From positions 452,458 through 516,457 of the forward strand of contig WTGJ01000027.1 of assembly GCA_011523615.1 (NCBI GenBank): a DNA stretch of 64,000 nucleotides, written 5' to 3'. The position numbers and the translations under genes were made by a program. The notes under the pieces were generated by a model that was not told the DNA's origin, ran no database searches, and saw only the letters and a list, made by a program, of their open reading frames with translations. Source of the stretch: Chloroflexota bacterium. GTDB lineage: Bacteria; Chloroflexota; Anaerolineae; Aggregatilineales; Phototrophicaceae. Shown here in pieces: positions 1 through 64,000 of the stretch (positions are counted from its first letter, which is position 1; every line of letters begins with the position of its first letter).

Positions 1-439
1 CCAGGGTGATGAAGATGCCCAGATCCGCGGCGACATCGGCAACTTCGCGGATGGCCTCTGCGGCCCGTTCACGATGGCCGGGCATCGCGGCAGGATCCGG
101 GAAATACAACCAGGGCGCATAGGGCAAGCCACCCAGGATGGGGCTGCCCAATTGGGCGGCGGTCGCCAAACAACGCTTCAGGTATTCTACGCCGGCTTTG
201 CGCAACGTTGCATCCGGGCTGGTGATGTCTTTGTCTTCGGGTAGGCCCATGCTGCAATACACCTGCAGGTCAAACCGTTCCAATTCAGCTCGATAGGAGG
301 CGATGTCGATATCCGGTCCGGTAACCAAGGAGATCTCCACCGCGTCAAAGCCCGTCGCCCTCGCCCGGGAGAAATATGCGACCTGGTCGCCAGACCAATT
401 TTCAATCCAGTAAAATATCTCTATGCCCAAAGTGCGCAT
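1..439 (-). CDS. sugar phosphate isomerase/epimerase, xylose-isomerase-like TIM barrel; N-terminal part only, gene runs off the window start
   Basis: Absent from the ORF track because there is no stop in the window. My reverse-strand translation from ATG at 439..437 gives MRTLGIEIFYWIENWSGDQVAYFSRARATGFDAVEISLVTG...AAQLGSPILGG..., which resembles the N-termini of ketose 3-epimerase / AP-endonuclease-2 TIM-barrel proteins. Confidence 0.55.
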   Translation of the reverse strand, partial: MRTLGIEIFYWIENWSGDQVAYFSRARATGFDAVEISLVTGPDIDIASYRAELERFDLQVYCSMGLPEDKDITSPDATLRKAGVEYLKRCLATAAQLGSPILGGLPYAPWLYFPDPAAMPGHRERAAEAIREVADVAADLGIFITL

Positions 440-508
440 CGCGTTTTTTACCTTTCACAAGGTATCGAGAGAAGGTATCAAAATTCAGCGGATGGTACAA
501 CGGTACGA

Positions 509-2188
509 ATGAAGCAGCGCAATCATCAAGTGGTTCGCAGATGGCTGCGGAAGTTATTGAGTTTCGCCGTGATCGCGTTTTGCTCTTTCCTTTTACTTTC
601 ATCCGCATTCAGCCAGGCTGTGAACAGCCAAACTTCTGTTTCTGCAGAGGCTTTGGGGCAGGCCAACCTCAGGGCACAAGATTTCATCGAATCGCCGAAA
701 GTCGGCGAAATCCACGAAGGACAACGATATCCAGTGATCGGGCGGAGTCGGCGGTTCCCCTGGCTATTGCTGGGAGATGTCGAGTCTGGCGCTCCGATCG
801 GGTGGGTTTATCAAGAATTGGTTCGTATTTTTGGCGATATCCAAACCCTACCTTTTTCGGAGTTGAATCTGGCCGACTCAGCGCCGGCCATTCAAGAAAC
901 ACCGACCGTGCCGAGCCCAAACAGAGCAATCGTGATGGGTACCGTTCAGGGCGAAATCAATTTGCGCGCAGGCCCTGGCATCACCTATCCGCGTTTGGCG
1001 GTGGCAAGGATCGGTGAACGCTTTGAAGTATTGGCCACCCATGCCCAGTTACCCTGGCTGAAAATACGCGTGCCGCGTGTGAGTGGGGGGATTGCCTGGG
1101 TCTCGGAAGGATTGCTGGCGATTGAAGGCGAGCTGGCTCGCTTGCCACAGGAAACGCAGTTGCGTTATGCAACGCCAGAATTGACGCCAACCCCGCCGGT
1201 CGTTCGCTACGCAGCGGAAACGACCAACCCATCCAGCGAATGGCTGCGCCTGGGTGAAACGATTTGGCAACGATTTCTGACGGCCGGTTTCGACTTCCCA
1301 ACGGAGCCGGTCGGCGCCTTACACTTGTACGATTTGGCAGGGCACAGCGTCATCCAATTCGGCGAAGCGATCGCGTTCAGTGGTACCAGCTTGACCAAGG
1401 TGGCCATCTTGATCGAACTGTATCGCCAGCTCGATCGTCCTCCGAATCCAGAGATGGCCACTTTGATTTTGAATGCCATCATCTGCAGCGACAATCGCGC
1501 CACCAATGAATTGCTGCGCATCATCGGCGGCGGAAATGCGCAGGACGGTGCGTTACGAGTGACGGAAACTTTACAACAACTGGGTATGCAGAAGAGTTTC
1601 ATCAGCGCACCATACGCCATTCTCGGGGTGGAAACGCTCCATGAGGCGCGATCGTTGCAGACGGCAGCCGACCAATTGCGCAATCAACCCGATCCCTTCA
1701 ATCAGGCCACGGTGGATGATTTGGGAGGTTTAATGCGGGGAATCTATTTCTGTGCGAAAGAGGATAGCGGGCTCCTGCGCGAAACTTTCCCGCGGGGAAT
1801 CTCTCAAAATGAATGTCGAAGCATGTTGCACATCATGGCGGCGAACGAGGTGGATGGCTTGCTGAAGAGCGGTGTTCCACAAGAAGTCACCGTGGCGCAC
1901 AAACATGGCTGGATCGTCGATACACATGGCAACGCGGCTGTCTTTTTCACTCCGGGTGGCGATTACATCCTGGTCATGTACTTGTACAAACCCCTACGGC
2001 TGGATTTCATCGCGGAATCCTTGCCGCTCTTTGCTGAGGTTTCGCGTTTGGTCTACCATCATTTCAACCCAAAGGAAGCGATGCCAGAAGTTCGGCCCAA
2101 TTACATTCCCCCTTTGTCAGAATGCAACTTCGTCAATTCATCACTGCTGGTCGATCTGCAATTGGGAGACTTACCATTTCCGCCGTAA
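509..2188 (+). CDS. secreted serine hydrolase, class A beta-lactamase-like domain preceded by SH3b-like repeats
   Basis: N-terminal signal-like segment (LLSFAVIAFCSFLLLSSAFS). Two repeats resemble bacterial SH3 (GQRYPVIGR..PWLLL; GERFEVLATH..LPWLKI). The C-terminal domain has S-x-x-K (SGTSLTK), SDN (CSDNRATN) and a KTG-like KHGW triad. Confidence 0.7.
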   Translation: MKQRNHQVVRRWLRKLLSFAVIAFCSFLLLSSAFSQAVNSQTSVSAEALGQANLRAQDFIESPKVGEIHEGQRYPVIGRSRRFPWLLLGDVESGAPIGWVYQELVRIFGDIQTLPFSELNLADSAPAIQETPTVPSPNRAIVMGTVQGEINLRAGPGITYPRLAVARIGERFEVLATHAQLPWLKIRVPRVSGGIAWVSEGLLAIEGELARLPQETQLRYATPELTPTPPVVRYAAETTNPSSEWLRLGETIWQRFLTAGFDFPTEPVGALHLYDLAGHSVIQFGEAIAFSGTSLTKVAILIELYRQLDRPPNPEMATLILNAIICSDNRATNELLRIIGGGNAQDGALRVTETLQQLGMQKSFISAPYAILGVETLHEARSLQTAADQLRNQPDPFNQATVDDLGGLMRGIYFCAKEDSGLLRETFPRGISQNECRSMLHIMAANEVDGLLKSGVPQEVTVAHKHGWIVDTHGNAAVFFTPGGDYILVMYLYKPLRLDFIAESLPLFAEVSRLVYHHFNPKEAMPEVRPNYIPPLSECNFVNSSLLVDLQLGDLPFPP

Positions 2189-2196
2189 AGGCTCGA

Positions 2197-2526
2197 CTAT
2201 TTCGGACAAAGAGAATACAAAAACTCCCAGGTGTAGATCCCGGTATCGTGGCCATCCGACCAGCGCGGTTGTAAGGCGTAGTTGCCCACGGGCAAGATTT
2301 CTACCAAATCATAAGATCGACTGGGCGCCAGCGGGATTTGGAGCAAATCAACGTCCAAATGTGACGAACCCATTTTGTCGTGCCCACCCCGGCATTGCAC
2401 ACAGGGGCAAACTTCTCGCAAAGGAGCCAGCGGATATTGACAGGAAGAGCCATCCTGCCAATCAATTTGCAGCCAACCTTCTCCTCGATTCAGTTGGATG
2501 GATTTGGGGTAAGGAAAAACGGCCAT
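2197..2526 (-). CDS. DUF971 (gamma-butyrobetaine hydroxylase N-terminal-like) family protein
   Basis: 109 aa with the WxDGH..IYTWEFL C-terminal pattern and a CPCVQCRGGH Cys/His cluster typical of DUF971. Confidence 0.7.
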   Translation of the reverse strand: MAVFPYPKSIQLNRGEGWLQIDWQDGSSCQYPLAPLREVCPCVQCRGGHDKMGSSHLDVDLLQIPLAPSRSYDLVEILPVGNYALQPRWSDGHDTGIYTWEFLYSLCPK

Positions 2527-2584
2527 CTTGCATCCATAATTATAGGGGTATCATAAACCAAATCCAGGAATGAGGTGAAGCACC

Positions 2585-4321
2585 ATGGCTACCCATTGGA
2601 AACGAGCGGCGAGCCTTTCAGAGTTGACCCAACGGAATTGCCTCACCACGCACGTGGGCAAACACATCCTGGCGCTGTTTTATTATCAAGACGAGGTATT
2701 TGCCATCGACAATCGCTGCCCGCATATGGGCTTTCCACTGGATGATGGGACGCTTCAAGATGGCATTTTGACCTGCCACTGGCACCATGCTCGTTTTGAT
2801 CTGGCCAGCGGCGGAACTTTTGACCCCTGGGCAGATGATGTGCGCGTCTTCCCGACTGAACTGCGCGGCGATGAGGTCTGGGTGGATGTCGCTCCGCAGA
2901 CCGATCCGATGCTGCAGCATAGTCAGCGCCTGCGGGAAGGTTTGCAGCGCAACATCTCATTGGTGATCGCAAAGTCGGCGATCGCGATGCACCAGCATGG
3001 GGTGGATTTGCGCGAACCATTCCATGAAGGCGTGAATTATGGCGTACGTTTTCAACGCAACGGTTGGGGGCAAGGGCTGACCATACTCACCTGTATGATG
3101 AATCTCATGCCCTGGATCGAAGAAACACAGCGCGCGCAGGCTCTCTTTCATGGCTTGTCCGCCGTGGCTTCCGATAACGACATGGCTTCCCCTCGTCATT
3201 TGTTGCCCTCCTTGCCTTCTTTCCGGGGCAATATGGAGCAGCTCACCCGCTGGTTCCGCCAATTCATAGAAGTTCGGGATGCAGAAGGAGCAGAACGAGC
3301 CATCATCACCGCATATCAGGGCGGCGCAAGCCGTGCTGAGTTGGCGGAGATGCTGTTTGCGGCGGCCACCGATCATCGCTACATCAATGGCGGTCATACC
3401 CTGGATTTCATCAATAAAGCCCTGGAAGCGCTTGACATCACTGATTGGGAGGATGCGGAGGCGGTGCTCAGCAGTTTGACGCCGATTCTGGCTGATGCGC
3501 AACGGATGGAAGAAAGCAATGCCTGGCGCCACCCCATTGACCTGGTCGCCATCGTCGAGCGATCCTTCGATGAAATCCCCCAAGCACTGGCTGAAGGAAA
3601 GGAAAAGCAACCTGCTGCCCGGGATACCGACGAATTGCAGGATGCGCTCTTCAGCGATGATCCCCAGGCGATCGCGAAGGCTTTGCTCATTGCGTTGAAG
3701 AGGGGTTTTCGGCCGGAGGATTTAGCAGCCGAGGTGGCTTTCGCTGCCGCGAGGAGAATCGCCCATTTTCACACCAGCAACGAGTTTGGGGATTGGGATA
3801 CCGCCTTGCATACCTTCACTTTTGCCAATGCCGTACACCAGGGATTGGTGAGGATTCCATCGCTAACGTTGTTGCGTGGCGTTTGGGATGCCGCCATGAG
3901 CATCTATCTCGATCGATTTTTGAATATCCCGGCAGCCAGGATCCCCTCGGCCAGCTTGAACGGATCTTCATCGGAAGAGCTGCTGCAGCGATTCAGTGGG
4001 TTGTTGGATCATCAACAACAAGTGAATGAAGCGGCGCAATTGACCCTGGATTACACGGCTGATGCCGGGTCGATCCCGCAATTATTGGCGAAGTTGGGCG
4101 AATTGCTCTTGCGTGAAGATCGCGATTTTCACACCATCCAGTGTTTGGAAGCAGCTGCAAGGCAACTCAAGCATTGGCAAGGTACAGAGCGAACGACCCT
4201 CTTGCTGGTCGCCGCTGCTCGCTATCTGGCTGCGCACGCCCCTACCATGCGAGCGCAAAGACAGACCTTCCTCAATGCGCAGCGCCTTTCGCGGGGAGAG
4301 TTGCTTCATTCAGACTCCTAA
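2585..4321 (+). CDS. Rieske [2Fe-2S] domain protein with a ~450-aa C-terminal helical domain of unknown function
   Basis: N-terminal CPHMGFPL...(17)...CHWHHARF is the Rieske CxH / CxxH ligand pattern. I do not recognise the rest. Confidence 0.7.
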   Translation: MATHWKRAASLSELTQRNCLTTHVGKHILALFYYQDEVFAIDNRCPHMGFPLDDGTLQDGILTCHWHHARFDLASGGTFDPWADDVRVFPTELRGDEVWVDVAPQTDPMLQHSQRLREGLQRNISLVIAKSAIAMHQHGVDLREPFHEGVNYGVRFQRNGWGQGLTILTCMMNLMPWIEETQRAQALFHGLSAVASDNDMASPRHLLPSLPSFRGNMEQLTRWFRQFIEVRDAEGAERAIITAYQGGASRAELAEMLFAAATDHRYINGGHTLDFINKALEALDITDWEDAEAVLSSLTPILADAQRMEESNAWRHPIDLVAIVERSFDEIPQALAEGKEKQPAARDTDELQDALFSDDPQAIAKALLIALKRGFRPEDLAAEVAFAAARRIAHFHTSNEFGDWDTALHTFTFANAVHQGLVRIPSLTLLRGVWDAAMSIYLDRFLNIPAARIPSASLNGSSSEELLQRFSGLLDHQQQVNEAAQLTLDYTADAGSIPQLLAKLGELLLREDRDFHTIQCLEAAARQLKHWQGTERTTLLLVAAARYLAAHAPTMRAQRQTFLNAQRLSRGELLHSDS

Positions 4322-4381
4322 GTTTCAATTGTGTCGCGTATCTTCTGAACGGAAGCAATCGAAAGTGGATGGGATTTCATC

Positions 4382-5083
4382 TTGAAGGTCGTTCGGAAAA
4401 TATTCGCCATATGCATCGCTTTGTTCTTTTTGGTTGCCTGTTCTGGTGAATCCGAGCCAGAGCAAGTGTACATTATCGTCACGGCGACGCCCGCCCCCAA
4501 TGAGTTGGTCGTGCGGATGACTTTCACCCCGGTACCCGCCGCCATCGAACAACCGACAGTACAGGCAGCTCCCACGCGCGCAGCCACCGTCGGGCCCATT
4601 CCTTCGCCAACGCCAGCCACGGAAGGCTTGCCAGCGCCGATAGCCAATGAGGTCTTCATCGCCGAGCAAGAGTTTGAACGTGCGCGTTTTTTCTGGCTGG
4701 AACCAGCAGAACGTACGCAGAGCATCTGGGTGTTGTTTCATGAAGATCAAACGGCAGCCAAAGGGAAATGGAACATCTTCGAGGATACGTTTGAAGAAGG
4801 GGAAATGAGCCGTGATCCCAACATCGTGCCACCCGAGGGTTTCCAGCAACCGATCCGTGGCTTTGGCAAACTCTGGCGGAACGACCCTGCTTTGCGGGAG
4901 GAAGTGGGCTGGGCGCTGCAACGCGAATTTGGCTATGTCGCTGAGTATCGTTATGAATTCGGCGGTGAAATGGTAGCCGGTGAATACATCGCAGGGCCGG
5001 GCATCCACTACCTCACCACTCGGGAGAACGAAACTTACCGATTGGATGAATCCAATTTCACCTGGTCGCTCATGAATCGCTGA
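4382..5083 (+). CDS. hypothetical lipoprotein
   Basis: TTG start. The N-terminus MKVVRKIFAICIALFFLVAC has a basic n-region, a hydrophobic core and an L-V-A-C lipobox, followed by a Pro/Thr/Ala-rich linker. Confidence 0.55.
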   Translation: MKVVRKIFAICIALFFLVACSGESEPEQVYIIVTATPAPNELVVRMTFTPVPAAIEQPTVQAAPTRAATVGPIPSPTPATEGLPAPIANEVFIAEQEFERARFFWLEPAERTQSIWVLFHEDQTAAKGKWNIFEDTFEEGEMSRDPNIVPPEGFQQPIRGFGKLWRNDPALREEVGWALQREFGYVAEYRYEFGGEMVAGEYIAGPGIHYLTTRENETYRLDESNFTWSLMNR

Positions 5084-5199
5084 CGTAATACAGGGTGCCA
5101 TAACCCGCTCTCTTCGATCCGTGTATAAACCGACGTCTAGGAGCGTGATGGCTGTCCTGCTAGGATGGTCGAGTCTGCGAACTTGACTTCAGGGAGTCC

Positions 5200-6906
5200 A
5201 TGGTGAAACGATTGGCCAGTGAACTCGCCCAGGAAATCAGAAATTCGCTGTCTACCCTGGTCCAACGGGGCAAGTTTCCCAATGTCACCTTTCCCGATTT
5301 TGACCTGCGCCCCCCCCGTCATGCTGAATATGGTGACTTCGCAAGCAACGTTGCCCTGCAACTGGCACGGGGATTGCGGCGCAATCCTCTGGAGATCGCC
5401 GAAGCCATCTCCCATGAGCTGAATCAAAGGGTTTCCTGGGCTCAGGCCAGCGCCACTGCACCTGGTTTTCTCAACTTCACGGTACAAGACGATTTCATCC
5501 GCGATCAGCTGAGGGAAATGCTGAACCGCAAAGAAGAATACTTCCGCTTGGACTTGGGCCAGGGCAAGCGGGCCCAGGTGGAGTTTGTATCCGCCAATCC
5601 GACCGGGCCATTGACCATCGGCAGAACGCGGGGTGCGGTGATCGGCGATACGATGGCGCGCGTCTTTTCACTGGCCGGATATACCGTCGAGCGTGAATAT
5701 TATTTCAACAACGCTGGGAAACAAATGGAGAATCTAGGCAACAGCCTCCTCCTGCGTTATCAGGAAGCCTTGGGTGACTCCGTTTCCATACCAGAGGACC
5801 AGGAGTGGTTTTATCACGGTGAGTATTTGATGGACTTCGCCAAACAATTGGTGGAAGAACATGGTAGGAAATGGGCAGCGGAAAACACACATGCTTTCGC
5901 TAGGCTGGCGGAAGAGCAGATGTTTGAATGGATTCGCAACTCTTTGGCGAGCATACAAATCTCCCATGACGTTTATTTCAATGAGCGATCACTATACGAT
6001 AACGAAGCAATTTGGGAGACGCTCACCGAAATGGAAGCTGCTGGTCATACGTATCGGGCCGCCCAGCGGGGGGGAGAGCAGCCGTCTGATCCGGCGCAAT
6101 TGCCGGCTACCTGGTTGCGCAGCTCTCAACTGGAAACCAATGTTGAAGATCAGATCCTGGTCCGCAGCAATGGTGAGCCGACGTATACCTTGACTGACAT
6201 CGCCTATCATCGCGATAAATTTGCCCGTGGTTTTGACATCCTGGTTAATGTGTTGGGTGTCGATCATCAATCCGAAGCCCGCGTGGTGAAGTCGGGCCTC
6301 CGTGCTTTGGGGATCTGCCCCGATCGCTTGCACGTTTTGTTCAACCAAATGGTCCGCGCCGTGGTGGACGGCGTTGAAATGAAGATGAGCACGCGTAAAG
6401 GGGTGTTCGACACCCTGGATGATCTGGTTGAAAGAACGAGTGCCGATGCGATTCGGTACCACATGTTGGCGCGCAGCCACCATTCTCATTTGGATTTCGA
6501 TGTGGAACGAGTGGTTCAACAGAGCAACGAAAATCCCGTGTATTACATCCAGAATGCACACGTTCGCTGTGCCGGAATCCACCGTGAAGCCGCCCAAAGA
6601 GGATTGCATATTGAAGGAGCAGATCTTTCCTTGCTGGGAAAGACTGAATTGGATTTTCTCCGTAGGGCGTTGGCATTGGGCGATCAGATTGAACAGGTAT
6701 TGGAGCGAATGATCCCGCATCGCGTCGCGTTTTTTGCTTTGGAGTTGGCAACGGCTTTTCATCCCGTATATGAAGAGGTGCGGGTATTGAATGAATCAAT
6801 CGACGAGGAGACAGCCAGAGCTCGCTTGGCGTTTTACCTGGGGGTGCAGCAAATCTTCAAAGCGTTGCTGGGTTTGATGGGCATGTCTGCACCGGAAAGG
6901 ATGTGA
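5200..6906 (+). CDS. argS: arginine--tRNA ligase
   Basis: 568 aa. N-terminal additional-domain pattern (..[17 protein letters not shown]..), [12 protein letters not shown] core, MKMSTRKG (KMSKS-equivalent), and C-terminal anticodon-binding domain ending in M. Confidence 0.9.
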
Positions 6907-6907
6907 T

Positions 6908-7462
6908 ATGGGCTTGAAGTCGGACCGCTGGATCCGTGAAATGGCCAGGACCAAGCAAATGATTAAACCATTTGAAGCGGAGCAAGTGCGAGAAGGGGTC
7001 ATCAGCTACGGTTTATCTTCCTATGGTTATGATATGCGCGTGGGCAACCAGTTCAAAGTGTTCACCAACGTATATTCCGCCTTGGTGGATCCCAAAAATT
7101 TTTCTCCCCGTTCTTTCGTGGATATCGAGGCAGACGTCTGCGTGATCCCACCGAACTCATTTGCTTTGGCGGAATCGGTTGAATATTTTCGCATTCCACG
7201 AAATGTGCTCACGGTCACTGTGGGAAAAAGCACGTATGCCCGAGCGGGGATCATCACCAACGTCACTCCTTTTGAACCGGGTTGGGAGGGTTATGTCACG
7301 TTGGAAATCAGCAACACCACCCCATTGCCGGCAAAAATCTACGCCAATGAAGGAATTGCCCAGGTGATTTTTTTTGAAGCGGATGAGGAGTGCGAAGTCT
7401 CTTACGATGATCGACAAGGAAAATACCAGAGTCAAAAAGGGATCACGCCGCCACGAATCTGA
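6908..7462 (+). CDS. dcd: dCTP deaminase
   Basis: 184 aa. [13 protein letters not shown]...[23 protein letters not shown]...VDPKNF matches the short bacterial Dcd family. The start lies 1 nt after the argS stop. Confidence 0.9.
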
Positions 7463-7469
7463 TCCCTTG

Positions 7470-7475
7470 TATAAT
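7470..7475 (+). promoter_or_regulatory. possible -10 box (TATAAT) for tRNA-Val
   Basis: Perfect TATAAT preceded by TG, 25 nt upstream of the tRNA 5' end. No convincing -35; that region lies inside the dcd 3' end. Confidence 0.3.
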
Positions 7476-7500
7476 CGGCAGACCTTCGCTGTTTGGGCAC

Positions 7501-7574
7501 GGGCGATTAGCTCAGTCGGTCAGAGCGCGCCCCTTACAAGGGTGAGGTCATTGGTTCGAGTCCAATATCGCCCA
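7501..7574 (+). tRNA. tRNA-Val (anticodon UAC)
   Basis: Hand-folded cloverleaf. Acceptor GGGCGAT/ATCGCCC, D stem GCTC/GAGC, anticodon stem CGCCC/GGGTG, loop CTTACAA, T arm ATTGG-TTCGAGT-CCAAT, discriminator A. CCA is not encoded. Confidence 0.9.
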
Positions 7575-7605
7575 CTTCGGCTGGTTGACCGGCAGATTTG
7601 ATTGC

Positions 7606-7633
7606 TTGCGTGAAATAAGAATACCCTTACAAT
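7606..7633 (+). promoter_or_regulatory. putative sigma70-type promoter for the response-regulator operon
   Basis: TTGCGT (7606-7611), 16-nt spacer, TACAAT (7628-7633), about 30 nt upstream of the regulator start. Confidence 0.4.
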
Positions 7634-7662
7634 AACGTTGGAATGGGGTTGGATCGCAAGCA

Positions 7663-8361
7663 TTGATGAATCCTGTGGCGCAACGAACGCACATACTCGT
7701 CGTAGAAGATGATTGGGATACCGCGGAGGTGGTTGCCAGCTTGTTGGAGAATTCCGGTTATGCGGTGACGACCAGCAGCAATGGTTCGGATGCGATGAAA
7801 GAGATTCACAAAGGCGACACAGATCTGGTGCTATTGGATATCGATCTGCCGGATCAAAACGGCATCGATTTGTTGGAAGAAGCTCGGCGCAATACTCATT
7901 TGCCGATGATCATGCTGAGCGGTTATGGCAAGGAGATGGATCGGGTGCGATCGCTCGAATCAGGCGCCGATGATTACATCACCAAACCCTTCATCGCCGA
8001 TGAGTTGTTGGCCCGCATCCGCGCCCTGCTCCGGCGGGTGAATTGGGCGCCTCTTTCCAGTACCAAGTTGCAAGTGCGTGATCTCGTTTTGGATTTACCG
8101 CGGCGGCAAGTGAGCATTCAGGGTCATGATTTGTTGTTGACACCCATTGAATACGGCATTTTGGTCATCTTGATGAAGAATGCCGGCAAAGTCGTCAGTC
8201 ATCGCGACTTGATGAATTCCGTATGGGGGGACGATTTCAGCGAAGATTTCTCTGTATTGCGGGTCAATATCTCGCGCTTGCGTTCGAAACTTGAAGTGGA
8301 TCCACGCCAACCCAACTACATTCGCACTGTGGCGGGTAAGGGTTATACGATCCCCATCTGA
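7663..8361 (+). CDS. OmpR/PhoB-family response regulator (receiver plus winged-helix)
   Basis: Receiver motifs ILVVEDD, LVLLDIDLPDQNG, ITKPF. The C-terminal winged-helix pattern is LTPIEYGILVILM...VLRVNISRLRSKLE...IRTVAGKGY. The true start is probably ATG at 7666. Confidence 0.9.
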   Translation: MMNPVAQRTHILVVEDDWDTAEVVASLLENSGYAVTTSSNGSDAMKEIHKGDTDLVLLDIDLPDQNGIDLLEEARRNTHLPMIMLSGYGKEMDRVRSLESGADDYITKPFIADELLARIRALLRRVNWAPLSSTKLQVRDLVLDLPRRQVSIQGHDLLLTPIEYGILVILMKNAGKVVSHRDLMNSVWGDDFSEDFSVLRVNISRLRSKLEVDPRQPNYIRTVAGKGYTIPI

Positions 8362-8376
8362 TGGGTCGGAAAGGCA

Positions 8377-9042
8377 ATGAGAATCCGCGCGATCCTAATC
8401 TTTGGGGGTTCGCTGCTTGTGGTTCTGACCTTTACGTATTCCTATTGGAGCACCGTTTTCACCGCACAACCGTCTACTATGTCTTTCCCCGGGCTCTCTG
8501 AAGCAGAGAACCATGTGTTTCAACTGCTATCGAGCGAGCAAAAAAATGCATTCTTGAACCTGTCAGAGCAAGACCCGCTCATGGCTTTGGAAATGGTGCG
8601 CGCTGCCCTGCAACCCAATACCATCGTCCCGGCTGAACTGCAATCGCTGCCGGAAATGTTGGCCCCAATTGAGTTGGCTTTTGGTGAATTCATCGCCATC
8701 GATGCCGTTCGTTGGGCCAGCGGGAATTTGATATTGTATCAAGAGGTCGACGAAACCAAGTTGCTTCGTTTGGAGAATTTCCGCAGTGCCCCTGCCCCCA
8801 ATTTGCAAGTGTACCTCTCCATTGCCCCGCTCGAAGATGCAGAAGAGCCCACCATGATGGCGGAATGGGATGAATGGTCCTTGCAGGACCCATACATCGA
8901 GCTGGGCCCACTCAAAGGGACCATGGGGAACCAGAATTTTGTCATTGCGCCAGAGGTCGATATTGAGCAATTTTCACTGGTCGTCATCTATAATGCGACC
9001 TATGATTTATTGATCAGTGCCGCGCCTTTGCGCTTTAATTGA
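8377..9042 (+). CDS. membrane-anchored DM13 domain protein
   Basis: N-terminal TM helix. The C-terminal half has GEFIAIDAVRWASGNLILYQ...LLRLENFRSAPAPNLQVYLS and LGPLKGTMGNQNFVIAPEVD...FSLVVIYNATYDLLISAAPL, which match the DM13 signature as I remember it (G.F..id..H..sG.a.iy....L.l.dF.v.nGPdL.VyL ... GnQnY.iP..vd...y..VviwC..f). Confidence 0.6.
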   Translation: MRIRAILIFGGSLLVVLTFTYSYWSTVFTAQPSTMSFPGLSEAENHVFQLLSSEQKNAFLNLSEQDPLMALEMVRAALQPNTIVPAELQSLPEMLAPIELAFGEFIAIDAVRWASGNLILYQEVDETKLLRLENFRSAPAPNLQVYLSIAPLEDAEEPTMMAEWDEWSLQDPYIELGPLKGTMGNQNFVIAPEVDIEQFSLVVIYNATYDLLISAAPLRFN

Positions 9043-9704
9043 GGATGCATTCGGCGATGAACGAAACGGATTTGGTCCTGCATGTAGATCAAGAGCATCG
9101 GGCTTTGCAAGCAGCGATCATCATTGGTTTTTTTCTCAGTGCATTGGTTTCCTATTGGATCATCCAGACGATCATCTCTTCCGCGGGGATCAATCTGATC
9201 GCCGCAGCTCTGGCATTGGTGATCGGTTTTTTGGTCTCAAAGGGGATGGAGGCTTGGCTCAAAGGAAGGTGGCGCAGTGGGCGGAGACTGTATCTGAGTG
9301 CAGATCGATTCTATACGCAAAAAGGACGGCGCACCGAACACGAAATCGATGCCAATGAAGATTTTGATCTATTGTTCTGGCGCTTTACGGTGAAGCGTGC
9401 GGGCCGCATCCCGAAAGGTTGGTACTTACTGAGCTGCGCTTTTCATCAAAGTGGGAATTACTTGCCGGTTTATTCGTTCATGTCTGCAGAAGAATTTGAC
9501 AACTTTCCCCAGTCGGAGCACTTTGTGGAACTCGCACCGAAGAAAAATATCGCTGCGGATGACAACTTCCAGCTGGTCGGTCTGCAGAAAAGACTGCACA
9601 CGGCAGAGGTTTTTCGTTGGAATGAAGGTGCGGAGCTGAGCAAAGATGATTTCCGCAGCTTCATGGCACGTTTGATGCAGCAGTTTCCAAGTAGGGGCAA
9701 TTGA
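9039..9704 (+). CDS. hypothetical membrane protein (two N-terminal TM helices plus a cytoplasmic domain)
   Basis: Good coding ORF that overlaps the upstream stop (TTGA); the in-frame ATGs at 9045 and 9057 are alternative starts. Hydrophobic segments AAIIIGFFLSALVSYWIIQTII and LIAAALALVIGFLV. No recognised domain. Confidence 0.5.
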   Translation: MRMHSAMNETDLVLHVDQEHRALQAAIIIGFFLSALVSYWIIQTIISSAGINLIAAALALVIGFLVSKGMEAWLKGRWRSGRRLYLSADRFYTQKGRRTEHEIDANEDFDLLFWRFTVKRAGRIPKGWYLLSCAFHQSGNYLPVYSFMSAEEFDNFPQSEHFVELAPKKNIAADDNFQLVGLQKRLHTAEVFRWNEGAELSKDDFRSFMARLMQQFPSRGN

Positions 9705-11194
9705 GACGCAAGCTCATCCCCTTCTTCTTGATCTGCTTAATTCATTCCATCTCTTTTTCTCAGGACGAACGGCTGCTGACCCCCTTTGTGAAAGTCATTT
9801 CGAACCTGAACCCCGGCGAAAGTGATATCTGGCAAATCCCCGTGTTAGCCGGCGGGTTGGTATCGTTTCAGCTGACGGCACGAACGGGAGATTTGGCGCC
9901 AGCGGTCATCCTATCGGACGAAGTGGGGAACATCCTGTTGCAGCGCGAAGCCGAACAACAGGATGGCGAACGCAACGTCCTGATTGAAGCGTTCACGATC
10001 CCTTATTCATCGCTGTATGAATTGGCGGTGATTTCCCGCGAAACCAGTGGCGAATATTCCCTCGAAGTGCTACCCGGTTTCACCCGGCTGAAGATCGTCG
10101 ACATTACGAATGCCGAAATCTGGCGCGTGGCAGAGGATGCACAGATGGTCTTCAGTCCAGATCGAATTTCCTTATCGACCACGTTGGAAGTGCCGATGGT
10201 GCAGGCATGGATGGTGGATGAACTGTGGGATGCATCCCGCAAGTACATTCACACGGAAATTGAATCCATCGATAGTACACAGAGTTGGTTGGTGGGCATG
10301 ACGATGGGAGCGGATGACGGCGATTACTTCTCCTACAGCATCAATCAAGACGGTCTGTGGCGCTTCGCGCATCATCATGAAGGTGAAATCGAGATCCTCC
10401 GCAGCTGGCAAAGTCATCCGGTCATCACGGCTGGCCTGCGCAGCTTTTCGCTGGGTTTGCTGATCAATGGCGATGTGGTGGAGTTGTTCTACAAAGGGCA
10501 ATTCGTGGATGGCATACAAGATGAACGCCTGCGTAGGGTGGGTCAATTGGGTTTGCTGGCCGGGTACGGTGAAGGCTTTCCCGTAACCAGCCGCGTTAAC
10601 GTTTCTCGACTTGCCATCACGGAACCACAAAAAAATGGTGAAGACTTTGCCGACTTTCGCTTTGTACCCAACGCACGGGTGGATGTGTTGCGTTCCTTAG
10701 TGCGAGCCGGGCTCATCCCCACCCAGGGTGAACTGAGCAGTTACCTGCCGGAAGCGAACTGGCGAGCCATACAGGCGGGAGTCTCTTATTTTCTACTGAA
10801 TGATGAACTGCTACAGGATTTTGTATTTGCGGCTGCGCTCGATTGGCAGTCGGCATCACCTACCCTTGCCGGCTGTGGCTTGATCGCCGGTCTCCTGGGT
10901 GAAGGAGACTACTATCTGGCTTTCATCGACAATGGTGGCTATGGTTTGTCTCAGCGCAGGGGCGAAGCATTCCTCAACGCCTCCTTTGTTGCCCGTGAGT
11001 TCAACCCGCAAGAAAAACACCACATCTTATTGATGATGCGTTCTGGCGAATTGGTGTATTACTTGAACGGTCGCTATGCCGGTTCAATTGAAAATGCCAC
11101 GAATCTGGGAAACGTGGCATTTGCTGTATTGATCCATGAAGAAGGGTTGACCCAGTGCCGATACGAAGATGCCTGGCTTTGGCGATGGAATTAA
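9701..11194 (+). CDS. secreted protein with a PPC-like N-terminal domain and two concanavalin/LamG-like jelly-roll modules (tentative)
   Basis: Signal-like N-terminus (LIPFFLICLIHSISFS). GESDIWQIPVLAGGLVSFQL...SGEYSLEVLP resembles a pre-peptidase C-terminal domain. Two segments have the ..ING..VELFYKGQFV.. and ..LVYYLNGRYAGSI.. pattern of lectin-like jelly rolls. TTG start overlaps the upstream stop. Confidence 0.45.
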   Translation: MRRKLIPFFLICLIHSISFSQDERLLTPFVKVISNLNPGESDIWQIPVLAGGLVSFQLTARTGDLAPAVILSDEVGNILLQREAEQQDGERNVLIEAFTIPYSSLYELAVISRETSGEYSLEVLPGFTRLKIVDITNAEIWRVAEDAQMVFSPDRISLSTTLEVPMVQAWMVDELWDASRKYIHTEIESIDSTQSWLVGMTMGADDGDYFSYSINQDGLWRFAHHHEGEIEILRSWQSHPVITAGLRSFSLGLLINGDVVELFYKGQFVDGIQDERLRRVGQLGLLAGYGEGFPVTSRVNVSRLAITEPQKNGEDFADFRFVPNARVDVLRSLVRAGLIPTQGELSSYLPEANWRAIQAGVSYFLLNDELLQDFVFAAALDWQSASPTLAGCGLIAGLLGEGDYYLAFIDNGGYGLSQRRGEAFLNASFVAREFNPQEKHHILLMMRSGELVYYLNGRYAGSIENATNLGNVAFAVLIHEEGLTQCRYEDAWLWRWN

Positions 11195-12555
11195 CCGCCC
11201 ATCGCCGCTCTCAGCGTGGCGCAGGCCGGGCACGAACCGTCACTCCTCAGGATCGCATAACCTGCCTGGGGATCCGCGGAATAATGGGTGAAATCGACAT
11301 TCCAGATGAACAACAACCGCACGATGCCACTCGCTCTGGAAGCTTGTACGGCTTCGCCCAGCCATTGGGCATGTTCCGCAATCGAGGTGTCCTGCGCCCA
11401 GGCAAAACTCGGCGCTGTACTGGCTAAGGATGGATACCCATCTGGCGATAAATAACCCAATTCCGTAATGCACACCGGCGTTCCGCCAAACGGGGCATAA
11501 GCGCGATTCAGGTTCCCGCCAAAGTAACGAGTTGGGTGCCCGCCGCGGGGATCGCCGCTCTGCTGATTGGGTGAAATGATTCCTTCATTGTAATGGCTGC
11601 CCACGCAATCCATGTATTGGTTCGCACCGGCGGCGGCCATCTGGCGAAAGAATTCGCTGTCATCGATGTATCTTCCCGGTTCCGTATGCCCTACGGGGGA
11701 AGGTGCGCCGCTGACGACCAATGTGGCGCCGTTGCGATTCTTGATCGTCTGGTAGGATGCTTGCAACAGTCGCGTGTAATTGGCGCCATTGAGCAGATGC
11801 CCGGGCCATTCGCGATCCAGGTTGGGTTCGTTCCAAACTTCGATGGCATCGGCGCCCCCCGCTGCGAGTTCACCCACAAAGTTGGCGTAGGATTGGATGT
11901 AGGAGTCAAAGCTGCTCGATAGTTCATTCTTATTGCCGATGACGCTGAGTTTGATTTTGAAGCCATTGGCTTTCGCCGCTTGGATCAAACCCAAAGCATT
12001 GCCCGTACCTTCACCCACTTGATAGCGGTATTGCTTTTTCAGCCAGGTCATGCCTGCATTGCGGGCCGCACCAATGGCTCGATCGCTGAATTCGGCGATA
12101 TGCCCACCCAACTCAAAGCCTCCGGCAGCCGTCGCGACCGGGGCGGCGACCGCCGTTTCTGAATCCAGAACCACCGGTGCATCATCACAGATGGCCACTT
12201 CTTCCATGCTGTAGCTGATTCGGGCGCGCATACGAACATTGGTCAAAGAGGTGATGTTGAATTCCCAACCGATGAAAATGGGCCGTGCCGAACCGGGATC
12301 ATCATTGATGACGGCGCTCACACAATCGTCGATGCCGTATTGCCAGGATGTTTCTTTCCACTGCCAGCTTTTGACATAATCCAAACTGCCGCCATGTTCC
12401 CCTTCCAGATGCTCGCGAACGATATTGAAAGCCAGGCGCACATAGTCCACAAAGCCGCCATCATCTTCTTGTGCGTTCAACCAGACCGGCTGGAGTATGA
12501 GTAGAATCATTACGAGCGGCAATAGGGAACGAGTTTTCAAGAAACCAATTGACAT
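11191..12555 (-). CDS. secreted clan GH-A (GH5-like) glycoside hydrolase
   Basis: Signal peptide (LLPLVMILLILQPVWLNAQE). AIEVWNEPN is the acid/base Glu motif and VCITELGY is the nucleophile Glu motif, at appropriate spacing. Confidence 0.65.
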   Translation of the reverse strand: MSIGFLKTRSLLPLVMILLILQPVWLNAQEDDGGFVDYVRLAFNIVREHLEGEHGGSLDYVKSWQWKETSWQYGIDDCVSAVINDDPGSARPIFIGWEFNITSLTNVRMRARISYSMEEVAICDDAPVVLDSETAVAAPVATAAGGFELGGHIAEFSDRAIGAARNAGMTWLKKQYRYQVGEGTGNALGLIQAAKANGFKIKLSVIGNKNELSSSFDSYIQSYANFVGELAAGGADAIEVWNEPNLDREWPGHLLNGANYTRLLQASYQTIKNRNGATLVVSGAPSPVGHTEPGRYIDDSEFFRQMAAAGANQYMDCVGSHYNEGIISPNQQSGDPRGGHPTRYFGGNLNRAYAPFGGTPVCITELGYLSPDGYPSLASTAPSFAWAQDTSIAEHAQWLGEAVQASRASGIVRLLFIWNVDFTHYSADPQAGYAILRSDGSCPACATLRAAMGG

Positions 12556-12619
12556 CGCTACACCTCACATCAGTTTTGGATGCTCATCGTCCCTTAAATG
12601 ATACCTTAAAAGTTATATT

Positions 12620-13990
12620 TCATCGTTCTAGAGTGGATTCACTGATTTCCGCTTGCAGTTTCTTGAGTTTCTCCAGGCGTGCATCGTCCCCTTGTTCGAG
12701 CAAAATACGTTCTGTTTCAGGGAGGATCGAACGCATATTTTCTCTGACGTCGGGTTCTGCCTCTTGGAAATGTTTCATCGCCGATTCGTGATCATCGATG
12801 GCCAATAATTCATTGAGCAATCTTACTTCAGGACTCATCATCCCTTGCATCTTTTCCAGGATGATCTCATGAAGATTGCGCAGCGCTTTAATTTTCTCTC
12901 GCTCTTCAGAGCGTTCTGCAGCGGACAGCTGTTCACCCAGAGCTTGAAAAAAGTAGCGATCCAGCTCAGGCAGGTGTTGCAGAATGGCTTGGTCGGCGTC
13001 GGTGGAAGCCAACAGTCGATTGACCAGCGCATCGGCTCGAGCGAGTGCCAAGCGCTGCATCTCATCCACTCGAGCGCTGATATCCAGCAACTCTTTGCGT
13101 AACTTCACCAGCTGCTCTTTATGGGTAGATTCTGCTTGTGCGATCGAAGCGGTCAGTTCCTGATAAAACGCATAATCCAGCGCGGGTCGTATGGCCGTGA
13201 CCAACCATTCCAAATGGTTGTCCTCTTCTTCCAGATAACGCAAAGCAAGTTCACGTATAGTCACATTGGAAGGAGATTTTCCTAGTTCATTGATGTCGTT
13301 CTGTACCGTTTCGATGGCCCGCAACTGTTGTTCACTTTGCTCCTGCAACTTTCGACCGGCGGAACTTTCTTCCATCAAGCATTGCAAAATCTGGCCGATT
13401 TTCGCCAGCGTTTCCGCCTGTTCTTCTTTGGGCAGTTGACTTTGCAGGACCGAAACTGCCGCTATGAATGGCTCATCGATCCGGTCATCCAGCTGATGGA
13501 TGAGCCCGGGCAAACCATGGGCTGGTGCACTGAGCAACTGTTGCAACAGTTCGTTCAGTTTCCTTTGCTGTTGAATCTCTTCTTCACTGAATCCTTCAGC
13601 GGTTAAAATCTGCTCCCTTAAATTTTGCATGGATAAGCTCGAACGGGGTTGGAAGAGATACCCCCTTCGCTTCTCCTGCGCTAGGCTGGACATCAGGCCA
13701 TTGAGCAACTCACCGACGATTTTCTCCTGTTGGTCTGTCGTGAGATTCAATTCCGGGGGGATGTGCGTTATGCACAAGTCTTTGCCGGCATCGTGATACA
13801 GGATCGGCACGACGATCGGGTTCGTTGCCTGGCAAGAAGGGCAACGGGTCACATTGAGGTTACCCGCCAGGATCTTCTCTTTTGCCACCGGAGTCGCCCC
13901 AACATCGATGATGTTGATCAATTCGGCGGGATAATTGTTTCGGCAATTGGGGCAACTCAACGTCACTGCTTGTGGCCCGACGCGCATCAT
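12620..13990 (-). CDS. CpXC-domain protein with a long all-helical C-terminal region
   Basis: N-terminal CPNC...(about 35 aa)...CPSC zinc-ribbon-like CpXC pattern, followed by about 370 aa of Glu/Leu/Gln-rich helical sequence. Confidence 0.6.
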   Translation of the reverse strand: MMRVGPQAVTLSCPNCRNNYPAELINIIDVGATPVAKEKILAGNLNVTRCPSCQATNPIVVPILYHDAGKDLCITHIPPELNLTTDQQEKIVGELLNGLMSSLAQEKRRGYLFQPRSSLSMQNLREQILTAEGFSEEEIQQQRKLNELLQQLLSAPAHGLPGLIHQLDDRIDEPFIAAVSVLQSQLPKEEQAETLAKIGQILQCLMEESSAGRKLQEQSEQQLRAIETVQNDINELGKSPSNVTIRELALRYLEEEDNHLEWLVTAIRPALDYAFYQELTASIAQAESTHKEQLVKLRKELLDISARVDEMQRLALARADALVNRLLASTDADQAILQHLPELDRYFFQALGEQLSAAERSEEREKIKALRNLHEIILEKMQGMMSPEVRLLNELLAIDDHESAMKHFQEAEPDVRENMRSILPETERILLEQGDDARLEKLKKLQAEISESTLER

Positions 13991-13994
13991 GAGC

Positions 13995-15593
13995 TCACTC
14001 CCTGGGTTGGATCGGCAGGGTGAAATAAAATATGGCTCCGCGACCCGGGTTACTGCTGAGGTGCAAGCGCCCCTGATGAGCTTTGATGATCGATTGAACC
14101 AGATAGAGCCCCAAACCTGCGCCTTGAGAGCTGCGACTCAGCGTGTTGTCGACGCGGTAAAAACGCTCAAAAATGCGTTCCTTTTCGCTATCCTCAATGC
14201 CCATTCCTTCATCACGAACGAAGAGCAGGACTTCTTCTTCCCGAGATTCTCCGCCGATTTCTATCTCACCACCTTGCGGCGAATATTTGAGTGCGTTGCT
14301 GATCAAGTTTTCAAATACCTCTTTGATGCGGTTCGGGTCGGCCGTGATGCAGGGGAAATCCGGTGAAAATTTTAACGATAGGCTGTGTCGCGTAGACTGT
14401 TTGCGGTAGTGTTCCACCAAGGTTGCCAGCATGGTGGGGATGTGAACCTCACTTTTTTCCAACACGAATCCTTTGAGCGCTTCCAAACGGCTGGCATGAA
14501 GCAAGTCATCGATCAAATGGCTCAAACGATCCGCTTCTTCATCGATGACCGTCAAGCTTTCGGTGCTGGTGTTGCGATCCCATTCCGCATCGGCGCGCAA
14601 GAGGGTATTGGCATACCCCTTGATCAAAGCAACCGGAGTTTTCAGCTCATGTGAGATGGTAGAAATGAATAGATTCTGTTGTTCTCTTTCGAGTTTCTTG
14701 CGGTTTAAATCCTGTACGTTGGCAATTACCCCCAACAATTTCCGCTCGTTATGGTCGAGTATGGGCGTATAGGAGACCCCAATGTAAAAGGGCAAACCAT
14801 CCCGCCGGATGATTTCCCCTTCGTGGTGCAGGCGGGTTTCTGTTTCGTGATTTTCGAGCCATCCTCTTTGAACCGCTTCACGAACATCCCATGAGACCGG
14901 CTCACTCCACTTGAGGATATCTTCATATGGGTTTCCTTCTGCAGCCAGCGAATTCCAGCCGGTCATCAATTCCATGGCTGGATTCAAATTTTCAACGCAC
15001 AAATCGGCATCGAGGAGCAAGATGCCTTCCGCACTGTGTTCCACCAGAATCGCCAGTCGCCGCCTTTCATGCTGCACTCGATGGAACAAAGTAGCATGGT
15101 GAATGGCAATTGCGGATTGCTCTGCCAGTGCATGTAAGGCGCTGCCCAAGAATTCGGTCACCTCGGATTCATACGACCGAAAGACAAAAACGACGCCCAA
15201 CAAATTCTGTTCGAAAGATAGAGCGATGGGGATCGTTTGACGCCAATCGGGTGAAAGATTGCGGGCCATCTGATGGACGATGTTTTCGATCTTCTCTTTG
15301 TTCTGCGCATCGTTTTCGATATCGGATGCCGTCCCAATGAATGCGATCAGTTGCCCAAGCAGGCCTTCAAAATCCGTATGCCGATCCGGATCGATGCCCA
15401 ATTCATTGGCGACATAAAAGTCACCATATTCGTTTCTCAACGTGATGATGCCACCCTGGCCGGCGAGCAGCCGCACCATGAATTTCAGGCAGCGACGGGT
15501 TACTTCATCCAAGTCCAAGGTCTCGCTGACAGAACGCACCATGTGGAGCAAATCGCTCCCCTGGTGCATGGAGATTTCAGGCAACATCAACAT
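13995..15593 (-). CDS. soluble sensor histidine kinase (GAF-PAS-HisKA-HATPase)
   Basis: No TM segments. H-box FISTISHELKTPVALIKGY, N-box NLISNALKYSP, G-boxes VRDEGMGI and GAGLGLYLV. The N-terminal region looks like GAF then PAS. Confidence 0.85.
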   Translation of the reverse strand: MLMLPEISMHQGSDLLHMVRSVSETLDLDEVTRRCLKFMVRLLAGQGGIITLRNEYGDFYVANELGIDPDRHTDFEGLLGQLIAFIGTASDIENDAQNKEKIENIVHQMARNLSPDWRQTIPIALSFEQNLLGVVFVFRSYESEVTEFLGSALHALAEQSAIAIHHATLFHRVQHERRRLAILVEHSAEGILLLDADLCVENLNPAMELMTGWNSLAAEGNPYEDILKWSEPVSWDVREAVQRGWLENHETETRLHHEGEIIRRDGLPFYIGVSYTPILDHNERKLLGVIANVQDLNRKKLEREQQNLFISTISHELKTPVALIKGYANTLLRADAEWDRNTSTESLTVIDEEADRLSHLIDDLLHASRLEALKGFVLEKSEVHIPTMLATLVEHYRKQSTRHSLSLKFSPDFPCITADPNRIKEVFENLISNALKYSPQGGEIEIGGESREEEVLLFVRDEGMGIEDSEKERIFERFYRVDNTLSRSSQGAGLGLYLVQSIIKAHQGRLHLSSNPGRGAIFYFTLPIQPRE

Positions 15594-15691
15594 GCGCGTA
15601 TTGTAGCATTACTTTTTTGCCGATAGCCGTGACCCACGTGGTCGACCATGCTTCTGCTGCTAAAATGAAAGAAAATACCGGGTAAGCATCG

Positions 15692-18313
15692 TTGGCTACT
15701 TCCCCATTGCGTGAGCAATATCTGACCATCAAGAATGATCACGTGGATTGCTTGCTTTTCTTCCGATTGGGTGATTTTTACGAGACCTTTGATGAAGATG
15801 CGGAAACCGTTGCCAGAGAACTCGACATCGTCCTGACCGGTCGCAGCTTCAGCAAAGGTACGCGCGTGCCCATGGCGGGCGTGCCGCACCACTCATTGGA
15901 GAATTACCTGCCGATCCTCCTGGATAAAGGATATCACGTCGCCATTTGTGACCAGGTCGGTAGTTTTAACGCCGAAAAAGGATTGGTCGAACGCGCCGTT
16001 ACCCAGATCCTGACGCCGGGAACCATCCATGAACCTGCGATGTTGGCCGAAGAGGTATCCAACTTTCTTTTGGCGATCATCCCCAAGACGCCCGCAGGTA
16101 AGGAAGATTGGGTGGAGGCGGGCATCGCCCATTGCGATTTCTCTACCGGTGAATTTGCGACGACGCAATTGAGCGGTGAAGCTGTGGGCATACAAGTCTT
16201 GGAGGAACTGGCGCGCTTGAAACCCAGGGAAGTCCTTTTGCCCCAGCGCTGGAAAGACAGCAAAGTGACTTTTCCCAGAAGCATTCACTGCAATTTCATT
16301 CCGGATTGGGTCTGTGGGTGGGAGAGTGCGAGCCGAGCGTTGTTGTCCCATTTCAACGTAGAATCGTTGCAAGGTTTTGGTTTGGAGAGCAAGCCGCTGG
16401 CGGTAGCCGCTTCCAGTGCCATCCTCTATTACCTGCGACAAACGCAAAAAGGTGTGCCTGCATCTCTTTCGCATCTGCAAACCTACGATACCAGTGCGTT
16501 CATGACGCTGGATTTGGCAACGAGAAGGAACTTAGAGATCACGGAATCATTTCGTGATCGCAAAATCGAGGGGAGTCTGTGGGGAGTCCTCAAAGCGACC
16601 GAAACGGCAATGGGTTCGCGAAAACTGTTGGCCTGGATCAAACAGCCTTTGTTGGATATCGACCGCATCCAGCAACGTTTGGACGCCGTAGAAACGTTGA
16701 CCATTCAAGATGCCAAAAGGGAAATCATCCGAGATATTTTTCGCAGCGTGATCGATTTGGAACGTATGGCGCAACGCATTGTACTTCAGCGAGCGAATCC
16801 CAGAGAGTTACTGAGCCTTAAGGAAAGCCTCAGCCGCATCCCGGAGATCAAGCGTGAATTGTCCGCTGAACCAGCATTCCGTTCCATCACCAACCGTTTG
16901 ACTGCCTGTGAGGAAACCGTTGAACTGATCGCTGCTGCCATCGATGAGGATGCCCCCACAAACATGAATCGTTATGGCAGCATCCGCGAAGGATATTCCT
17001 CAGAGCTCGATGGCATCCTGCAAGAGACTGCCCAGGCTCGGCAATGGATTGCGGATTTGGAACCAAGGGAAAGGAAACGCACCGGCATCCAGAATCTCAA
17101 GGTTGGCTTCAACAAAGTGTTTGGTTATTACCTGGAAGTGAGCAAGTCCAATTTGGCTCATGTGCCCGATGATTACATCCGGAAGCAGACCCTGGTGAAT
17201 GCAGAACGATATGTGACTCCGGAGTTGAAGGAGTACGAGACGGTCGTATTGAATGCCGAAGAAGAGTTACTGGCTTGCGAGAAACACTTGTTTAACGAAA
17301 TCCTGCAACAATTGGCGCCATCATGCGATGCGATCAAAGCGAATGCCAATGCAATTGCCGATTTGGATGCCGTGCTTTCTTTGGCGACCGTAGCGGTTCG
17401 CGAAGCCTATTCACGGCCGCAATTGACACAGGAAAACATCCTCCGCATCAAGAAGGGTCGTCATCCCGTCGTGGAGCAATCGCTGCCGACCGGCCAACGG
17501 TACATCCCCAACGACACCGCCATGGATGAAGGTTCACGCATACACATCATCACCGGGCCCAACATGTCCGGCAAATCCACGTACATCCGTCAGGTAGCGA
17601 TCATCAATCTGATGGCGCAAATCGGCTCATTTGTCCCGGCGGATGAAGCGATGGTTGGCATCACCGACCGCATTTTCGCTCGCATTGGCGCTCAGGATGA
17701 AATCCATGCCGGACAAAGCACGTTCATGGTGGAAATGATCGAAACGGCCCGCTTGCTTTCGGGCAGCAGTGAGCGCAGTTTGTTGATCATTGATGAGGTG
17801 GGCCGCGGTACTTCTACTTATGATGGTCTGGCCATCGCCAGGGCCGTCATCGAATACATCCATGATGAGGAGAGGCTGAATTGCCGGACGTTGTTTGCGA
17901 CGCATTTTCATGAGTTGACAGAGTTGCCGCAGACCCTGCCCAGAGCGAAGAATTACAACATTGCCGTGATGGAAGAAGGCGAGCGTGTCATTTTTACCCA
18001 TCAATTGTCGCCCGGGGGCGCCAATCGTAGCTACGGGGTTCACGTAGCCCAACTGGCTGGCGTCCCCAATCAGGTCATCCAGCGTGCGCAACGACTGCTT
18101 GAACAGATGGAAAATCCGTCAAGACGAATTCAGGAATTGTCGGATAGGGAATCTCGCTCAGCCGACCGCGTCGCATGGGGCACCCATGCTGGAAGCGGAG
18201 AAACGGATCAGGATTTGACAGATGCCTCATCTACAGAGAAAACTGCTTCCGCGCCCGGACCTTCGGGTTTAGATCTGAGTCAATTGTCTTTTTTCGCCGA
18301 TACAGAAGACTGA
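15692..18313 (+). CDS. mutS: DNA mismatch repair protein MutS
   Basis: 873 aa. N-terminal SPLREQYLTIKNDHVDCLLFFRLGDFYETF, Walker A ITGPNMSGKST, LIIDEVGRGTSTYDG, TLFATHFHEL. TTG start. Confidence 0.92.
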   Translation: MATSPLREQYLTIKNDHVDCLLFFRLGDFYETFDEDAETVARELDIVLTGRSFSKGTRVPMAGVPHHSLENYLPILLDKGYHVAICDQVGSFNAEKGLVERAVTQILTPGTIHEPAMLAEEVSNFLLAIIPKTPAGKEDWVEAGIAHCDFSTGEFATTQLSGEAVGIQVLEELARLKPREVLLPQRWKDSKVTFPRSIHCNFIPDWVCGWESASRALLSHFNVESLQGFGLESKPLAVAASSAILYYLRQTQKGVPASLSHLQTYDTSAFMTLDLATRRNLEITESFRDRKIEGSLWGVLKATETAMGSRKLLAWIKQPLLDIDRIQQRLDAVETLTIQDAKREIIRDIFRSVIDLERMAQRIVLQRANPRELLSLKESLSRIPEIKRELSAEPAFRSITNRLTACEETVELIAAAIDEDAPTNMNRYGSIREGYSSELDGILQETAQARQWIADLEPRERKRTGIQNLKVGFNKVFGYYLEVSKSNLAHVPDDYIRKQTLVNAERYVTPELKEYETVVLNAEEELLACEKHLFNEILQQLAPSCDAIKANANAIADLDAVLSLATVAVREAYSRPQLTQENILRIKKGRHPVVEQSLPTGQRYIPNDTAMDEGSRIHIITGPNMSGKSTYIRQVAIINLMAQIGSFVPADEAMVGITDRIFARIGAQDEIHAGQSTFMVEMIETARLLSGSSERSLLIIDEVGRGTSTYDGLAIARAVIEYIHDEERLNCRTLFATHFHELTELPQTLPRAKNYNIAVMEEGERVIFTHQLSPGGANRSYGVHVAQLAGVPNQVIQRAQRLLEQMENPSRRIQELSDRESRSADRVAWGTHAGSGETDQDLTDASSTEKTASAPGPSGLDLSQLSFFADTED

Positions 18314-18326
18314 CCGTTGCAGGAAG

Positions 18327-19310
18327 CTATGACTGTTCGATAGCAAACGTCGGTGAAACGGCTTTGGGGTTGGGGGCAAACCGGCGCGCATCTTGGGCGG
18401 CAATCAGCCCTTCAGAAACCAAGACACGTTCGAAGGCGACCACCGCCACCTCAATCATCGCCAATTCCGGCTGACGAGTGGTGAGATGCTGCAAAGCAAG
18501 ATTGGGAACGATGAGCCAGCGGATCAATGGATGATGGCGATGTTTGGCGGTGAAACGCAACAGTTCATAGGAAACCCCGGCGATGATGGGGATCAAGACC
18601 AGCCGCGAAAGTACGAGGGTTAAGAAAGGGGGCCGCCCCAGCAATGAAAAGAAAAAGACGCCCACAAAGACGACGGTGAGTAGGAATGCAGTTCCGCAGC
18701 GAGGATGCTCGATGGGGAATTTCTCCACATTCTCGGGCGTTAATTCTGCCCCGGCTTCATAAGCATTGATGGTTTTGTGTTCCGCACCGTGATAACGGAA
18801 GATGCGCTTTACATCCGGCAGCAAGCCGATCAGGGAGATGTAAGTGATCAGGATGCTCAGTTGCACGAGGCCTTCGAAAAGATTGACGACGGTAGGTTGA
18901 TCTTGAAGGCTGAGCGCTCGTTGCAGGCCGCTGGCGATCGTCGTGGGCAGCAAAAAGAAAACACCGAGGCCAATGAGGAGGGAAAAAGCCACGGTAGCCC
19001 AACCCATGGGGCCATTAAAATTCACCTCTTCTTCTTCGCCCATCGCCACATCGGCAGACCACATCAGGGCCCGCGTTCCCAACCCCAACGCATCCCATAA
19101 GCCAATCAGTCCGCGCAAAAATGGGGTCTTGATCAGGCGCCCCCGATACAAGCGTTCGTTCAAGGGCTGTTCATGGACGACAATTTCGCCAGCGGGATTT
19201 CGCACCGCGACGGCTGCCGTGTGCACACCGCGCATCATCACCCCTTCAATGACCGCCTGCCCGCCGTAGGAGAAACGCTTTTGACTTGGCTTGACATTCA
19301 TGAGAGCCAT
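18327..19310 (-). CDS. DUF1385 family membrane protein (YqhQ-like)
   Basis: YGGQAVIEGVMMRG near the N-terminus, YHGAEHKTI and EHPRCGT motifs, and multiple TM helices. Confidence 0.75.
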   Translation of the reverse strand: MALMNVKPSQKRFSYGGQAVIEGVMMRGVHTAAVAVRNPAGEIVVHEQPLNERLYRGRLIKTPFLRGLIGLWDALGLGTRALMWSADVAMGEEEEVNFNGPMGWATVAFSLLIGLGVFFLLPTTIASGLQRALSLQDQPTVVNLFEGLVQLSILITYISLIGLLPDVKRIFRYHGAEHKTINAYEAGAELTPENVEKFPIEHPRCGTAFLLTVVFVGVFFFSLLGRPPFLTLVLSRLVLIPIIAGVSYELLRFTAKHRHHPLIRWLIVPNLALQHLTTRQPELAMIEVAVVAFERVLVSEGLIAAQDARRFAPNPKAVSPTFAIEQS

Positions 19311-19344
19311 CTTATCACAGGAAGAGGCAGATGGTGATGGTGAA

Positions 19345-21087
19345 TCAAGGGGATGTGCGAAAGTCTTGAATGTTCAAGTTTATGGATCGTCTTCCTTGCC
19401 AGTAGTTATTCTCAAGGTAGCTCACCACATCTACTTCAGTACCGGCGTGCTCTTTTCTTTCCCCCTGGTTGAAAGCGATCCCGCGCAAGTACCTGCCTGT
19501 GGATGAAGCGAAATGAAAGGAGAGGTGCTTGCCGAGTTTGCCGACGCATCTGACCGCTTTGACGGGCAGGTTGCGCAGCAAGAACAACGGTTGGGGATTG
19601 CCAAAGCCGGTGGGTTCCAAGCGTTCCAGTTCGTCCAACAAAGCGGCATCGACCTGTTCGACGCTCAATTCTAGATCGATGTTCAGGATGGGCAGCAGTT
19701 CTTTGCCGCGCAATGCGCTGCGGGCAATGGCTTGCAATCGCTCGACCAAGGTATCCAGCTGATCGTTGTGAACGGTGAATCCTGCAGCGGATACATGCCC
19801 ACCATGTTGGATCAGCAGGTCATCGCATTGATCCAACGCTTCCATCAAGTTGAAACCAGGGATGCTGCGACAGGAAGCATGGCTGTATGTTTCACCTTTC
19901 TCCCAGATCACGCTGGGGTGATGCCACTCTTCCGCCAATCGGCCCGCCACCAAGCCCACAATCCCCCGAGAGTAGTGCTCATCCCCCGCACAGATCAGGG
20001 GATCTTTGCGCCGGTCCCAGTGAATCAGACCTTGGCGGATCTCATCCAGCGCCGCATTCGTCAGGACTTGCCGCTGCTGATTCAAGGCGTTGAGTTGATC
20101 GGCCAACGCGAATGCTTCTGCTTCCTGGCGGCAGAGTAGGAGCTGCAGCGCCAAAGAGGCATCCGCCAATCTACCGGCAGCATTCAATCGGGGAGCGATG
20201 CGATACGCAACCTGGCTCGCTTCGATGGACGGGAGATGGATGCCAGCGGTAGCCGCGAGCGCCTGCAAGCCCAGGCGACGATTCTCTCGCAGCACTTTCA
20301 TCCCTTCCTGGACGAATCGCCGATTCACCTGGTCGTTCAACGACATCATGTCCGCGATGGTGCCAATGGCAACCAAATCCAACAAATCGGACAGGCGAAA
20401 ATCAGGAAAGCTGGCTTTCCCCTCCCGGTTCATTTGTTCACGCAGTAAGGCATATGCCAGCATGAAGGCCACGCCTACCCCTGCCAAATCCTGGGTTGGA
20501 TCGGCAGGATCCATTAACTTTGGATTGATGACCACATTGGCTTCGGGAAGGGACGCACCGACGGAGTGGTGATCGGTAATGACGATGTCCATTCCTGCTT
20601 CTCGCGCCGCTTGTACTTCTTGGTGATTGCGGATGCCGCAATCCACGGTGATGATCAGTGCTGTCTGGTGTGCTGCGATGTGCTGGATGGCGGCGAGATT
20701 CAAACCATAGCCTTCTTCGACGCGGTTGGGGATGTATGCTTCTACTTGTGCGCCCAAAGCTTCCAGCGTCTGTACCAGCATCGCAGTCGCCGTGATGCCA
20801 TCGGCGTCATAATCGCCATAAACGATCATCCGCCCACCCTGGTGAAGGTGAGTAAATATCAATTGCACGGCAGCTGGGACACCGCTCAATTTCTCTGGCT
20901 CCCTGGGAAATTCTGATCCATGCAGGAATCGTTGTGCATCTTCTTCGTTACGGACGCCGCGCTGGAAGAGCAATTGGGCAAGCAAAGGTGACATTTCCCC
21001 CAACCGTTCCAGTTGGCCGCGAGACGGTGTGGCTGAGATCACCCAGCGTTTCTGTTGGCTAGGCTGATGCCGCATACCGTAACCCAT
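19345..21087 (-). CDS. recJ: single-stranded-DNA-specific exonuclease RecJ
   Basis: 580 aa. DHH-family motifs IVYGDYDADGITA, ITVDCG, VITDHH, and the DHHA1 region GGHVSAAG. Confidence 0.9.
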   Translation of the reverse strand: MGYGMRHQPSQQKRWVISATPSRGQLERLGEMSPLLAQLLFQRGVRNEEDAQRFLHGSEFPREPEKLSGVPAAVQLIFTHLHQGGRMIVYGDYDADGITATAMLVQTLEALGAQVEAYIPNRVEEGYGLNLAAIQHIAAHQTALIITVDCGIRNHQEVQAAREAGMDIVITDHHSVGASLPEANVVINPKLMDPADPTQDLAGVGVAFMLAYALLREQMNREGKASFPDFRLSDLLDLVAIGTIADMMSLNDQVNRRFVQEGMKVLRENRRLGLQALAATAGIHLPSIEASQVAYRIAPRLNAAGRLADASLALQLLLCRQEAEAFALADQLNALNQQRQVLTNAALDEIRQGLIHWDRRKDPLICAGDEHYSRGIVGLVAGRLAEEWHHPSVIWEKGETYSHASCRSIPGFNLMEALDQCDDLLIQHGGHVSAAGFTVHNDQLDTLVERLQAIARSALRGKELLPILNIDLELSVEQVDAALLDELERLEPTGFGNPQPLFLLRNLPVKAVRCVGKLGKHLSFHFASSTGRYLRGIAFNQGERKEHAGTEVDVVSYLENNYWQGRRSINLNIQDFRTSP

Positions 21088-21147
21088 CTACACGATCGCT
21101 TCGCCCGTTATACTAGCAGCTGGGAAGTTGAGGAGGGGTGATCGGCC

Positions 21148-22095
21148 TTGCTGCAAAGCCAGCGTTTGGTATTCATGGGTACGCCGTCTTTTGCGTCACC
21201 CAGCTTGAAAATGCTCGCTGAAACTGGAGCGTGGATCGGTGTAGTAACGCAACCCGATCGACCTGGGGGGCGTGGCAGGGCCAGGCAAGAATCAGCGGTG
21301 AAACAGGCAGCGAAGAATCTGGGCTTACCCATCCTCCAACCGCATTCATTGAAAGATGAAACCGTGCTGCAGCAACTCGAAGGTTGGCGACCCAGTGCGA
21401 TCATCGTCGTGGCTTTTGGTCAAATCTTGCCACAATCCTTGTTGGATCTTCCAGAGCACGGCTGCATCAACGTCCATGCTTCGCTTTTGCCAAAGTGGCG
21501 CGGTGCCGCCCCCATCCCCGCTGCCATTCTTGCGGGCGATGGGGTCACCGGCGTAAGCATCATGAAAATGGAACAGGGTCTGGATACGGGACCGGTCTAT
21601 GCTCAGAACCCTCAACCCATCTCTCCTACCGCCACTGCCGGCGCCCTGCATGATCGCCTCAGCAAGAAAGGGGCAAGACTGTTATTGGACGTGCTGCCGG
21701 GAATCCTCTCCGGTTCGCTTCAACCCAGAGCACAAGACCATTTGATGGCTACCTATGCCGCCAAAATCAAGAAAGCGGATGGCGAAATCGACTGGCGGCA
21801 ACTCGCACGACAGATCGAACGACAACTGCGGGCGTATGACCCCTGGCCGGGCAGTTTCACTCATTGGCAGGGGAAACGTCTGATCATTCATGGCGGGGAG
21901 AGCGCAGCGGGAGACTGGCCTGTGGGTGCTGTCGGCAAACATGGGGAACGATTGGCGATCGGTTGTGGAGAAGGCTTGTTGATTCCTCGGGAGATGCAAA
22001 TCGAAGGGAAGCGAGTGCTTTCCTCTGACGAATTCATCCGCGGTCACCAAGGGGTGCTGGGATCTCAGCTTGCCATGCGGGAAGCGAAGACTTAA
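21148..22095 (+). CDS. fmt: methionyl-tRNA formyltransferase
   Basis: 315 aa. [27 protein letters not shown] and the C-terminal domain pattern. TTG start. Confidence 0.9.
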
Positions 22096-23084
22096 GGCAA
22101 CAACTCTTGAATCGCGGCCCGTTCCGCCAGTAGTTCGTTTTCGTTTTCTTTCAGCCTTTGCCAGCCATACTCGCTGAAGCGCAAGCCCTCCACCAACGAC
22201 ACCGCACCCGCTTCATCTGTTCGCAAAGGGAACGAATAAAACAAGCCATTGGTGATCCCATATGAATTGCCATCACTGTAGATCGCCGCACTGTACCAAT
22301 TATCTTCTACAGTGGTTTGGGTCAAGGAAACCAGCGAATCGATGATTGCATTTGCCGCGCTAGCCGCAGAACTGAGGCCGCGGGCATCGATGATGCTCGC
22401 CCCTCTTTCGCCGGTGATTCGTTGGAAATCCCTTTCCAACCAGTTTCGGTCGTCGATGACGGTAATGGCAGCTTCACCGGAGATGCGCGCGTTTTCAAAA
22501 TCAGGATATTGGGTGGCACTGTGGTTGCCCCAAAGAGCGAGATGACTGACTTCTTGCACGGGTCGGGAACTGCGGTTGGCGAGTTGCGCCTTGGCCCGAT
22601 TCTCATCCAGCCTGGTCATGGCGAACCAGCGTTCTTTCGGAATATCGGGTGCATTGGCTGCGGCGACCAGGCAGTTGGTGTTGCAGGGGTTGCCCACCAC
22701 CAAAATGCGCACCCCCTCCGCTGCTTGCGCATTGATCGCTTTCCCTTGTTCCACGAAAATGGGGCCATTGATGGCGATCAAGTCGGCTCGCTGCATCCCC
22801 GGCCCACGCGGGCGACTGCCGATCAGCAGCGACCAATCCACATCCTTGAATGCCTTCATGACGTTGTCGGTCGCCTCGATCCCGTGCAATAATGGAAAGG
22901 CACAATCTTCCAATTCAAGAATGACGCCTTCCAGGGCTCTCATAGCCGGCGTGATTTCCAGCAGTTGCAACTGGATCGGTTGCTTCGTGCCAAATATTTC
23001 ACCGCTCAACAGGCGAAACAACAGGCTATAAGCGACTTGGCCTGCTGCACCGGTAACGGCAATGCGGATGGGCGTTGGGTTCAA
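22092..23084 (-). CDS. mdh: malate dehydrogenase (Thermus/cytosolic type)
   Basis: 330 aa. [20 protein letters not shown] Rossmann start, ...GNPCNTN..., [14 protein letters not shown] motifs. Confidence 0.9.
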
Positions 23085-23188
23085 AGGAAGCCCTTTCTAC
23101 TCTCTACGGCGGTGCATTATAGCGGTGTGCTGGCTTTTTATCAGCACCTTGACGATATGGATAAAACTGGGCAATATATCAGCGAACG

Positions 23189-23449
23189 ATGCGAGTTTCT
23201 TTCATGTCACAAACTTCGGACGGCGCGGTCAATCAATCTTTTGCCTTAATCACCGGCGCCGGTTTCATCCTCTGGATGCTGGTATTCTTCCTGGCTGCTG
23301 TCGGAACAGCGTCGGCTGCCACTTTGGTTATTTTGTTATTGATCGGAGCGTTTCTTTTTTTCAGTGGCATCATCAGTTGGTTGGTTCACCAACAGCCTTT
23401 CCGAACATTTGATGACATCAACCAACCCGTCGAAGAAGAATCTCACTGA
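23189..23449 (+). CDS. small hypothetical membrane protein (2 TM)
   Basis: 86 aa. Two hydrophobic helices (FALITGAGFILWMLVFFLAAV; LVILLLIGAFLFFSGIISWLV). The stop abuts the era start. No homology recognised. Confidence 0.45.
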   Translation: MRVSFMSQTSDGAVNQSFALITGAGFILWMLVFFLAAVGTASAATLVILLLIGAFLFFSGIISWLVHQQPFRTFDDINQPVEEESH

Positions 23450-24346
23450 GTGTCAAAGCCCAACCTATGCCCCTTTCGATCCGGTTATGTGGCTGTTTTC
23501 GGGCGACCGAATGTAGGTAAGTCGACGCTGATCAATCGCTTGTTGAGTGAGAAAGTGGCCATCGTCAGCCCCAAACCGCAAACCACCCGGCGACTTCAGT
23601 TGGGCATATTTACCGATGCGCATCACCAAATCATATTCATGGATACTCCTGGCATCCACCGCCACAAACAAGCATTCGGCCAAAAAATGGTCGCTTCAGC
23701 CATTCAGGCATTCAAGAATGCGGATGTGTTGCTTTGGCTGACCGATGTTTGCCAAGCACCGAACGCTGCCGATGTGCAGATTGCCCAGATCCTGAAACGA
23801 AGGAAGGAGGAGCAGACGCTCTTTCTGGTGGGGAACAAAATCGACCGCTTGATGGATGGTGTGCCTTCCCATGAAGAGAGTTATCGAGAATTGTCTACCG
23901 CTGAATGCCATCTTCAAATCAGCGCTTTGCATGGCGATGGAGTCGGCGATCTGCTCGCGACGTTATGTCACCATCTTCCAGAAGGACCCATGCTCTATCC
24001 GGCAGATCAAATCAGTGATGCAAACATGCGGTTCACCGCAGCTGAGATCATCCGCGAAAATATCCTGAACCATTGTGAGCAAGAAATTCCCCATGCCTCA
24101 GCCGTCGAAATCACCTCTTATCAAGAATTACCAGCCCTCACGGTGATATCCGCGGTCATTTTCGTGGAAAAGGACTCACAGAAAGGAATCCTGATTGGCA
24201 AAGGTGGCCGGATGATCAAACGCATTGGCCAGGGAGCGCGGCGGGCTTTGGAAGAAATGACAGCTGCACACATTCATCTGGATCTACGGGTCAAGACTCA
24301 CAAAAATTGGCGACGAGACGAAGAATTCATCCAGCGACTCGGGTGA
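23450..24346 (+). CDS. era: GTPase Era
   Basis: GYVAVFGRPNVGKSTL (G1), DTPG (G3), NKID (G4), and a C-terminal KH domain (ILIGKGGRMIKRIG). GTG start. Confidence 0.9.
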   Translation: MSKPNLCPFRSGYVAVFGRPNVGKSTLINRLLSEKVAIVSPKPQTTRRLQLGIFTDAHHQIIFMDTPGIHRHKQAFGQKMVASAIQAFKNADVLLWLTDVCQAPNAADVQIAQILKRRKEEQTLFLVGNKIDRLMDGVPSHEESYRELSTAECHLQISALHGDGVGDLLATLCHHLPEGPMLYPADQISDANMRFTAAEIIRENILNHCEQEIPHASAVEITSYQELPALTVISAVIFVEKDSQKGILIGKGGRMIKRIGQGARRALEEMTAAHIHLDLRVKTHKNWRRDEEFIQRLG

Positions 24347-24352
24347 TTGAAC

Positions 24353-25291
24353 TCAGCCACTCATTCGGGAAAGGTAGCGTACTCCCGTCTTTACATCGGT
24401 GGCGATCTGTTTCTGTAGCTCCTGAATCGATGAAAATTGAATTTCGGGTCGCAAGTATTTTTCAAAACTGAGCTGTACGGTCTCACCGTAAATATCCTCG
24501 TCAAAATCGATGAGGAATGCCTCGACGGTAAATCGTGCTTCTCGGAAGCTGGGGCGAAAACCCAGGTTGGACAAGGCCATGAACCGTTTCCCGCGCACGG
24601 TTGCCCAGGATGCATAGGTTCCACGGGCCGGTAACAGTTGCTCTTCCCATATCTGTAAATTGATGGTGGGGAATCCGAGAGTGCGACCTCTTTGTTTTCC
24701 GTGGGTGATTTTGCCCTGGATCGAGTAAGAGCGGCCGAGCAATTGATCCCTCACCTCTTCCACAGAACCAGCCAACAGCTTGGATCGAATCTGTTGGCTG
24801 CTGATCTTTGCATTCCCAATGCGCAGGCTCTTTGCTGTATGCAGGACATAGCCATATTGCTTCCCCAGCCGAGTCAAATGGGAGATGTTTCCTTCTCGGT
24901 GATAGCCCAGAGCGAAGTCATCCCCTTGAACCAGTGCGGCGGGTCGGATTCGCTCACAAACGATTGCCATGAATTCTTCGGCCTTCATCCGTCGGATGTG
25001 CTCGTCAAAAGGAACGGTGACCACTTTGGCAACACCAAGTTCGTGCAATAATGCCGTCCGACTCTTCAGATCGGTCAAGTAGTATCGACCCTGGATGGAT
25101 TTCACGATCACATCTGGATGAGGATGGAAACACAAGACGACGGTCTCTTTGTTTTGTACTCCAGCCAGCTGCACCAGCTGCTGGATCAAGTGCCGATGCC
25201 CGCGGTGAACGCCATCGAATACCCCGATCGATAGCACGGTCGGTTGCTTGAGCTGTACCCTTCCCCAGTCTGAAAAGAATTCTCTAGCCAT
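24353..25291 (-). CDS. ribF: bifunctional riboflavin kinase / FMN adenylyltransferase
   Basis: VLSIGVFDGVHRGHRHLI nucleotidyltransferase motif and the C-terminal kinase motif GKQRGRTLGFPTINL. I prefer ATG at 25291 (MAREFF...), which gives an 8-nt ATGGCTAG overlap with the truB stop. The track start at 25339 would overlap truB by 56 nt. Confidence 0.85.
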   Translation of the reverse strand: MAREFFSDWGRVQLKQPTVLSIGVFDGVHRGHRHLIQQLVQLAGVQNKETVVLCFHPHPDVIVKSIQGRYYLTDLKSRTALLHELGVAKVVTVPFDEHIRRMKAEEFMAIVCERIRPAALVQGDDFALGYHREGNISHLTRLGKQYGYVLHTAKSLRIGNAKISSQQIRSKLLAGSVEEVRDQLLGRSYSIQGKITHGKQRGRTLGFPTINLQIWEEQLLPARGTYASWATVRGKRFMALSNLGFRPSFREARFTVEAFLIDFDEDIYGETVQLSFEKYLRPEIQFSSIQELQKQIATDVKTGVRYLSRMSG

Positions 25292-26183
25292 GTTCCAACT
25301 GGTGAGCTGCGCGAAAGACTTTGATCGGTTGCCAAGCACCGGCTACGGCCTGAACCACGGCGATCAGTCGATCTCGATACAGTGCCAGCGCCAATTTCTC
25401 TGCCGTTTCGGTTTCGTGGATTGGCGTCGTTTTGCCCTGGCAGAGGGCGGTTGCTTCCTCGAGATGGAAGGAGATCTTCGACCAGGATTGGAAGGGCCAG
25501 ACCGGGTCCAGCAAGTGTCTTTTCCAATTGCCAGAAGCAGCCAATTCAGCCGTAGAACGGGCATGACACAGCTGAAAAGGACCGCTGGCGATCCGTTTCA
25601 ATGCCGAGAGGTGTGCGCCCACACCCAATCTCTCGCCGACATCGTGAGCCAGGCTGCGGATGTAGGTGCCGGATGAACAGTGAACTTCAACCTCGAGCTG
25701 CGGTTTGCACCAGCGTTTCAGCTTGAGTTCCTGTATGAACACTTTGCGCATGGGTGGCGAAACTTGAATGCCCGCTCGAGCCAATTGATAGAGTTTTTTT
25801 CCGTCACGCTTTACTGCGCTGTAGACCGGTACCGTTTGCTGGATCTCACCCGTCAGCTGCGCCAAAGTGGAGAGGAGCTCTCGTTCTTGGATATTGGAGA
25901 TATCGGAAACAGGGCTCAGTTGCCCCTCTGCATCATAGGTGCTTGAACGTTGCCCCAATTGAATCGTCGCGAGATAACGTTTGTCTGAACCGGTAAGATA
26001 TTCGCTCAAGCGAGTAGCTTTACCCACGCAGATAGGCAGAACACCCGATGCGAGGGGATCGAGCGTCCCGGTGTGCCCCATTTTTTGTATGCCGGTGATT
26101 TGCCGGAGTTGTTGAATCACATCATGGCTGGTGGGGCCGCTGGGTTTATCGACGTTGAGAAAACCGAGCACTTCCTGCTTCAA
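25284..26183 (-). CDS. truB: tRNA pseudouridine(55) synthase
   Basis: GFLNVDKPSGPTSHDV and catalytic HTGTLDPLASGVLPICVG motifs. Confidence 0.9.
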   Translation of the reverse strand: MKQEVLGFLNVDKPSGPTSHDVIQQLRQITGIQKMGHTGTLDPLASGVLPICVGKATRLSEYLTGSDKRYLATIQLGQRSSTYDAEGQLSPVSDISNIQERELLSTLAQLTGEIQQTVPVYSAVKRDGKKLYQLARAGIQVSPPMRKVFIQELKLKRWCKPQLEVEVHCSSGTYIRSLAHDVGERLGVGAHLSALKRIASGPFQLCHARSTAELAASGNWKRHLLDPVWPFQSWSKISFHLEEATALCQGKTTPIHETETAEKLALALYRDRLIAVVQAVAGAWQPIKVFRAAHQLEHG

Positions 26184-27166
26184 GTGTTGCCAGACTCCGC
26201 TTCCGCACGCAAGAGCGGGATGACTTGATCTATGGCTTCTTCGATGCTGCAGTGGAGCGTCGTTCCACTGGCCTGTTGATGCCCCCCACCGCCCAATGAA
26301 CTGGCGATCTGCGCAACGTCATAGCCGGAAACAGAACGAAACTCGATTTTGATCTCACCCGCCGATATTTCAGAGAACAAGGCGGCGATTTTCGCTTCAT
26401 TCACTTGCAACAGGTAATTCACCAATCCGCCATCTTGGTTGGGAGCGATGCCCGATTCTTGCCAGTCGACGTGACGGATGCGAGTGTAGATCACGCCATC
26501 TTGCAACTGGATGGCTGGCATGACCCTCTGCCATAAGAGGACAGAAGCGTAGGAACGCGTGTTGAGGGTTTGCTGAAATATCAAAGACAATGAAGCGCCA
26601 AGTTCCATCAAGTGTTTTGCGATGGCCAGGGTCTCCGCTGTGACGTTATCGGTGCGATATCCTTGGGTATCCGTCGTCAAACCGGTCAACAATGCCTGGG
26701 CGATGGGCTGCGTGAAATGGGCATTCATCTCTTGCAGCCATAGGTAGATGATTTCGGTGGTGGAAACTGCCGTCGGTATGACCAATTGCACATCACCAAA
26801 CTGCGTATTGGTCGTATGGTGATCGATATTGAGCACCCTTGCCGCACGTTCACGACCCATCACTCCCGATTTCCCAGTCCTCGCTTCATCGCTGCTATCG
26901 ACGGAAATGAACAAATCCCAATTGCCAGGCTTGGGCATGTCACTGATCGCAGCGCTACCTTCCAGGAACGAGAGGTGATTGGGGAGCCCCCCGTCCACGG
27001 CCAGATCTACATCTTTCCCTTGTTGCCATAAGTACAGGCCCAAGGCGAGCATGGAGCCGATGGCATCACCATCTGGATGGATGTGACTGGCGATCAATAC
27101 CCGTTCACTCTGCTGGATGGCTTGCGTCGCAGCTCGCCAGTTGGGCGCTACTGTGGAGAGATTCAT
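26180..27166 (-). CDS. nrnA: DHH/DHHA1 phosphoesterase (NrnA-type oligoribonuclease / pAp phosphatase)
   Basis: SHIHPDGDAIGS, NIDHHTTN and GGGGHQQASG motifs, in the conserved position between rbfA and truB. Confidence 0.8.
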   Translation of the reverse strand: MNLSTVAPNWRAATQAIQQSERVLIASHIHPDGDAIGSMLALGLYLWQQGKDVDLAVDGGLPNHLSFLEGSAAISDMPKPGNWDLFISVDSSDEARTGKSGVMGRERAARVLNIDHHTTNTQFGDVQLVIPTAVSTTEIIYLWLQEMNAHFTQPIAQALLTGLTTDTQGYRTDNVTAETLAIAKHLMELGASLSLIFQQTLNTRSYASVLLWQRVMPAIQLQDGVIYTRIRHVDWQESGIAPNQDGGLVNYLLQVNEAKIAALFSEISAGEIKIEFRSVSGYDVAQIASSLGGGGHQQASGTTLHCSIEEAIDQVIPLLRAEAESGNT

Positions 27167-27528
27167 GGAATGCAGGTGGAATCCTCGTTTTCAGTTTGGA
27201 TTTGATCCAGCAATTCATGAATCCTTGCACTACCCTGCAATGTGGTATCCCAGAAAAAACGAATGGCTGGCGTGTGTTTCAAGCGAATGCTTTGCCCGAC
27301 TGCATTCCTGAAATAACCACTCGCTCGCGCCAGAGTGGCCATGATTTCTTCCTGTCGATCTTCATCACCCAGGGCATTGACGTAGACGCGAGCATGGCGC
27401 AACTCCGGATCCAGCGTCACTTTGGTGACGGAAATGCCGCTCAATCTGGGGTCCGCAATCTCCCGTTGCAGGAGGTTACTGAACAAATGATGCATGCGTT
27501 CTTCGATGCGGACGCGCTTGATCGACAT
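27163..27528 (-). CDS. rbfA: ribosome-binding factor A
   Basis: 121 aa. R..R....l...i..ll..ei.DPRL pattern (RIEERMHHLFSNLLQREIADPRLSGISVTKV), immediately downstream of infB. Confidence 0.88.
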   Translation of the reverse strand: MSIKRVRIEERMHHLFSNLLQREIADPRLSGISVTKVTLDPELRHARVYVNALGDEDRQEEIMATLARASGYFRNAVGQSIRLKHTPAIRFFWDTTLQGSARIHELLDQIQTENEDSTCIP

Positions 27529-27534
27529 TGGCTC

Positions 27535-29334
27535 TCAGTTTGCCTGAGCCAATTCGTAGACTTCGATGATGTCGCCTTCTTGATATTCGCTCACGCCCTG
27601 AAGGCCAATGCCACATTCAAAACCGGAGCGAACTTCTCTGACATCTTCGGTGAATCGTTTCAGGGAATCGATCTCACTATCCTCGATGATGATTTCATCG
27701 CCACGGCGCAACCTCGCCTTTGCCCTGCGGCGTATCTGACCCTCTTTCACATAGGAACCAGCGATGGCCCCCACCCGAGAAATGGAGAATATCTGCCGCA
27801 CCTCAGCGACGCCGATGGTACGGGCCACCAACTCTGGTTCCAACATGCCTTGCAAGGCCAACTGAATGTCCTCAAAGAGTTTGTAGATGATGTTGTATTG
27901 ACGGATGTCCACACCCAGCGCCTGAGCCTGCATTTTGGCAGCGTTATCGACTCGGACGCGAAAGGCAAGGATGATCGCCTTGGAGGCGCTGGCCAGCATC
28001 ACATCACTTTCACTGACATTGCCTACATCGTCGGCCAGGATGTTGAGCGTGATTCCCGAATCTCCTTGTTCTGCCATTTGATGGAGCGAATCGGTGATCG
28101 GTTGCAAGGAGCCCAGCACGTCAACCTTGACGATCAGAGCCAATTCGGAACGCACACCGGCGGTGAACTGGGCGAAGAGATCTTCCAAAGACTGTCGGGG
28201 TTTCGCATTCCCGGCGGATTGTGCCAATTGTCTTTCCTGCGCGATGGATCGGGCGGTTTTTTCATTGGCTTGCAGGGCGAATCGTTCGCCGGGCAATGGA
28301 GGGGCATTCAATCCCAATACGGAAACCGGACACGAAGGAATGGCGGAATCGATGGGTCTGCCATTTTCATCGAACATCGCTTTGATGCGACCGTAGACCG
28401 TTCCCGCCAACACGACATCCCCTACATGAAGGGTTCCGTTCATAACGAGCAGGGTGGCTACCGTTCCGCGCTGCTTATCCACCTGCGCTTCCAATACGAT
28501 GCCCGCTGCTTCGCTCGCTGGATTGGCGACGATGGCATTCTCTTCGGCAACCAGGGTGATGGAATCCAGCAGTTCGTCGATGCCTTCGCCCGAGATTCCT
28601 GAATAGGGAATCACGATGGCATCTCCGCCCCATTCCATCGGCGTAAGATCGAGCTCAGCAAGCTCTCGCTTTACTTTTTCCGGGTTGGCATTGTCGCGAT
28701 CGATTTTGGAGATGGCCACGATGAGCGGTACTTTCGCCGCTCGCGCATGCTGCAGCGCCTCTCGGGTCGTTGGCATGACGCCATCATCGGCCGCCACGAT
28801 GAGGATGGCGATATCCGCTCCTTGTGCACCGCGTGCCCGCATGGAGGTAAAAGCTTCATGCCCGGGCGTATCCAAGAACGTGATCTTCTCCTCCCCATGT
28901 TGCACTTGATAAGCGCCGATGTGTTGCGTGATCCCGCCCGATTCGTGTTCCGCTACATTCGTACGCCGGATCATGTCCAGCAAGGTGGTCTTGCCATGAT
29001 CTACATGCCCCAAAATGGTGACCACAGACGGTCTTTTGATGAGACTCTGATCATCCTCACCCTCGTAAATTTGCCGCCAGGTTTGGACCTCTTCGCGCGT
29101 TGTGGGTTCTTCTTCGGCGAGATCAACCTCCGGAATCGCAACATAGCCCAACTCTTCCATGACGATGGCCGCGGTATCGAAATCGATCTGTTGGTTGAGC
29201 GAAGCCATCACGCCGTTGTTCAATAGGGTGCGCATGACGCTGATTGGATTGGCTTCCATCAGATCCGCCAACTCATGTACCGTGAGAAATTCGGGGATTT
29301 GTATCTCAATTCTTTCTGTCATTGCATCCTCCAT
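27535..29334 (-). CDS. infB: translation initiation factor IF-2 (short form)
   Basis: 599 aa. GHVDHGKTTLLD (G1), DTPGHEAF (G3), SKID (G4), and the C-terminal domain pattern. Confidence 0.92.
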   Translation of the reverse strand: MEDAMTERIEIQIPEFLTVHELADLMEANPISVMRTLLNNGVMASLNQQIDFDTAAIVMEELGYVAIPEVDLAEEEPTTREEVQTWRQIYEGEDDQSLIKRPSVVTILGHVDHGKTTLLDMIRRTNVAEHESGGITQHIGAYQVQHGEEKITFLDTPGHEAFTSMRARGAQGADIAILIVAADDGVMPTTREALQHARAAKVPLIVAISKIDRDNANPEKVKRELAELDLTPMEWGGDAIVIPYSGISGEGIDELLDSITLVAEENAIVANPASEAAGIVLEAQVDKQRGTVATLLVMNGTLHVGDVVLAGTVYGRIKAMFDENGRPIDSAIPSCPVSVLGLNAPPLPGERFALQANEKTARSIAQERQLAQSAGNAKPRQSLEDLFAQFTAGVRSELALIVKVDVLGSLQPITDSLHQMAEQGDSGITLNILADDVGNVSESDVMLASASKAIILAFRVRVDNAAKMQAQALGVDIRQYNIIYKLFEDIQLALQGMLEPELVARTIGVAEVRQIFSISRVGAIAGSYVKEGQIRRRAKARLRRGDEIIIEDSEIDSLKRFTEDVREVRSGFECGIGLQGVSEYQEGDIIEVYELAQAN

Positions 29335-29365
29335 CGGCGAGGGAACGGCTTCGGCTCGGTTGCCA

Positions 29366-29650
29366 TCATTCCGGCTTGGCAGCGGTTAATTCAGTTGCGA
29401 GCGCTCTGAGCAACTGATGGTCTTCTACTCGGAGTTCTTTGCGGAGTGCTTTGGCGAGTCGATTCGAATCAATCGCCTTTTGCCAACAATGGTGGTCCGA
29501 ACACAGATATGCCCCACGACCATCTTTCTTTCCGGAAGGGTCGTGTCGCAAACCAGTTGCCGTCATGACCAGGCGGCTCAACTGTCTTTTCTCCAGTCGA
29601 CGGCGGCATATGATACAACTTCGAATCGGTATATGGCGCGGCATCCCCAC
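29366..29650 (-). CDS. ylxR: YlxR/DUF448 family RNA-binding protein
   Basis: R.C..CR....K..L.R.V pattern (IRSCIICRRRLEKRQLSRLV) and GRGAYLC, located between nusA and infB. Confidence 0.85.
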   Translation of the reverse strand: MGMPRHIPIRSCIICRRRLEKRQLSRLVMTATGLRHDPSGKKDGRGAYLCSDHHCWQKAIDSNRLAKALRKELRVEDHQLLRALATELTAAKPE

Positions 29651-31606
29651 TCATTCCATATAATCATCCCAATCCGTTCGTCGCCGGCTGCTCTTGCGCA
29701 CGCGGCGCACGACGGTTTTACCCAACTCCTCATCATAGATTAACTGCCGTCGCTGCTGACGGTCCTTCTTCTGCGAACGCTCTTGATCTGGATCCATTTC
29801 TTCGGTTTCTAACTCATATTCTTCCGCAGTTTCCTGGACGGCCGCAGCGGGAGAGATGAATTTTCGCGCCGTTCCCTTCAAATGTTGGGGGCGTTCGGGA
29901 GAGGGAGCTGTGGCCTCTAGCTCTGCCGTTTGTGCCACTTCACTGTCTTCCACGTGCGGCTGCGTCTCGCTTTCAGCAGCCAGCAATTCTTCCGGTTGGT
30001 CTGTATCTTCTTCGGTGGGAATTTGCTCCTGCAATTCGTCGATTGCATCGGCATCTTCCAGCGACTCTGCAGCTGCTGGCTCCGTTTGCTTCTCGAGCTG
30101 GGCTTCGATGAGGGCCAGCTCGATCAGGGTCAAGCTGGCTTCAATTTGCTTCTGCATTTCTTCGACATCTTCATCGAAACGTTCCAGCAACTGACGCAAA
30201 GGATCCTCATCGAGGATGAAACGCGTTTGCAATTCACCGATGTTTTGTAGGGGTTTCAAGGCGTTCAATAGGTGAGCAGGCAAATCCAACTTTTCGATGC
30301 CGATCTTGAAATGGTGCGAGGGCACTTGGGTGCGGGCATGGGCGAGCTGTTCTCGCCGTACCGTTCGTATTTCTTCTCGTTTGGCGTGTTCCGCCCGTTC
30401 GATCTGGACGGCGAATTGCGAAATCGTGGAAAACTCTTCTGGCATGATGGTCAACCCAGATTCGCGTTTTTCCAGGATCCGTTCGATTTCTTTGATTCGT
30501 TCTTCATTCAACGCCAGCTCTTGGAGCGCAGCAGGGTTTTGCAGGGCATCCTGAACGGTTTCGATCTCGCCTTTGATATCGACGCGCCACTGGGTCAGTT
30601 TGGCAGCCAGACGGGCGTTTTGCCCTTCCCTGCCGATGGCCAGAGAAAGTTGATCTTCAGAAACCAGGACGATGGCCGTCCTGCCTGTATCGGGATCATC
30701 ATCCAAAAAGACTTCGGTGATGCGCGCCGGACTGAGGGCTTTGGTGATGAAAATATGAGGGTCCGGATTCCATTCGATGATGTCAATCTTTTCATCATGC
30801 AACTCGCGCACGATATTTTGGATGCGGATCCCGCGCATGCCCACACATGCCCCCACCGGATCCACGCCATCTTGCAACGCCGCGACTGCAACTTTGGAAC
30901 GGTAACCTGCTTCCCGCGCGATGTTCTTGATCTCTACTTGCCCGTTGAAAATCTCCGGCACTTCGTATTCCAGCAGACGGCGCAGCATATTTCGATGAGC
31001 GCGACTGACGACGATCTCCGGGCCCCGGTTCCGCATCTTGACCTCGAGGACGTAGGTGCGCAGTTTTTCATGGGGCCGGACGCGCTCACCGGGAATCTGT
31101 TGTGACCTGGGTAGGATTGCCTCCGCCCTCCCCAAACTGAGGGTGATCAAAGCTGGGTTGACGCTTTGGACGGTGCCCGCGATCAAATCGCCTTCCCGCT
31201 CGATGAATTCTTCGTACAAAACGGCGCGTTCGGCGTCACGGATTTTTTGGAGGATCACTTGTTTCGCGGTTTGCGCAGCGATGTAGCCAAAATTGCTGGT
31301 CGTGTGATCCACCGGAATCATGACCGTATCGCCGAGATCCACCGAATCATCCTGTTCTTTGGCCGGGCCGAGCAACACTTCGGTCGCTTCATTGAAGATG
31401 GAATCAACGACTTCTTTCTCTACCAGGATCTGATGCTGCCCACTCGAGGAATCGACGATGGCTTCGATCTTTTGTCCCAGGCTGGCGCCCGTATCTCTGC
31501 GGTAGGCAGAAACCAAGGCCGTTTGCAAAGCTTCAATGACCACATCACGGGGCAGAGAACGCATGTCCGTGATTTCATTGAACGCCAATTCGAATTCGCT
31601 ACGCAT
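29651..31606 (-). CDS. nusA: transcription termination/antitermination factor NusA with a ~300-aa C-terminal extension
   Basis: NTD, S1 ([11 protein letters not shown]..), and KH1/KH2 ([18 protein letters not shown]; [23 protein letters not shown]). I prefer ATG at 31606 (MRSEFELAF...) because AGGTGA lies 5 nt upstream. The track start is the GTG at 31615, which lies within that Shine-Dalgarno. Confidence 0.9.
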
Positions 31607-31617
31607 ATGGATCACCT

Positions 31618-31641
31618 ATAAAAAAGGTGGGCAAACCCACC
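31618..31641 (-). terminator. rho-independent terminator after the giant membrane-protein operon
   Basis: The minus strand reads GGTGGG-TTTG-CCCACC followed by TTTTTTAT: a perfect 6-bp GC-rich stem, a 4-nt loop and a 6-T run. It lies 70 nt downstream of the stop at 31711. Confidence 0.8.
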
Positions 31642-31653
31642 AGACTGAACCCA

Positions 31654-31682
31654 AAACTAGCATAAAGTGATGGCCACGTCAA
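31654..31682 (-). promoter_or_regulatory. weak candidate promoter upstream of the nusA leader hairpin
   Basis: The minus strand reads TTGACG (31682-31677), 17-nt spacer, TAGTTT (31659-31654). Good -35, poor -10. Confidence 0.25.
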
Positions 31683-31710
31683 CATGATTTGGGCGCTACG
31701 GCCCAGGCAA

Positions 31711-34700
31711 TCATGAGTCCGGCGCGACGAGCGGGGATTGCGCATGGGGAGGGTATTGGTACATTTGCTTGGTTTCGTGATCGACGATCCAGACGTTGCC
31801 CCGTTGATCGACCGCCACATCGGTGACATTCTGGAAGTTTCCGGTTTGACCGATTTCAAATGGGCCTAGGCTGGTGAGGCAGTTCCCGGCCGCATCCAGA
31901 ATGACCACCCGCTTCTGGTGGGGGACACTCAGGTACACCAAGCTGCGCAGCGGGTCCACCGCAACCTGAGCCGCTACGCCAGCCCTTTGTCGCGAGAAAG
32001 GAAACGCAAAACTGCGCAAGAATTCTCCAGTGAGAGAAAAGACAGAAACGCGTTGATTCCACCATTCGGAAACATACAACTCATCGTTCAGGTCATCCAA
32101 TGCGATCGAACCCGGTTCTTCCAACTGACCCGGCAAACTGCCGCTTTCGCCGATATCCAGCAGATGATCGCCGGTTTCAGAATACACCCGGATGCGCTTG
32201 TTGCCCGTATCCGCGATGTACACATTCCCAGCGGAATCCACGACCAAATCCCTAGGACCCCAGAACCCACGCAGTGGCTCGAGAGGAGCATTGGCGCCGT
32301 AAGCGAAAGGTTCACCCCAGGCCTGTTGCACTGCACCAGTTTCATCGAGGCGAAGGAAGCGATAATTCCAGGTATCCGCAACGAGGATTTCACCCCCTGC
32401 TGCGAAAGCGACGCCATTCGGCCGGTTCAGTGTGAGATCAGTGGATGGTTGTTGGCTGAATGCGGGTGGATTGACCGCGGGGTCGATTTCACCAAAACGC
32501 CCAAGAGCAGCCAACAGCTGCCCGGTCTTGTCGTACCAACGGATCTGGTGGTTCATTTCATCGGCAATCAGGATACGATCGTTTTTCACCGCAAGCCCCG
32601 CCGGGTAGCCGAGTGACTCATCGGCCCATTGCAGGGTTCCTTGCGTTTCGGTCGTTTGGCTGGGGCAAGAGTTTTCGCCATTCGTTGATGGAGGGCTGAA
32701 AGAACCCACAGCGGCGGGTTCATAGAGCCAGATTTGTGATGCCAAATCGCGGCGCACATAGAGATACATGTGGTCGGCAGGATTCCAGTCTTGGATAGCG
32801 GAGGAAACCCCCTTTGCCTCGAAGTAACGGGCGTAATCACGTTCCCAGAAAATATCCAGCAAGCCCGAACGCAATTGAGGGGAATATGGATTGTCGGCAG
32901 AAAAGTCAAAGAGCTGGTTGATTCTCGCCGGAGTCAGGTAAAAATAATCTTGATTCGGCCACCATAGACGCAGGTATTTTTGCGTCGTGTAATCGAGTGA
33001 AAGAATATCGCCATATTGATGATGCAGATTGGCGCCAAGGAGCAACACATCTTCTTGCTGCAATGTGTTCAGATCCGGTTCCAGGCCATAGTAATTCGCG
33101 TTGGGAAAATCACGCAGGTACCATTCCATGGGCCAGGACACGCCTTCCCCGGCATACCCCATTCGTAGGTCTTTGCTGTTGGCACTGCGCTCACTGATCT
33201 CATGCAACAAATCCATCACGTATTTCACCTGCGGTGCCGCATGCGCATAGACTAAGAATTCTTTGGCGTAGTCATAATGGATGTAAGATGCGGAAAAAGC
33301 GGTGCGCATCGTCAGCGCGCAAAGGATGATCAGCAAACCCAGTTGACTGCTCTGCCGGATGATGAACCAGCCTTTTTGTTTGCCGATCCGGTAAAACAAA
33401 CCGAGAACCAATAGGGTAAACAAAACCGAACCGAACCACAGGGTGGTGTGCCGGATCTCCAGCGTCGTCAAGCCACGGAACGGCCCCGATCCGCGCAAGA
33501 TGGGGTTGACGGTCCGCCAAGCGCTCCAGGTCAACGCGGGCATCAAGAGCAAAGGCAACCACCCATAGGTCAGGATGGATTCCCAATCCAGCGTTTTCAG
33601 GAACGCGCCAAAGATAGAGGCCGACAACAGGATCAAAGGAAAGGCCAGGTGGATGCCCAACCACGGCATCTTCTCTCCGGCAAAGGTGTAACCATAAATG
33701 GCGAGAACAGCCCACCAGGCAAAGAGGGCCAACCAGGGGATGCCTTGCAGTTCTTGCGGAATCCGGTTCATTTTTTGGCGCAAACCGTTTCGCCAAAACC
33801 GACCGATTCCCATAACAGCAGCCAAAAAAGAACCGATGATCGGCAGGTATTCGTACAAAGGCAAGATGATGCCGCTGTAATAGTATTGCGGTTGAGAACC
33901 CCGCCTCACCCCTTGTTGGCCCAGCCAATATCCGAGGCTGCTCACAAAGCCAGAGCCCAGGCCGGCGATGTTGGTGAAGAAGGATGTGAATAAAATGACA
34001 TAGAGTCCCAGATAGATCGCTGCCAGTGTGAGCCAGAGTTTCGCTTCCCAGGCGAGACCGATGGCGATGGGGATGAGGAAAAAAGGCAGGACGGGCAGCA
34101 GAGATAACGCGATTTGCCAGAGCTGAGTGCCGCTGTGAAAGAGGAGTGTGGTTTCATCGTAACCGGGGAAATTCAGCGGTATGAGGATGCGAATGGATTC
34201 GACGGCGGATCGCGCAATATCCGCCAGTACTTGCGCATTGATTTCTTCACCGTACGTGAAGCTCGAACCCATGGCGGTGATCAATAAGGCAGATAGCCAG
34301 GGTATGGTGAATGTGACGATCAAGACCAGAACATCCCATTCGGGGAAAGAGCGCAGGGCCCGCCAAAATCCACGTTTTTTCAGCAAAAGGGCGCCGATTG
34401 CCACCACGATGGTCAGCACCCAGGCCAGGTAAAAGGGGATGAAATTCACGCGGTAGTTTTCGAGATGGCTTTCTGCGGAAGGCGCAATCTGCGGGATCGC
34501 TTCGAGCGAGCGGGATTCCAAAGCGACCAAAGCGGCGAAGACCAAGAAGGCCAAGACAGACAGGAGCGTGATTTCCCGCCAGGGTAAGGGGGTTCGGCGA
34601 TGCACGTAAATCGCGGGGCCGATGACCATCGCACTCACGCCCAGCCAGAGCAAACCACTCCAGAGCAGAAAACTCTGCACATTCGAACCCTCACTCCCGG

Positions 34701-35553
34701 AGGGCGAAGGATCTGGCGAAGGCAGCAGTCCCAACCCGGCCGTGATGGCCTGCCATCTTCCTGCCAAGGAGTCTGTCCCTTCGAAGGCGATGGCCAATAT
34801 CCCGGACATCACGATGGCAGCGAAAGTACCGATCAGGATGGCGAGGATGAGCAGCTGGAAGGTGCGCCTGAGTGGTATGTTCCAGGATTTCTGTATGACG
34901 CGAAAACAACCATAAAGGAACAGATACGAAGCGAAAATGCCGATGTAAATGAACGTATTTTCTTTCGAGGCAAAACAGAGCAGCAAACTGATCGCCGTAA
35001 TGTACAAGTAGCGATTGCGTTTTTGCTGCGGTTCATGCTCTTCCAGATAGCGCAGGATGGACCAGAGCAATATGACGGAATAGAAGAGCACCGGAGTGTC
35101 GTGCCGTATGTAGCGGTTGTAATACAGGGTGATGGGGGAGATCAGCAACAAGATGCTAGCGATGAGAGCCGTCTCTCGCCCCAACCACCTGCGGAACAAA
35201 AGGGGCGATAACACGAGCAGAATCCCTAGCACCGCGGGGTAAATCCGCGCGGTAAAATCATTGGCGCCCAATACTGCATACAGTAAGGCATTCACTTCAA
35301 ACAGCAGCGGCCCATGCATCAACGGCGTATGTTCGAAGTTTCCTTCTTGTTGGAACAGATATGAGAAATACGTATGCAGGCTTTCATCGTGACTCATCAC
35401 GCGAGCGTCCAGGATGTACAAACGAGTGAAAACCGCCGCCAGGAAAATCAGCACATACCAGGCAACTTCCCAATTGACGCTCAGATCACGGGAAAGCCAG
35501 GCCGGCAATAGGCCTTTGTCCACATCATTCCGGTGAGCTTCTGTGCCAGCCAA
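31711..35553 (-). CDS. giant polytopic membrane protein: TIGR03663-like (PMT/GT-C-like) N-terminal domain plus a C-terminal six-bladed NHL beta-propeller
   Basis: 1280 aa. The first loop has HDESLH (D56-E57) and LMHGPLLF (H80-G81-P82), followed by more than 15 hydrophobic helices. The last 300 aa contain six repeats of the NHL type (e.g. PRDLVVDSAGNVYIADTGNKRIRVY). TTG start; the exact start is uncertain. Confidence 0.75.
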   Translation of the reverse strand: MAGTEAHRNDVDKGLLPAWLSRDLSVNWEVAWYVLIFLAAVFTRLYILDARVMSHDESLHTYFSYLFQQEGNFEHTPLMHGPLLFEVNALLYAVLGANDFTARIYPAVLGILLVLSPLLFRRWLGRETALIASILLLISPITLYYNRYIRHDTPVLFYSVILLWSILRYLEEHEPQQKRNRYLYITAISLLLCFASKENTFIYIGIFASYLFLYGCFRVIQKSWNIPLRRTFQLLILAILIGTFAAIVMSGILAIAFEGTDSLAGRWQAITAGLGLLPSPDPSPSGSEGSNVQSFLLWSGLLWLGVSAMVIGPAIYVHRRTPLPWREITLLSVLAFLVFAALVALESRSLEAIPQIAPSAESHLENYRVNFIPFYLAWVLTIVVAIGALLLKKRGFWRALRSFPEWDVLVLIVTFTIPWLSALLITAMGSSFTYGEEINAQVLADIARSAVESIRILIPLNFPGYDETTLLFHSGTQLWQIALSLLPVLPFFLIPIAIGLAWEAKLWLTLAAIYLGLYVILFTSFFTNIAGLGSGFVSSLGYWLGQQGVRRGSQPQYYYSGIILPLYEYLPIIGSFLAAVMGIGRFWRNGLRQKMNRIPQELQGIPWLALFAWWAVLAIYGYTFAGEKMPWLGIHLAFPLILLSASIFGAFLKTLDWESILTYGWLPLLLMPALTWSAWRTVNPILRGSGPFRGLTTLEIRHTTLWFGSVLFTLLVLGLFYRIGKQKGWFIIRQSSQLGLLIILCALTMRTAFSASYIHYDYAKEFLVYAHAAPQVKYVMDLLHEISERSANSKDLRMGYAGEGVSWPMEWYLRDFPNANYYGLEPDLNTLQQEDVLLLGANLHHQYGDILSLDYTTQKYLRLWWPNQDYFYLTPARINQLFDFSADNPYSPQLRSGLLDIFWERDYARYFEAKGVSSAIQDWNPADHMYLYVRRDLASQIWLYEPAAVGSFSPPSTNGENSCPSQTTETQGTLQWADESLGYPAGLAVKNDRILIADEMNHQIRWYDKTGQLLAALGRFGEIDPAVNPPAFSQQPSTDLTLNRPNGVAFAAGGEILVADTWNYRFLRLDETGAVQQAWGEPFAYGANAPLEPLRGFWGPRDLVVDSAGNVYIADTGNKRIRVYSETGDHLLDIGESGSLPGQLEEPGSIALDDLNDELYVSEWWNQRVSVFSLTGEFLRSFAFPFSRQRAGVAAQVAVDPLRSLVYLSVPHQKRVVILDAAGNCLTSLGPFEIGQTGNFQNVTDVAVDQRGNVWIVDHETKQMYQYPPHAQSPLVAPDS

Positions 35554-35569
35554 CTTTATGCTACAGCGA

Positions 35570-37480
35570 TTAGGGATGGTTCACGGATTGATTCAACACA
35601 TCCCGATGCAGCCATAACACCATTGGGATGTACTCGAAAAAATGAGGGTCATTCATACCCTGGTTGTGATGGTCATTGAGCTGAGTCAAGAAATGCGCCC
35701 CGAGTGGTCGCGCTTGCTTCACGCGAGTGATCGAAAAAGGATGTCCGATGTAGGGAGCAGCCAGGCGTTCGCCAGCCTCTTCCGGGGCAATCGGGTCACT
35801 GATCACGAGGGGAAAACCCGCTGCGAGTTCGAGTTTGGGGAGCATCCTTACTTCGTCGAAATCACGCAACAACCATAGCATTGTGTGATATTGATCATCG
35901 CGAACCCCGGCTGCGGTTACCCAGGCGACGGATGAAGGTTGAGCCCAATTGCTTTGCTGAAGCAAATCTTGGAGCGTTTCATGCAGATGCGCATTCTGCA
36001 CGGTATTGAGTTGCGGCAGCCATGCGCTTCTGGCGCTTGCCTGATCGGCGGAAGCCACACGGATGCTGCTATGGGTCGTGTAGAGAAGCAGGAATATCGC
36101 CAATGTAGGCAGGAAGAAACTCCCAATGGATGAGTGTTTCGCAACGTACTGTAAAGCCAGCAAAACGACAAAATACAGGAGAAACCCGATCGCTATCCTC
36201 ATCAACCACCAAATGGCTGCCCCCGATGGTATGGATGGCGTGCCATGGAGCAAGCCCAACGCCGATTGCATGAAATCCGTTCGTACGATCAGGAAACGAA
36301 ACTGCAGACCGACCCACAACAGCAATCCGAGGGAAAGGGCATACAACATACCGCAGAAAGCAACATTGCCGGAGAACCCTCGCTGGTTGAGCGTTTGCAC
36401 GGCGCCCTGCCCTAGTCTGATCAAGCAATCTGCCACGATGAGGATCAATGGGATGCTGAGCCAACTCGCATGTGCCGGCTGGGAGCCCCGATCCAGCGTC
36501 AATAAGACGAGCAGTGCCACCAACCAGGCGAGCGAAAAGCGATTCAGTGGCGTCAGCTTCCTTTCACGCCGGAGCGTGATGAGGGCAACGACGGCGAGCA
36601 GCCAAAACCCCAGCTCATAAAACAGACTGACCCGCAGATCCTGCAAGAGATCACCCGGCTGGATCCAGCCGCTTAAGCTGGCAAGCAGCTGATTGCCGAC
36701 ATGATTCAAGCCACTCCATTGAGTGAGTAGCTGGGTGCTGAGCAGGATCACCGTGGCCAGACCGACCGCTAAGCTTTTGCGCCAGCGCCATTCTTGAAGG
36801 AGCTCCAGGAATCGACGCTTTATGGGTGCATTTTTTCTGAGCGTGAAGAATAAAGCGACCGATATGCTCACAAACAACAGGTAGCTGCGCCCATCTGTCA
36901 GGAACAAAGTGAGGAATGAAAACACTGTGAAGCAATGTTGCCAAGAGCGTCGTTGTCGCGATCGCGCTTCAGCCAACAGACATCGTTGCAGAGAAAGAAA
37001 AGTCAATGCACAGCCGATCAGTGCCCAGAGCGCACTCTCTGCATAACGCGATGAGAGGAGCACCAATGGCGAGAGGAGCAGCAAAATGCTCATGGTCCCG
37101 CAATGCTCCACCCGCATCCACTTGCTGAACAAAAAAGGAGAGAAGATCAAGCAAAGCCCCAACACGGCATTGGGGAATCGAAACCAGCCAATCTCGGGGC
37201 CGAACAGGGATAAGAGCATCTGATGGCTGGCATGAAGGAGTGGCGAAACACTGGAACCAGAAACGCTAGCCTCCACCGAATGTCCCACGAATGAAAGATC
37301 CATTGCCGAGACCACCGCCGGCAATTCGCGCGGCTGCAAGGGAATGACCGTAAGATGGGAGAATCGTGAAAAGATGGCAAAGCTCAACAAAACCAACCCG
37401 GCAAGAGACGAGAAACTGACTTTGAACCATATTTCGTCGGTCGTGTGCCTGACCATTCGCTGTGCGAAACTCGCCGTCAT
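35570..37480 (-). CDS. polytopic membrane protein, divergent TIGR03663-like paralogue lacking the DE / HGP motifs
   Basis: I prefer ATG at 37480 (MTASFAQRM..., 636 aa), which gives an ATGA start/stop overlap with the upstream gene. Its loop 1 aligns by eye with the 1280-aa protein (PRELP vs HDESL; PLLHAS vs PLMHGP; FRFPNAVLGLCLIFSPFLF vs ARIYPAVLGILLVLSPLLF). Confidence 0.65.
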   Translation of the reverse strand: MTASFAQRMVRHTTDEIWFKVSFSSLAGLVLLSFAIFSRFSHLTVIPLQPRELPAVVSAMDLSFVGHSVEASVSGSSVSPLLHASHQMLLSLFGPEIGWFRFPNAVLGLCLIFSPFLFSKWMRVEHCGTMSILLLLSPLVLLSSRYAESALWALIGCALTFLSLQRCLLAEARSRQRRSWQHCFTVFSFLTLFLTDGRSYLLFVSISVALFFTLRKNAPIKRRFLELLQEWRWRKSLAVGLATVILLSTQLLTQWSGLNHVGNQLLASLSGWIQPGDLLQDLRVSLFYELGFWLLAVVALITLRRERKLTPLNRFSLAWLVALLVLLTLDRGSQPAHASWLSIPLILIVADCLIRLGQGAVQTLNQRGFSGNVAFCGMLYALSLGLLLWVGLQFRFLIVRTDFMQSALGLLHGTPSIPSGAAIWWLMRIAIGFLLYFVVLLALQYVAKHSSIGSFFLPTLAIFLLLYTTHSSIRVASADQASARSAWLPQLNTVQNAHLHETLQDLLQQSNWAQPSSVAWVTAAGVRDDQYHTMLWLLRDFDEVRMLPKLELAAGFPLVISDPIAPEEAGERLAAPYIGHPFSITRVKQARPLGAHFLTQLNDHHNQGMNDPHFFEYIPMVLWLHRDVLNQSVNHP

Positions 37481-39924
37481 GGGTTTCGCTCCATCATGCC
37501 AAAACGTGTGGCATAAGCCAATGAACGGCCACTGGAATCTTCTTGAAGGCAAATGGGGATCAAATTCTCAGCGAATATCTCTTCCGCAGGCTGTCCGTAG
37601 ATGTATTGTTCGTGGCTGCCCCATATGATGTAGTCGATTTGGTAACGATCGATGATCTCTTGACGCAGCGGCCAATCGTCACTGCGATACAGGGCATCGA
37701 TATCCCGTGGGCGGAGGCCGACCGTATGTGGATAACTACCCCCACGCCATTGGTTTTGATGCGGCTCCCAGGCGATCACAGTGGGGATGCCGCTGATCGT
37801 GGCAATGCGCCCATAGTTCAGGTCATAGGAACGCCGTCCTCCTGGAGCCGGGATCCCTTCCGCAATGACCATCTCGCCAGCGGAGGCCATATCGGACAAA
37901 CATTGACTGAGTGCCCAATCGCTAGCGGAATAGGATGCATTTGCATTCCCCAGGGTAAGAGTTCGGTTTGGGCTTTCTTGCATTCGGCTGTGCATCCCCG
38001 CCGGTAGATACAGCGATCCCAAAATGATCACCAAAGAGAGCGTACCACCGATGACAATTCGCTGGCTAGGGTGATGCTGCAGCAAGTGGTAACTGGCGTA
38101 AGCTGCGGCCACCGCGAACAAGAGCCAGGCTTGGAAATAGAGTTTGAACACTGTGTTCATGCGGCTACCGAACAAGTCCCGTATGTAGATAAATTCTGGG
38201 ATGAGTATCAGGCTGATTCCGGCGATGGCGAGCAGTACGGTGAATGAAAGCGCCGGCTTCGACCTTCTCAACCGCAAGCTAAGCGTCGAAAGGATGAAAA
38301 AACTGGCAAACAAAAATACTTGGCTGAGTGAGTATTCCCATTGCATACGACGATGCAAGAAAGCAAGAATCCCATCCTGCAGACTCGCACCGGTTGTGAA
38401 TAGGTGTAGGGTGAGCGTCAAAGCACTCATCAGGAAGGCAACTGACACCGTCAGTGAAAGCCCGAACCGCCATTCGGGTGTGATCGACCATAATTTACGC
38501 CCCATCGCTAAAAAGAATACGGCATACAGGATGATGAACGGGGCGAACATCACCCACAGCTGCTGGATGCGCGTCGGGTGATCCAAGTTGGGCGCCAAAC
38601 CACCGGCTTGACTCCGAATGTGGAGCAACAGAGGCGCAGCAAACAGGAGGAGCCAGCACAGGGTTTGAGCGGCGAACTTCACTGAGTTTCGCCAATCCAC
38701 CGTGTTGCGGGAAACCTCTGCACCCATTCTCCGCAAACGCAACGCCTCTGCCGCCAACAGCAACACAAAAAAGACAGGGGCATCCCAGGCATTGGTACAC
38801 AGCACAGCCCCCAAGACCATCCCATAGACACAGATATCTCGGAATTGAGGTGGTCTCGGATGGGAGAAACGGTGCCAGGCGAAAGTGATCATGAGCGCGA
38901 TGAGCGGTATGCCATATACATGTGGATGGTTATCCCCCAGGAGGAAACTGAAGGCCGGAAATTCATCGATCACTTCTCGATGGGTTTCCGGATTGCATTC
39001 CTGCTCATCCCCAGGTGTGCGATCGACGATGGTACGGGCGGCGGCAAACCACCACCAATATCCTTTGCCAGAACCTTCACAGCGGTCTTTGGCATCCATG
39101 AACTGGAGATAGCCCGGTGCCGCAATTCCTCGCTGATAGGGCAATTCAATGAACAGGTAATGGCCATTGCTGAGCCACAGGGCAAAAAACACGGTCAAGA
39201 GCGCGCCTGAGATACTTCGGTAGCGGTGCTTCGGCGCGGATTCTGGATCAGCACTGGAATCCGAATGACCGCGAATCAGATTGTAGCCCGTGCCAAAAAT
39301 GGTGATGCCGCTCAACGCGAGCCAGGAAGCGGAGCTAAGGTCAAAGGCAACCGCATTCGTCACGCCACTGAGCTTGGCCAGGGCGGCCGAAATCAGGTAG
39401 CCGAAATAGTAGTAACTGACGCTGTGACCACTCAGCCAGGCATCGTTGGGCGGAAATTGGGGCGATTGGTTGATGGCACTCAACAGCATGAGTTCCATGG
39501 GCTTTTCTGTCGATGCCAAGTCCTGAATGCGGGCGCGAAACAAAGACCACCCAACCAATAGGATGACGAAAAGCAATTCGCCACAGATGAAGGCAATTTT
39601 GTGTTCCTGCCACCATCTTTTCCAATCGGAAGCCGCCGTTCGACGATCAAAACGAGAAAAATAGAGACTTGCGCAGCACACCAGCAGCCAACAAAAGGCC
39701 AAACTACCGGCTGAGTTTTGCAAAAACCCTAAGCTCACCAACCACCAGAACAGCCCTACCACGGCGATCAACCCGAGAATTCGGCTGAGGAACATCCCTC
39801 GATCGGCCAAATGGCTCAGAAAGTTCCAGGTAAGTGGCAGCACTGCGACGCCAGCCATGCTCAACAGCAACCACCACCGCAGGACATAGCCACCGTCGCG
39901 CGCGAGCCAATCAAGGATGAGCAC
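37477..39924 (-). CDS. DUF2298 / TIGR03662 'Chlor_Arch_YYY' family membrane protein (single-domain form)
   Basis: 815 aa and highly hydrophobic. It has the SYYYFGY motif (YYY codons at 39406-39414), an ADRG motif after TM1, and a C-terminal ...IDYIIWGSHEQYIYG tail. It is clearly paralogous to the C-terminal half of the 1786-aa protein. GTG start 2 nt after the upstream stop. Confidence 0.75.
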   Translation of the reverse strand: MLILDWLARDGGYVLRWWLLLSMAGVAVLPLTWNFLSHLADRGMFLSRILGLIAVVGLFWWLVSLGFLQNSAGSLAFCWLLVCCASLYFSRFDRRTAASDWKRWWQEHKIAFICGELLFVILLVGWSLFRARIQDLASTEKPMELMLLSAINQSPQFPPNDAWLSGHSVSYYYFGYLISAALAKLSGVTNAVAFDLSSASWLALSGITIFGTGYNLIRGHSDSSADPESAPKHRYRSISGALLTVFFALWLSNGHYLFIELPYQRGIAAPGYLQFMDAKDRCEGSGKGYWWWFAAARTIVDRTPGDEQECNPETHREVIDEFPAFSFLLGDNHPHVYGIPLIALMITFAWHRFSHPRPPQFRDICVYGMVLGAVLCTNAWDAPVFFVLLLAAEALRLRRMGAEVSRNTVDWRNSVKFAAQTLCWLLLFAAPLLLHIRSQAGGLAPNLDHPTRIQQLWVMFAPFIILYAVFFLAMGRKLWSITPEWRFGLSLTVSVAFLMSALTLTLHLFTTGASLQDGILAFLHRRMQWEYSLSQVFLFASFFILSTLSLRLRRSKPALSFTVLLAIAGISLILIPEFIYIRDLFGSRMNTVFKLYFQAWLLFAVAAAYASYHLLQHHPSQRIVIGGTLSLVIILGSLYLPAGMHSRMQESPNRTLTLGNANASYSASDWALSQCLSDMASAGEMVIAEGIPAPGGRRSYDLNYGRIATISGIPTVIAWEPHQNQWRGGSYPHTVGLRPRDIDALYRSDDWPLRQEIIDRYQIDYIIWGSHEQYIYGQPAEEIFAENLIPICLQEDSSGRSLAYATRFGMMERNP

Positions 39925-39926
39925 GT

Positions 39927-42900
39927 TCAGCCATCTTGTACTTTGAGGATCCTGGCAAGTGCGGCAATTTCTTGGTCCCCCCTTTGGTAGGAGAAGGGAT
40001 ATTCAAAGACGATCTCCAGGAATTCCTGTTCGATCATCACCTCGAACTTCGTCAGCCCATCGACGAATCGCGCCGGATCACTTTCATCCTTTCGATCGTA
40101 CAGCGCATGCTCCAGTGTCCCCACAATGATGTATTGCACATCATAGGCCTGCAGGATTCTCCTGGCATCTTGGATATCAGGTGTCGTGTAGAAGGCGGTG
40201 ACGTTGGCCGCTCTTCGCTGGATCAACTCGCTCATGGGTGGAAAAGTTCGTTGCTGCTGTTGGTGGTATTGCCACCCGATCACACTGGGCAGACCCGTGA
40301 AAGACGAGATGCGGCCATTCCACTTGTACTCACTGCCATAGTTGCGCCCTTCGATGATGGTTGGCGCGCCACGGACATGACTCAGCAACCATTGAATGAT
40401 CTGATGGTCCGTTTCGAGCGGATAGTGAACATCGCCTTCCTGATGATGCGCATACCGCAGGAATTTCAGGCCATCCAGGGTCATGGGCGTTTCGGCTGCG
40501 AAACGCAATTCGGCACGGGCAAGAGTCGCCAAATATGGGTAAGAAGCGGTGATTGCGAACAATGCCGTGGCAACCACATACCAAATCAATCTGAACCATC
40601 GCCCCCACTTTTTTCGCACATTCCAGAGTATGGCGAAAGCGATGCCTCCAAACAGACTGAAGTATTGCCAGCTCATGAAATACAGTTTGAACACCGTGTT
40701 TTGCCGGCCGATATCTTGGCGGATGCGAATGAATTCAGGGATCAAAGTGAGGCCCAATGCGACCAGGACCATCCCAAGCACCATGCGAAGATCGTCCGAT
40801 TTTTCTAAGAAAAGTAAAAGGAGACCCCAAACAATCACTGGGATCAGGATCAACAAGATTTCCCGACCTTGAGCGGCCAGAAAGATCGTGACCAGAAGCA
40901 AACCCGCACCGCCCGAAAAGAGCAGTGCTTTCGTCCTCCTATCGAATCGTTTGAATTGCTGCCTGAAAGCATTTCGCTGGCGGTAGCTCATCCAGAAAAG
41001 CAGGCCGACGAGCAAAAAGAGGAAATGTCCCTGAATGCTGAGGTATGCGGTGATCGGGGTGAATGGTCCGCGCCAGAGCTCGATTGCGGTGGCCGTAGTG
41101 GCGAACCACGCTCGGAATGGGGCGGTGGCGAGGAGATTCACCGCCAAAAAAGAAGCCAGGATGATCAGCAACTCGATCACCGCTCTTCGATTGAAGATCA
41201 CCGATGATGCACGAAGCGCTCGCGTATGAGCACCTGAGTGTTTGCTTTCCTTGAGCTTTCGTTGCCACCAGGAAAACACCAGGGTGGCTGAACTGATGAG
41301 GGTGATGGGGATCCAATCCCAGCTGTTGGTCGCCCAGGTCAGGCCGGTCGCCACGGCCCAGGCGAAGCGCACACTCACTCGCAGCCAAAGACTTCGTTGA
41401 TCCTGCCCGATCGACAACAGCTCATACACTACAAAAGCCATGGACAACATCAGGATGGGAAGAGCCATCATATGGGCATGCAGATCGCCATACAGGAATG
41501 TAAAGAAGGGAAATTCCGTGATGGAGTGATCTTGTATGGAATGACTGATGACCCGAGTTGGGTTCCACATCCATTCATGACCCGCGACCGGAAGTTGGCT
41601 TCCTTGGAGCCAGGCTTCGAAACCAGCAAAGGTAGTGACCAGGAAATTGGCACTTTCATTCGGCAATACCGATGCGCCGATTTCATGGATCGCTTGGAGC
41701 CAGATGCGGAATGTTTCCAAGTTTCCCAGCAACAGCAACAGGGCCAGCGCCGCCAAACCGGCCCATTCGGGACGAAGGGTGAGGTTTTTCATCCTGGCAG
41801 CGACGTTGGTGGCAATGGTAAAAGCGGCGACTCCCGTCAGGGCAAACAGGGTGGGGATGATGAGATTGTAAGCGAGGGAAGGGATGACCCCGCTCAATAT
41901 AGTGGGGACGCCCACCAGTACGAAACCGAAATAGTAATAATTGATGTAGCTACCGGAATACCAGGGGTTAAGGGGTGGGAAGATTTCACTGCGCAGCACC
42001 CCATTGAGGTAGGCGCTATCCATCATCTTTTCACCGCCAAAAACAGGGTGCCACAAGTCCGGATTGCTGAGGCGGATGAGCAAGCAGAACAGGAAAAGTG
42101 CGAGGAAGAGCAGCTCGATCGCTGCCCATCGTTTCCAGTGTGTTTTGAGGTGGTTTGTGAAGTGCTCCTGTTGTTTCCAGAACAGGGCAATGCTGGCTGC
42201 CATAGCGAGGAGGAGCAAGGACCACAATCCGCGCTGATTCCAGATAGGCAACTGGGCGCTGGTGAGCAACCAGGCCGACCAACCGAGAAAAACCAGACCG
42301 ACAATTTTGGCCAATCCATAGCCACGATCGGCAAAGTTGGGAGAGGCGTGGAATAACGGGATCCAAGCAGCGAAACCGATGACAGTGATGGTGATCAACC
42401 AGGCAACGATGGCAAGGACTGGGTTGCGGTTGACCGAACGAGAGGCATCGAACGGATCGAAGCCTGTGGATCCTGCAGTCTGAATTGCCAACTGCTCCTG
42501 GGAATACCGCAACTGGCTGGGCACTTCATCCACTTCACGCGAAGAGGGTGAATGGTAATTCGCAACCTTCGCCGTACATTGCGTGGCCAGTGGGTGATTG
42601 GGGTCCAAGAATGGACAATCACCATAAATGGGAGATGCATGGATGGCGGCCAGCGATACCTTGTGCAGTTCGGCTTGCACTTGCCGGAGATCAAAGTCTG
42701 GTTTCTTTTGAAAAATGAAGACGGCGGGATGATCGTAGACATGAAAGGCTTCATCCGCTTCCCATTGATTGAGCCATGTGGGAGGGGGGTGCAGCGGTAG
42801 GCGCTGATCCAGAATCCTCAGGTTGCCCAATTGGAAGCCTTCGACAAACTGGGCTACCAGGTCGAAACCCAGTTTGCCTTGGAACAGCAGGTGATAGAAA

Positions 42901-45287
42901 TGGTTGCTCAGGGGGAAACGAGTCGGATTTCTCGCTTGGGAATCGTAGAAACGATTGCTGCTGATCGTCAAATAGTCAGAACGAGATAAGCCATTGACCA
43001 GGTTTTCGAGCTTGCGGTCATCATCTTCGGCGGCCATATTCATGTTGTACTGGAGCACCTGGTCCAGGTATGGCGCGCGGTACCAGCACGCGTCGGTCGT
43101 GGCTGGCGAGGCTGGCTGGCAGGATCGAACCGCACTGAGGCGATCATCCCAGGTGCCCTCGTCGCTGACCACAGAACCACCGATGAATAGATCCCCACCC
43201 TGTATCAGCAAGCGGATGTGATAAGCTTCCCCTTTTCTGAGTTGTATTTCATCTTTAACCGGAATTACGTAGGCACCCCCCAAAGGATGGTGTGTCGTCG
43301 CGAAGGGGTCGGATAGAGATGCATTGATGAGGAGCTTGCCCTGTGCGTCCCACAATTCCACCTGAAGGAGCAAGTCTTCCGCTCCTGCGCTGCGCCTGCC
43401 CAAATGTGGGAAATACAGATCCTGGATGATGCCATCCTGAGTGACGTGAAAAGTCGCTTCTGCTGCAATGCCGGCCGTGAGGAGGCTACTCCGCTGCAAT
43501 AAGAGTTGGTCGCCAGGCACATCCGCGCTGGATCGATTGGCCAGAGCGATGTTGATCAAAGGTATATCGAGCGGTTGTCCCTTCAGACGGATCGTCACAT
43601 CGGCAGGAATGTAGTCGTGGATCCATGCACTACCCTGGATCCGGGTTAAGGGTTGCCGATAGATATGATGGAACATCGCTGCCCAAAGGAAAGAGAGCAG
43701 TGGCAAAGCAAGCCAAAGATACGGAAGCACAATGCGGAGGAGTTGGTGTCGGTTTTGGCTCGTGCTGAGTCGGTGCCTCTCGAGCATCTCACAGAGAAAA
43801 CAGGCGGCGATCAGGGAGAGAGCGCCGTAAATGGGCAGGAAATAACGCATCGTCATCACCCAGGCGCCGCCCATCCAACCGAAGTAACCCAATACCCAGG
43901 CCAGCAGCAAAAGGTATTTAGCGCTTGCCGCATGGCCGCGAAGCCAGCGCAGGCTGAAATAGCCGATGCCCAGCAAAGCCGGGATGCCGGCACTCAATCC
44001 CAATCCCCAAAGCAAGATGTCTTTGAGGGGATAGAAGTAGGGCAATCGGCCGGCCCATTGCCAATTGGGCGGCCAGTCCAGGTTTCCACTCGCCATCGTG
44101 ATGGAGTGTTGGATATCGAGCAACCACCGCTCATTGAGACCCGAGATCAACCCTGGCCCATGGAAAGCATACGGGTTGAAGAGGCGGAAGAAAAACAAGG
44201 TGGCGAAGCAACAGATCAATAGGCCGACCACTTCTGGAAGATATGCAATTCCCCTCCTCCGCTGCTCCTTGACATTCAGATGGAGTATTCGGTAAATCCG
44301 CACGAGGAAAGCGATGGCGATGATGCCCAAGAGGGGAGCCAGGTTGATCCGGCTGGCCATGGCCGCTGCCGTGGCAAAACCGAAGCCCAAGGCCGCCAGC
44401 CCATTGCCGCCACGATATACGCGATGGGCAAACCACAATGCCAAAATGCAAAAGAAATTGGCGGCAGCATTCACGGTGGCGAAGTGCGAGAGTTGTATGG
44501 CTAAGGGAGAAAAGGCGTAGAATGCCGCAGCGAGCAAACCAGCGCGTTTGCCCTGAAGCTGCCGGCCCATCCGGTAGATGAAGAAGACGGACAGCACATC
44601 CAGTGTGGATGAGAGAAATCTGCCCGCGCTCGCAATTTCATCGTGCCAGAGAAACCCTCCAGTGGATCGGCCGCTCTCGTTCCATCCCAACCGGTGGAAC
44701 AAGGTATCGGCGGTTTCAGCCAGGGCACGGGTCAAAAAGAGAGGCAAGGGCCCGTAGGCGAAGTTGGTGCTGCCGGCATTGTGCGGATTCAACGGGGAAC
44801 AGCGGGTATCGAAGTAGCGACCCACGCCGGCCGAATGAGGATATTTTTCGAGGCAATGAGCGGCCTGTTCTGTAAATGAAATTGCTTCTGCTTGCCGATG
44901 ATCGGTGGTGAAAGACAAAATCGTGCAGTCGTCGGCCAGCGCGCCGTTGATTCGATATTGCTGCAAACACTGCTGCGATCGTTGATGAATCGCTTCCCTG
45001 TCTTCCCTTCTGATATCCGCATCGAACCGGAGGCGGGTCATCAAATCGACCAAATAGCGTTCATCCGGATGCAGCAAGGAACCTTGATCCCAGTTGTGAC
45101 CGGTGAAGCGCAGGAATATGGCAAGGAATAGAATCAGCAAGAACAACGAGTGGCAGTGGAGAAACGGACGCCAACGTTTCCAACTGATGAGGGATGAAAT
45201 TCCGTTGGGTAGAGAAAATGGGTTGATTTTCCGAATGTGGGCCACTGTTTTTCCAGTTGACTCGTACACCCATTGAAGCTTACGCAA
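39927..45287 (-). CDS. giant fusion membrane protein: GT-C/TIGR03663-like N-terminal domain, central soluble domain, and C-terminal DUF2298 / Chlor_Arch_YYY domain
   Basis: 1786 aa. The first loop has HPDERY (D75-E76, nt 45060-45065) and FAYGPLPLF (aa 176-184), separated by a ~80-aa insert with 4 Cys. A beta-rich central region follows. A second TM block has ADRG and NYYYFGF (YYY codons at 41931-41939) and the C-terminal ...VQYIIVGTLEHALYD. TTG start. Confidence 0.75.
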   Translation of the reverse strand: MRKLQWVYESTGKTVAHIRKINPFSLPNGISSLISWKRWRPFLHCHSLFLLILFLAIFLRFTGHNWDQGSLLHPDERYLVDLMTRLRFDADIRREDREAIHQRSQQCLQQYRINGALADDCTILSFTTDHRQAEAISFTEQAAHCLEKYPHSAGVGRYFDTRCSPLNPHNAGSTNFAYGPLPLFLTRALAETADTLFHRLGWNESGRSTGGFLWHDEIASAGRFLSSTLDVLSVFFIYRMGRQLQGKRAGLLAAAFYAFSPLAIQLSHFATVNAAANFFCILALWFAHRVYRGGNGLAALGFGFATAAAMASRINLAPLLGIIAIAFLVRIYRILHLNVKEQRRRGIAYLPEVVGLLICCFATLFFFRLFNPYAFHGPGLISGLNERWLLDIQHSITMASGNLDWPPNWQWAGRLPYFYPLKDILLWGLGLSAGIPALLGIGYFSLRWLRGHAASAKYLLLLAWVLGYFGWMGGAWVMTMRYFLPIYGALSLIAACFLCEMLERHRLSTSQNRHQLLRIVLPYLWLALPLLSFLWAAMFHHIYRQPLTRIQGSAWIHDYIPADVTIRLKGQPLDIPLINIALANRSSADVPGDQLLLQRSSLLTAGIAAEATFHVTQDGIIQDLYFPHLGRRSAGAEDLLLQVELWDAQGKLLINASLSDPFATTHHPLGGAYVIPVKDEIQLRKGEAYHIRLLIQGGDLFIGGSVVSDEGTWDDRLSAVRSCQPASPATTDACWYRAPYLDQVLQYNMNMAAEDDDRKLENLVNGLSRSDYLTISSNRFYDSQARNPTRFPLSNHFYHLLFQGKLGFDLVAQFVEGFQLGNLRILDQRLPLHPPPTWLNQWEADEAFHVYDHPAVFIFQKKPDFDLRQVQAELHKVSLAAIHASPIYGDCPFLDPNHPLATQCTAKVANYHSPSSREVDEVPSQLRYSQEQLAIQTAGSTGFDPFDASRSVNRNPVLAIVAWLITITVIGFAAWIPLFHASPNFADRGYGLAKIVGLVFLGWSAWLLTSAQLPIWNQRGLWSLLLLAMAASIALFWKQQEHFTNHLKTHWKRWAAIELLFLALFLFCLLIRLSNPDLWHPVFGGEKMMDSAYLNGVLRSEIFPPLNPWYSGSYINYYYFGFVLVGVPTILSGVIPSLAYNLIIPTLFALTGVAAFTIATNVAARMKNLTLRPEWAGLAALALLLLLGNLETFRIWLQAIHEIGASVLPNESANFLVTTFAGFEAWLQGSQLPVAGHEWMWNPTRVISHSIQDHSITEFPFFTFLYGDLHAHMMALPILMLSMAFVVYELLSIGQDQRSLWLRVSVRFAWAVATGLTWATNSWDWIPITLISSATLVFSWWQRKLKESKHSGAHTRALRASSVIFNRRAVIELLIILASFLAVNLLATAPFRAWFATTATAIELWRGPFTPITAYLSIQGHFLFLLVGLLFWMSYRQRNAFRQQFKRFDRRTKALLFSGGAGLLLVTIFLAAQGREILLILIPVIVWGLLLLFLEKSDDLRMVLGMVLVALGLTLIPEFIRIRQDIGRQNTVFKLYFMSWQYFSLFGGIAFAILWNVRKKWGRWFRLIWYVVATALFAITASYPYLATLARAELRFAAETPMTLDGLKFLRYAHHQEGDVHYPLETDHQIIQWLLSHVRGAPTIIEGRNYGSEYKWNGRISSFTGLPSVIGWQYHQQQQRTFPPMSELIQRRAANVTAFYTTPDIQDARRILQAYDVQYIIVGTLEHALYDRKDESDPARFVDGLTKFEVMIEQEFLEIVFEYPFSYQRGDQEIAALARILKVQDG

Positions 45288-45373
45288 GTATAAACAGAAA
45301 TGAATGGGCTCTGTGGCATGGAAGAATAGACTTCCATCCGGCGTGTATCGTTCAAGGCCGCTTCGGTTTCAAC

Positions 45374-45402
45374 TTGACAGTCAATGGGGTGGAGATTAAA
45401 TT
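45374..45402 (+). promoter_or_regulatory. sigma70-type promoter for tRNA-Gly (and possibly rplY)
   Basis: TTGACA (45374-45379), 17-nt spacer, TAAATT (45397-45402). The predicted start site falls within a few nt of the mature tRNA 5' end at 45412. Confidence 0.55.
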
Positions 45403-45411
45403 AGCGGGGGT

Positions 45412-45483
45412 GCGGGTGTAGCTCAGGGGTAGAGCACTTGCTTCCCAAGCAAGGTGTCACGGGTTCGAATCCCGTTACCCGCT
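45412..45483 (+). tRNA. tRNA-Gly (anticodon CCC)
   Basis: Hand-folded cloverleaf. Acceptor GCGGGTG/TACCCGC (one G-U), D stem GCTC/GAGC, anticodon stem CTTGC/GCAAG, loop TTCCCAA, T arm ACGGG-TTCGAAT-CCCGT. CCA is not encoded. Confidence 0.9.
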
Positions 45484-45529
45484 TGAGTCAATGCCCGCAG
45501 AGTATGCGTGAAATGATGGGAGTGTTGGC

Positions 45530-46192
45530 GTGGCACAAAGCTTCACATTGGAGACGGAACCCCGCCTGATCACAGGCAAGAAGGTCAAACGATTGCGCCA
45601 GGATCACATCGTTCCTTTGAATGTGTATGGCAACCACATCCAGGCACAGAATTTGCAAGCGGATTATCGGCAACTGGAAGTGGTATTGCTGAATGCGGGT
45701 GGAACCAACTTGATTGAACTGCAACTCCAGGGAAAACCCATCAATGTATTGGCCCGCGAAGTGCAGCGAGATCCGCTCAAAGGGACGATCGAACACGTAG
45801 ATTTTTACGCAGTCGATATGGAATCCAGGGTGACTCTGGATGTGCCCATCGTGTTCGAGAATGAGAGCCCGGCCGTGACCACTCAGGACGGCTTGCTGGT
45901 CGTCGGTCCCAATTCCTTGAGCATCGAAACATTACCCAGCCAATTGCCGGACCAAATCTCAATCGATTTGGCAGAACTGTTGAATATCGGTGATTCCATT
46001 TCTGTGAGAGACCTGGAATTGGATGAAGTGATCACCATTTTGAACAATCCGGACGAGACGCTTGTCTCCGTCATCCAGCCGGCGGCGGCCAGAGGTGAAG
46101 AGGAAGAGGAACTCGAAGACGCTGAATTGCTGGCGGAAGGCGAGGATGAAGTTGCGGAAGATGGTGACGCTGAGGAAGAAGAGTCGATTTAG
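45530..46192 (+). CDS. rplY: 50S ribosomal protein L25 / general stress protein Ctc form
   Basis: 220 aa. GKKVKRLRQDHIVPLNVYG...NVLAREVQRDPLKGTIEHVDFYAV is the L25/Ctc signature, with an acidic C-terminal tail. GTG start with GGGAG 7 nt upstream. Confidence 0.88.
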   Translation: MAQSFTLETEPRLITGKKVKRLRQDHIVPLNVYGNHIQAQNLQADYRQLEVVLLNAGGTNLIELQLQGKPINVLAREVQRDPLKGTIEHVDFYAVDMESRVTLDVPIVFENESPAVTTQDGLLVVGPNSLSIETLPSQLPDQISIDLAELLNIGDSISVRDLELDEVITILNNPDETLVSVIQPAAARGEEEEELEDAELLAEGEDEVAEDGDAEEEESI

Positions 46193-46226
46193 GGTTGCGA
46201 AGTATCTCTGTGAATCAGCCTCACAT

Positions 46227-48701
46227 TTAGTTTTGCTGGGAAGCCGGTTCCGCCAATTCACCGGGTTTTAGTTCAATCGTTTCCAAGACAGTCACCGCCA
46301 CCACGCGATCGCCTTCCAGCAAATTCATGATCTTAACGCCCTGGGTCAAGCGCCCGGTAGGATTGATTTGCTGTACATTGGTGCGCAGGATCGTGCCATT
46401 GCGCGACATCAACAGAATCTCATCACTCACGCGGATGACATGCATCGCGATGATGTCACCGCGCTCTTCATTGTTGGCAAAAGTGCGAATGCCCACCCCG
46501 TTGCGTGATTGGGCTCGGTAGCGATCCATCCTCGTGATTTTCCCGTAACCCAGGTCGGTTACGATCAAAACATAATCCGAAGTGTCACGGATGAGATCCA
46601 CCCCGACGATTTGGCTGGTTTCAGCGAGACGCATCGCGCGGACTCCTCTGGCCGTGCGTCCCGTGATGCTGACTTGCTCCTCGGTGAAGCGAATGCTCAT
46701 GCGATCATCCGATGCCACGATGAGTTCTTGCGAGCCATCGCTGATGCGAACCCAACCCAGTTCATCGCCTTCTTGCAGCGTGATGGCAATCAGGCCACTG
46801 GGACGAACGTTCGAAAATGCCTGGATGGGTACCCGTTTGATGTAACCGAAACGCGTCGCCATCACAAAGAAACCCTGCAAAGCTTCCGGATCAAAGGGAA
46901 TCATGGCGGTGATTTTTTCATCTTCTCTCAAGGGCAAAACAGATTGAATGGGCACCCCACGGCTGGTCCGTCCTTTCTCGGGGATGCGAAAGGTGCGTTC
47001 TGCATACACCCGCCCTTGATTGGTGAAAAAGAGCAAAGTATCCAAACTGATCGCCGAACAGGCGAGTGCCGGTAAGTCATCTTGCTTGGTGGCTACGCCA
47101 AACACCCCCTTGCCTCCCCTGAGTTGGGAGCGGAATACCCATTGCGGTACCCTTTTGATGTAACCAAAAATGGTCAATAAGATCACCACCGGTTCATTGC
47201 GAACCAAATCCGCTTCGTCAAAGTCTATGCTCTCACCGACGAGCAGTTGTGTCCTGCGCTCATCGCCATAGGTTTCCACCAGTTCTTTCACTTCAGCGCG
47301 GATCAAAGCCAGTCGTTTGGTCTCGCTCGCTAAGATTCCTTCCAATTCTTGAATGCTTTGCCTGGTTTGCTGGTATTCATCCGCCAATTTCAATTGTTCC
47401 AAGGCCACCAATCGCCGCAGCCTGAGCGCCAGCACGGCCTCCGCTTGTCGTTCGCTCAATTGGAAGCGGTCACACAATTGCATTGTCGCTTGTGGCGTAT
47501 CTTGGGCGGCGCGGATGATCCGAATGGCATCATCCAATTCTTCTAGGATTCTGAGCAATCCTGCCAGGACGTGTGCCCGATCCTTAAAATGGCTCAGATC
47601 GAATTCAGAACGGCGCCGTATCACTTCCAGGCGATGCTGGATGTAAATGAGCAAACACCGTTTCAGGTTGAGGGTTTTGGGTTCACCTTGATCCAGCGCC
47701 AGTAACTGTACATTGAAGCGGGTTTGCAATTGGGTGTACTTGTACAAGCGGTTGAGGACTTTGGAAGGCTGTGCTCGGGTTTCCAAATCCACCACCAGAC
47801 GCAATCCTTCCCGATCGCTTTCGTCTCTGAGGTCGCTGATCCCTTTGATCTGTCCGCCGCGTGCCAACTCCACGATGCGTTCAATGACGGAAGATTTGTT
47901 GACCTGGTAGGGGATGTCGGAGAAGATGATGCGAAAGCGATCATCCGGGCCGGTTACGATTTCTGCGCTGGATCGTATGATGACGCCCCCCCGGCCCAGC
48001 TGATAGGCATCGCGCAGCCCATCGTCCACCAGGATGTTTCCGCCGGTGGGGAAATCCGGTCCGCGAACGAATTCCAGCAAGTCGGTTACGGTGATGTCAT
48101 CCCGACTATCGTAATGGTCGATCAAATGGGTGATCGCGTGGCATATTTCACTCAAATTGTGCGGCGGGATATTGGTAGACATGCCCACAGCAATGCCGCT
48201 GGTGCCGTTCAGCAACAGATTGGGCAATCGAGCGGGCAAGACGAAGGGCTCTTCCATCGATCCGTCATAGTTTTCACCAAAATCCACGGTTTCCTTTTGG
48301 ATATCGGCGAGCAGCTCGGCACTGATCGACGAAAGTCTGGCTTCTGTATAACGCATGGCGGCCGGGCGATCGCCATCCAAACTGCCAAAGTTGCCCTGCC
48401 CTTCGACCAACTCATAGCGCAACGAGAATTCCTGTGCCATCCTCGCCATGGCATCGTACACCGCATCATCACTATGCGGATGGAACTTGCCCAATACTTC
48501 GCCCACGATTCGGGCGCTCTTCTTGAACGGAGTGCCGGGACGGATCCCCATATCGTGCATCGCGAATAAAATGCGGCGGTGGACCGGCTTCAACCCATCG
48601 CGGGCATCGGGCAAAGCACGAGCGACGATGACGCTCATGGCATAATCCAGATAACTCTCGCGCATCTCTTGATTGATGTTTATGTTGCTGGATTCAACCA
48701 T
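46227..48701 (-). CDS. gyrA: DNA gyrase subunit A
   Basis: 824 aa. [29 protein letters not shown], the active-site region AAMRYTE, and a C-terminal beta-pinwheel with GyrA-box-like QLRGGKGV. Confidence 0.93.
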
Positions 48702-48741
48702 GGAATTCTCTGCACAATCACACGTGGTGATTATAGCAGTT

Positions 48742-49995
48742 CTATGGTCCGTCTGAGATCATATGCCAGTCGTCGCCGATGATTTCGAACTGAAATTCAG
48801 CGGCAGATGAGTCGGATTCGGGCGGCTGCAGCCAGGCATGGATGCGGATCTTCCCCTTTTCCTCGGTCACTTGCAGAGTTGCGATCTTTCCCACAAATTC
48901 AGGCTCATACTGCCTGATTTTCCATTCCAAGTAATCGCGCCAATCCAGCAGCGCGAGTTCGGCCAGACTCGACTGGGTTGCTTTACGCAATGCCGGTAGG
49001 AGCTTCAAACCGCCAAAATCATTCACTGCAGAAGCGATGGGATGCACTCCATATCGTTCGATCACGCTATCCAACAAGGGGCTGATTTCCTTGATGCCCA
49101 GGAAACGGGTCACGAGCCAAGAATACAATGCTTGCCGGAAGTAACGGTCATCCATAGAGCTGCTTTCTATGGTCGCCATCGGGCTGGTCAGGAACAATTG
49201 TGTACTCACCAGCTCGGCTAAAGACTGCTGCAAGCGGGGTGAAAACGGTTGATCGCTTCGCATGCGACTCAGGAGCGGGGAAGGGATTCGCATATGCCAG
49301 GGATTTATGGGGTGCCAGCTCAATGTCAAGTTGGGATCGGCTATGATTTCCACCAGCATTCCGGGTTGTTGTGTGCAAGAAAGCACCTGGCACCCCAGTT
49401 CCATCCAGCCAGGCAAAGTTTGGGCCAGCGCTTCTGCCAACAAAGCATCGCGCGAAGCATGTCTGATTTCTACGAAGTTGCTGGCGATGGTTGCTGCTTC
49501 TCCCCAGAGCCCCGTATTCTGCGGTAAATGGCGCCAGCCCGCTTCTTCAAATGACCAATAGAACCAGAGCCGTTCATAAGGGATGCCGTCTTCCACTTCT
49601 CGAAAATGGATGATACCCAGGTCGCCATTCTCACTGATTTCGCTGTCGATGATCTCCCCGATGAGGTTGAGATGGGGCGATGCTTGCACCTCATGAAAGT
49701 ATGCTACTTGCTGATTCACCCATATCTCATCTCCCTGATGCTGCAGCGCAAGAAAGGCATCCAGATCGCCGATCCGCAATGCTGCCAATTCGGCATTGAA
49801 TGCATCCTGCAGCGTGCGCAACTGCCAGCGCTCGATCTCAGCCAAACGCAGGATGATGGCAATTGCAATACCTGCGATCAAGAAGACAACAACGAAGACG
49901 ATCCGCCACCAGCGATTGAACCGCTGCGGACTGGGTTGCGGATCGCCGCCATTCGCTGGTTGAGCGCCGCTCTCCCACTCGAGTTCAACCGGCAT
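48742..49995 (-). CDS. hypothetical single-pass membrane protein
   Basis: 417 aa. One TM helix ([21 protein letters not shown]) followed by a large soluble domain. No recognised motifs. Confidence 0.5.
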
Positions 49996-49998
49996 GAC

Positions 49999-50745
49999 TC
50001 AATCTCTCCGCTCTTCCAGGGTGCCTGACAGGATGCGAATTTCTTCTCCGTTCGCTAGTTCCAGCCAAAGAGCACCCTCTTCGTCCACTGCCTTGGCGAT
50101 CCCACTCCGCTGATCCACCGTGACCCATTGCCCCAGGAGCTGCAAACGAGAACGCCAGGTGCGAAACAGTAGCGTCCTGCCCAGGTGGCAGCGCCAACGA
50201 TCGAAATGGCGCAAAAAGATCGTCAACAAAGTGGCAGGGTCCAGCTCTTCACGCGTCAATTGATGCAGGCTGATCGCCCGATCGGCTAAGGGCGTCGCAG
50301 AAAAATCCACCGAGAGGTTGATACCAATGCCCAACACCACCCCCATCATTTCCTCACCGGACCACAGGGATTCGGCCAATATGCCGCTGATTTTCCTGCC
50401 ATTGACCATGATGTCATTGGGCCATTTGATCGCCAACTCTTGGATGGCCAAATCATCCAGCAAATCGAACACACTCACCGCTGCCAGCATCGTACTCTGT
50501 TGGGCGGCGATCGGATCACAACGGAGGATGATGGAACAGGTCAAGGCGCTATCGGGTGGAGTGTACCAACCGCGCTTAAGGCGACCACGGCCGGCAGTTT
50601 GGTCTCGCGTGATGACCAGAGAACCGTCCGCTGCACCCTGCCGCAACCAGACGAGCGCATCATCGTTGGTGCTCTGGAGAGAGTGATGAAAGCGAAAGGG
50701 ACGATCTTTGAGGATTGTGCTCAGCTTTGCTTCGGTGATTGACAT
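49999..50745 (-). CDS. birA: biotin--[acetyl-CoA-carboxylase] ligase (class I, no HTH domain)
   Basis: 248 aa. QTAGRGRLKRGWYTPP (GRGRxGRxW motif) and KWPNDI. Confidence 0.85.
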   Translation of the reverse strand: MSITEAKLSTILKDRPFRFHHSLQSTNDDALVWLRQGAADGSLVITRDQTAGRGRLKRGWYTPPDSALTCSIILRCDPIAAQQSTMLAAVSVFDLLDDLAIQELAIKWPNDIMVNGRKISGILAESLWSGEEMMGVVLGIGINLSVDFSATPLADRAISLHQLTREELDPATLLTIFLRHFDRWRCHLGRTLLFRTWRSRLQLLGQWVTVDQRSGIAKAVDEEGALWLELANGEEIRILSGTLEERRD

Positions 50746-50808
50746 GGGTCTCCTTTTACGCCTGCGGAGAACTTGTATTTGAACTGCTGAAAATGCATAC
50801 TCATCATC

Positions 50809-51330
50809 ATGGAATCAGAAACGCCATTGTACCCACCGGCGAAAGGGATGTTCGATCATCTCTGCACCCCGTGGCGCTGGGATTATCTCCGAAAGAATGG
50901 AGGGGAGGAAGGTTGCCTCTTTTGTTTGGATGAGCGTGCGGACGAAGCAGGGATCATCGCAAAAGCGGATCAGGTTTATGTGATTCTGAATCGCTACCCT
51001 TACAACAATGGACACTTGATGATCGTACCTTACCGTCATATTGCTTCCCTGGATCATTTTAGTGAAGCAGAGCAGATCGACTTCATGAACATATTGTCAA
51101 AAGCAATCCAGTGTTTGCAAAACGCTTATCAGCCCGAGGGTTACAATCTTGGCGCCAATATCGGTGCGGCAGCGGGTGCTGGCATCCCGGGACATTTTCA
51201 TATGCATGTGGTGCCTCGTTGGTCCGGGGATACCAGTTTCATGTCCGTTTCCGCCGCTGCACGAGTGATTCCCGAGGGTTTGCCAGATACTGCGGCAAAG
51301 TTGCGCGAGATTTGGTCTCAGCTGGTTTGA
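50809..51330 (+). CDS. HIT family protein (Ap4A phosphorylase-like subgroup)
   Basis: Histidine triad GHFHMHVVPRW. N-terminal CLFC and NRYPYNNGHLMIVP motifs. Confidence 0.8.
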   Translation: MESETPLYPPAKGMFDHLCTPWRWDYLRKNGGEEGCLFCLDERADEAGIIAKADQVYVILNRYPYNNGHLMIVPYRHIASLDHFSEAEQIDFMNILSKAIQCLQNAYQPEGYNLGANIGAAAGAGIPGHFHMHVVPRWSGDTSFMSVSAAARVIPEGLPDTAAKLREIWSQLV

Positions 51331-51373
51331 TAGCATCCGATTCAGTGCAAGGTGACGCCGCCTCATCCCCATC

Positions 51374-52831
51374 ATGTTGACATGGATTTGGATGGCATTC
51401 ATCATCCTGGCTGCCCTACCCTGGGCCTTGTATGTACGCGCTTTCTGCCATGATCGGGAGAGCAATGCCTTAGTGACTTGCCTCTGCCTCAGTTTCAGTT
51501 TGGGCAGCCTTACTTTGATCATGTTGTGCCTGGGGATCTTGGGTATCCCGCTGCGCTATTGGACCATCACTGTCATCTATCTCCTGTTGATGGCTGCAGG
51601 CTGGCGCCTCGCTTGGCGCAGAAGAGCAGCCATTGTATTGCGCACCTTCTGGCCCGAAGGTTGGGTCAGACGCAGCATTTGGCTGATATGTGCTGCCGTC
51701 GCAATGGCACAATGCTTCAACGCCGGCTATTGGCCCTTCTTCCGCGAAGATGTCCTGGGGATCTATGCGCCCTTTGCAGCCACCGTCGTGGAACGGCAAG
51801 CCTTGATTTCTCTCAGCGGCTTGCCCGATGCCATGTATCGTTACGAGAGTTATCCGATGATGGTGCCGTTGAGCTTCGCTTATGTCCATATGAGTGCAAA
51901 TGGCATTCATGAATATCTGGCGAAGACGGTGGTCACCCTATTGTCGCTGGCCTGCATCCCGGCGGCATATCTTTTGGGGTATGCCAGCCATTCTCAAAAA
52001 ACAGGTTGGTTGAGCGCCGCTTTGCTCGCGTTGACGCCGGCATTTTGGCGTTGGGCTTCTGCCGGTTACGTGGATCTGCCGATGGCATTTTTCGCGACGA
52101 TGTCCGCTTATTTCGCGCTGCGTCTTTGGCAATCGGGGCACCACCGTGACGCCTTGCTCAGCGGCATCCACCTGGGAATGGTCACATGGGTCAAAAATGC
52201 GGGCTTGATCTTGTTGCCGATCCTGACGCTGTGGTTTTTCATGGGAATTCGCCGGGGAAAGATCCAGCTGCGTCATTGGGTCATCCTCGTTTCGTCCGCT
52301 CTGGTTTCTGGTGCCATTTGGTATGCATGGACGTTCATCCAGGCGGGTGTGATCGTACCCAAAACCGCTTGGACGGATGAAGCGCAACACTCTTTGGCCA
52401 CCCTGCTGGTGTTCATTTCGCAGTGGGAGAATTATAGTTTGGTAGGCTGGTTGATCCTGCTGGGAATGGCCACCGTGCTGTGGAGTTCGTTCCAGGATGG
52501 TTTCCGCAAACCCGGCCATCTCTTGCTATTGCTCATCGTAATTCCGTACTGGTTGGTTTGGTGGTGGTTTGTGAGTTACGATTCACGTTTCATCTTGCTG
52601 TTTTTGCCCATTGCCTGTGTTTTTGGCGCGCTGATCATTGATGCTGCAGCCAGAGCTGCTTTGCCGAACCTGCGATCGGCAATGGCTGCCGCCCTGTTGA
52701 TTTGTGCCGCGCTCTGGGCGACCCATGGGATCCTCATCAGCATCCAATTCAAGGACGAGATCCTAGCGAATCCCATCCTGAGTCACGAGGAAAAAATCGC
52801 TATTGTGCGTCCGCCTGCACCCGAATCGTGA
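51374..52831 (+). CDS. GT-C fold glycosyltransferase-like membrane protein (PMT_2 / GT39/GT83-like)
   Basis: 485 aa with about 12 hydrophobic helices. An acidic FFREDVLGIYAP motif sits in an early loop. The overall organisation resembles ArnT/PMT-like enzymes. The family assignment is tentative. Confidence 0.5.
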   Translation: MLTWIWMAFIILAALPWALYVRAFCHDRESNALVTCLCLSFSLGSLTLIMLCLGILGIPLRYWTITVIYLLLMAAGWRLAWRRRAAIVLRTFWPEGWVRRSIWLICAAVAMAQCFNAGYWPFFREDVLGIYAPFAATVVERQALISLSGLPDAMYRYESYPMMVPLSFAYVHMSANGIHEYLAKTVVTLLSLACIPAAYLLGYASHSQKTGWLSAALLALTPAFWRWASAGYVDLPMAFFATMSAYFALRLWQSGHHRDALLSGIHLGMVTWVKNAGLILLPILTLWFFMGIRRGKIQLRHWVILVSSALVSGAIWYAWTFIQAGVIVPKTAWTDEAQHSLATLLVFISQWENYSLVGWLILLGMATVLWSSFQDGFRKPGHLLLLLIVIPYWLVWWWFVSYDSRFILLFLPIACVFGALIIDAAARAALPNLRSAMAAALLICAALWATHGILISIQFKDEILANPILSHEEKIAIVRPPAPES

Positions 52832-55139
52832 TGGGGAGCACGGCGGTATGATCATCCATCTTTAGACCGGTCAACACAGGCAATAGGCGGATCGTTTCTT
52901 CCTCAAAATAGTAGACCTGCAGCCACAATTGATACTCGCCATCCGGCATGTCTCTCCCCAACCGTATGGAACGATGGTCCCAAATTGGCTCATCCACCTT
53001 CCAGGGGCTGGTGGGCTGCAACCCAGCCTTGGGTTGCCAATCCATCGAACTGGCGAAAGTTTGGCCACCTCTGGTCAGTTTCCAGGTGATCGTATGATCG
53101 GTGGTCATGTCACGGCTTGCTGACCAACGAGCGGCCATCGGGATGACTGCGCCGGGAGGATAGGTCAAGCCATTGGGTAAGAAGATGCCTGAAAACAGCA
53201 ATTCATCGCCAAAATTCACCCGGTTGCCGCCTTCTTCTTCCTGAAAGATTTCCGGCAACGGAGCGAGTTGGTATTCGATCAAACGCACATCCGGAGCGGT
53301 GCTGATTTCTTGGATGGGATAGGCATTTTCTGTGAAAAATCGTTCCAACACCCGCGGGCGCCAGGGTAAAAAGGGGCCGGCATCGGACAAAAAATAGAAA
53401 GTTTCATGGCGCTGGAACATCAGACTCAATCGATGTACGGTATGGCGGGATAAATTAACGGCTGCGACCTGGCTCGCCACGATGGGAACCACTTCAGGAT
53501 CGTACCTTTCACCCGGTTGATGGTTGAGCACTACCAATCTTGGCTGATTGACTTTTGCATGGTTCAAAATGAAATCACGGTATTCTTGCGTGACGAAAAC
53601 GATGTCACCTCGGCCTACCACCTCATCCATTTCGGTGAGCATTGGCTCCAGCGCCTCGGTATGGCCGCGGTAGACCGGGTCTTCGGCTACCCGAAAGAGG
53701 GTAACCAATGAGAGGATCACAACCGATACGGGAAGTGAGAAAATGATCCCACGTGGGATGTTTCGGCGCTTAACAATGAGTTGGAAAAGCATAGCTCCAC
53801 AAAGTGCCATGAATGCCAACCAAACCAAAGGCAATGCAAAATCTTGGCTGCGGTACCAGGCGAAATCCCATGATATTTGATCCAAATGAGTGAGAATGAG
53901 CGAGGGGCGAAGATACTGTGGCAGGTACAAACTGCCCCACCATTCTTGCAATCCATCGGCCATCGCCGGCAACGGAATCTCTTCCCAGCGCGTGATGACG
54001 GCTGCCATTTGCCAGGCGATGCTATACGCCAACCACGCAAAGATTCCTGTTTTGAGAATACGGTGACTCGTTTTTCCCAATTTCTCCCAAACTGGCAGGG
54101 CCAACAACATGAAAAACGGGATGATCGGCAAGAGGAAACGAGGGGGCCAGGATAAGCCGCCGAACCAATGAGGACCTCTTGCGGCATGGCCGATCGAATA
54201 AGCGGCGAGGAGCAGCACGGCCAGCCAGATGTGGCGTCTGGAGCCGTTGCGCCAAGTGATGAGCGCACCGGGAATTGCCAATGCGATGACCGGTGAACTC
54301 CCCCAAAAACTCCCGCCTGGACTGAGGATTTGGCTGGCCATCGCCGTCTGAAAAAAGCCCCAATCCAGGCTGGGGATGGGCAAGTTGATCACGATCAATG
54401 CGTGATCCAGGTTCTGCAGCAGCGGACGAAGATCCACCAGACAGGCGAGCAAAATGAAGGCGATCAGCAACATCAGGACAAAATCGAGCGTGGAAGTTAC
54501 CTTGGTTTGTTTGACAGCGTGGTGATTCTTGTTTGGCCGGTCAAAGAAGAGGAGTGTGGCCATCGCGGGCAGGGCCAATGCGGCGGATTCTTTCGTTTGC
54601 AGGGCCAGCAAGAAGCAGCCCAAACCACCCATCAACCAGGTGAAACGAGAATTACGGCTGGTAGCCCGCATTCTTTCGAGGCAATAGGCCGTGGCCAAGA
54701 GCAGCAATGCCACCAATGGTTCGCGGAAAAACGTCTTGGTATACGGGAATAGGATGGTCGCCGTGCCCAGAAGCAATGCAGCGAAGGTACAGACACGATG
54801 CGAATGACCCAGCAGACGAGCGTAGGCGAAGAAGACGGCAACGATCGCTAAGGTGACGAGGATATTGAACGTCCAAGTGGTATGAACCAAACCCAGCGCA
54901 GGAATGTTCCTGGCAATTCCATACAGGGTTAAGGCCAAGATGGGTTGCAGCCGCTCGCCCTGGTAGCTTTCGATGCCGCTGCCGGTATGCTGCTCATCTA
55001 TGGCGATGGCGCTCTCATCCAAAAGCCAATCACCGTGGCGATATTGACTGCTGATGGCGTCGAACAGCATGAGAGAATCATCGCTGATGATGCGCCCACT
55101 GAAAACCAATGCGTACAGCGAGCACAGGAAACAAAGCAA
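52800..55139 (-). CDS. large GT-C-like polytopic membrane protein with a C-terminal soluble domain
   Basis: 779 aa. SDD acidic motif right after the first hydrophobic segment (GRIISDDSLMLFD), about 12 or more TM helices, then about 300 aa of soluble C-terminal sequence. TTG start. TM1 looks truncated, and the open frame upstream (..KGSFPLII..) has no ATG/GTG/TTG, so the start is uncertain. Confidence 0.5.
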   Translation of the reverse strand: MLCFLCSLYALVFSGRIISDDSLMLFDAISSQYRHGDWLLDESAIAIDEQHTGSGIESYQGERLQPILALTLYGIARNIPALGLVHTTWTFNILVTLAIVAVFFAYARLLGHSHRVCTFAALLLGTATILFPYTKTFFREPLVALLLLATAYCLERMRATSRNSRFTWLMGGLGCFLLALQTKESAALALPAMATLLFFDRPNKNHHAVKQTKVTSTLDFVLMLLIAFILLACLVDLRPLLQNLDHALIVINLPIPSLDWGFFQTAMASQILSPGGSFWGSSPVIALAIPGALITWRNGSRRHIWLAVLLLAAYSIGHAARGPHWFGGLSWPPRFLLPIIPFFMLLALPVWEKLGKTSHRILKTGIFAWLAYSIAWQMAAVITRWEEIPLPAMADGLQEWWGSLYLPQYLRPSLILTHLDQISWDFAWYRSQDFALPLVWLAFMALCGAMLFQLIVKRRNIPRGIIFSLPVSVVILSLVTLFRVAEDPVYRGHTEALEPMLTEMDEVVGRGDIVFVTQEYRDFILNHAKVNQPRLVVLNHQPGERYDPEVVPIVASQVAAVNLSRHTVHRLSLMFQRHETFYFLSDAGPFLPWRPRVLERFFTENAYPIQEISTAPDVRLIEYQLAPLPEIFQEEEGGNRVNFGDELLFSGIFLPNGLTYPPGAVIPMAARWSASRDMTTDHTITWKLTRGGQTFASSMDWQPKAGLQPTSPWKVDEPIWDHRSIRLGRDMPDGEYQLWLQVYYFEEETIRLLPVLTGLKMDDHTAVLPITIRVQADAQ

Positions 55140-55263
55140 AATGATGAGCGGGAAAGAGCCTTTTACCGCTGGCTGCGTGGCAGAAATTACTGAGTCCCTC
55201 GATAAGATGTACAGGAGTTCAAGCAGCTGCCCAGGTCAGGTTCTGCATCAAACATTCCTTAAA

Positions 55264-57507
55264 TCAATGGGATGAATGGTCGTCATCACTCTCATCCACC
55301 CCCAAACTGGTGATCGCTTCCAAGGGCAAGGATCGGCGCACGATCTGTTCGTCAATTCGTTCCACCAACGGGGCGCTATGCAAGACACGGTCGATCAATT
55401 CTTCGTCTCGATCGATGATACCCAGATCGTTCAAGGCCCAAATCGTGGTCAGGCGGTTGGCGATATTGGGCCACTGTTCTTTGGCCCATTGGTACCGCTG
55501 GCGAGCAAACTGCCAGATCTCTTCGGGTTGCCGTTGGATTTGATAATTGTTGAATTCGGCCCAAATCTCATCAAAATCCGAACGCCTGAAAAGCATATGG
55601 ATCATCGCCCGCTGTACGGTATCGACATCTCGCTCTTCACTCACCCAATTGAAAGAATAATTGTTCACATAGGTGAAGATGCCAAAATGGGAGAATTGTT
55701 CAATCGTCTCCAACAATTCCTCTTTCATTTCCGTCGCTTTTTGGAAAGCTTCTTGCAAGGGGATATTGCCGGGTTCTACTTGCTCACTGTGCAACAATGC
55801 TTCGTGTGTTTCTTTCCACTTATCCGGCAATACATCGTAGACGTGGCAAATCAGGCGTCGGATGCGAGTCGGTGCCACATTGTACTTGACCAGCTTCCCA
55901 TCCAGTAGCAGCTGGTGAACCGCGCATACGATGCCGATTTGCCTGACCTCATCCAAGGAGCGTTCGCGACCAGAGCGAAACAAGCGGGGCATGCCCGGCC
56001 TCATCGATCGCGTCCGTTCTTCAGAAGTTACGGGGAAGAAACGGCTCAAGCCGCCGCGGAACACAAAGAGTTGCACCAAGGTGATCAACGCAGCAATGAT
56101 CAAAATGGGCGGTAGAGCAGATGTTTTCTGGGTGATCAAGATGAGCAACATGAGATAACTGGCGATCATGCCGCGCAAACCAGCGAAGCGTATCGCTCTC
56201 GCTTCAGGACTGCCCGGCAGGATATCTTTGCGAATCAGCGCCCAGGGCCGCACGAAAAACACCGTCGTGCTGGTGATGACAAAAGCACTGACAAAGCCAA
56301 AAGCATAGTAAGCTTCCACTCGCGTGACGCTGGGGATGGCGGGAATGAAGATGGCGGCCGATAACCAGATCACGGCGATACCGATGCGGTCGTTGGCGAA
56401 ATATCGAGGCAATCTCCCCAACCGAGCCGCGTAAGCAGCGACCGCCGCACCGCCGACGTACCCCCCGCCTTGCGCGAAAAGCAGAATCACCGCCAGTAGC
56501 AAACCAGCGAATGTCAGGAGAAAACTCCCCTCGCCAAAGGCCAACTCATACTCGATCAATAAGGTGCTGTATCCCTCTGTAGCAGGGATCTGCCAGGTGC
56601 GGGCCGCGAAAAGCTGGATGATTCCGGTCAGGATCAAGAACAATGCAGCCAGGATCAGTGCGGTATTCACCACCTTCCACTTGGGCCGTGCCGCGTGTTT
56701 CCCGCTCGCTGGGATCACTTCATAACCGGAAAACCCCAACATGGCGCTGCTCATCGAGCGCAAGAAGAATTGGAAGAACAGGGTGCTGCCCAAAATGGGG
56801 GCGTTGGCAGAGACGCGAGTGACATGCTCGACGATGTGGCTGTTTTGCAATCTTGCGATGATGCCGGGAACGGCTGCGCCGAGCTCGGGTTGAGTCAGGG
56901 CCAGCAAACCCACGTAATTCAGCGCGAACAAGGTGAAGATGGTGAATGCACCCCCACCCAGCAAAAATAGGGGTACCGCACGCTTGGGCCCCAGGGCAAC
57001 CAACAAGAGCATGATGCATGCGGCATAGGTTTCCGCCAGTAACAAGCGCCAGGGAGCGATTTCCGGTAACAGCAGTAACGTAGCATCAGTGGCGGCAATG
57101 GAGCTGATGATGATGGTCAGGACGGCATCGATGAAGAACATGCTGCTCCCGATCCAGGAGAGCCAACTCAGCCGAGGCGGCCCGATCGCATCAACCAGCG
57201 GACCACTGCCACCTGTATTGGGGCTCAGATATGCTCCCGCTTTGTAAGCGGGGACCACCCCAAAAAACAACATTACGGATAGGGTGCCGAAGGCCAAGAT
57301 GGCGATATCATGGTGTCCCGAAGCGCCTTCGATCGCGAGCAACGTCTGGTAAGCGGCGACGCTGAAGGCATCCGAGGCGATCTCAAAGATCAAGGCGAAG
57401 ATGCCGAGGCCGCTGCCACCCAGCAACAGGCCTTCGAAAGAAAGTCGCAACCAGCTACGATCGGCTGCTCGCCTTTCAGCGAGTGGGATGTAGCTACGGA
57501 ACATCAA
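55264..57507 (-). CDS. polytopic membrane protein, APC/amino-acid-permease-like (tentative) with a ~270-aa cytoplasmic C-terminal domain
   Basis: 747 aa. The first ~470 aa have about 12 hydrophobic helices rich in Gly/Ala, like APC-superfamily transporters. I do not recognise the C-terminal domain. Confidence 0.45.
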   Translation of the reverse strand: MMFRSYIPLAERRAADRSWLRLSFEGLLLGGSGLGIFALIFEIASDAFSVAAYQTLLAIEGASGHHDIAILAFGTLSVMLFFGVVPAYKAGAYLSPNTGGSGPLVDAIGPPRLSWLSWIGSSMFFIDAVLTIIISSIAATDATLLLLPEIAPWRLLLAETYAACIMLLLVALGPKRAVPLFLLGGGAFTIFTLFALNYVGLLALTQPELGAAVPGIIARLQNSHIVEHVTRVSANAPILGSTLFFQFFLRSMSSAMLGFSGYEVIPASGKHAARPKWKVVNTALILAALFLILTGIIQLFAARTWQIPATEGYSTLLIEYELAFGEGSFLLTFAGLLLAVILLFAQGGGYVGGAAVAAYAARLGRLPRYFANDRIGIAVIWLSAAIFIPAIPSVTRVEAYYAFGFVSAFVITSTTVFFVRPWALIRKDILPGSPEARAIRFAGLRGMIASYLMLLILITQKTSALPPILIIAALITLVQLFVFRGGLSRFFPVTSEERTRSMRPGMPRLFRSGRERSLDEVRQIGIVCAVHQLLLDGKLVKYNVAPTRIRRLICHVYDVLPDKWKETHEALLHSEQVEPGNIPLQEAFQKATEMKEELLETIEQFSHFGIFTYVNNYSFNWVSEERDVDTVQRAMIHMLFRRSDFDEIWAEFNNYQIQRQPEEIWQFARQRYQWAKEQWPNIANRLTTIWALNDLGIIDRDEELIDRVLHSAPLVERIDEQIVRRSLPLEAITSLGVDESDDDHSSH

Positions 57508-57591
57508 CGCCCCTCAAGTTGGCTGGCTAGCTCAGAATATAACATAAGTGAAAATTCAAGTGCGCAATAGATTCAAGGTGGAAGCGCGCTG

Positions 57592-57611
57592 TATGCTCCA
57601 TTATGCTCCAT
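57592..57611. repeat. perfect tandem 10-mer (TATGCTCCAT x2) upstream of the ABC substrate-binding gene
   Basis: Read directly: 57592-57601 and 57602-57611 are identical. The repeat lies 29 nt upstream of ATG 57640. Confidence 0.9.
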
Positions 57612-57639
57612 ACAGGAATGAATTTTGAAAGGTGTACCG

Positions 57640-59184
57640 ATGAATCCTGTAAGAAAGTGGTGGATTTTTGCCTGCTTGATATTCGCTACGTTGATGTTTG
57701 GCTTTTCCGCCCAGGCGGATGGTCACACGACCGTCACCTTTGGCCTGGAATCACCCAAATCGCTGGATCCCGCCACGAACAGCAATGACCCAGAGATATT
57801 ATTCCAACGAACCATTTATGATTTCCTGCTCGAAGCCAGTGTGGATGAAACCGGGGGCACGGTCTTCACCCCCAATTTGGCAACCGATTGGCAAATCAGT
57901 GAAGATGGCCTCACTTACACGTTTGAATTGCGGGAAGGTGTGCTCTTCCACGATGGGTCGACGTTCAGCTCGGCAGATGTCGTCCATACCTTCGAGCGTT
58001 TGGTTGAAATGGGTTCACCAGCGAACGCATTGCTGGGTGATTTTTCCGTGGAAGCGGACGGCGCCCAGCGTGTGGTCTTCACGCTGGCCAATCCGAATGC
58101 TGATTTTCTCTTCGGTGTTTCTTCTCGTTGGTCGCTCATCATACGCGATGGCAATGCCAATCCGGGAGTGGTCGCGGAAGATGGCGATGATCCATACCAG
58201 AATTTCAACGGTACCGGCGCCTTCATCCTCAGCGAGTACATCCCCGAAGTGAGTGCATCCTTCATTGCCAATGAAAACTACTGGCAGGAAGGTTCACCAG
58301 GCATCGAAAACCTGGTATTTCAATTCATCAATGATGCCACCACCAGAGTGAACGCCCTACAGAATGGCGAAATCGATGCGATCTTCAAACTCAGCATTCA
58401 GCAGCTGCGTGAACTGGAAGTCCATGAGAATGTCAAAACCTATGTCGTAGCCACCAATCAACATCCCGTCATCCGCCTCCGTTCGGATGCTGGTTTTGCC
58501 GGAGAGAACCCGCTCGTTCGCCAGGCCTTCAAATTGGCTACCGATCGCGAGCTCCTCAATGATGATCTGATGAGTGGGGTCGGTACCGTTGGGAACAATG
58601 ATCCCATCGGGCCGGTCTATGGATCTTTCTACCATCCTTTGGCTGCTTCCTATGATTACGATCCAGAACGCTCCTGTGCCCTGCTGGCTGAAGCGGGTTA
58701 TGAAGAGGGTTATTCCGGTACGCTCTATGTGGTCGATGCCTTCAATTACTCCGATCTGGGGGTCGCATTGCAAGAGCAATGGGCGCAAGCCTGCATCGAC
58801 GTCGAGATCTTGGTGAGACCACAGAACATCTATTATGGCAATAACGAATGGATGGAAGTTGAGTTGGGCATCACCGGCTGGGGCTCGAATCCTGTGGCAC
58901 AACAGTATCTGGTCCAGGCGTATGTAACCGATGGCGTTTGGAATGAAAGTCGCTGGAGCAACGCAGAAGTCGATGCCCTGATTGCTGAAGCCAGCGTAAC
59001 CAGCGATATTGCGAACCGGGCCACCATTTACAGTCGCATCTCTGAACTGTTCGCAGAAGATGCTCCGATCATCGTCCCCTGGTTTGCGCCCATGATCGGC
59101 GCCACTACGGCGAGAGTCGAAGGATTCAACTTGGCGGCATTCGCTGGATTGACGGATTTGCGGACACTGAGTATTGCCAACTGA
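57640..59184 (+). CDS. ABC transporter substrate-binding protein, family 5 (peptide/nickel type)
   Basis: Signal peptide (WWIFACLIFATLMFGFSAQA). The pattern is typical of SBP_bac_5 (..LDPA...d....l...iyd.L...). I prefer ATG 57640 because AAGGTG lies 5 nt upstream; the track start is the TTG at 57625. Confidence 0.85.
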   Translation: MNPVRKWWIFACLIFATLMFGFSAQADGHTTVTFGLESPKSLDPATNSNDPEILFQRTIYDFLLEASVDETGGTVFTPNLATDWQISEDGLTYTFELREGVLFHDGSTFSSADVVHTFERLVEMGSPANALLGDFSVEADGAQRVVFTLANPNADFLFGVSSRWSLIIRDGNANPGVVAEDGDDPYQNFNGTGAFILSEYIPEVSASFIANENYWQEGSPGIENLVFQFINDATTRVNALQNGEIDAIFKLSIQQLRELEVHENVKTYVVATNQHPVIRLRSDAGFAGENPLVRQAFKLATDRELLNDDLMSGVGTVGNNDPIGPVYGSFYHPLAASYDYDPERSCALLAEAGYEEGYSGTLYVVDAFNYSDLGVALQEQWAQACIDVEILVRPQNIYYGNNEWMEVELGITGWGSNPVAQQYLVQAYVTDGVWNESRWSNAEVDALIAEASVTSDIANRATIYSRISELFAEDAPIIVPWFAPMIGATTARVEGFNLAAFAGLTDLRTLSIAN

Positions 59185-59209
59185 TTTGCATCATTTCAGA
59201 TTCCATCAC

Positions 59210-59239
59210 GTAAGTGGGGCTTAGTTTGGCCCCACTTAC
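59210..59239 (+). promoter_or_regulatory. strong intercistronic stem-loop between the binding-protein and permease genes
   Basis: GTAAGTGGGGC - ttagtttg - GCCCCACTTAC: a perfect 11-bp stem with an 8-nt loop, 26 nt after the SBP stop. It is followed by CCTTTCC, so there is no proper U-run. Confidence 0.7.
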
Positions 59240-59285
59240 CCTTTCCAGCATCCAATCACTGCGCGAGCATCGTGTGCTTCCCTAC

Positions 59286-60233
59286 ATGACGGAGAATCCT
59301 GCCGCATTCGTGGGGACGGTGATCGTGTTTTTGTTTGTTTGTGTTGCTCTCTGCTCGCCCCTCATTGCGCCGTATTCTTACCAGACCATCATCCGAAACG
59401 AAGAACGGCGCGCCGTCAAAGAACAGGCCCCGGGCGAAGCATACGACATCGGTTACACGGTCGTGGGCAGCGAATTATTCCCCCGCAATTCAAGGAGTCG
59501 CTTTGGCTTCATCGCCGGCTTGCGTGGGTCGATCACCTTTGTGTTGGGGACGGATTGGCAGGGGCGAGATGTCTACTCTCGTTTGATATGGGGGGCCAGG
59601 GATGTATTGATCTTGCCTGGCCTGGCGGCGGCCTTCTCCGTGGCGATCGGCGCCAGCATCGGCGCTACCATCGGCTACATGGGCGGCTGGCTGGATGAAA
59701 TCATCTCGCGCTTATTGGAAGCATTGCTCGCCATCCCGGCGCTGGTTCTCGCCTTGGTGCTGATTGCCGCGCAACCAGGTGGTGGTTCCGGCATCAGCGC
59801 GGTGTTGAGCTTGCTCTTCGTGATCGTCGTCATTTATACGCCCATCGTCGCCAGAGTCATCCGCAGCGCTACGCTTGCCGTGAGGGCCAGCGGATACGTG
59901 GAAGAAGCAAAATTGCGCGGCGAATCGAAGGCGCACATCGTATTCAGGGAGATCTTTCCCTCCGTATTGCCCGCCCTGGTCGTGGAAGGAGCGCTGCGTT
60001 TTTCTTACGCCATCTTCCTCAACGCTTCGCTGGGCTTTTTGGGGCTCGGCGTTTCCCCGACATCACCGGAGTGGGGCGCGACCATCAATCAGGCGAGACG
60101 CGCCGGTACGATGAGCCTGACCCCCTGGGCGACCTGGCCACCGGTCATCGCCATCGCCGTATTGATCATCAGCATCAATCTGATGTCTGACGGGCTGCGC
60201 CGTTTTTTCCGTTATGAAGGCCATCACGGATGA
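59286..60233 (+). CDS. ABC transporter permease (DppC/OppC-like)
   Basis: BPD_transp_1 signature region (..EEAKLRGESKAHIVFREIFPSVLPALVV..). I prefer ATG 59286 (MTENPAAF...) because the track start at 59214 would place the 11-bp hairpin inside the coding sequence. No clear SD is visible for either start. Confidence 0.75.
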   Translation: MTENPAAFVGTVIVFLFVCVALCSPLIAPYSYQTIIRNEERRAVKEQAPGEAYDIGYTVVGSELFPRNSRSRFGFIAGLRGSITFVLGTDWQGRDVYSRLIWGARDVLILPGLAAAFSVAIGASIGATIGYMGGWLDEIISRLLEALLAIPALVLALVLIAAQPGGGSGISAVLSLLFVIVVIYTPIVARVIRSATLAVRASGYVEEAKLRGESKAHIVFREIFPSVLPALVVEGALRFSYAIFLNASLGFLGLGVSPTSPEWGATINQARRAGTMSLTPWATWPPVIAIAVLIISINLMSDGLRRFFRYEGHHG

Positions 60234-62353
60234 ACGAAGAGGCTGTCGTACTCAGCGCACGAAACGTATCCATCGATTACCAGATTGGCAAGCGTTGGCT
60301 CAATGTGATCCATGATGTCTCGCTGGACCTTCATGCGAACCGCACGCACGGTCTGGTGGGAGAAAGCGCCAGTGGCAAGTCCACGCTGGCTCTTGCGTTG
60401 ATGTGCTACCTCGCGGAAAACGGTCGCATCACCGCCGGCACCATTCATTACGAAGGGCGCAACTTGCTTGAGTTGGCGGCGAATGAGCTGCGACAACTCT
60501 GGGGCAGCAAAATGTCGCTCGTGCCGCAAAATGCCCTATCCGCCCTCAATCCTTCTTACACCATCGGTGAGCAAATGGGAGAAGTGTCTCGAACGCATTT
60601 GGGGATATCTCGCCGAGAGAGTGGGTTGCGCGCGGCAGAAATGCTGCGAAGCGTCCGCATTGCGGATGTAGAAAATGTCTTGCGGAGCTACCCCTTTCAA
60701 CTGAGCGGTGGGATGTTGCAGCGCATTTCGATCGGGATGGCACTGAGCGTGGCGCCTTCGTTGCTCGTGTTGGACGAGCCAACCACAGCTTTGGATGTAA
60801 CCACACAGGCGGTGATTCTGGATCTCTTCCGCGAGCTCATCGATCGCCACGATGCCACAGCACTTTACGTTTCCCATGACTTGGGAACGGTGGCCCAGTT
60901 CTGTGATGCAGTTACGGTGCTCTACGGTGGTGAAGTGATGGAATCTGCCCCCGTGAAGGAGCTATACGCAAACCCGAAACATCCGTACACGCAGGGCTTG
61001 CTCGCCAGTCTCCCCGCTCGTGCCAATGCGGCACAGGAACAACGGATTCACACGATAGAGGGAGTAGCGCCGAGTCTGGCACATCGATCACCCGCCTGCG
61101 TATTTGCGGAAAGATGCAAGCATGCCATAGACCGTTGCCATGCAGAAAAACCACCGCTGGAACACATCGGCGGCAGGCAAACGATACGCTGTTTCCGTTG
61201 GCAGGAAATCGCTCAAGATGAGGCGACGAGCGCTGCAAATCAAGCAGCTGCCGAACCAGTGGTGAGACCGCAAATTGATCTGCCGCGAAAGAACGAGCTG
61301 CTCACTACCCACGAGCTGGCAAAGAAATTTGGTAAGCGGAATGCCCTGCTGCGTTGGTTGGGCAAAGAGGTTATTCCGTTGCACGCTTTGGATCGTGTTT
61401 CCATCACAGTCAACAAAGGGAATACCTTAGGCATCGTCGGTGAAAGCGGCAGCGGCAAGAGCACCCTGGCTCGAGTATTGGTCGCCTTAGAAACCGCTGA
61501 TTCCGGGTCGATCGAATTGCTGGGCGAAAACTTATCCTATGAGTTATCCCAGCGAGAACCGAGCTTCATGGCGTCCATGCGCCTGATCCCCCAGAATCCA
61601 GATGCGTCGCTCAATCCATACATCACGGTGGGTTCGGCACTGGAACGCACCCTAAAAGTGTTGGCTGAGCGAAGCAAACATTCTGAGAATTGGCAGCAAG
61701 CTGAACTCTCTAGCAAGCATGGGAGATGGAAGCGAGTCCACCAGTTGCTCAAAGCGGTGGGCCTGGAAGAAAGCTACCGCCAGCGATATCCCAATCAATT
61801 AAGCGGCGGTGAGAAGCAAAGAGTCGCAATCGCTCGCGCCTTTGCCAGTGATCCGGCGTTGATCATTGCCGATGAGCCCACTTCCTCGCTGGACGTATCG
61901 GTTCAGGCGGTCGTGTTGAACCTCTTGAAAGATTTGCGAGAAACTCAGGAAGTCGCTTACATCTTCATCTCCCACGATATGGATGTGATCCGCTACGTCG
62001 CCGATTGGATCTGCGTGATGTATCTGGGGCAGATTGTGGAAGAGGGGAGCAATGAACAATTGTATGCTGCCCCTTCGCATCCATACACTGAGGCATTGTT
62101 TTCCGCGATCCCCGAACCCAACCCATTGCTCCAAAAGAAACGTATCCGTTTGGAAGGTGAGCTGCCCAGTGCCAGAAATCTTCCGGGCGGGTGTCCCTTT
62201 CATACCCGATGTCCGCGGAAGATCGGTGAAATCTGTGAAACCGACATCCCACCCATCCGACCAGCGGGAGTTGGGCATTTCATCCGATGTCACATCGAAG
62301 TGGATGAGTTGAGCCGCCTGCAGAGTGCAACCGAAGAAGATCTGCAGCCATGA
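60230..62353 (+). CDS. fused double ATPase of a peptide-type ABC transporter (DppD-DppF fusion, GsiA/YejF-like)
   Basis: 707 aa. Two Walker A motifs (GESASGKST; GESGSGKST), two signatures (LSGGMLQR; LSGGEKQR), two Walker B motifs (LLVLDEPT; LIIADEPT) and two oligopeptide C-terminal motifs (HPYT). Confidence 0.9.
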   Translation: MNEEAVVLSARNVSIDYQIGKRWLNVIHDVSLDLHANRTHGLVGESASGKSTLALALMCYLAENGRITAGTIHYEGRNLLELAANELRQLWGSKMSLVPQNALSALNPSYTIGEQMGEVSRTHLGISRRESGLRAAEMLRSVRIADVENVLRSYPFQLSGGMLQRISIGMALSVAPSLLVLDEPTTALDVTTQAVILDLFRELIDRHDATALYVSHDLGTVAQFCDAVTVLYGGEVMESAPVKELYANPKHPYTQGLLASLPARANAAQEQRIHTIEGVAPSLAHRSPACVFAERCKHAIDRCHAEKPPLEHIGGRQTIRCFRWQEIAQDEATSAANQAAAEPVVRPQIDLPRKNELLTTHELAKKFGKRNALLRWLGKEVIPLHALDRVSITVNKGNTLGIVGESGSGKSTLARVLVALETADSGSIELLGENLSYELSQREPSFMASMRLIPQNPDASLNPYITVGSALERTLKVLAERSKHSENWQQAELSSKHGRWKRVHQLLKAVGLEESYRQRYPNQLSGGEKQRVAIARAFASDPALIIADEPTSSLDVSVQAVVLNLLKDLRETQEVAYIFISHDMDVIRYVADWICVMYLGQIVEEGSNEQLYAAPSHPYTEALFSAIPEPNPLLQKKRIRLEGELPSARNLPGGCPFHTRCPRKIGEICETDIPPIRPAGVGHFIRCHIEVDELSRLQSATEEDLQP

Positions 62354-63336
62354 CGTACTTTTTACTCCGAAGACTCGCTCTGATGATCTTCACCATTTTC
62401 TTCACTTCGTTGATCGTTTTTGGCTTGACTCAACTATTGCCGGGTGACATCGCGCGACTGTTCCTCGGTCGAGATGCCAGTGATGCGGCCATCGCCGAAT
62501 TCAACCAGACGTTTCGGCTGAACGATCATCCGCTCCAACAGTATGTGCGTTGGATCATCGGCGACGTCACGCAAGTGGAAGGAGATCATTCCCGTGGGAT
62601 TTTGCGTGGGGATTGGGGCCGCAGTTTCAGCGCTGGTTACCCGCGGGTACAGCCCCTCATCAGCCGGGCATTGCAATATTCCATGATGCTGACCGGCTTC
62701 ACTTTGTTGATCAGCATCCCCATCTCGATCCTTTTGGGGGTTTTTGCGGGCATCCGCGCCAATTCCTGGTTGGACAATTTGATTGCGATCTTCAGCCTCT
62801 CTGTCGTCGGTTTGCCGGAATTCGTCACAGCATTGGTGTTGATCAATACCTTTGCCCTACGTTTGGGGTGGTTCGATGCCATTTCCACTCCCCATGCCAA
62901 TGACGGTTGGTTCACCATCATCCAAAAACTTACTTTACCGGCTTTGACCGCCACTTTTGTCCTGCTGGGCTATGTGACGCGCATGACGAGAGCAGGAGTT
63001 CAGGAGGAATTGAAGAAGGCTTACATCCGCACGGCAATCCTGAAGGGCCTACCACGCAGGGTCGTTTTGTTCAAGCACGTGCTGCGCAACGCGTTGCTTC
63101 CATCCGTTACCGTGATCGCATTGAGCATTGGCTGGTTGATGGGCGGTTTGGTGGTGATCGAACAGGTCTATAATTACCCGGGATTGGGGAAGCTCATGGT
63201 GGATGCGGTCTTATCCAAGAATTACCCCGTCTTGCAGGCCTGCGTGATGATCGTGATCACGTTCATCGTCCTGTCTAACTTTCTCGCCGATTTGCTCTAT
63301 GCCCTGCTCAACCCAAAGGTGCGCTACCAATCGTAA
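62350..63336 (+). CDS. ABC transporter permease (DppB/OppB-like)
   Basis: 328 aa. N-terminal MTYFLLRRLALMIFTIF..., EAA-like region (YIRTAILKGLPRRVVLFKHVLRNALLP), and C-terminal LADLLYALLNPKVR. Confidence 0.88.
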   Translation: MTYFLLRRLALMIFTIFFTSLIVFGLTQLLPGDIARLFLGRDASDAAIAEFNQTFRLNDHPLQQYVRWIIGDVTQVEGDHSRGILRGDWGRSFSAGYPRVQPLISRALQYSMMLTGFTLLISIPISILLGVFAGIRANSWLDNLIAIFSLSVVGLPEFVTALVLINTFALRLGWFDAISTPHANDGWFTIIQKLTLPALTATFVLLGYVTRMTRAGVQEELKKAYIRTAILKGLPRRVVLFKHVLRNALLPSVTVIALSIGWLMGGLVVIEQVYNYPGLGKLMVDAVLSKNYPVLQACVMIVITFIVLSNFLADLLYALLNPKVRYQS

Positions 63337-63337
63337 A

Positions 63338-64000
63338 TTACCAGCTCCTCCACCAGATTCCCGTACATTCCGGCACGATGACCTGTTGGTTCGCCGTCAC
63401 TCGTTTCGCCAACTCTTCGCCAAAGAAGAAACCGATGAGTTCACTTGCTTCGCATGAATCGCTGAATTGATAGTCGGTGCGAATCCAGCGATGTTGAAAG
63501 CCTTTCTCGCTTTCCAACCAGTGATAATAATCGGCCAAATGTCGATTGGGTGGTGTGGGAAATCGCTCGCCAGTGCCCAGAGTCTCAATGATGATGCATG
63601 TCCCTCCTGGCTGCAGGATGCGCTGCACTTCGGCGATTGCGGTTCGTAAGGACTGGAGCCAGTTCAATGGATCTTCATCCACGAATGAACCAAAAGTCCA
63701 ACCAGCGATGGCCAGTTCAACGCTCGCGCTGGGTAAAGGCATCTCCCGGTGGTCGGCGGTAACGAGCGACCAGTTCTCGGCACCCGTTTCGGCCAATCGT
63801 TCTCTTGCGACCTGCAACATGGGTGAGGAGTGATCTGCGGCAATCACCTGTTTCGCTTGCAAATTCAGCAATCGAGTGATTCGCCCGGTGCCCGCACCAA
63901 ATTCGGCGATGGTTTTGTTCCTCAACGGCGTTATTTCTTGCAGTGTGGGTAGGAGCTGCCCACGAAAATCTTCATGCGAGACCAACGAATCGTATGTTTC
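63338..64000 (-). CDS. class I SAM-dependent methyltransferase; the 5' end probably lies beyond the window end
   Basis: Motif I IAEFGAGTGRITRLL. The track start at 63985 is a TTG, but the frame stays open to position 64000 (..ETYDSLVSHED..), and a ..YD.. segment upstream of motif I is typical of these enzymes. Confidence 0.75.
   Translation of the reverse strand, partial: ETYDSLVSHEDFRGQLLPTLQEITPLRNKTIAEFGAGTGRITRLLNLQAKQVIAADHSSPMLQVARERLAETGAENWSLVTADHREMPLPSASVELAIAGWTFGSFVDEDPLNWLQSLRTAIAEVQRILQPGGTCIIIETLGTGERFPTPPNRHLADYYHWLESEKGFQHRWIRTDYQFSDSCEASELIGFFFGEELAKRVTANQQVIVPECTGIWWRSW

Follow-up and report, generated by a model that had tools for sequence, protein, structure and literature searches.

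The four minus-strand genes g1 to g4 are closely packed in a 64-kb window (the whole stretch of DNA that was analyzed) from an Anaerolineae bacterium of the Chloroflexota. On balance, we consider it likely that they form one conserved unit encoding five modules of predicted GT-C fold, and, with its gene set shared across the class Anaerolineae, the cluster is probably a core factory for cell-surface glycan or glycoprotein. Three modules (g1 N-module, g3, and g4 N-module) are PMT_2/Agl23/ArnT-like, and two (g1 C-module and g2) are DUF2298/YYY modules, whose closest predicted likeness is to DPY19, STT3, PglB, and AftA. The GT-C assignment was based on AlphaFold models for g2 and g3 and on Pfam PMT_2 or PMT matches for the g1 N-module and g4. 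The original prediction of a GT-C machine using lipid-linked donors at the outer face of the membrane is supported computationally by HMM matches, predicted folds, and synteny: DUF2298 and TIGR03662 match g1 and g2, TIGR03663 matches g4, PMT_2 or PMT match g1 and g4, and the significant PDB matches of the g2 and g3 models (pLDDT ~90) are all GT-C.

Gene organization and synteny

The positions of the genes, their modules, and the downstream hairpin are listed in Table 1. The four ORFs have the lengths and coordinates that had been predicted for them, and the junctions are also as described: a 2-nt gap between g1 and g2 (39925-39926), a 4-nt ATGA overlap between g2 and g3 (37477-37480), and a 16-nt gap between g3 and g4 (35554-35569). 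This spacing suggests translational coupling. Judged by sequence, g1 to g4 are genuine genes rather than chance ORFs, because HMM E-values reach down to 1e-142 and orthologs occur in many genomes. In a 79%-identical ortholog, an ATG stands where g2 has its GTG start. The ATG start of g3 is backed by a 100%-identical database protein of 636 aa; the longest possible ORF, from a TTG at 37552, would encode 660 aa. The g1 start is uncertain, and its nearest ortholog begins ~25 codons further in. The non-ATG starts had been called consistent with low expression, a weak argument given this uncertainty and the ATG codons found at the same positions in orthologs.

Table 1 Features of the g1–g4 cluster (positions in the 64-kb window)
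Feature	Position	Strand	Description
g1	39927-45287	−	ORF, 1786 aa, TTG start; two predicted GT-C modules flanking a soluble domain
g1 N-module, aa 1-540	43668-45287	−	PMT_2-like GT-C module (PMT_2 match) with invariant HPDE motif
g1 middle domain, aa 545-950	42438-43655	−	Conserved soluble domain of ~400 aa without family match
g1 C-module, aa 957-1786	39927-42419	−	DUF2298/Chlor_Arch_YYY module, paralogous to g2 (TIGR03662 and DUF2298 matches)
g2	37477-39924	−	ORF, 815 aa, GTG start; stand-alone DUF2298/Chlor_Arch_YYY protein, predicted GT-C fold plus C-terminal soluble domain
g3	35570-37480	−	ORF, 636 aa, ATG start; divergent PMT_2-superfamily member, ArnT-like predicted fold
g4	31711-35553	−	ORF, 1280 aa, TTG start; Agl23-type module, linker, and NHL propeller
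g4 N-module, aa 1-793	33175-35553	−	Agl23/TIGR03663-type GT-C module with ~280-aa insertion
g4 linker domain, aa 794-975	32629-33174	−	Aromatic-rich conserved soluble region without family
g4 NHL-repeat β-propeller, aa 976-1280 and stop	31711-32628	−	Pfam NHL
Terminator-like hairpin	31620-31641 (stem 31641-31626)	−	GGTGGG-TTTG-CCCACC followed by T6

The hairpin and T-run that had been taken for a single, clean intrinsic terminator of the operon are present 69 nt past the g4 stop codon, but the hairpin may also serve as a leader attenuator of nusA. It lies 3′ of a promoter-like site (TTGACG-17-TAGTTT) and directly 5′ of the Shine–Dalgarno sequence and ATG of nusA. The hairpin is identical in the relative with 79% identity (locus L001), and a structurally similar one is found at locus L003.

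Species genomes of GTDB were scanned for the cluster, and the best 80 loci were all labeled Chloroflexota save two. Among these best 80, a g1-type fusion directly precedes the g2 ortholog in 46 of the 56 loci with enough flank, and in 58 of 68 a g3-type gene comes directly after g2. Downstream, a g4-type gene was found in 30 of 54 loci; the other 24 lack it in the immediate neighborhood. The synteny expected by the original prediction was thus found: the order g1–g2–g3, often followed by g4 and nusA, occurs in dozens of Chloroflexota species and is kept across this phylum from 79% down to ~30% identity. Most of the relatives' clusters are larger, with additional genes for a cytoplasmic GT4, a methyltransferase, and one more PMT_2 protein. 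They also include an ECF sigma/anti-sigma pair, which separates g3 from g4 in many genomes. The GT4, methyltransferase, and PMT_2 genes fit a glycoconjugate pathway, and the ECF pair fits an envelope function. The description of an operon made of nothing but giant membrane proteins therefore applies to this lineage but not to most of its relatives. No donor synthase, sugar-nucleotide enzyme, or obvious acceptor gene was found in the 64-kb window. Large membrane ORFs at 52800-57507 were considered as the missing GT4, methyltransferase, and PMT_2 genes and rejected; the proteins of locus L005 had no match in the window (phmmer, E ≤ 1e-6).

The loci at which g4 is not adjacent, the ECF pair inserted between g3 and g4, and the solitary DUF2298 paralogs at loci such as L032, L035, and L054 would each be compatible with g1 to g4 being mere neighbors that have independent functions and share no pathway. 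We disfavor this explanation as very improbable, given the long-range retention of the g1–g2–g3 order, the junctions suggestive of translational coupling, and the joining of both module types in the g1 fusion.

The PMT_2-like modules of g1, g3, and g4

In the g1 N-module, aa 221-329 match Pfam PMT_2 (E 1.7e-11), whereas TIGR03663 is matched weakly (18.7-20.5 bits, below the cut-off of 126.25). The module carries the DE and (H/Y)GP signature as D75–E76 and Y178–G179–P180. Among 56 g1 orthologs, D75, E76, and G179 are conserved in all 56 and Y178 in 54. TIGR03663 membership is limited to g4, which scores 222.4 bits and covers positions 4-409 of the 435-position profile in two blocks, 4-185 (aa 33-219 of g4) and 204-409 (aa 502-793). 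The protein also matches PMT_2 (E 1.4e-9) and PMT (E 7.6e-7; 29.4 bits, aa 81-240, above the Pfam cut-off), with neither MIR nor PMT_4TMC being matched in Pfam. Residues H55–D56–E57, H80–G81–P82, R44, R51, and R103 each show at least 95% conservation among 35 orthologs, in keeping with the invariant N-terminal DE, HGP, and two Arg described for the TIGR03663 family.

The third protein, g3, has no Pfam match and scores only 25 bits against TIGR03663, so it is not a member of that family. It shares 26% identity over 201 aa with the g4 N-terminus (BLASTP, E 1.8e-11). The g3 family comprises 98 representatives at E ≤ 1e-30, and PMT_2 is matched by 37 of 60 family members; it is a divergent GT-C branch of the PMT_2 superfamily without a curated model of its own. 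In PDB sequence searches with single sequences and profiles, nothing meaningful was found for the g3 family. The AlphaFold model of g3 (pLDDT 89.5, pTM 0.91) superposes best on ArnT (PDB ID: 5ezm; Foldseek E 2.1e-8, TM 0.52/0.59), followed by ALG12, AglB, Pmt4, EmbB, and PglB. Ranks 1-16 are all GT-C-fold proteins, among them PIGU (7w72_U), a subunit of the GPI transamidase that is not a transferase. The probabilities of the top 16 g3 and top 8 g2 matches are at least 0.92, and those of the next rank are at most 0.2.

The N-terminal loop signature had been predicted for three proteins. It stands for g1 and g4; g3 has R51–E52 (PRE) in place of DE and lacks (H/Y)GP. An acidic residue of the catalytic type, in the predicted first extracytoplasmic loop after TM1, is conserved in all three (D75–E76 in g1, D56–E57 in g4, and E52 in g3). 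A reading of g3 as a dead enzyme because of the RE replacement was not adopted, since E52 is invariant in 92 of 92 family sequences and holds the canonical position just ahead of the first juxtamembrane helix.

The remainder of g4 consists of two soluble regions. The linker, which was found by its own HMM in g4 orthologs, has the conserved residues W807, P808, W811, Y812, W864, W865, and P866. The C-terminal propeller matches NHL with E 2.6e-29 (three repeats scored), and its sequence matches in the PDB are the NHL propellers of TRIM71, TRIM2/3, and PknD.

Both TIGR03662 and TIGR03663 had been described as families of unknown function. No published function was found for DUF2298/TIGR03662 in the literature, but TIGR03663 is now named "flippase activity-associated protein Agl23" in NCBIfam. 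"YYY domain" papers deal with the unrelated Y_Y_Y domain. TIGR03663 has been noted in TIGRFAMs to co-occur with TIGR03662/DUF2298, as in the g1–g4 cluster. Agl23 of Haloarcula hispanica is a putative hexose-P-dolichol flippase; it translocated M5GN2-PP-Dol in liposomes when purified and rescued a yeast rft1 deletion (PMC11182771). The only biochemistry of the Agl23 family points to translocation of lipid-linked glycans, not to transfer, and counts against GT-C transfer. The likeness of g4 to Agl23 comprises its score above the family cut-off, coverage of most of the profile, and retention of DE, HGP, and Arg. The differences are its length of 1280 aa, with approximately six extra hydrophobic segments in the insertion, a 180-aa linker, and the NHL propeller; its bacterial origin, so that the lipid carrier would be a bacterial polyprenol, not dolichol; and the scores of g3 and the g1 N-module below the family cut-off.

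These data bear on a division of labor in which g4, g3, and the g1 N-module would translocate or scramble polyprenyl-phosphate-linked sugars or glycans, and only the DUF2298 modules would carry out transfer. The TIGR03663 membership of g4, the activity of H. hispanica Agl23, and the placement of one such module beside a DUF2298 module in g1 agree with it. We nevertheless regard it as unlikely. The DE dipeptide, a catalytic motif of PMT-type transferases, is strictly conserved in g4 and g1, the predicted fold of g3 is nearest to that of a genuine transferase, and it would be unusual for two transferases to be served by three translocator modules.

The DUF2298/YYY modules of g1 and g2

The g1 C-module matches DUF2298 at aa 1001-1541 (331.1 bits, cut-off 27.8) and TIGR03662 at aa 957-1734 (475.6 bits, cut-off 300.25); g2 scores 300 and 381.3 bits, respectively. 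The two modules share 26-27% identity (BLASTP, E 1e-19 and 2e-15). Chlor_Arch_YYY proteins or domains are defined as strongly hydrophobic, 700-900 residues long, and bearing a YYYxG motif; YYYFG is found in both modules, at aa 1117-1121 of g1 (YYY, aa 1117-1119) and aa 171-175 of g2, exactly at the predicted codons 41931-41939 and 39406-39414. ADRG is likewise common to the two products, as had been stated (aa 986-989 of g1 and aa 40-43 of g2), and the C-terminal motif is indeed shared by both, although with the spacing YII(V/W)G..E...Y instead of YII(V/W)G..E..Y. The DUF2298 family is large: at E ≤ 1e-10 it has at least ~2400 cluster representatives, and at least 594 species genomes encode relatives. 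Among 98 relatives of g2, S170, Y171, Y172, and G175 are invariant. The 62 invariant columns of g2 include E140, D161, Y171–Y172, E321, D331, H333, H335, D381, D583, K594, and W719/H722/Q725–G728, the last group forming an invariant aromatic motif (W719-x2-H-x2-Q-W-R-G) in the C-terminal soluble domain. An extracytoplasmic location of this domain fits the invariant Cys pair C675/C792.

The AlphaFold model of g2 (pLDDT 91.6, pTM 0.94) gave GT-C proteins at Foldseek ranks 1-8 (E 2.8e-5 to 7e-3, probability ≥0.99), including DPY19 (7zlh, E 2.8e-5), STT3A (8pn9_A), AftA (8if8), and PglB (6gxc). The global TM-scores are modest (0.33-0.50; AftA, 0.50). This predicted structure, the sole basis of the assignment, suggests that the DUF2298 modules adopt a GT-C fold. 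In PDB sequence searches with g2, both single-sequence and profile, nothing meaningful was found; matches of the DUF2298 profile to triosephosphate isomerase were at chance level. No profile–profile relation of DUF2298 to the PMT_2-like family of g3 was detected by hhalign (probability 1.5%). In g2, 16 membrane helices were counted, which places the conserved Asp of ADRG (D41 in g2, D987 in g1) on the cytoplasmic side, and the catalytic residue of DUF2298 was therefore not placed. Alternative acidic candidates are E140, D161, E321, and D331.

In g1, the two module types flank the middle domain, and their fusion argues that they work together. The middle domain had no Pfam or PDB profile match, and a Pfam scan of 42 members gave scattered matches only, none better than E 0.01. 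Its invariant residues are E710, D714, K759, R790, E846, and Y851 in g1 numbering, and G75, E166, D170, K215, R242, R246, E302, and Y307 in domain numbering; a near-invariant DHP follows the invariant positions, and the family consensus has two Cys. We infer that this domain is probably extracytoplasmic.

Proposed function and comparison with known systems

Here, we propose a function for the cluster that we consider, as a whole, moderately probable. By analogy with characterized GT-C enzymes, the five modules would reside in the cytoplasmic membrane with their active sites facing outward, and polyprenyl-phosphate-linked sugars, made elsewhere in the genome, would be transferred to an acceptor on the outer face. 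The genes would be co-transcribed, and their products may form a complex. Outside the cell, the acceptor may be held or selected by three soluble domains: the middle domain of g1, the C-terminal domain of DUF2298, and the NHL propeller of g4. An additional role of the Agl23-type modules may be to translocate the lipid-linked donor or pass it on, as reported for archaeal Agl23. The product would be a class-specific envelope glycoconjugate, which could be a glycoprotein or else a glycan of the wall or one anchored to a lipid.

The DUF2298 model has its best structural matches in STT3/PglB/AglB and DPY19 (probability 0.99-1.00), with which it shares its layout: the N-terminal part is polytopic, and the C-terminal domain is soluble and has an invariant aromatic motif. 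It differs from them in sequence (8-12% identity), in TM-score (0.25-0.40 to the g2 model), and in having ~16 counted membrane helices versus 13. There is no STT3 Pfam match or WWDYG motif in g2, which has W-x2-H-x2-QWRG instead, and archaeo_STT3 scored only 16-22 bits (cut-off 450), on N-terminal fragments of g4 and g1. Since DPY19, STT3A, and PglB modify proteins, the cluster might serve protein glycosylation specifically: the DUF2298 modules would be oligosaccharyl- or glycosyltransferases whose substrates are secreted or envelope proteins, the PMT_2/Agl23-like modules would be protein O-glycosyltransferases or donor suppliers, and the NHL propeller, a fold that usually binds proteins, would bind the protein substrate. 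The score of g4 above the cut-off for the PMT family of protein O-mannosyltransferases and the description of Agl23 in archaeal N- and O-glycosylation point the same way. We hold this narrower reading to be rather doubtful, as AftA, whose acceptor is a polysaccharide, equals or exceeds the protein-modifying enzymes in TM-score to DUF2298, the best match of g3 is a lipid-acceptor enzyme, the STT3 hallmarks are lacking in DUF2298, and no candidate substrate gene was found within the cluster.

The mycobacterial embCAB and Aft enzymes (GT53/GT85) are very large GT-C proteins with extracytoplasmic C-terminal domains that transfer sugars from polyprenyl-phosphate carriers to wall polysaccharide or lipoglycan, and EmbA and EmbB form a heterodimer. 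The g1–g4 cluster resembles them in its tandem genes for very large GT-C proteins, and AftA and EmbB are among the structural matches. However, its modules are DUF2298 and PMT_2/Agl23-like with no detectable sequence membership in GT53/GT85, g1 fuses two GT-C modules, and g4 has an NHL propeller where the mycobacterial enzymes have carbohydrate-binding modules. ArnT (GT83) is the closest to g3, with a C-terminal α/β domain and a first external loop in which two juxtamembrane helices are preceded by an invariant acidic residue. The PMT/PMT_2 (GT39-like) enzymes share their Pfam matches and the DE motif with g1 and g4. In contrast to these enzymes, g3 retains Glu alone, and the MIR domain of PMTs is lacking; a Chloroflexota bacterium would not be expected to have a lipid A pathway.

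The presence of PIGU among the g3 matches, the loss of the Asp of the DE pair in g3, and the unplaced catalytic residue of DUF2298 could alternatively indicate GT-C-like folds in a role other than glycosyl transfer, such as scaffold or carrier subunits like PIGU, parts of a polymer export or ligase system, or pseudo-enzymes. This is improbable in our view: all five modules have many invariant polar loop residues, which suggests chemistry and not scaffolding, and the GT4 and PMT_2 neighbors of the cluster in relatives are in line with a glycan pathway.

An extension of the proposed glycosylation function, which we offer only tentatively, is that DUF2298/YYY may be an unrecognized class of GT-C transferases, perhaps oligosaccharyltransferase-like, acting in an obligatory hetero-oligomer with Agl23-type modules, so that g1 to g4 would be a five-module machine combining translocation and transfer of lipid-linked glycans in the making of a class-defining envelope component. 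If true, the pairing of DUF2298 and Agl23 in Archaea would explain a missing transferase step downstream of Agl23. DUF2298 is a candidate partner of Agl23-type proteins, whose role as flippase or transferase in Archaea is still being clarified, and its confidently predicted GT-C fold provides a testable biochemical hypothesis. The g3 family adds an unmodeled ArnT-like branch to the PMT_2 superfamily, and the two different GT-C modules in the single polypeptide of g1 are an unusual architecture that could be useful for structural work. Sediments, sludge, and soils harbor abundant Anaerolineae and related Chloroflexota, whose envelope chemistry is largely uncharted; a conserved cluster of five predicted GT-C modules adjoining nusA gives a genetic handle on the Chloroflexota envelope.

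Gene arrangement and flanking features

The four genes for large polytopic membrane proteins (g1–g4) are co-directional on the minus strand, as originally predicted, and the predicted junctions (2 nt between g1 and g2, an ATGA in which the g2 stop and the g3 start overlap, and 16 nt between g3 and g4) are exact. The genes are probably co-transcribed. The ATG start of g3 is backed by a 100% identical database protein of 636 aa. The GTG of g2 is opposite an ATG in the 79% identical orthologue, and the true g1 start may be ~25 codons downstream of the TTG.

Features of the g1–g4 cluster and of its neighborhood
Feature	Position	Strand	Remarks
g1	39927-45287	minus	1786 aa, start TTG (ORF listing and direct translation)
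g2	37477-39924	minus	815 aa, start GTG (ORF listing and direct translation)
g3	35570-37480	minus	636 aa, start ATG; longest ORF 660 aa from TTG at 37552
g4	31711-35553	minus	1280 aa, start TTG (ORF listing and direct translation)
Promoter-like site/hairpin/nusA start region	31602-31690	minus	holds the next three features
Promoter-like TTGACG-17 nt-TAGTTT	about 31682-31654	minus	upstream of hairpin
Hairpin GGTGGG-TTTG-CCCACC, then T6	31641-31626	minus	69 nt past g4 stop
AGGTGAT Shine–Dalgarno and likely true nusA ATG	about 31602 (ATG)	minus	MRSEFELAF; directly downstream of hairpin
Sigma-70-like promoter TTGACA-17-TAAATT	45374-45402	plus	good match; precedes tRNA-Gly(ccc)
tRNA-Gly(ccc)	45412-45483	plus	
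rplY (L25/Ctc)	45530-46192	plus	
417-aa protein	48742-49995	minus	upstream of gyrA; one hydrophobic segment; no Pfam or NCBIfam match
PMT_2 protein, 485 aa	51374-52831	plus	E 4.9e-7
779-aa ORF	52800-55139	minus	no Pfam match; weak match to LA_3751/LA_3752 putative glycosyltransferase family
747-aa ORF	55264-57507	minus	no Pfam match; about 11 hydrophobic segments
Three adjoining ORFs	9039-9704, 9701-11194, 11191-12555	plus, plus, minus	no Pfam match at E<=1e-4

The cluster is preceded by gyrA–rplY–tRNA-Gly(ccc) and followed by nusA–infB–nrnA-like–truB–ribF. Because rplY and the tRNA gene sit divergently between g1 and gyrA, about 124 nt remain for a g1 promoter, and a consensus scan of this gap found no minus-strand promoter-like site. 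At the other end, the hairpin and T6 tract proposed as the single operon terminator are present, but they may serve as a nusA leader attenuator, alongside or in place of a terminator role for g4, because promoter-like site, hairpin and nusA start follow one another in the same way in two related loci (L001, a 79% identical relative, and L003). The attenuator reading fits NusA autoregulation.

No sugar-nucleotide or polyprenyl-phosphate-sugar synthase genes were found across the 64-kb window. Three further polytopic membrane proteins are encoded 6 kb upstream of the operon (51374-57507); they show no homology to the GT4, methyltransferase and PMT_2 genes that precede the cluster in other Anaerolineae. 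The 417-aa protein keeps its position in L001 and L003 (414–416 aa there). The ORFs at 9039-12555 adjoin genes for a response regulator, a DM13-domain protein, a CpXC protein and a PAS histidine kinase.

Family assignment and predicted GT-C folds

The anticipated families (DUF2298, TIGR03662, TIGR03663 and PMT_2) were found in g1, g2 and g4, not in g3. In g1, PMT_2 matches aa 221–329 (E 1.7e-11), and DUF2298 and TIGR03662 match aa 957–1734 (475.6 bits; cut-off 300.25); the soluble middle domain (aa 545–950) matched no Pfam family and no PDB entry. The g2 protein matches DUF2298 and TIGR03662 (381.3 bits for the latter). TIGR03663 matches g4 with 222.4 bits (cut-off 126.25), aligning as two blocks (aa 33–219 and 502–793) separated by a ~280-aa insertion with many hydrophobic segments; g4 also matches PMT_2, PMT and NHL repeats (NHL E 2.6e-29), and a 98% identical homologue carries the annotation "TIGR03663 family protein [Anaerolineaceae bacterium]". 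Comparing the four proteins with one another by BLASTP revealed two paralogue pairs: the g1 C-module with g2 (26–27% identity, E 1e-19 and 2e-15) and g3 with the g4 N-terminus (26% across 201 aa, E 1.8e-11).

The Pfam scan gave no match for g3, and TIGR03663 reached just 25 bits. An exhaustive profile search defined a distinct g3 family of ~620–670-aa proteins (98 representatives at E<=1e-30). Since 37/60 scanned members match PMT_2 (best E 1.2e-10), g3 is a divergent PMT_2-superfamily protein below the detection threshold. Its AlphaFold2 model (92-sequence alignment; pLDDT 89.5, pTM 0.91) best matches ArnT (E 2.1e-8, TM 0.52/0.59), followed by ALG12, AglB, Pmt4, EmbB, ALG9 and PglB. For the g2 model (98-sequence alignment; pLDDT 91.6, pTM 0.94), a Foldseek search of the PDB placed GT-C enzymes at all of ranks 1–8, with later probabilities <=0.25; the top matches are DPY19 C-mannosyltransferase (E 2.8e-5), human STT3A, mycobacterial AftA (TM up to 0.50) and PglB. 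The GT-C assignment of DUF2298 is a purely structural one, derived from prediction: hhalign scored the DUF2298 and g3-family profiles as unrelated (probability 1.5%), and PDB sequence searches matched no chain to DUF2298. From the family matches and predicted structures, GT-C folds are therefore assigned to all four proteins, two of them in g1.

The YYY codons and ADRG motifs lie where they had been placed. The shared C-terminal motif is present, but with the spacing YII(V/W)G..E...Y in place of E..Y, and the DE and (H/Y)GP signatures, expected in three proteins, occur in g1 and g4, whereas g3 has R51-E52 and lacks (H/Y)GP. Among 98 aligned DUF2298 sequences, 62 positions are invariant, including (g2 numbering) D41 (in ADRG), E116, T139-E140, D161, S170-Y171-Y172, R297, E321-F322-P323, D331, H333-P334-H335, N378, W380-D381, R396, D583, R588, N590, K594, the C-terminal W719, H722 and Q725-W726-R727-G728, and the Cys pair C675/C792. 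In g1, D75 and E76 are retained in 56/56 orthologues and D987 in 52/56; g4 H55-D56-E57, H80-G81-P82 and several Arg are conserved at >=95% (35 orthologues). The g3-family invariants are E52, R101, P344, W536, Y577 and G579. In the model, E52 directly precedes the first of the juxtamembrane helices in external loop 1, where the catalytic residue of GT-C enzymes canonically sits. A helix count from the secondary structure of the g2 model gives ~16 membrane-spanning helices. If the positively charged loop (aa 92–108) is set inside, this count would make D41 cytoplasm-facing, and the large conserved loops (aa 133–189, 251–333 and 579–588) would face outward.

Conservation of the cluster

The order gyrA–rplY–g1–g2–g3–g4–nusA also occurs on contigs with a g2 of 79% and 46% identity. 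Scanning the GTDB species genomes yielded at least 594 relatives (594/600 candidate matches confirmed). The best 80 of these loci span Anaerolineae, Aggregatilineales, Caldilineales, Thermoflexus and Phototrophicaceae, and all are labelled Chloroflexota except one Nitrosomonadaceae and one Pleurocapsa MAG. Every ORF in them was classified by HMMs, with loci having enough flank as denominators. The expected synteny is kept: in these 80 loci, a g3-type gene directly follows the g2 orthologue in 58/68, a g1-type fusion directly precedes it in 46/56, and a g4-type gene lies downstream in 30/54. When L001–L006 were added to the best 80, GT4 (38/54), methyltransferase (26/54) and an extra PMT_2 protein (41/54) were found upstream, and ECF sigma (26/59) and nusA (23/59) downstream. 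Among all these counts, several apparent misses are frame-split genes.

The operon consists only of membrane glycosyltransferase-like genes in the window's own lineage, but relatives at 35–39% identity add LPG_synthase_TM, GT4, a SAM methyltransferase and a PMT_2 protein of about 830–880 aa upstream, and an ECF sigma/anti-sigma pair, absent from the window's lineage, between g3 and g4. This ECF sigma/zf-HC2 pair occurs in many Anaerolineae (loci L004–L030; e.g., L005:14459-15557 and L007:14544-15622), and its insertion between the g3 and g4 orthologues suggests that g4 or the whole cluster is under envelope-stress control there.

Proposed function

The best-supported reading of g1–g4 is a conserved set of five predicted GT-C modules. 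Working on the outer face of the membrane with donors linked to polyprenyl phosphate, they would build an envelope glycoconjugate or attach it; the original interpretation as lipid-linked-donor glycan assembly is supported computationally, and the finding is real. The fusion in g1 argues that the PMT_2-like and DUF2298 modules cooperate. Three soluble parts are candidates for acceptor binding: the middle domain of g1, the C-terminal domain of DUF2298, which carries the invariant Cys pair, and the NHL propeller of g4. The mycobacterial embCAB/Aft system is the closest analogue in organization, and archaeal Agl23 is the closest family member. TIGR03663 had been taken as a family of unknown function, but its current NCBIfam name is "flippase activity-associated protein Agl23". 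PMC11182771 describes H. hispanica Agl23 as a putative flippase of hexose-P-dolichol for N- and O-glycan synthesis (citing Lu et al. 2020), which rescued a yeast rft1 deletion and, when purified, translocated M5GN2-PP-Dol in liposomes. The acceptor could be protein, polysaccharide or lipid, and the Agl23-type modules could transfer, translocate or do both.

The families of the components had been catalogued before, and public MAGs carry the genes under DUF2298 or TIGR03663 annotations. We found nothing in the published literature on the function of DUF2298/TIGR03662; its sole substantive mention is a neighborhood table with DUF2298 adjoining PMT_2 proteins in one Chloroflexi genome (PMC8756737). 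What is new here is the predicted GT-C fold of DUF2298, the placing of the g3 family as an ArnT-like PMT_2 branch that lacks its own curated model, the fusion of two GT-C modules in g1, and how widely the cluster is conserved.

Follow-up and report, generated by a model that had tools for sequence, protein, structure and literature searches.

The long gene of the window (the whole stretch of 64,000 nucleotides analysed here, from a member of the Chloroflexota) is real, and it encodes two different membrane modules of sugar-transferase type within a single protein. We interpret its product as a three-part polytopic protein of about 27 helices, comprising an 11-helix GT-C module, two soluble domains and a 16-helix GT-C-like YYY module, which is encoded first in an operon and would transfer lipid-linked sugars on the outside; we assign this reading a probability of about 0.6. 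The protein is most likely a putative bimodular outer-face enzyme, using lipid-linked sugars for an envelope glycan or glycoprotein. Members of the Chloroflexota abound in soils, in sediments and in wastewater, and little is understood about their cell envelope.

Results

A fused gene conserved throughout the phylum

The open reading frame of 1786 amino acids described in the first-pass annotation is uninterrupted over all of its codons. The gene and the successive parts of its product are as follows.

39927..45287, minus strand: long gene, 1786 codons plus stop, a single open frame
43656..45182, minus strand: N-terminal module (N-module), aa 36-544, about 11 transmembrane helices, predicted GT-C fold of PMT_2 type (PMT_2, 1.7e-11; AlphaFold; Foldseek)
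43077..43610, minus strand: extracytoplasmic beta-sandwich domain, aa 560-737, with invariant C723 and C734 (secondary structure of the model; cysteine conservation)
42663..43073, minus strand: extracytoplasmic alpha/beta domain, aa 739-875 (AlphaFold model and conservation)
42423..42662, minus strand: low-confidence linker, aa 876-955, with C891 and C904 (pLDDT 44-63)
40521..42422, minus strand: YYY/DUF2298 membrane module, aa 956-1589, about 16 helices (PF10060, 1.8e-98; TIGR03662, 3.5e-142; AlphaFold; Foldseek)
39930..40520, minus strand: C-terminal globular domain of the YYY module, aa 1590-1786, with GWQYHQQQQR (1671-1680) and YIIVG (model and Foldseek)

The annotated TTG start at 45287 is uncertain, as no ribosome-binding site is visible there. 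A database homologue with 98% identity (P0003) is 1772 aa long and matches a start at GTG 45245 (codon 15), which is the probable true start, giving a product of 1772 aa. A scan for promoters of the sigma-70 type 5' of the gene revealed nothing convincing.

After a search for homologues, 740 sequences were found, and the figures for coverage and length were taken from the 120 listed. Among the latter, 104 span 92% or more of the query, with lengths of 1718-2080 aa, and HPDE and NYYY are both present in all 104 aligned homologues. PF13231 and PF10060 are annotated together on most of the listed homologues in the public precomputed annotations, indicating that the fused layout is already evident from public domain annotations; the description of the TIGR03662 family also mentions long forms with 'an additional N-terminal region'. 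That the frame arose from an assembly error or a frameshift joining two genes might be suspected from the junction (aa 876-955), which is a low-confidence and poorly conserved linker. The architecture is, however, continuous in more than 100 independent assemblies, including complete chromosomes, and most sampled genomes of the Chloroflexota carry the fused form without internal stops. Since the same layout is found in more than 100 full-length Chloroflexota homologues, the frame is not an assembly artefact, and we give that explanation practically no weight. The PMT_2-YYY fusion is the usual layout of this unstudied Chloroflexota family throughout the phylum and not an oddity of this genome.

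A split counterpart was identified in one Chloroflexota family, in which an N-module gene of 621-664 aa is located directly 5' of a YYY gene; at two loci (L001 and L002) the two adjoining genes are followed by two Agl23 genes. The existence of this split form indicates that the N-module and the YYY module are functionally linked. A survey across the phylogeny, suggested earlier on the idea that fused and split forms might alternate, showed no alternation, the fused form being the rule throughout the phylum. In the tree, the YYY modules of fused proteins and the short ones separate into two old clades (support 100/99), and in most genomes both are retained.

The N-terminal module and its first external loop

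The proposal that the N-terminal third is GT-C-like is supported by the AlphaFold model of the N-module (pLDDT 83.3, pTM 0.85) and by the PMT_2 match. With this model as query, Foldseek ranks 1-33 were all GT-C enzymes with E<=0.003, including Pmt4, AglB, EmbA/B/C, ArnT, ALG9/12 and STT3, while PglB, AftD and AftA gave weaker matches. At the level of family profiles, the Pfam match to PMT_2 is confined to its generic core, and a permissive Pfam scan (E<=10) added just a weak match to PIG-U. The predicted orientation follows the distribution of Lys and Arg in the short loops, 23 in 107 residues on the predicted inside versus 4 in 60 on the predicted outside. Three features mark the first external loop.

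45054..45071, minus strand: HPDERY, aa 73-78, start of external loop 1 (H73, P74, D75 and E76 invariant in 105 aligned sequences)
44799..44969, minus strand: cysteine quartet C107, C121, C145 and C163 in external loop 1 (C145/C163 family-invariant, C107/C121 clade-specific; topology by K/R loop counts)
44736..44762, minus strand: FAYGPLPLF, aa 176-184, end of external loop 1 (Y178 and G179 invariant)

Both motifs were found where they had been reported, with D75-E76 inside HPDERY and 101 residues between E76 and Y178, in accordance with the estimate of about 100. The invariant acidic residues of the predicted first extracytoplasmic loop are D67 and D75-E76, and the latter is a candidate for the catalytic acidic pair of the N-module.

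Exactly four cysteines lie between the two motifs, as had been noted, but they do not form a single 4-Cys insert. The long forms keep C145 and C163 without exception, whereas C107 and C121 belong to an insertion of about 38 aa that is confined to the subclade of the window (8 of 48 aligned sequences); conservation thus holds for the former pair only. The extracytoplasmic location assigned to this loop agrees with the predicted side, according to the AlphaFold model, Foldseek and the K/R loop counts. This large loop is probably braced by disulfides. All eight cysteines of the soluble region are also in predicted outside regions, where they occur as closely spaced pairs, and the genome has genes for one VKOR homologue and for four DsbA-like proteins.

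The N-module is not a TIGR03663 protein

The first-pass annotation regarded the N-module as TIGR03663-like, and hence the fusion as a Rosetta stone for a physical complex between TIGR03663 and YYY proteins. Such an identity could be suspected from the DE after helix 1 with an aromatic-Gly-Pro motif further on, and from the co-occurrence and adjacency of TIGR03663 and YYY genes. TIGR03663, however, did not match the 1786-aa protein at E<=0.01 (profile cut-off, 126.25 bits); hhalign of the N-module against the 1280-aa TIGR03663 protein of the same window gave a probability of 0.5% (E 0.11), and BLASTP gave E 0.05, with the alignment confined to the generic core. An HGP shortly after DE is absent from the N-module, the nearest analogue being the YGP 101 residues on; in the 1280-aa member the gap is short indeed (DE at 56-57, HGP at 80-82), although it measures 22 residues here rather than the 23 claimed. 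Separate TIGR03663 genes are retained beside the fusion in every operon examined. Membership of the N-module in TIGR03663 is already refuted at the family level, and a Rosetta-stone reading built on it is very improbable. Since the true TIGR03663 genes stand separately in the operon, the fusion joins YYY to a third GT-C family of PMT_2 type, and the link between TIGR03663 and YYY rests on the conserved operon and on co-occurrence, not on fusion.

The soluble middle region

The beta-rich soluble region anticipated after the N-module was recovered in the AlphaFold model, as a beta-rich part at about aa 560-737 followed by the alpha/beta domain at 739-875. For the beta-sandwich domain, Foldseek yielded weak partial matches to PHR and to phage-fibre beta-sandwiches. 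The alpha/beta domain carries the invariant motifs SNRFYD (N778, R779, Y781 and D782) and HVYDHP (V850-P854), and it is also present in the stand-alone N-module forms of 621-664 aa. C891 and C904 of the linker occur together in 32 of 48 sequences.

The YYY/DUF2298 module

The C-terminal half is a complete YYY/DUF2298 module, as had been proposed. TIGR03662 matched the long protein with 475.6 bits (cut-off 300.25) over model positions 2-703 of 727, and PF10060 with 331 bits (cut-off 27.8). The stand-alone 815-aa protein encoded next to it also passes both profiles (381.3 bits for TIGR03662), and aa 960-1735 of the long protein align with its aa 14-781 at 24% identity (E 3e-30), confirming over the full length the homology that had been seen by eye. 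The shared motifs ADRG, YYYFG and YII(V/W)G are present in both proteins. Conserved motifs of the module include NPD (1075-1077), GGEKxMD (1084-1090), NYYYFG (1116-1121), ITE (1256-1258), DLHAH (1268-1272) and RQNTxFK (1528-1534). The YYYxG signature is represented by the invariant Y1117-Y1119 and G1121 within NYYYFG, and the acidic residues D1077 and E1086 of its predicted first extracytoplasmic loop are invariant, the 815-aa paralogue included.

The AlphaFold model of this module (pLDDT 86.4, pTM 0.90) gave AglB (E 3.8e-6), AftA and ArnT as top Foldseek matches, with low TM-scores of 0.28-0.49, and its C-terminal domain matched the C-terminal globular domain of AglB-S2 (3vu0_B) with a probability of 1.0 and a TM-score of 0.47. 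The models suggest that this module, too, is GT-C-like and that its C-terminal globular domain resembles that of AglB. Neither STT3 nor any other GT-C family was detected in the module in the permissive Pfam scan (E<=10), and a search of PDB sequences with a whole-family profile gave no match at E<=1. An internal duplication was also considered: hhalign of the two membrane modules, and of the middle against the C-terminal soluble domains, gave E 0.04-0.19; the long protein is not an internal duplication.

The AglB matches raise the question whether the YYY module is a diverged oligosaccharyltransferase, the machine then glycosylating surface proteins instead of building a polysaccharide. AglB is the top structural match of the module, and its globular domain is matched as well; an S-I-T-E motif with an invariant Glu is located at aa 1255-1258, which we take to resemble the TIXE/SVSE motif of loop 5 of oligosaccharyltransferases; and the YYY family also occurs in Archaea, as seen in control genomes. 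On the other hand, WWDYG was not found in the long protein by a regular-expression search, the STT3 Pfam match is absent even at the permissive threshold, the motif order is unlike that of oligosaccharyltransferases, and [ST][IV]xE would turn up by chance about once in any protein this long. AftA and ArnT, neither of which acts on proteins, match the module too. We therefore regard a diverged oligosaccharyltransferase as unlikely.

Literature searches returned no studied member of the family: 'DUF2298' was found in full texts only in a table of gene neighbourhoods and in a database of cysteines in DUF proteins, and TIGR03662, TIGR03663 and 'YYY domain' gave only unrelated results, mostly on the Y_Y_Y domain.

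A conserved four-gene operon

The long gene is the first of a conserved four-gene operon, in which it is followed by:

37477..39924, minus strand: stand-alone 815-aa YYY paralogue of the 'short' clade, starting 2 nt past the stop of the long gene (TIGR03662, PF10060, alignment and tree)
35570..37552, minus strand: 660-aa degenerate Agl23-like protein, with DE changed to RE and HGP to HAS (TIGR03663 9.3e-6, below the cut-off)
31711..35553, minus strand: 1280-aa TIGR03663/Agl23-family protein with a C-terminal NHL propeller (TIGR03663 1.1e-65; NHL 2.6e-29)
31626..31641, minus strand: terminator-like hairpin and T-run at the end of the four-gene unit

The operon thus encodes three GT-C-type modules and two Agl23-type proteins. 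The same gene order is repeated in other families of the phylum (loci L005 and L006, and partly L012), and the operon is present in roughly two thirds of the sampled Chloroflexota genomes. Every one of the 104 sampled genomes in which DUF2298 matched strongly also has TIGR03663. No gene for a lipid-sugar synthase is adjacent to the operon, and the four UbiA-family genes all lie far from it.

Discussion

In the mechanism that we propose, sugars would be loaded onto polyprenyl phosphate in a cytoplasmic step, and the Agl23-type proteins would plausibly move the lipid-linked sugars to the outer face. The N-module and the YYY module would then transfer sugars in successive steps to an envelope acceptor, which may be a glycan, a glycolipid or a surface protein. 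The short YYY paralogue is perhaps a partner subunit of the long protein.

It is also conceivable that one module only, or neither, transfers sugars, the other being a module for lipid-carrier binding, a flippase-like module or a scaffold, as proposed for the Agl23 family. The published account of the Haloarcula Agl23 homologue describes a protein resembling GT-C proteins of the PMT type that translocates lipid-linked glycans in vitro, in proteoliposomes (PMC11182771). Since Agl23 is GT-C-like with an invariant DE and yet a reported flippase, a conserved DE is no proof of transferase activity. The degenerate Agl23-like paralogue of the operon is conserved across families, indicating that non-catalytic GT-C-like proteins are tolerated in it. 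Against a non-transferase role, both modules keep invariant acidic and His residues clustered in predicted outside loops, in sequences down to about 33% identity, and the same motifs are kept by both clades of YYY paralogues. A module without transferase activity is thus the less probable alternative, although it deserves more weight than any other considered here, and we retain the bimodular enzyme as the preferred reading.

A broader proposal, which we put at somewhat below even odds, is that YYY/DUF2298 is an unrecognised GT-C family distantly allied to the AglB/STT3 type, and that the operon (long PMT_2-YYY, short YYY and two Agl23-type proteins) is a self-contained extracytoplasmic glycosylation machine, simpler in some Archaea, which in most of the phylum would build a glycan or glycoprotein of the envelope, its long and short YYY proteins forming an obligate heteromer. 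To our knowledge, none of the protein families of the operon has been tested in bacteria. Knowing the product of the operon would give DUF2298 a function, and could reveal a major envelope polymer or a route of protein glycosylation that is also present in Archaea.

Comparison with known systems

The closest relation is to the TIGR03662 (Chlor_Arch_YYY)/PF10060 (DUF2298) family, of which the C-terminal half of the long protein is a full-length member with YYYxG. From this family the long protein differs in nothing of kind; the subclade of the window has, in addition, 38 aa with two Cys inserted into loop 1 of the N-module, and beyond this clade-specific insertion the long gene of the window adds little that is new.

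With TIGR03663/Agl23 (Haloarcula hispanica; flippase-associated), the N-module shares a GT-C-like character and the DE after helix 1, and the two are encoded in the same operon and co-occur genome by genome. In contrast, the N-module has neither the HMM match nor an HGP 22 residues after DE, and the Agl23-family genes are separate here.

The N-module shares with PMT_2/GT-C class A (ArnT, protein O-mannosyltransferases, EmbA/B/C and AftA/AftD) the PMT_2 match, the GT-C fold by Foldseek and an outward-facing acidic DE pair after helix 1, and, as in the Emb and AftD enzymes, extracytoplasmic soluble domains come after its membrane part. It differs from them in having no close characterised sequence relative, in its enlarged, Cys-bearing loop 1, and in its fusion to a second, unrelated GT-C-like module (no similarity by hhalign).

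Structurally, the YYY module comes closest to AglB/STT3/PglB (GT66), with which it shares the order of a membrane domain and then a globular domain on the outside; it differs by the absence of WWDYG and of an STT3 profile match, by three extra N-terminal helices and by its other motif order.

Finally, the operon resembles the three-component systems (ArnC/ArnEF/ArnT and GtrA/GtrB/Gtr) in having flippase-type genes beside outward-acting GT-C modules. Those systems consist of a lipid-sugar synthase, a flippase and a GT-C enzyme, whereas the operon described here is without an adjacent synthase gene, and it has three GT-C-type modules and two Agl23-type proteins where those systems have one of each.

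A single open frame joins two different membrane modules

As the first-pass annotation had proposed, 39927..45287 (-) is one uninterrupted frame of 1786 codons. Pfam detected PMT_2 at residues 221-329 (E 1.7e-11) and DUF2298 at 1001-1541 (E 1.8e-98), and the NCBIfam family TIGR03662 (Chlor_Arch_YYY) covered 957-1734 with 475.6 bits (cut-off 300.25). The proposed homology of the C-terminal half to the 815-aa neighbour was borne out by BLASTP, which aligned residues 960-1735 with 14-781 of that protein (24% identity, E 3e-30), including ADRG, YYYFG and the YII(V/W)G tail. HPDERY (residues 73-78) and FAYGPLPLF (176-184) are 101 residues apart with exactly four Cys (107, 121, 145, 163) between them, as had been noted, compared with 22 residues from DE (56-57) to HGP (80-82) in the 1280-aa neighbour.

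The description of the N-module as TIGR03663-like could not be upheld. The TIGR03663 profile did not match the long protein, hhalign of the N-module against the 1280-aa TIGR03663 protein gave a probability of 0.5%, and BLASTP between the two was limited to the generic core (E 0.05); membership was therefore rejected. Profile-level comparison of the two membrane modules of the long protein likewise found no relationship, indicating the joining of two different GT-C-type families, neither of them TIGR03663.

The start codon is uncertain among TTG at 45287, GTG at 45269 and GTG at 45245, with no clear Shine-Dalgarno sequence at any of the three. The closest homologue, 98% identical, is called at 1772 aa, 14 residues shorter than the ORF, which points to GTG at 45245. 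Beyond the start lie:

45374-45402 (+), sigma-70-like promoter match (10/12) at tRNA-Gly(CCC)
45412-45483 (+), tRNA-Gly(CCC)

A gene for ribosomal protein L25/Ctc follows the tRNA, the pair being divergent from the operon; promoter match, tRNA and this gene lie within 45374-46192 (+).

Distribution of the fused layout

Searching 5.8 billion proteins returned 740 matches, and 104 of the 120 best had at least 92% query coverage. Among the matches listed, lengths were 1718-2080 aa, organism names, where given, were Chloroflexota, Anaerolineae, Aggregatilineales, Phototrophicaceae or unclassified 'bacterium', and function labels were only 'DUF2298/YYY domain-containing' or 'hypothetical'. HPDE and NYYY were both present in all 104 aligned homologues; the closest named genome was a Phototrophicaceae MAG (50% identity). 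Among 151 genomes evenly spread over the phylum Chloroflexota, DUF2298 was found in 112, usually twice: once in a long frame of 1450-1810 aa and once in a shorter one of 740-890 aa. The N-module was found in 98, nearly always sharing its long frame with a DUF2298 module. In two families, frames of 2500-2770 aa combine the N-module with two YYY copies, and such giant frames (2501-2630 aa, open-frame lengths) occur at two loci of other genomes:

L008:4192-11694 (-), N-module, middle domain and two tandem YYY modules
L009:7295-15184 (+), N-module, middle domain and two tandem YYY modules

The fused layout is neither an artefact nor unusual, and it is already visible in public precomputed domain annotations. 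A full-text literature search located 'DUF2298' in just two papers, a gene-neighbourhood table and a database of cysteines in DUF proteins. The window contributes one more family member, with a clade-specific loop insertion. The TIGR03662 family description also alludes to the long fused architecture.

A Chloroflexota-type long gene (31-36% identity, best segment) was also seen in MAGs publicly labelled Pleurocapsa, Bacteroidetes, beta proteobacterium and Methanosarcinales (L016, L052, L040, L068, L080); these bins are probably mislabelled or contaminated. The genome carrying the window (2.64 Mb) has 21 PMT_2-type matches, 19 above the cut-off, a load of GT-C membrane glycosyltransferases that is very high given the small genome size. 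Four of the 21 lie in the window, two in operon genes and two in a second locus (51374-55139).

Gene order and the split form

Profiles built from our own alignments were run on loci of other genomes. The recurring order is long protein, short YYY, degenerate Agl23-like protein (618-665 aa) and Agl23 with NHL propeller (984-1289 aa; open-frame lengths). It is complete in the window and in two further families (L005, L006), and partial in L012. The third gene has lost HGP and the Asp of DE in all three copies:

35570-37552 (-), window, DE to RE, HGP to HAS
L005:11678-13531, DE to RE, HGP to HLN
L006:13442-15328, DE to NE, HGP to AHL

This third gene is conserved in other Chloroflexota families and seems to be a non-catalytic paralogue that arose long ago and was retained. 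In the window 76 nt (37477-37552) are shared by the 815-aa and 660-aa ORFs as annotated, and the true start of the latter is probably further downstream.

The survey of fused and split forms suggested by the first-pass annotation revealed a split counterpart in one Chloroflexota family (L001, L002), ordered as N-module plus middle domain (625-642 aa), YYY (797 aa) and two Agl23 genes. A maximum-likelihood tree of YYY modules, built with no archaeal outgroup, separated a 'short' clade, which takes in the single copy of this family, from a 'fused' clade, which holds both copies of the double forms, including L008 and L009 (support 100/99). The split form may be ancestral or may result from loss of the fused module. 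Each of the 104 sampled genomes whose DUF2298 match was strong also had TIGR03663, and three genomes had TIGR03663 alone. The N-module can occur without any YYY partner, since two genomes with no DUF2298 match carry it alone (G077:C74, L003:8571-10562, 664 aa; G138:C1, L004:8382-10244, 621 aa).

Cysteines of external loop 1

Among 48 aligned long forms, C145 and C163 are invariant, whereas C107 and C121 occur together solely in the window's subclade (eight sequences), within its insertion of about 38 aa. The four-Cys insert is thus real in the window, but only one pair characterizes the family. In the remaining long forms the loop measures 56-76 aa or, where a different insertion is present, 151-160 aa, with two Cys in either case. 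The forms with the longer loop, a third clade (e.g. P0042, P0052, P0057, P0064, P0076), gained no extra Cys. In stand-alone N-modules the loop is short (about 35-40 residues from DE to YG, our count), and both Cys are missing at the C145 and C163 positions. Loop 1 is a hot spot for insertions. Gained and lost together, the four Cys of the window's loop would fit two disulfides, C107-C121 and C145-C163. C723 and C734 are likewise invariant, and C891 and C904 are each present in 32 of the 48. The window's genome has genes for one VKOR homologue and four DsbA-like proteins.

If the N-terminus is taken to be inside, the N-module has 23 K/R in the 107 residues of its short inside loops and 4 in the 60 of its short outside loops. 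By this bias, loop 1 (DE motif and Cys) and the entire middle region are predicted outside the membrane, in agreement with the extracytoplasmic position first suggested for the Cys.

Proposed mechanism and predicted structures

Agl23 of Haloarcula is a candidate flippase for hexose-phosphodolichol, and in proteoliposomes it also moves a lipid-linked oligosaccharide across the membrane (PMC11182771). On the most economical reading, Agl23-type proteins would bring lipid-linked sugars to the outer leaflet, where the PMT_2-type and YYY modules, in one chain, would add sugars in successive steps. The short YYY paralogue could either add a third catalytic unit or act as partner subunit, and the beta-sandwich and NHL propeller might hold the acceptor. 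We give the putative bimodular transferase a probability of about 0.6, because Agl23 shows that being GT-C-like and keeping a conserved DE does not necessarily make a protein a transferase.

The AlphaFold model of residues 1-950 (pLDDT 83.3, pTM 0.85) has eleven membrane helices followed by two soluble domains, one beta-rich (560-737) and one alpha/beta (739-875). In Foldseek, ranks 1-33 (E<=0.003) went exclusively to GT-C enzymes (Pmt4, AglB, EmbA/B/C, ArnT, ALG9/12, STT3), with weaker matches to PglB, AftD and AftA interspersed with partial beta-sandwich matches. For the YYY module (residues 940-1786; pLDDT 86.4, pTM 0.90), a hand count of helices and charged loops suggests about 16 helices with both ends outside; this fits attachment to the outside middle domain and would put all the invariant polar motifs at the outer side of the membrane. 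No sequence-level link to solved structures was found for the long protein family. Neither a WWDYG motif in the long protein nor a sequence-level link to the STT3 family was found. The predicted YYY model matches AglB (E 3.8e-6), as well as AftA (TM 0.38/0.49) and ArnT, and Foldseek pairs its final 200 residues with the C-terminal globular domain of AglB-S2 (probability 1.0, TM 0.47).
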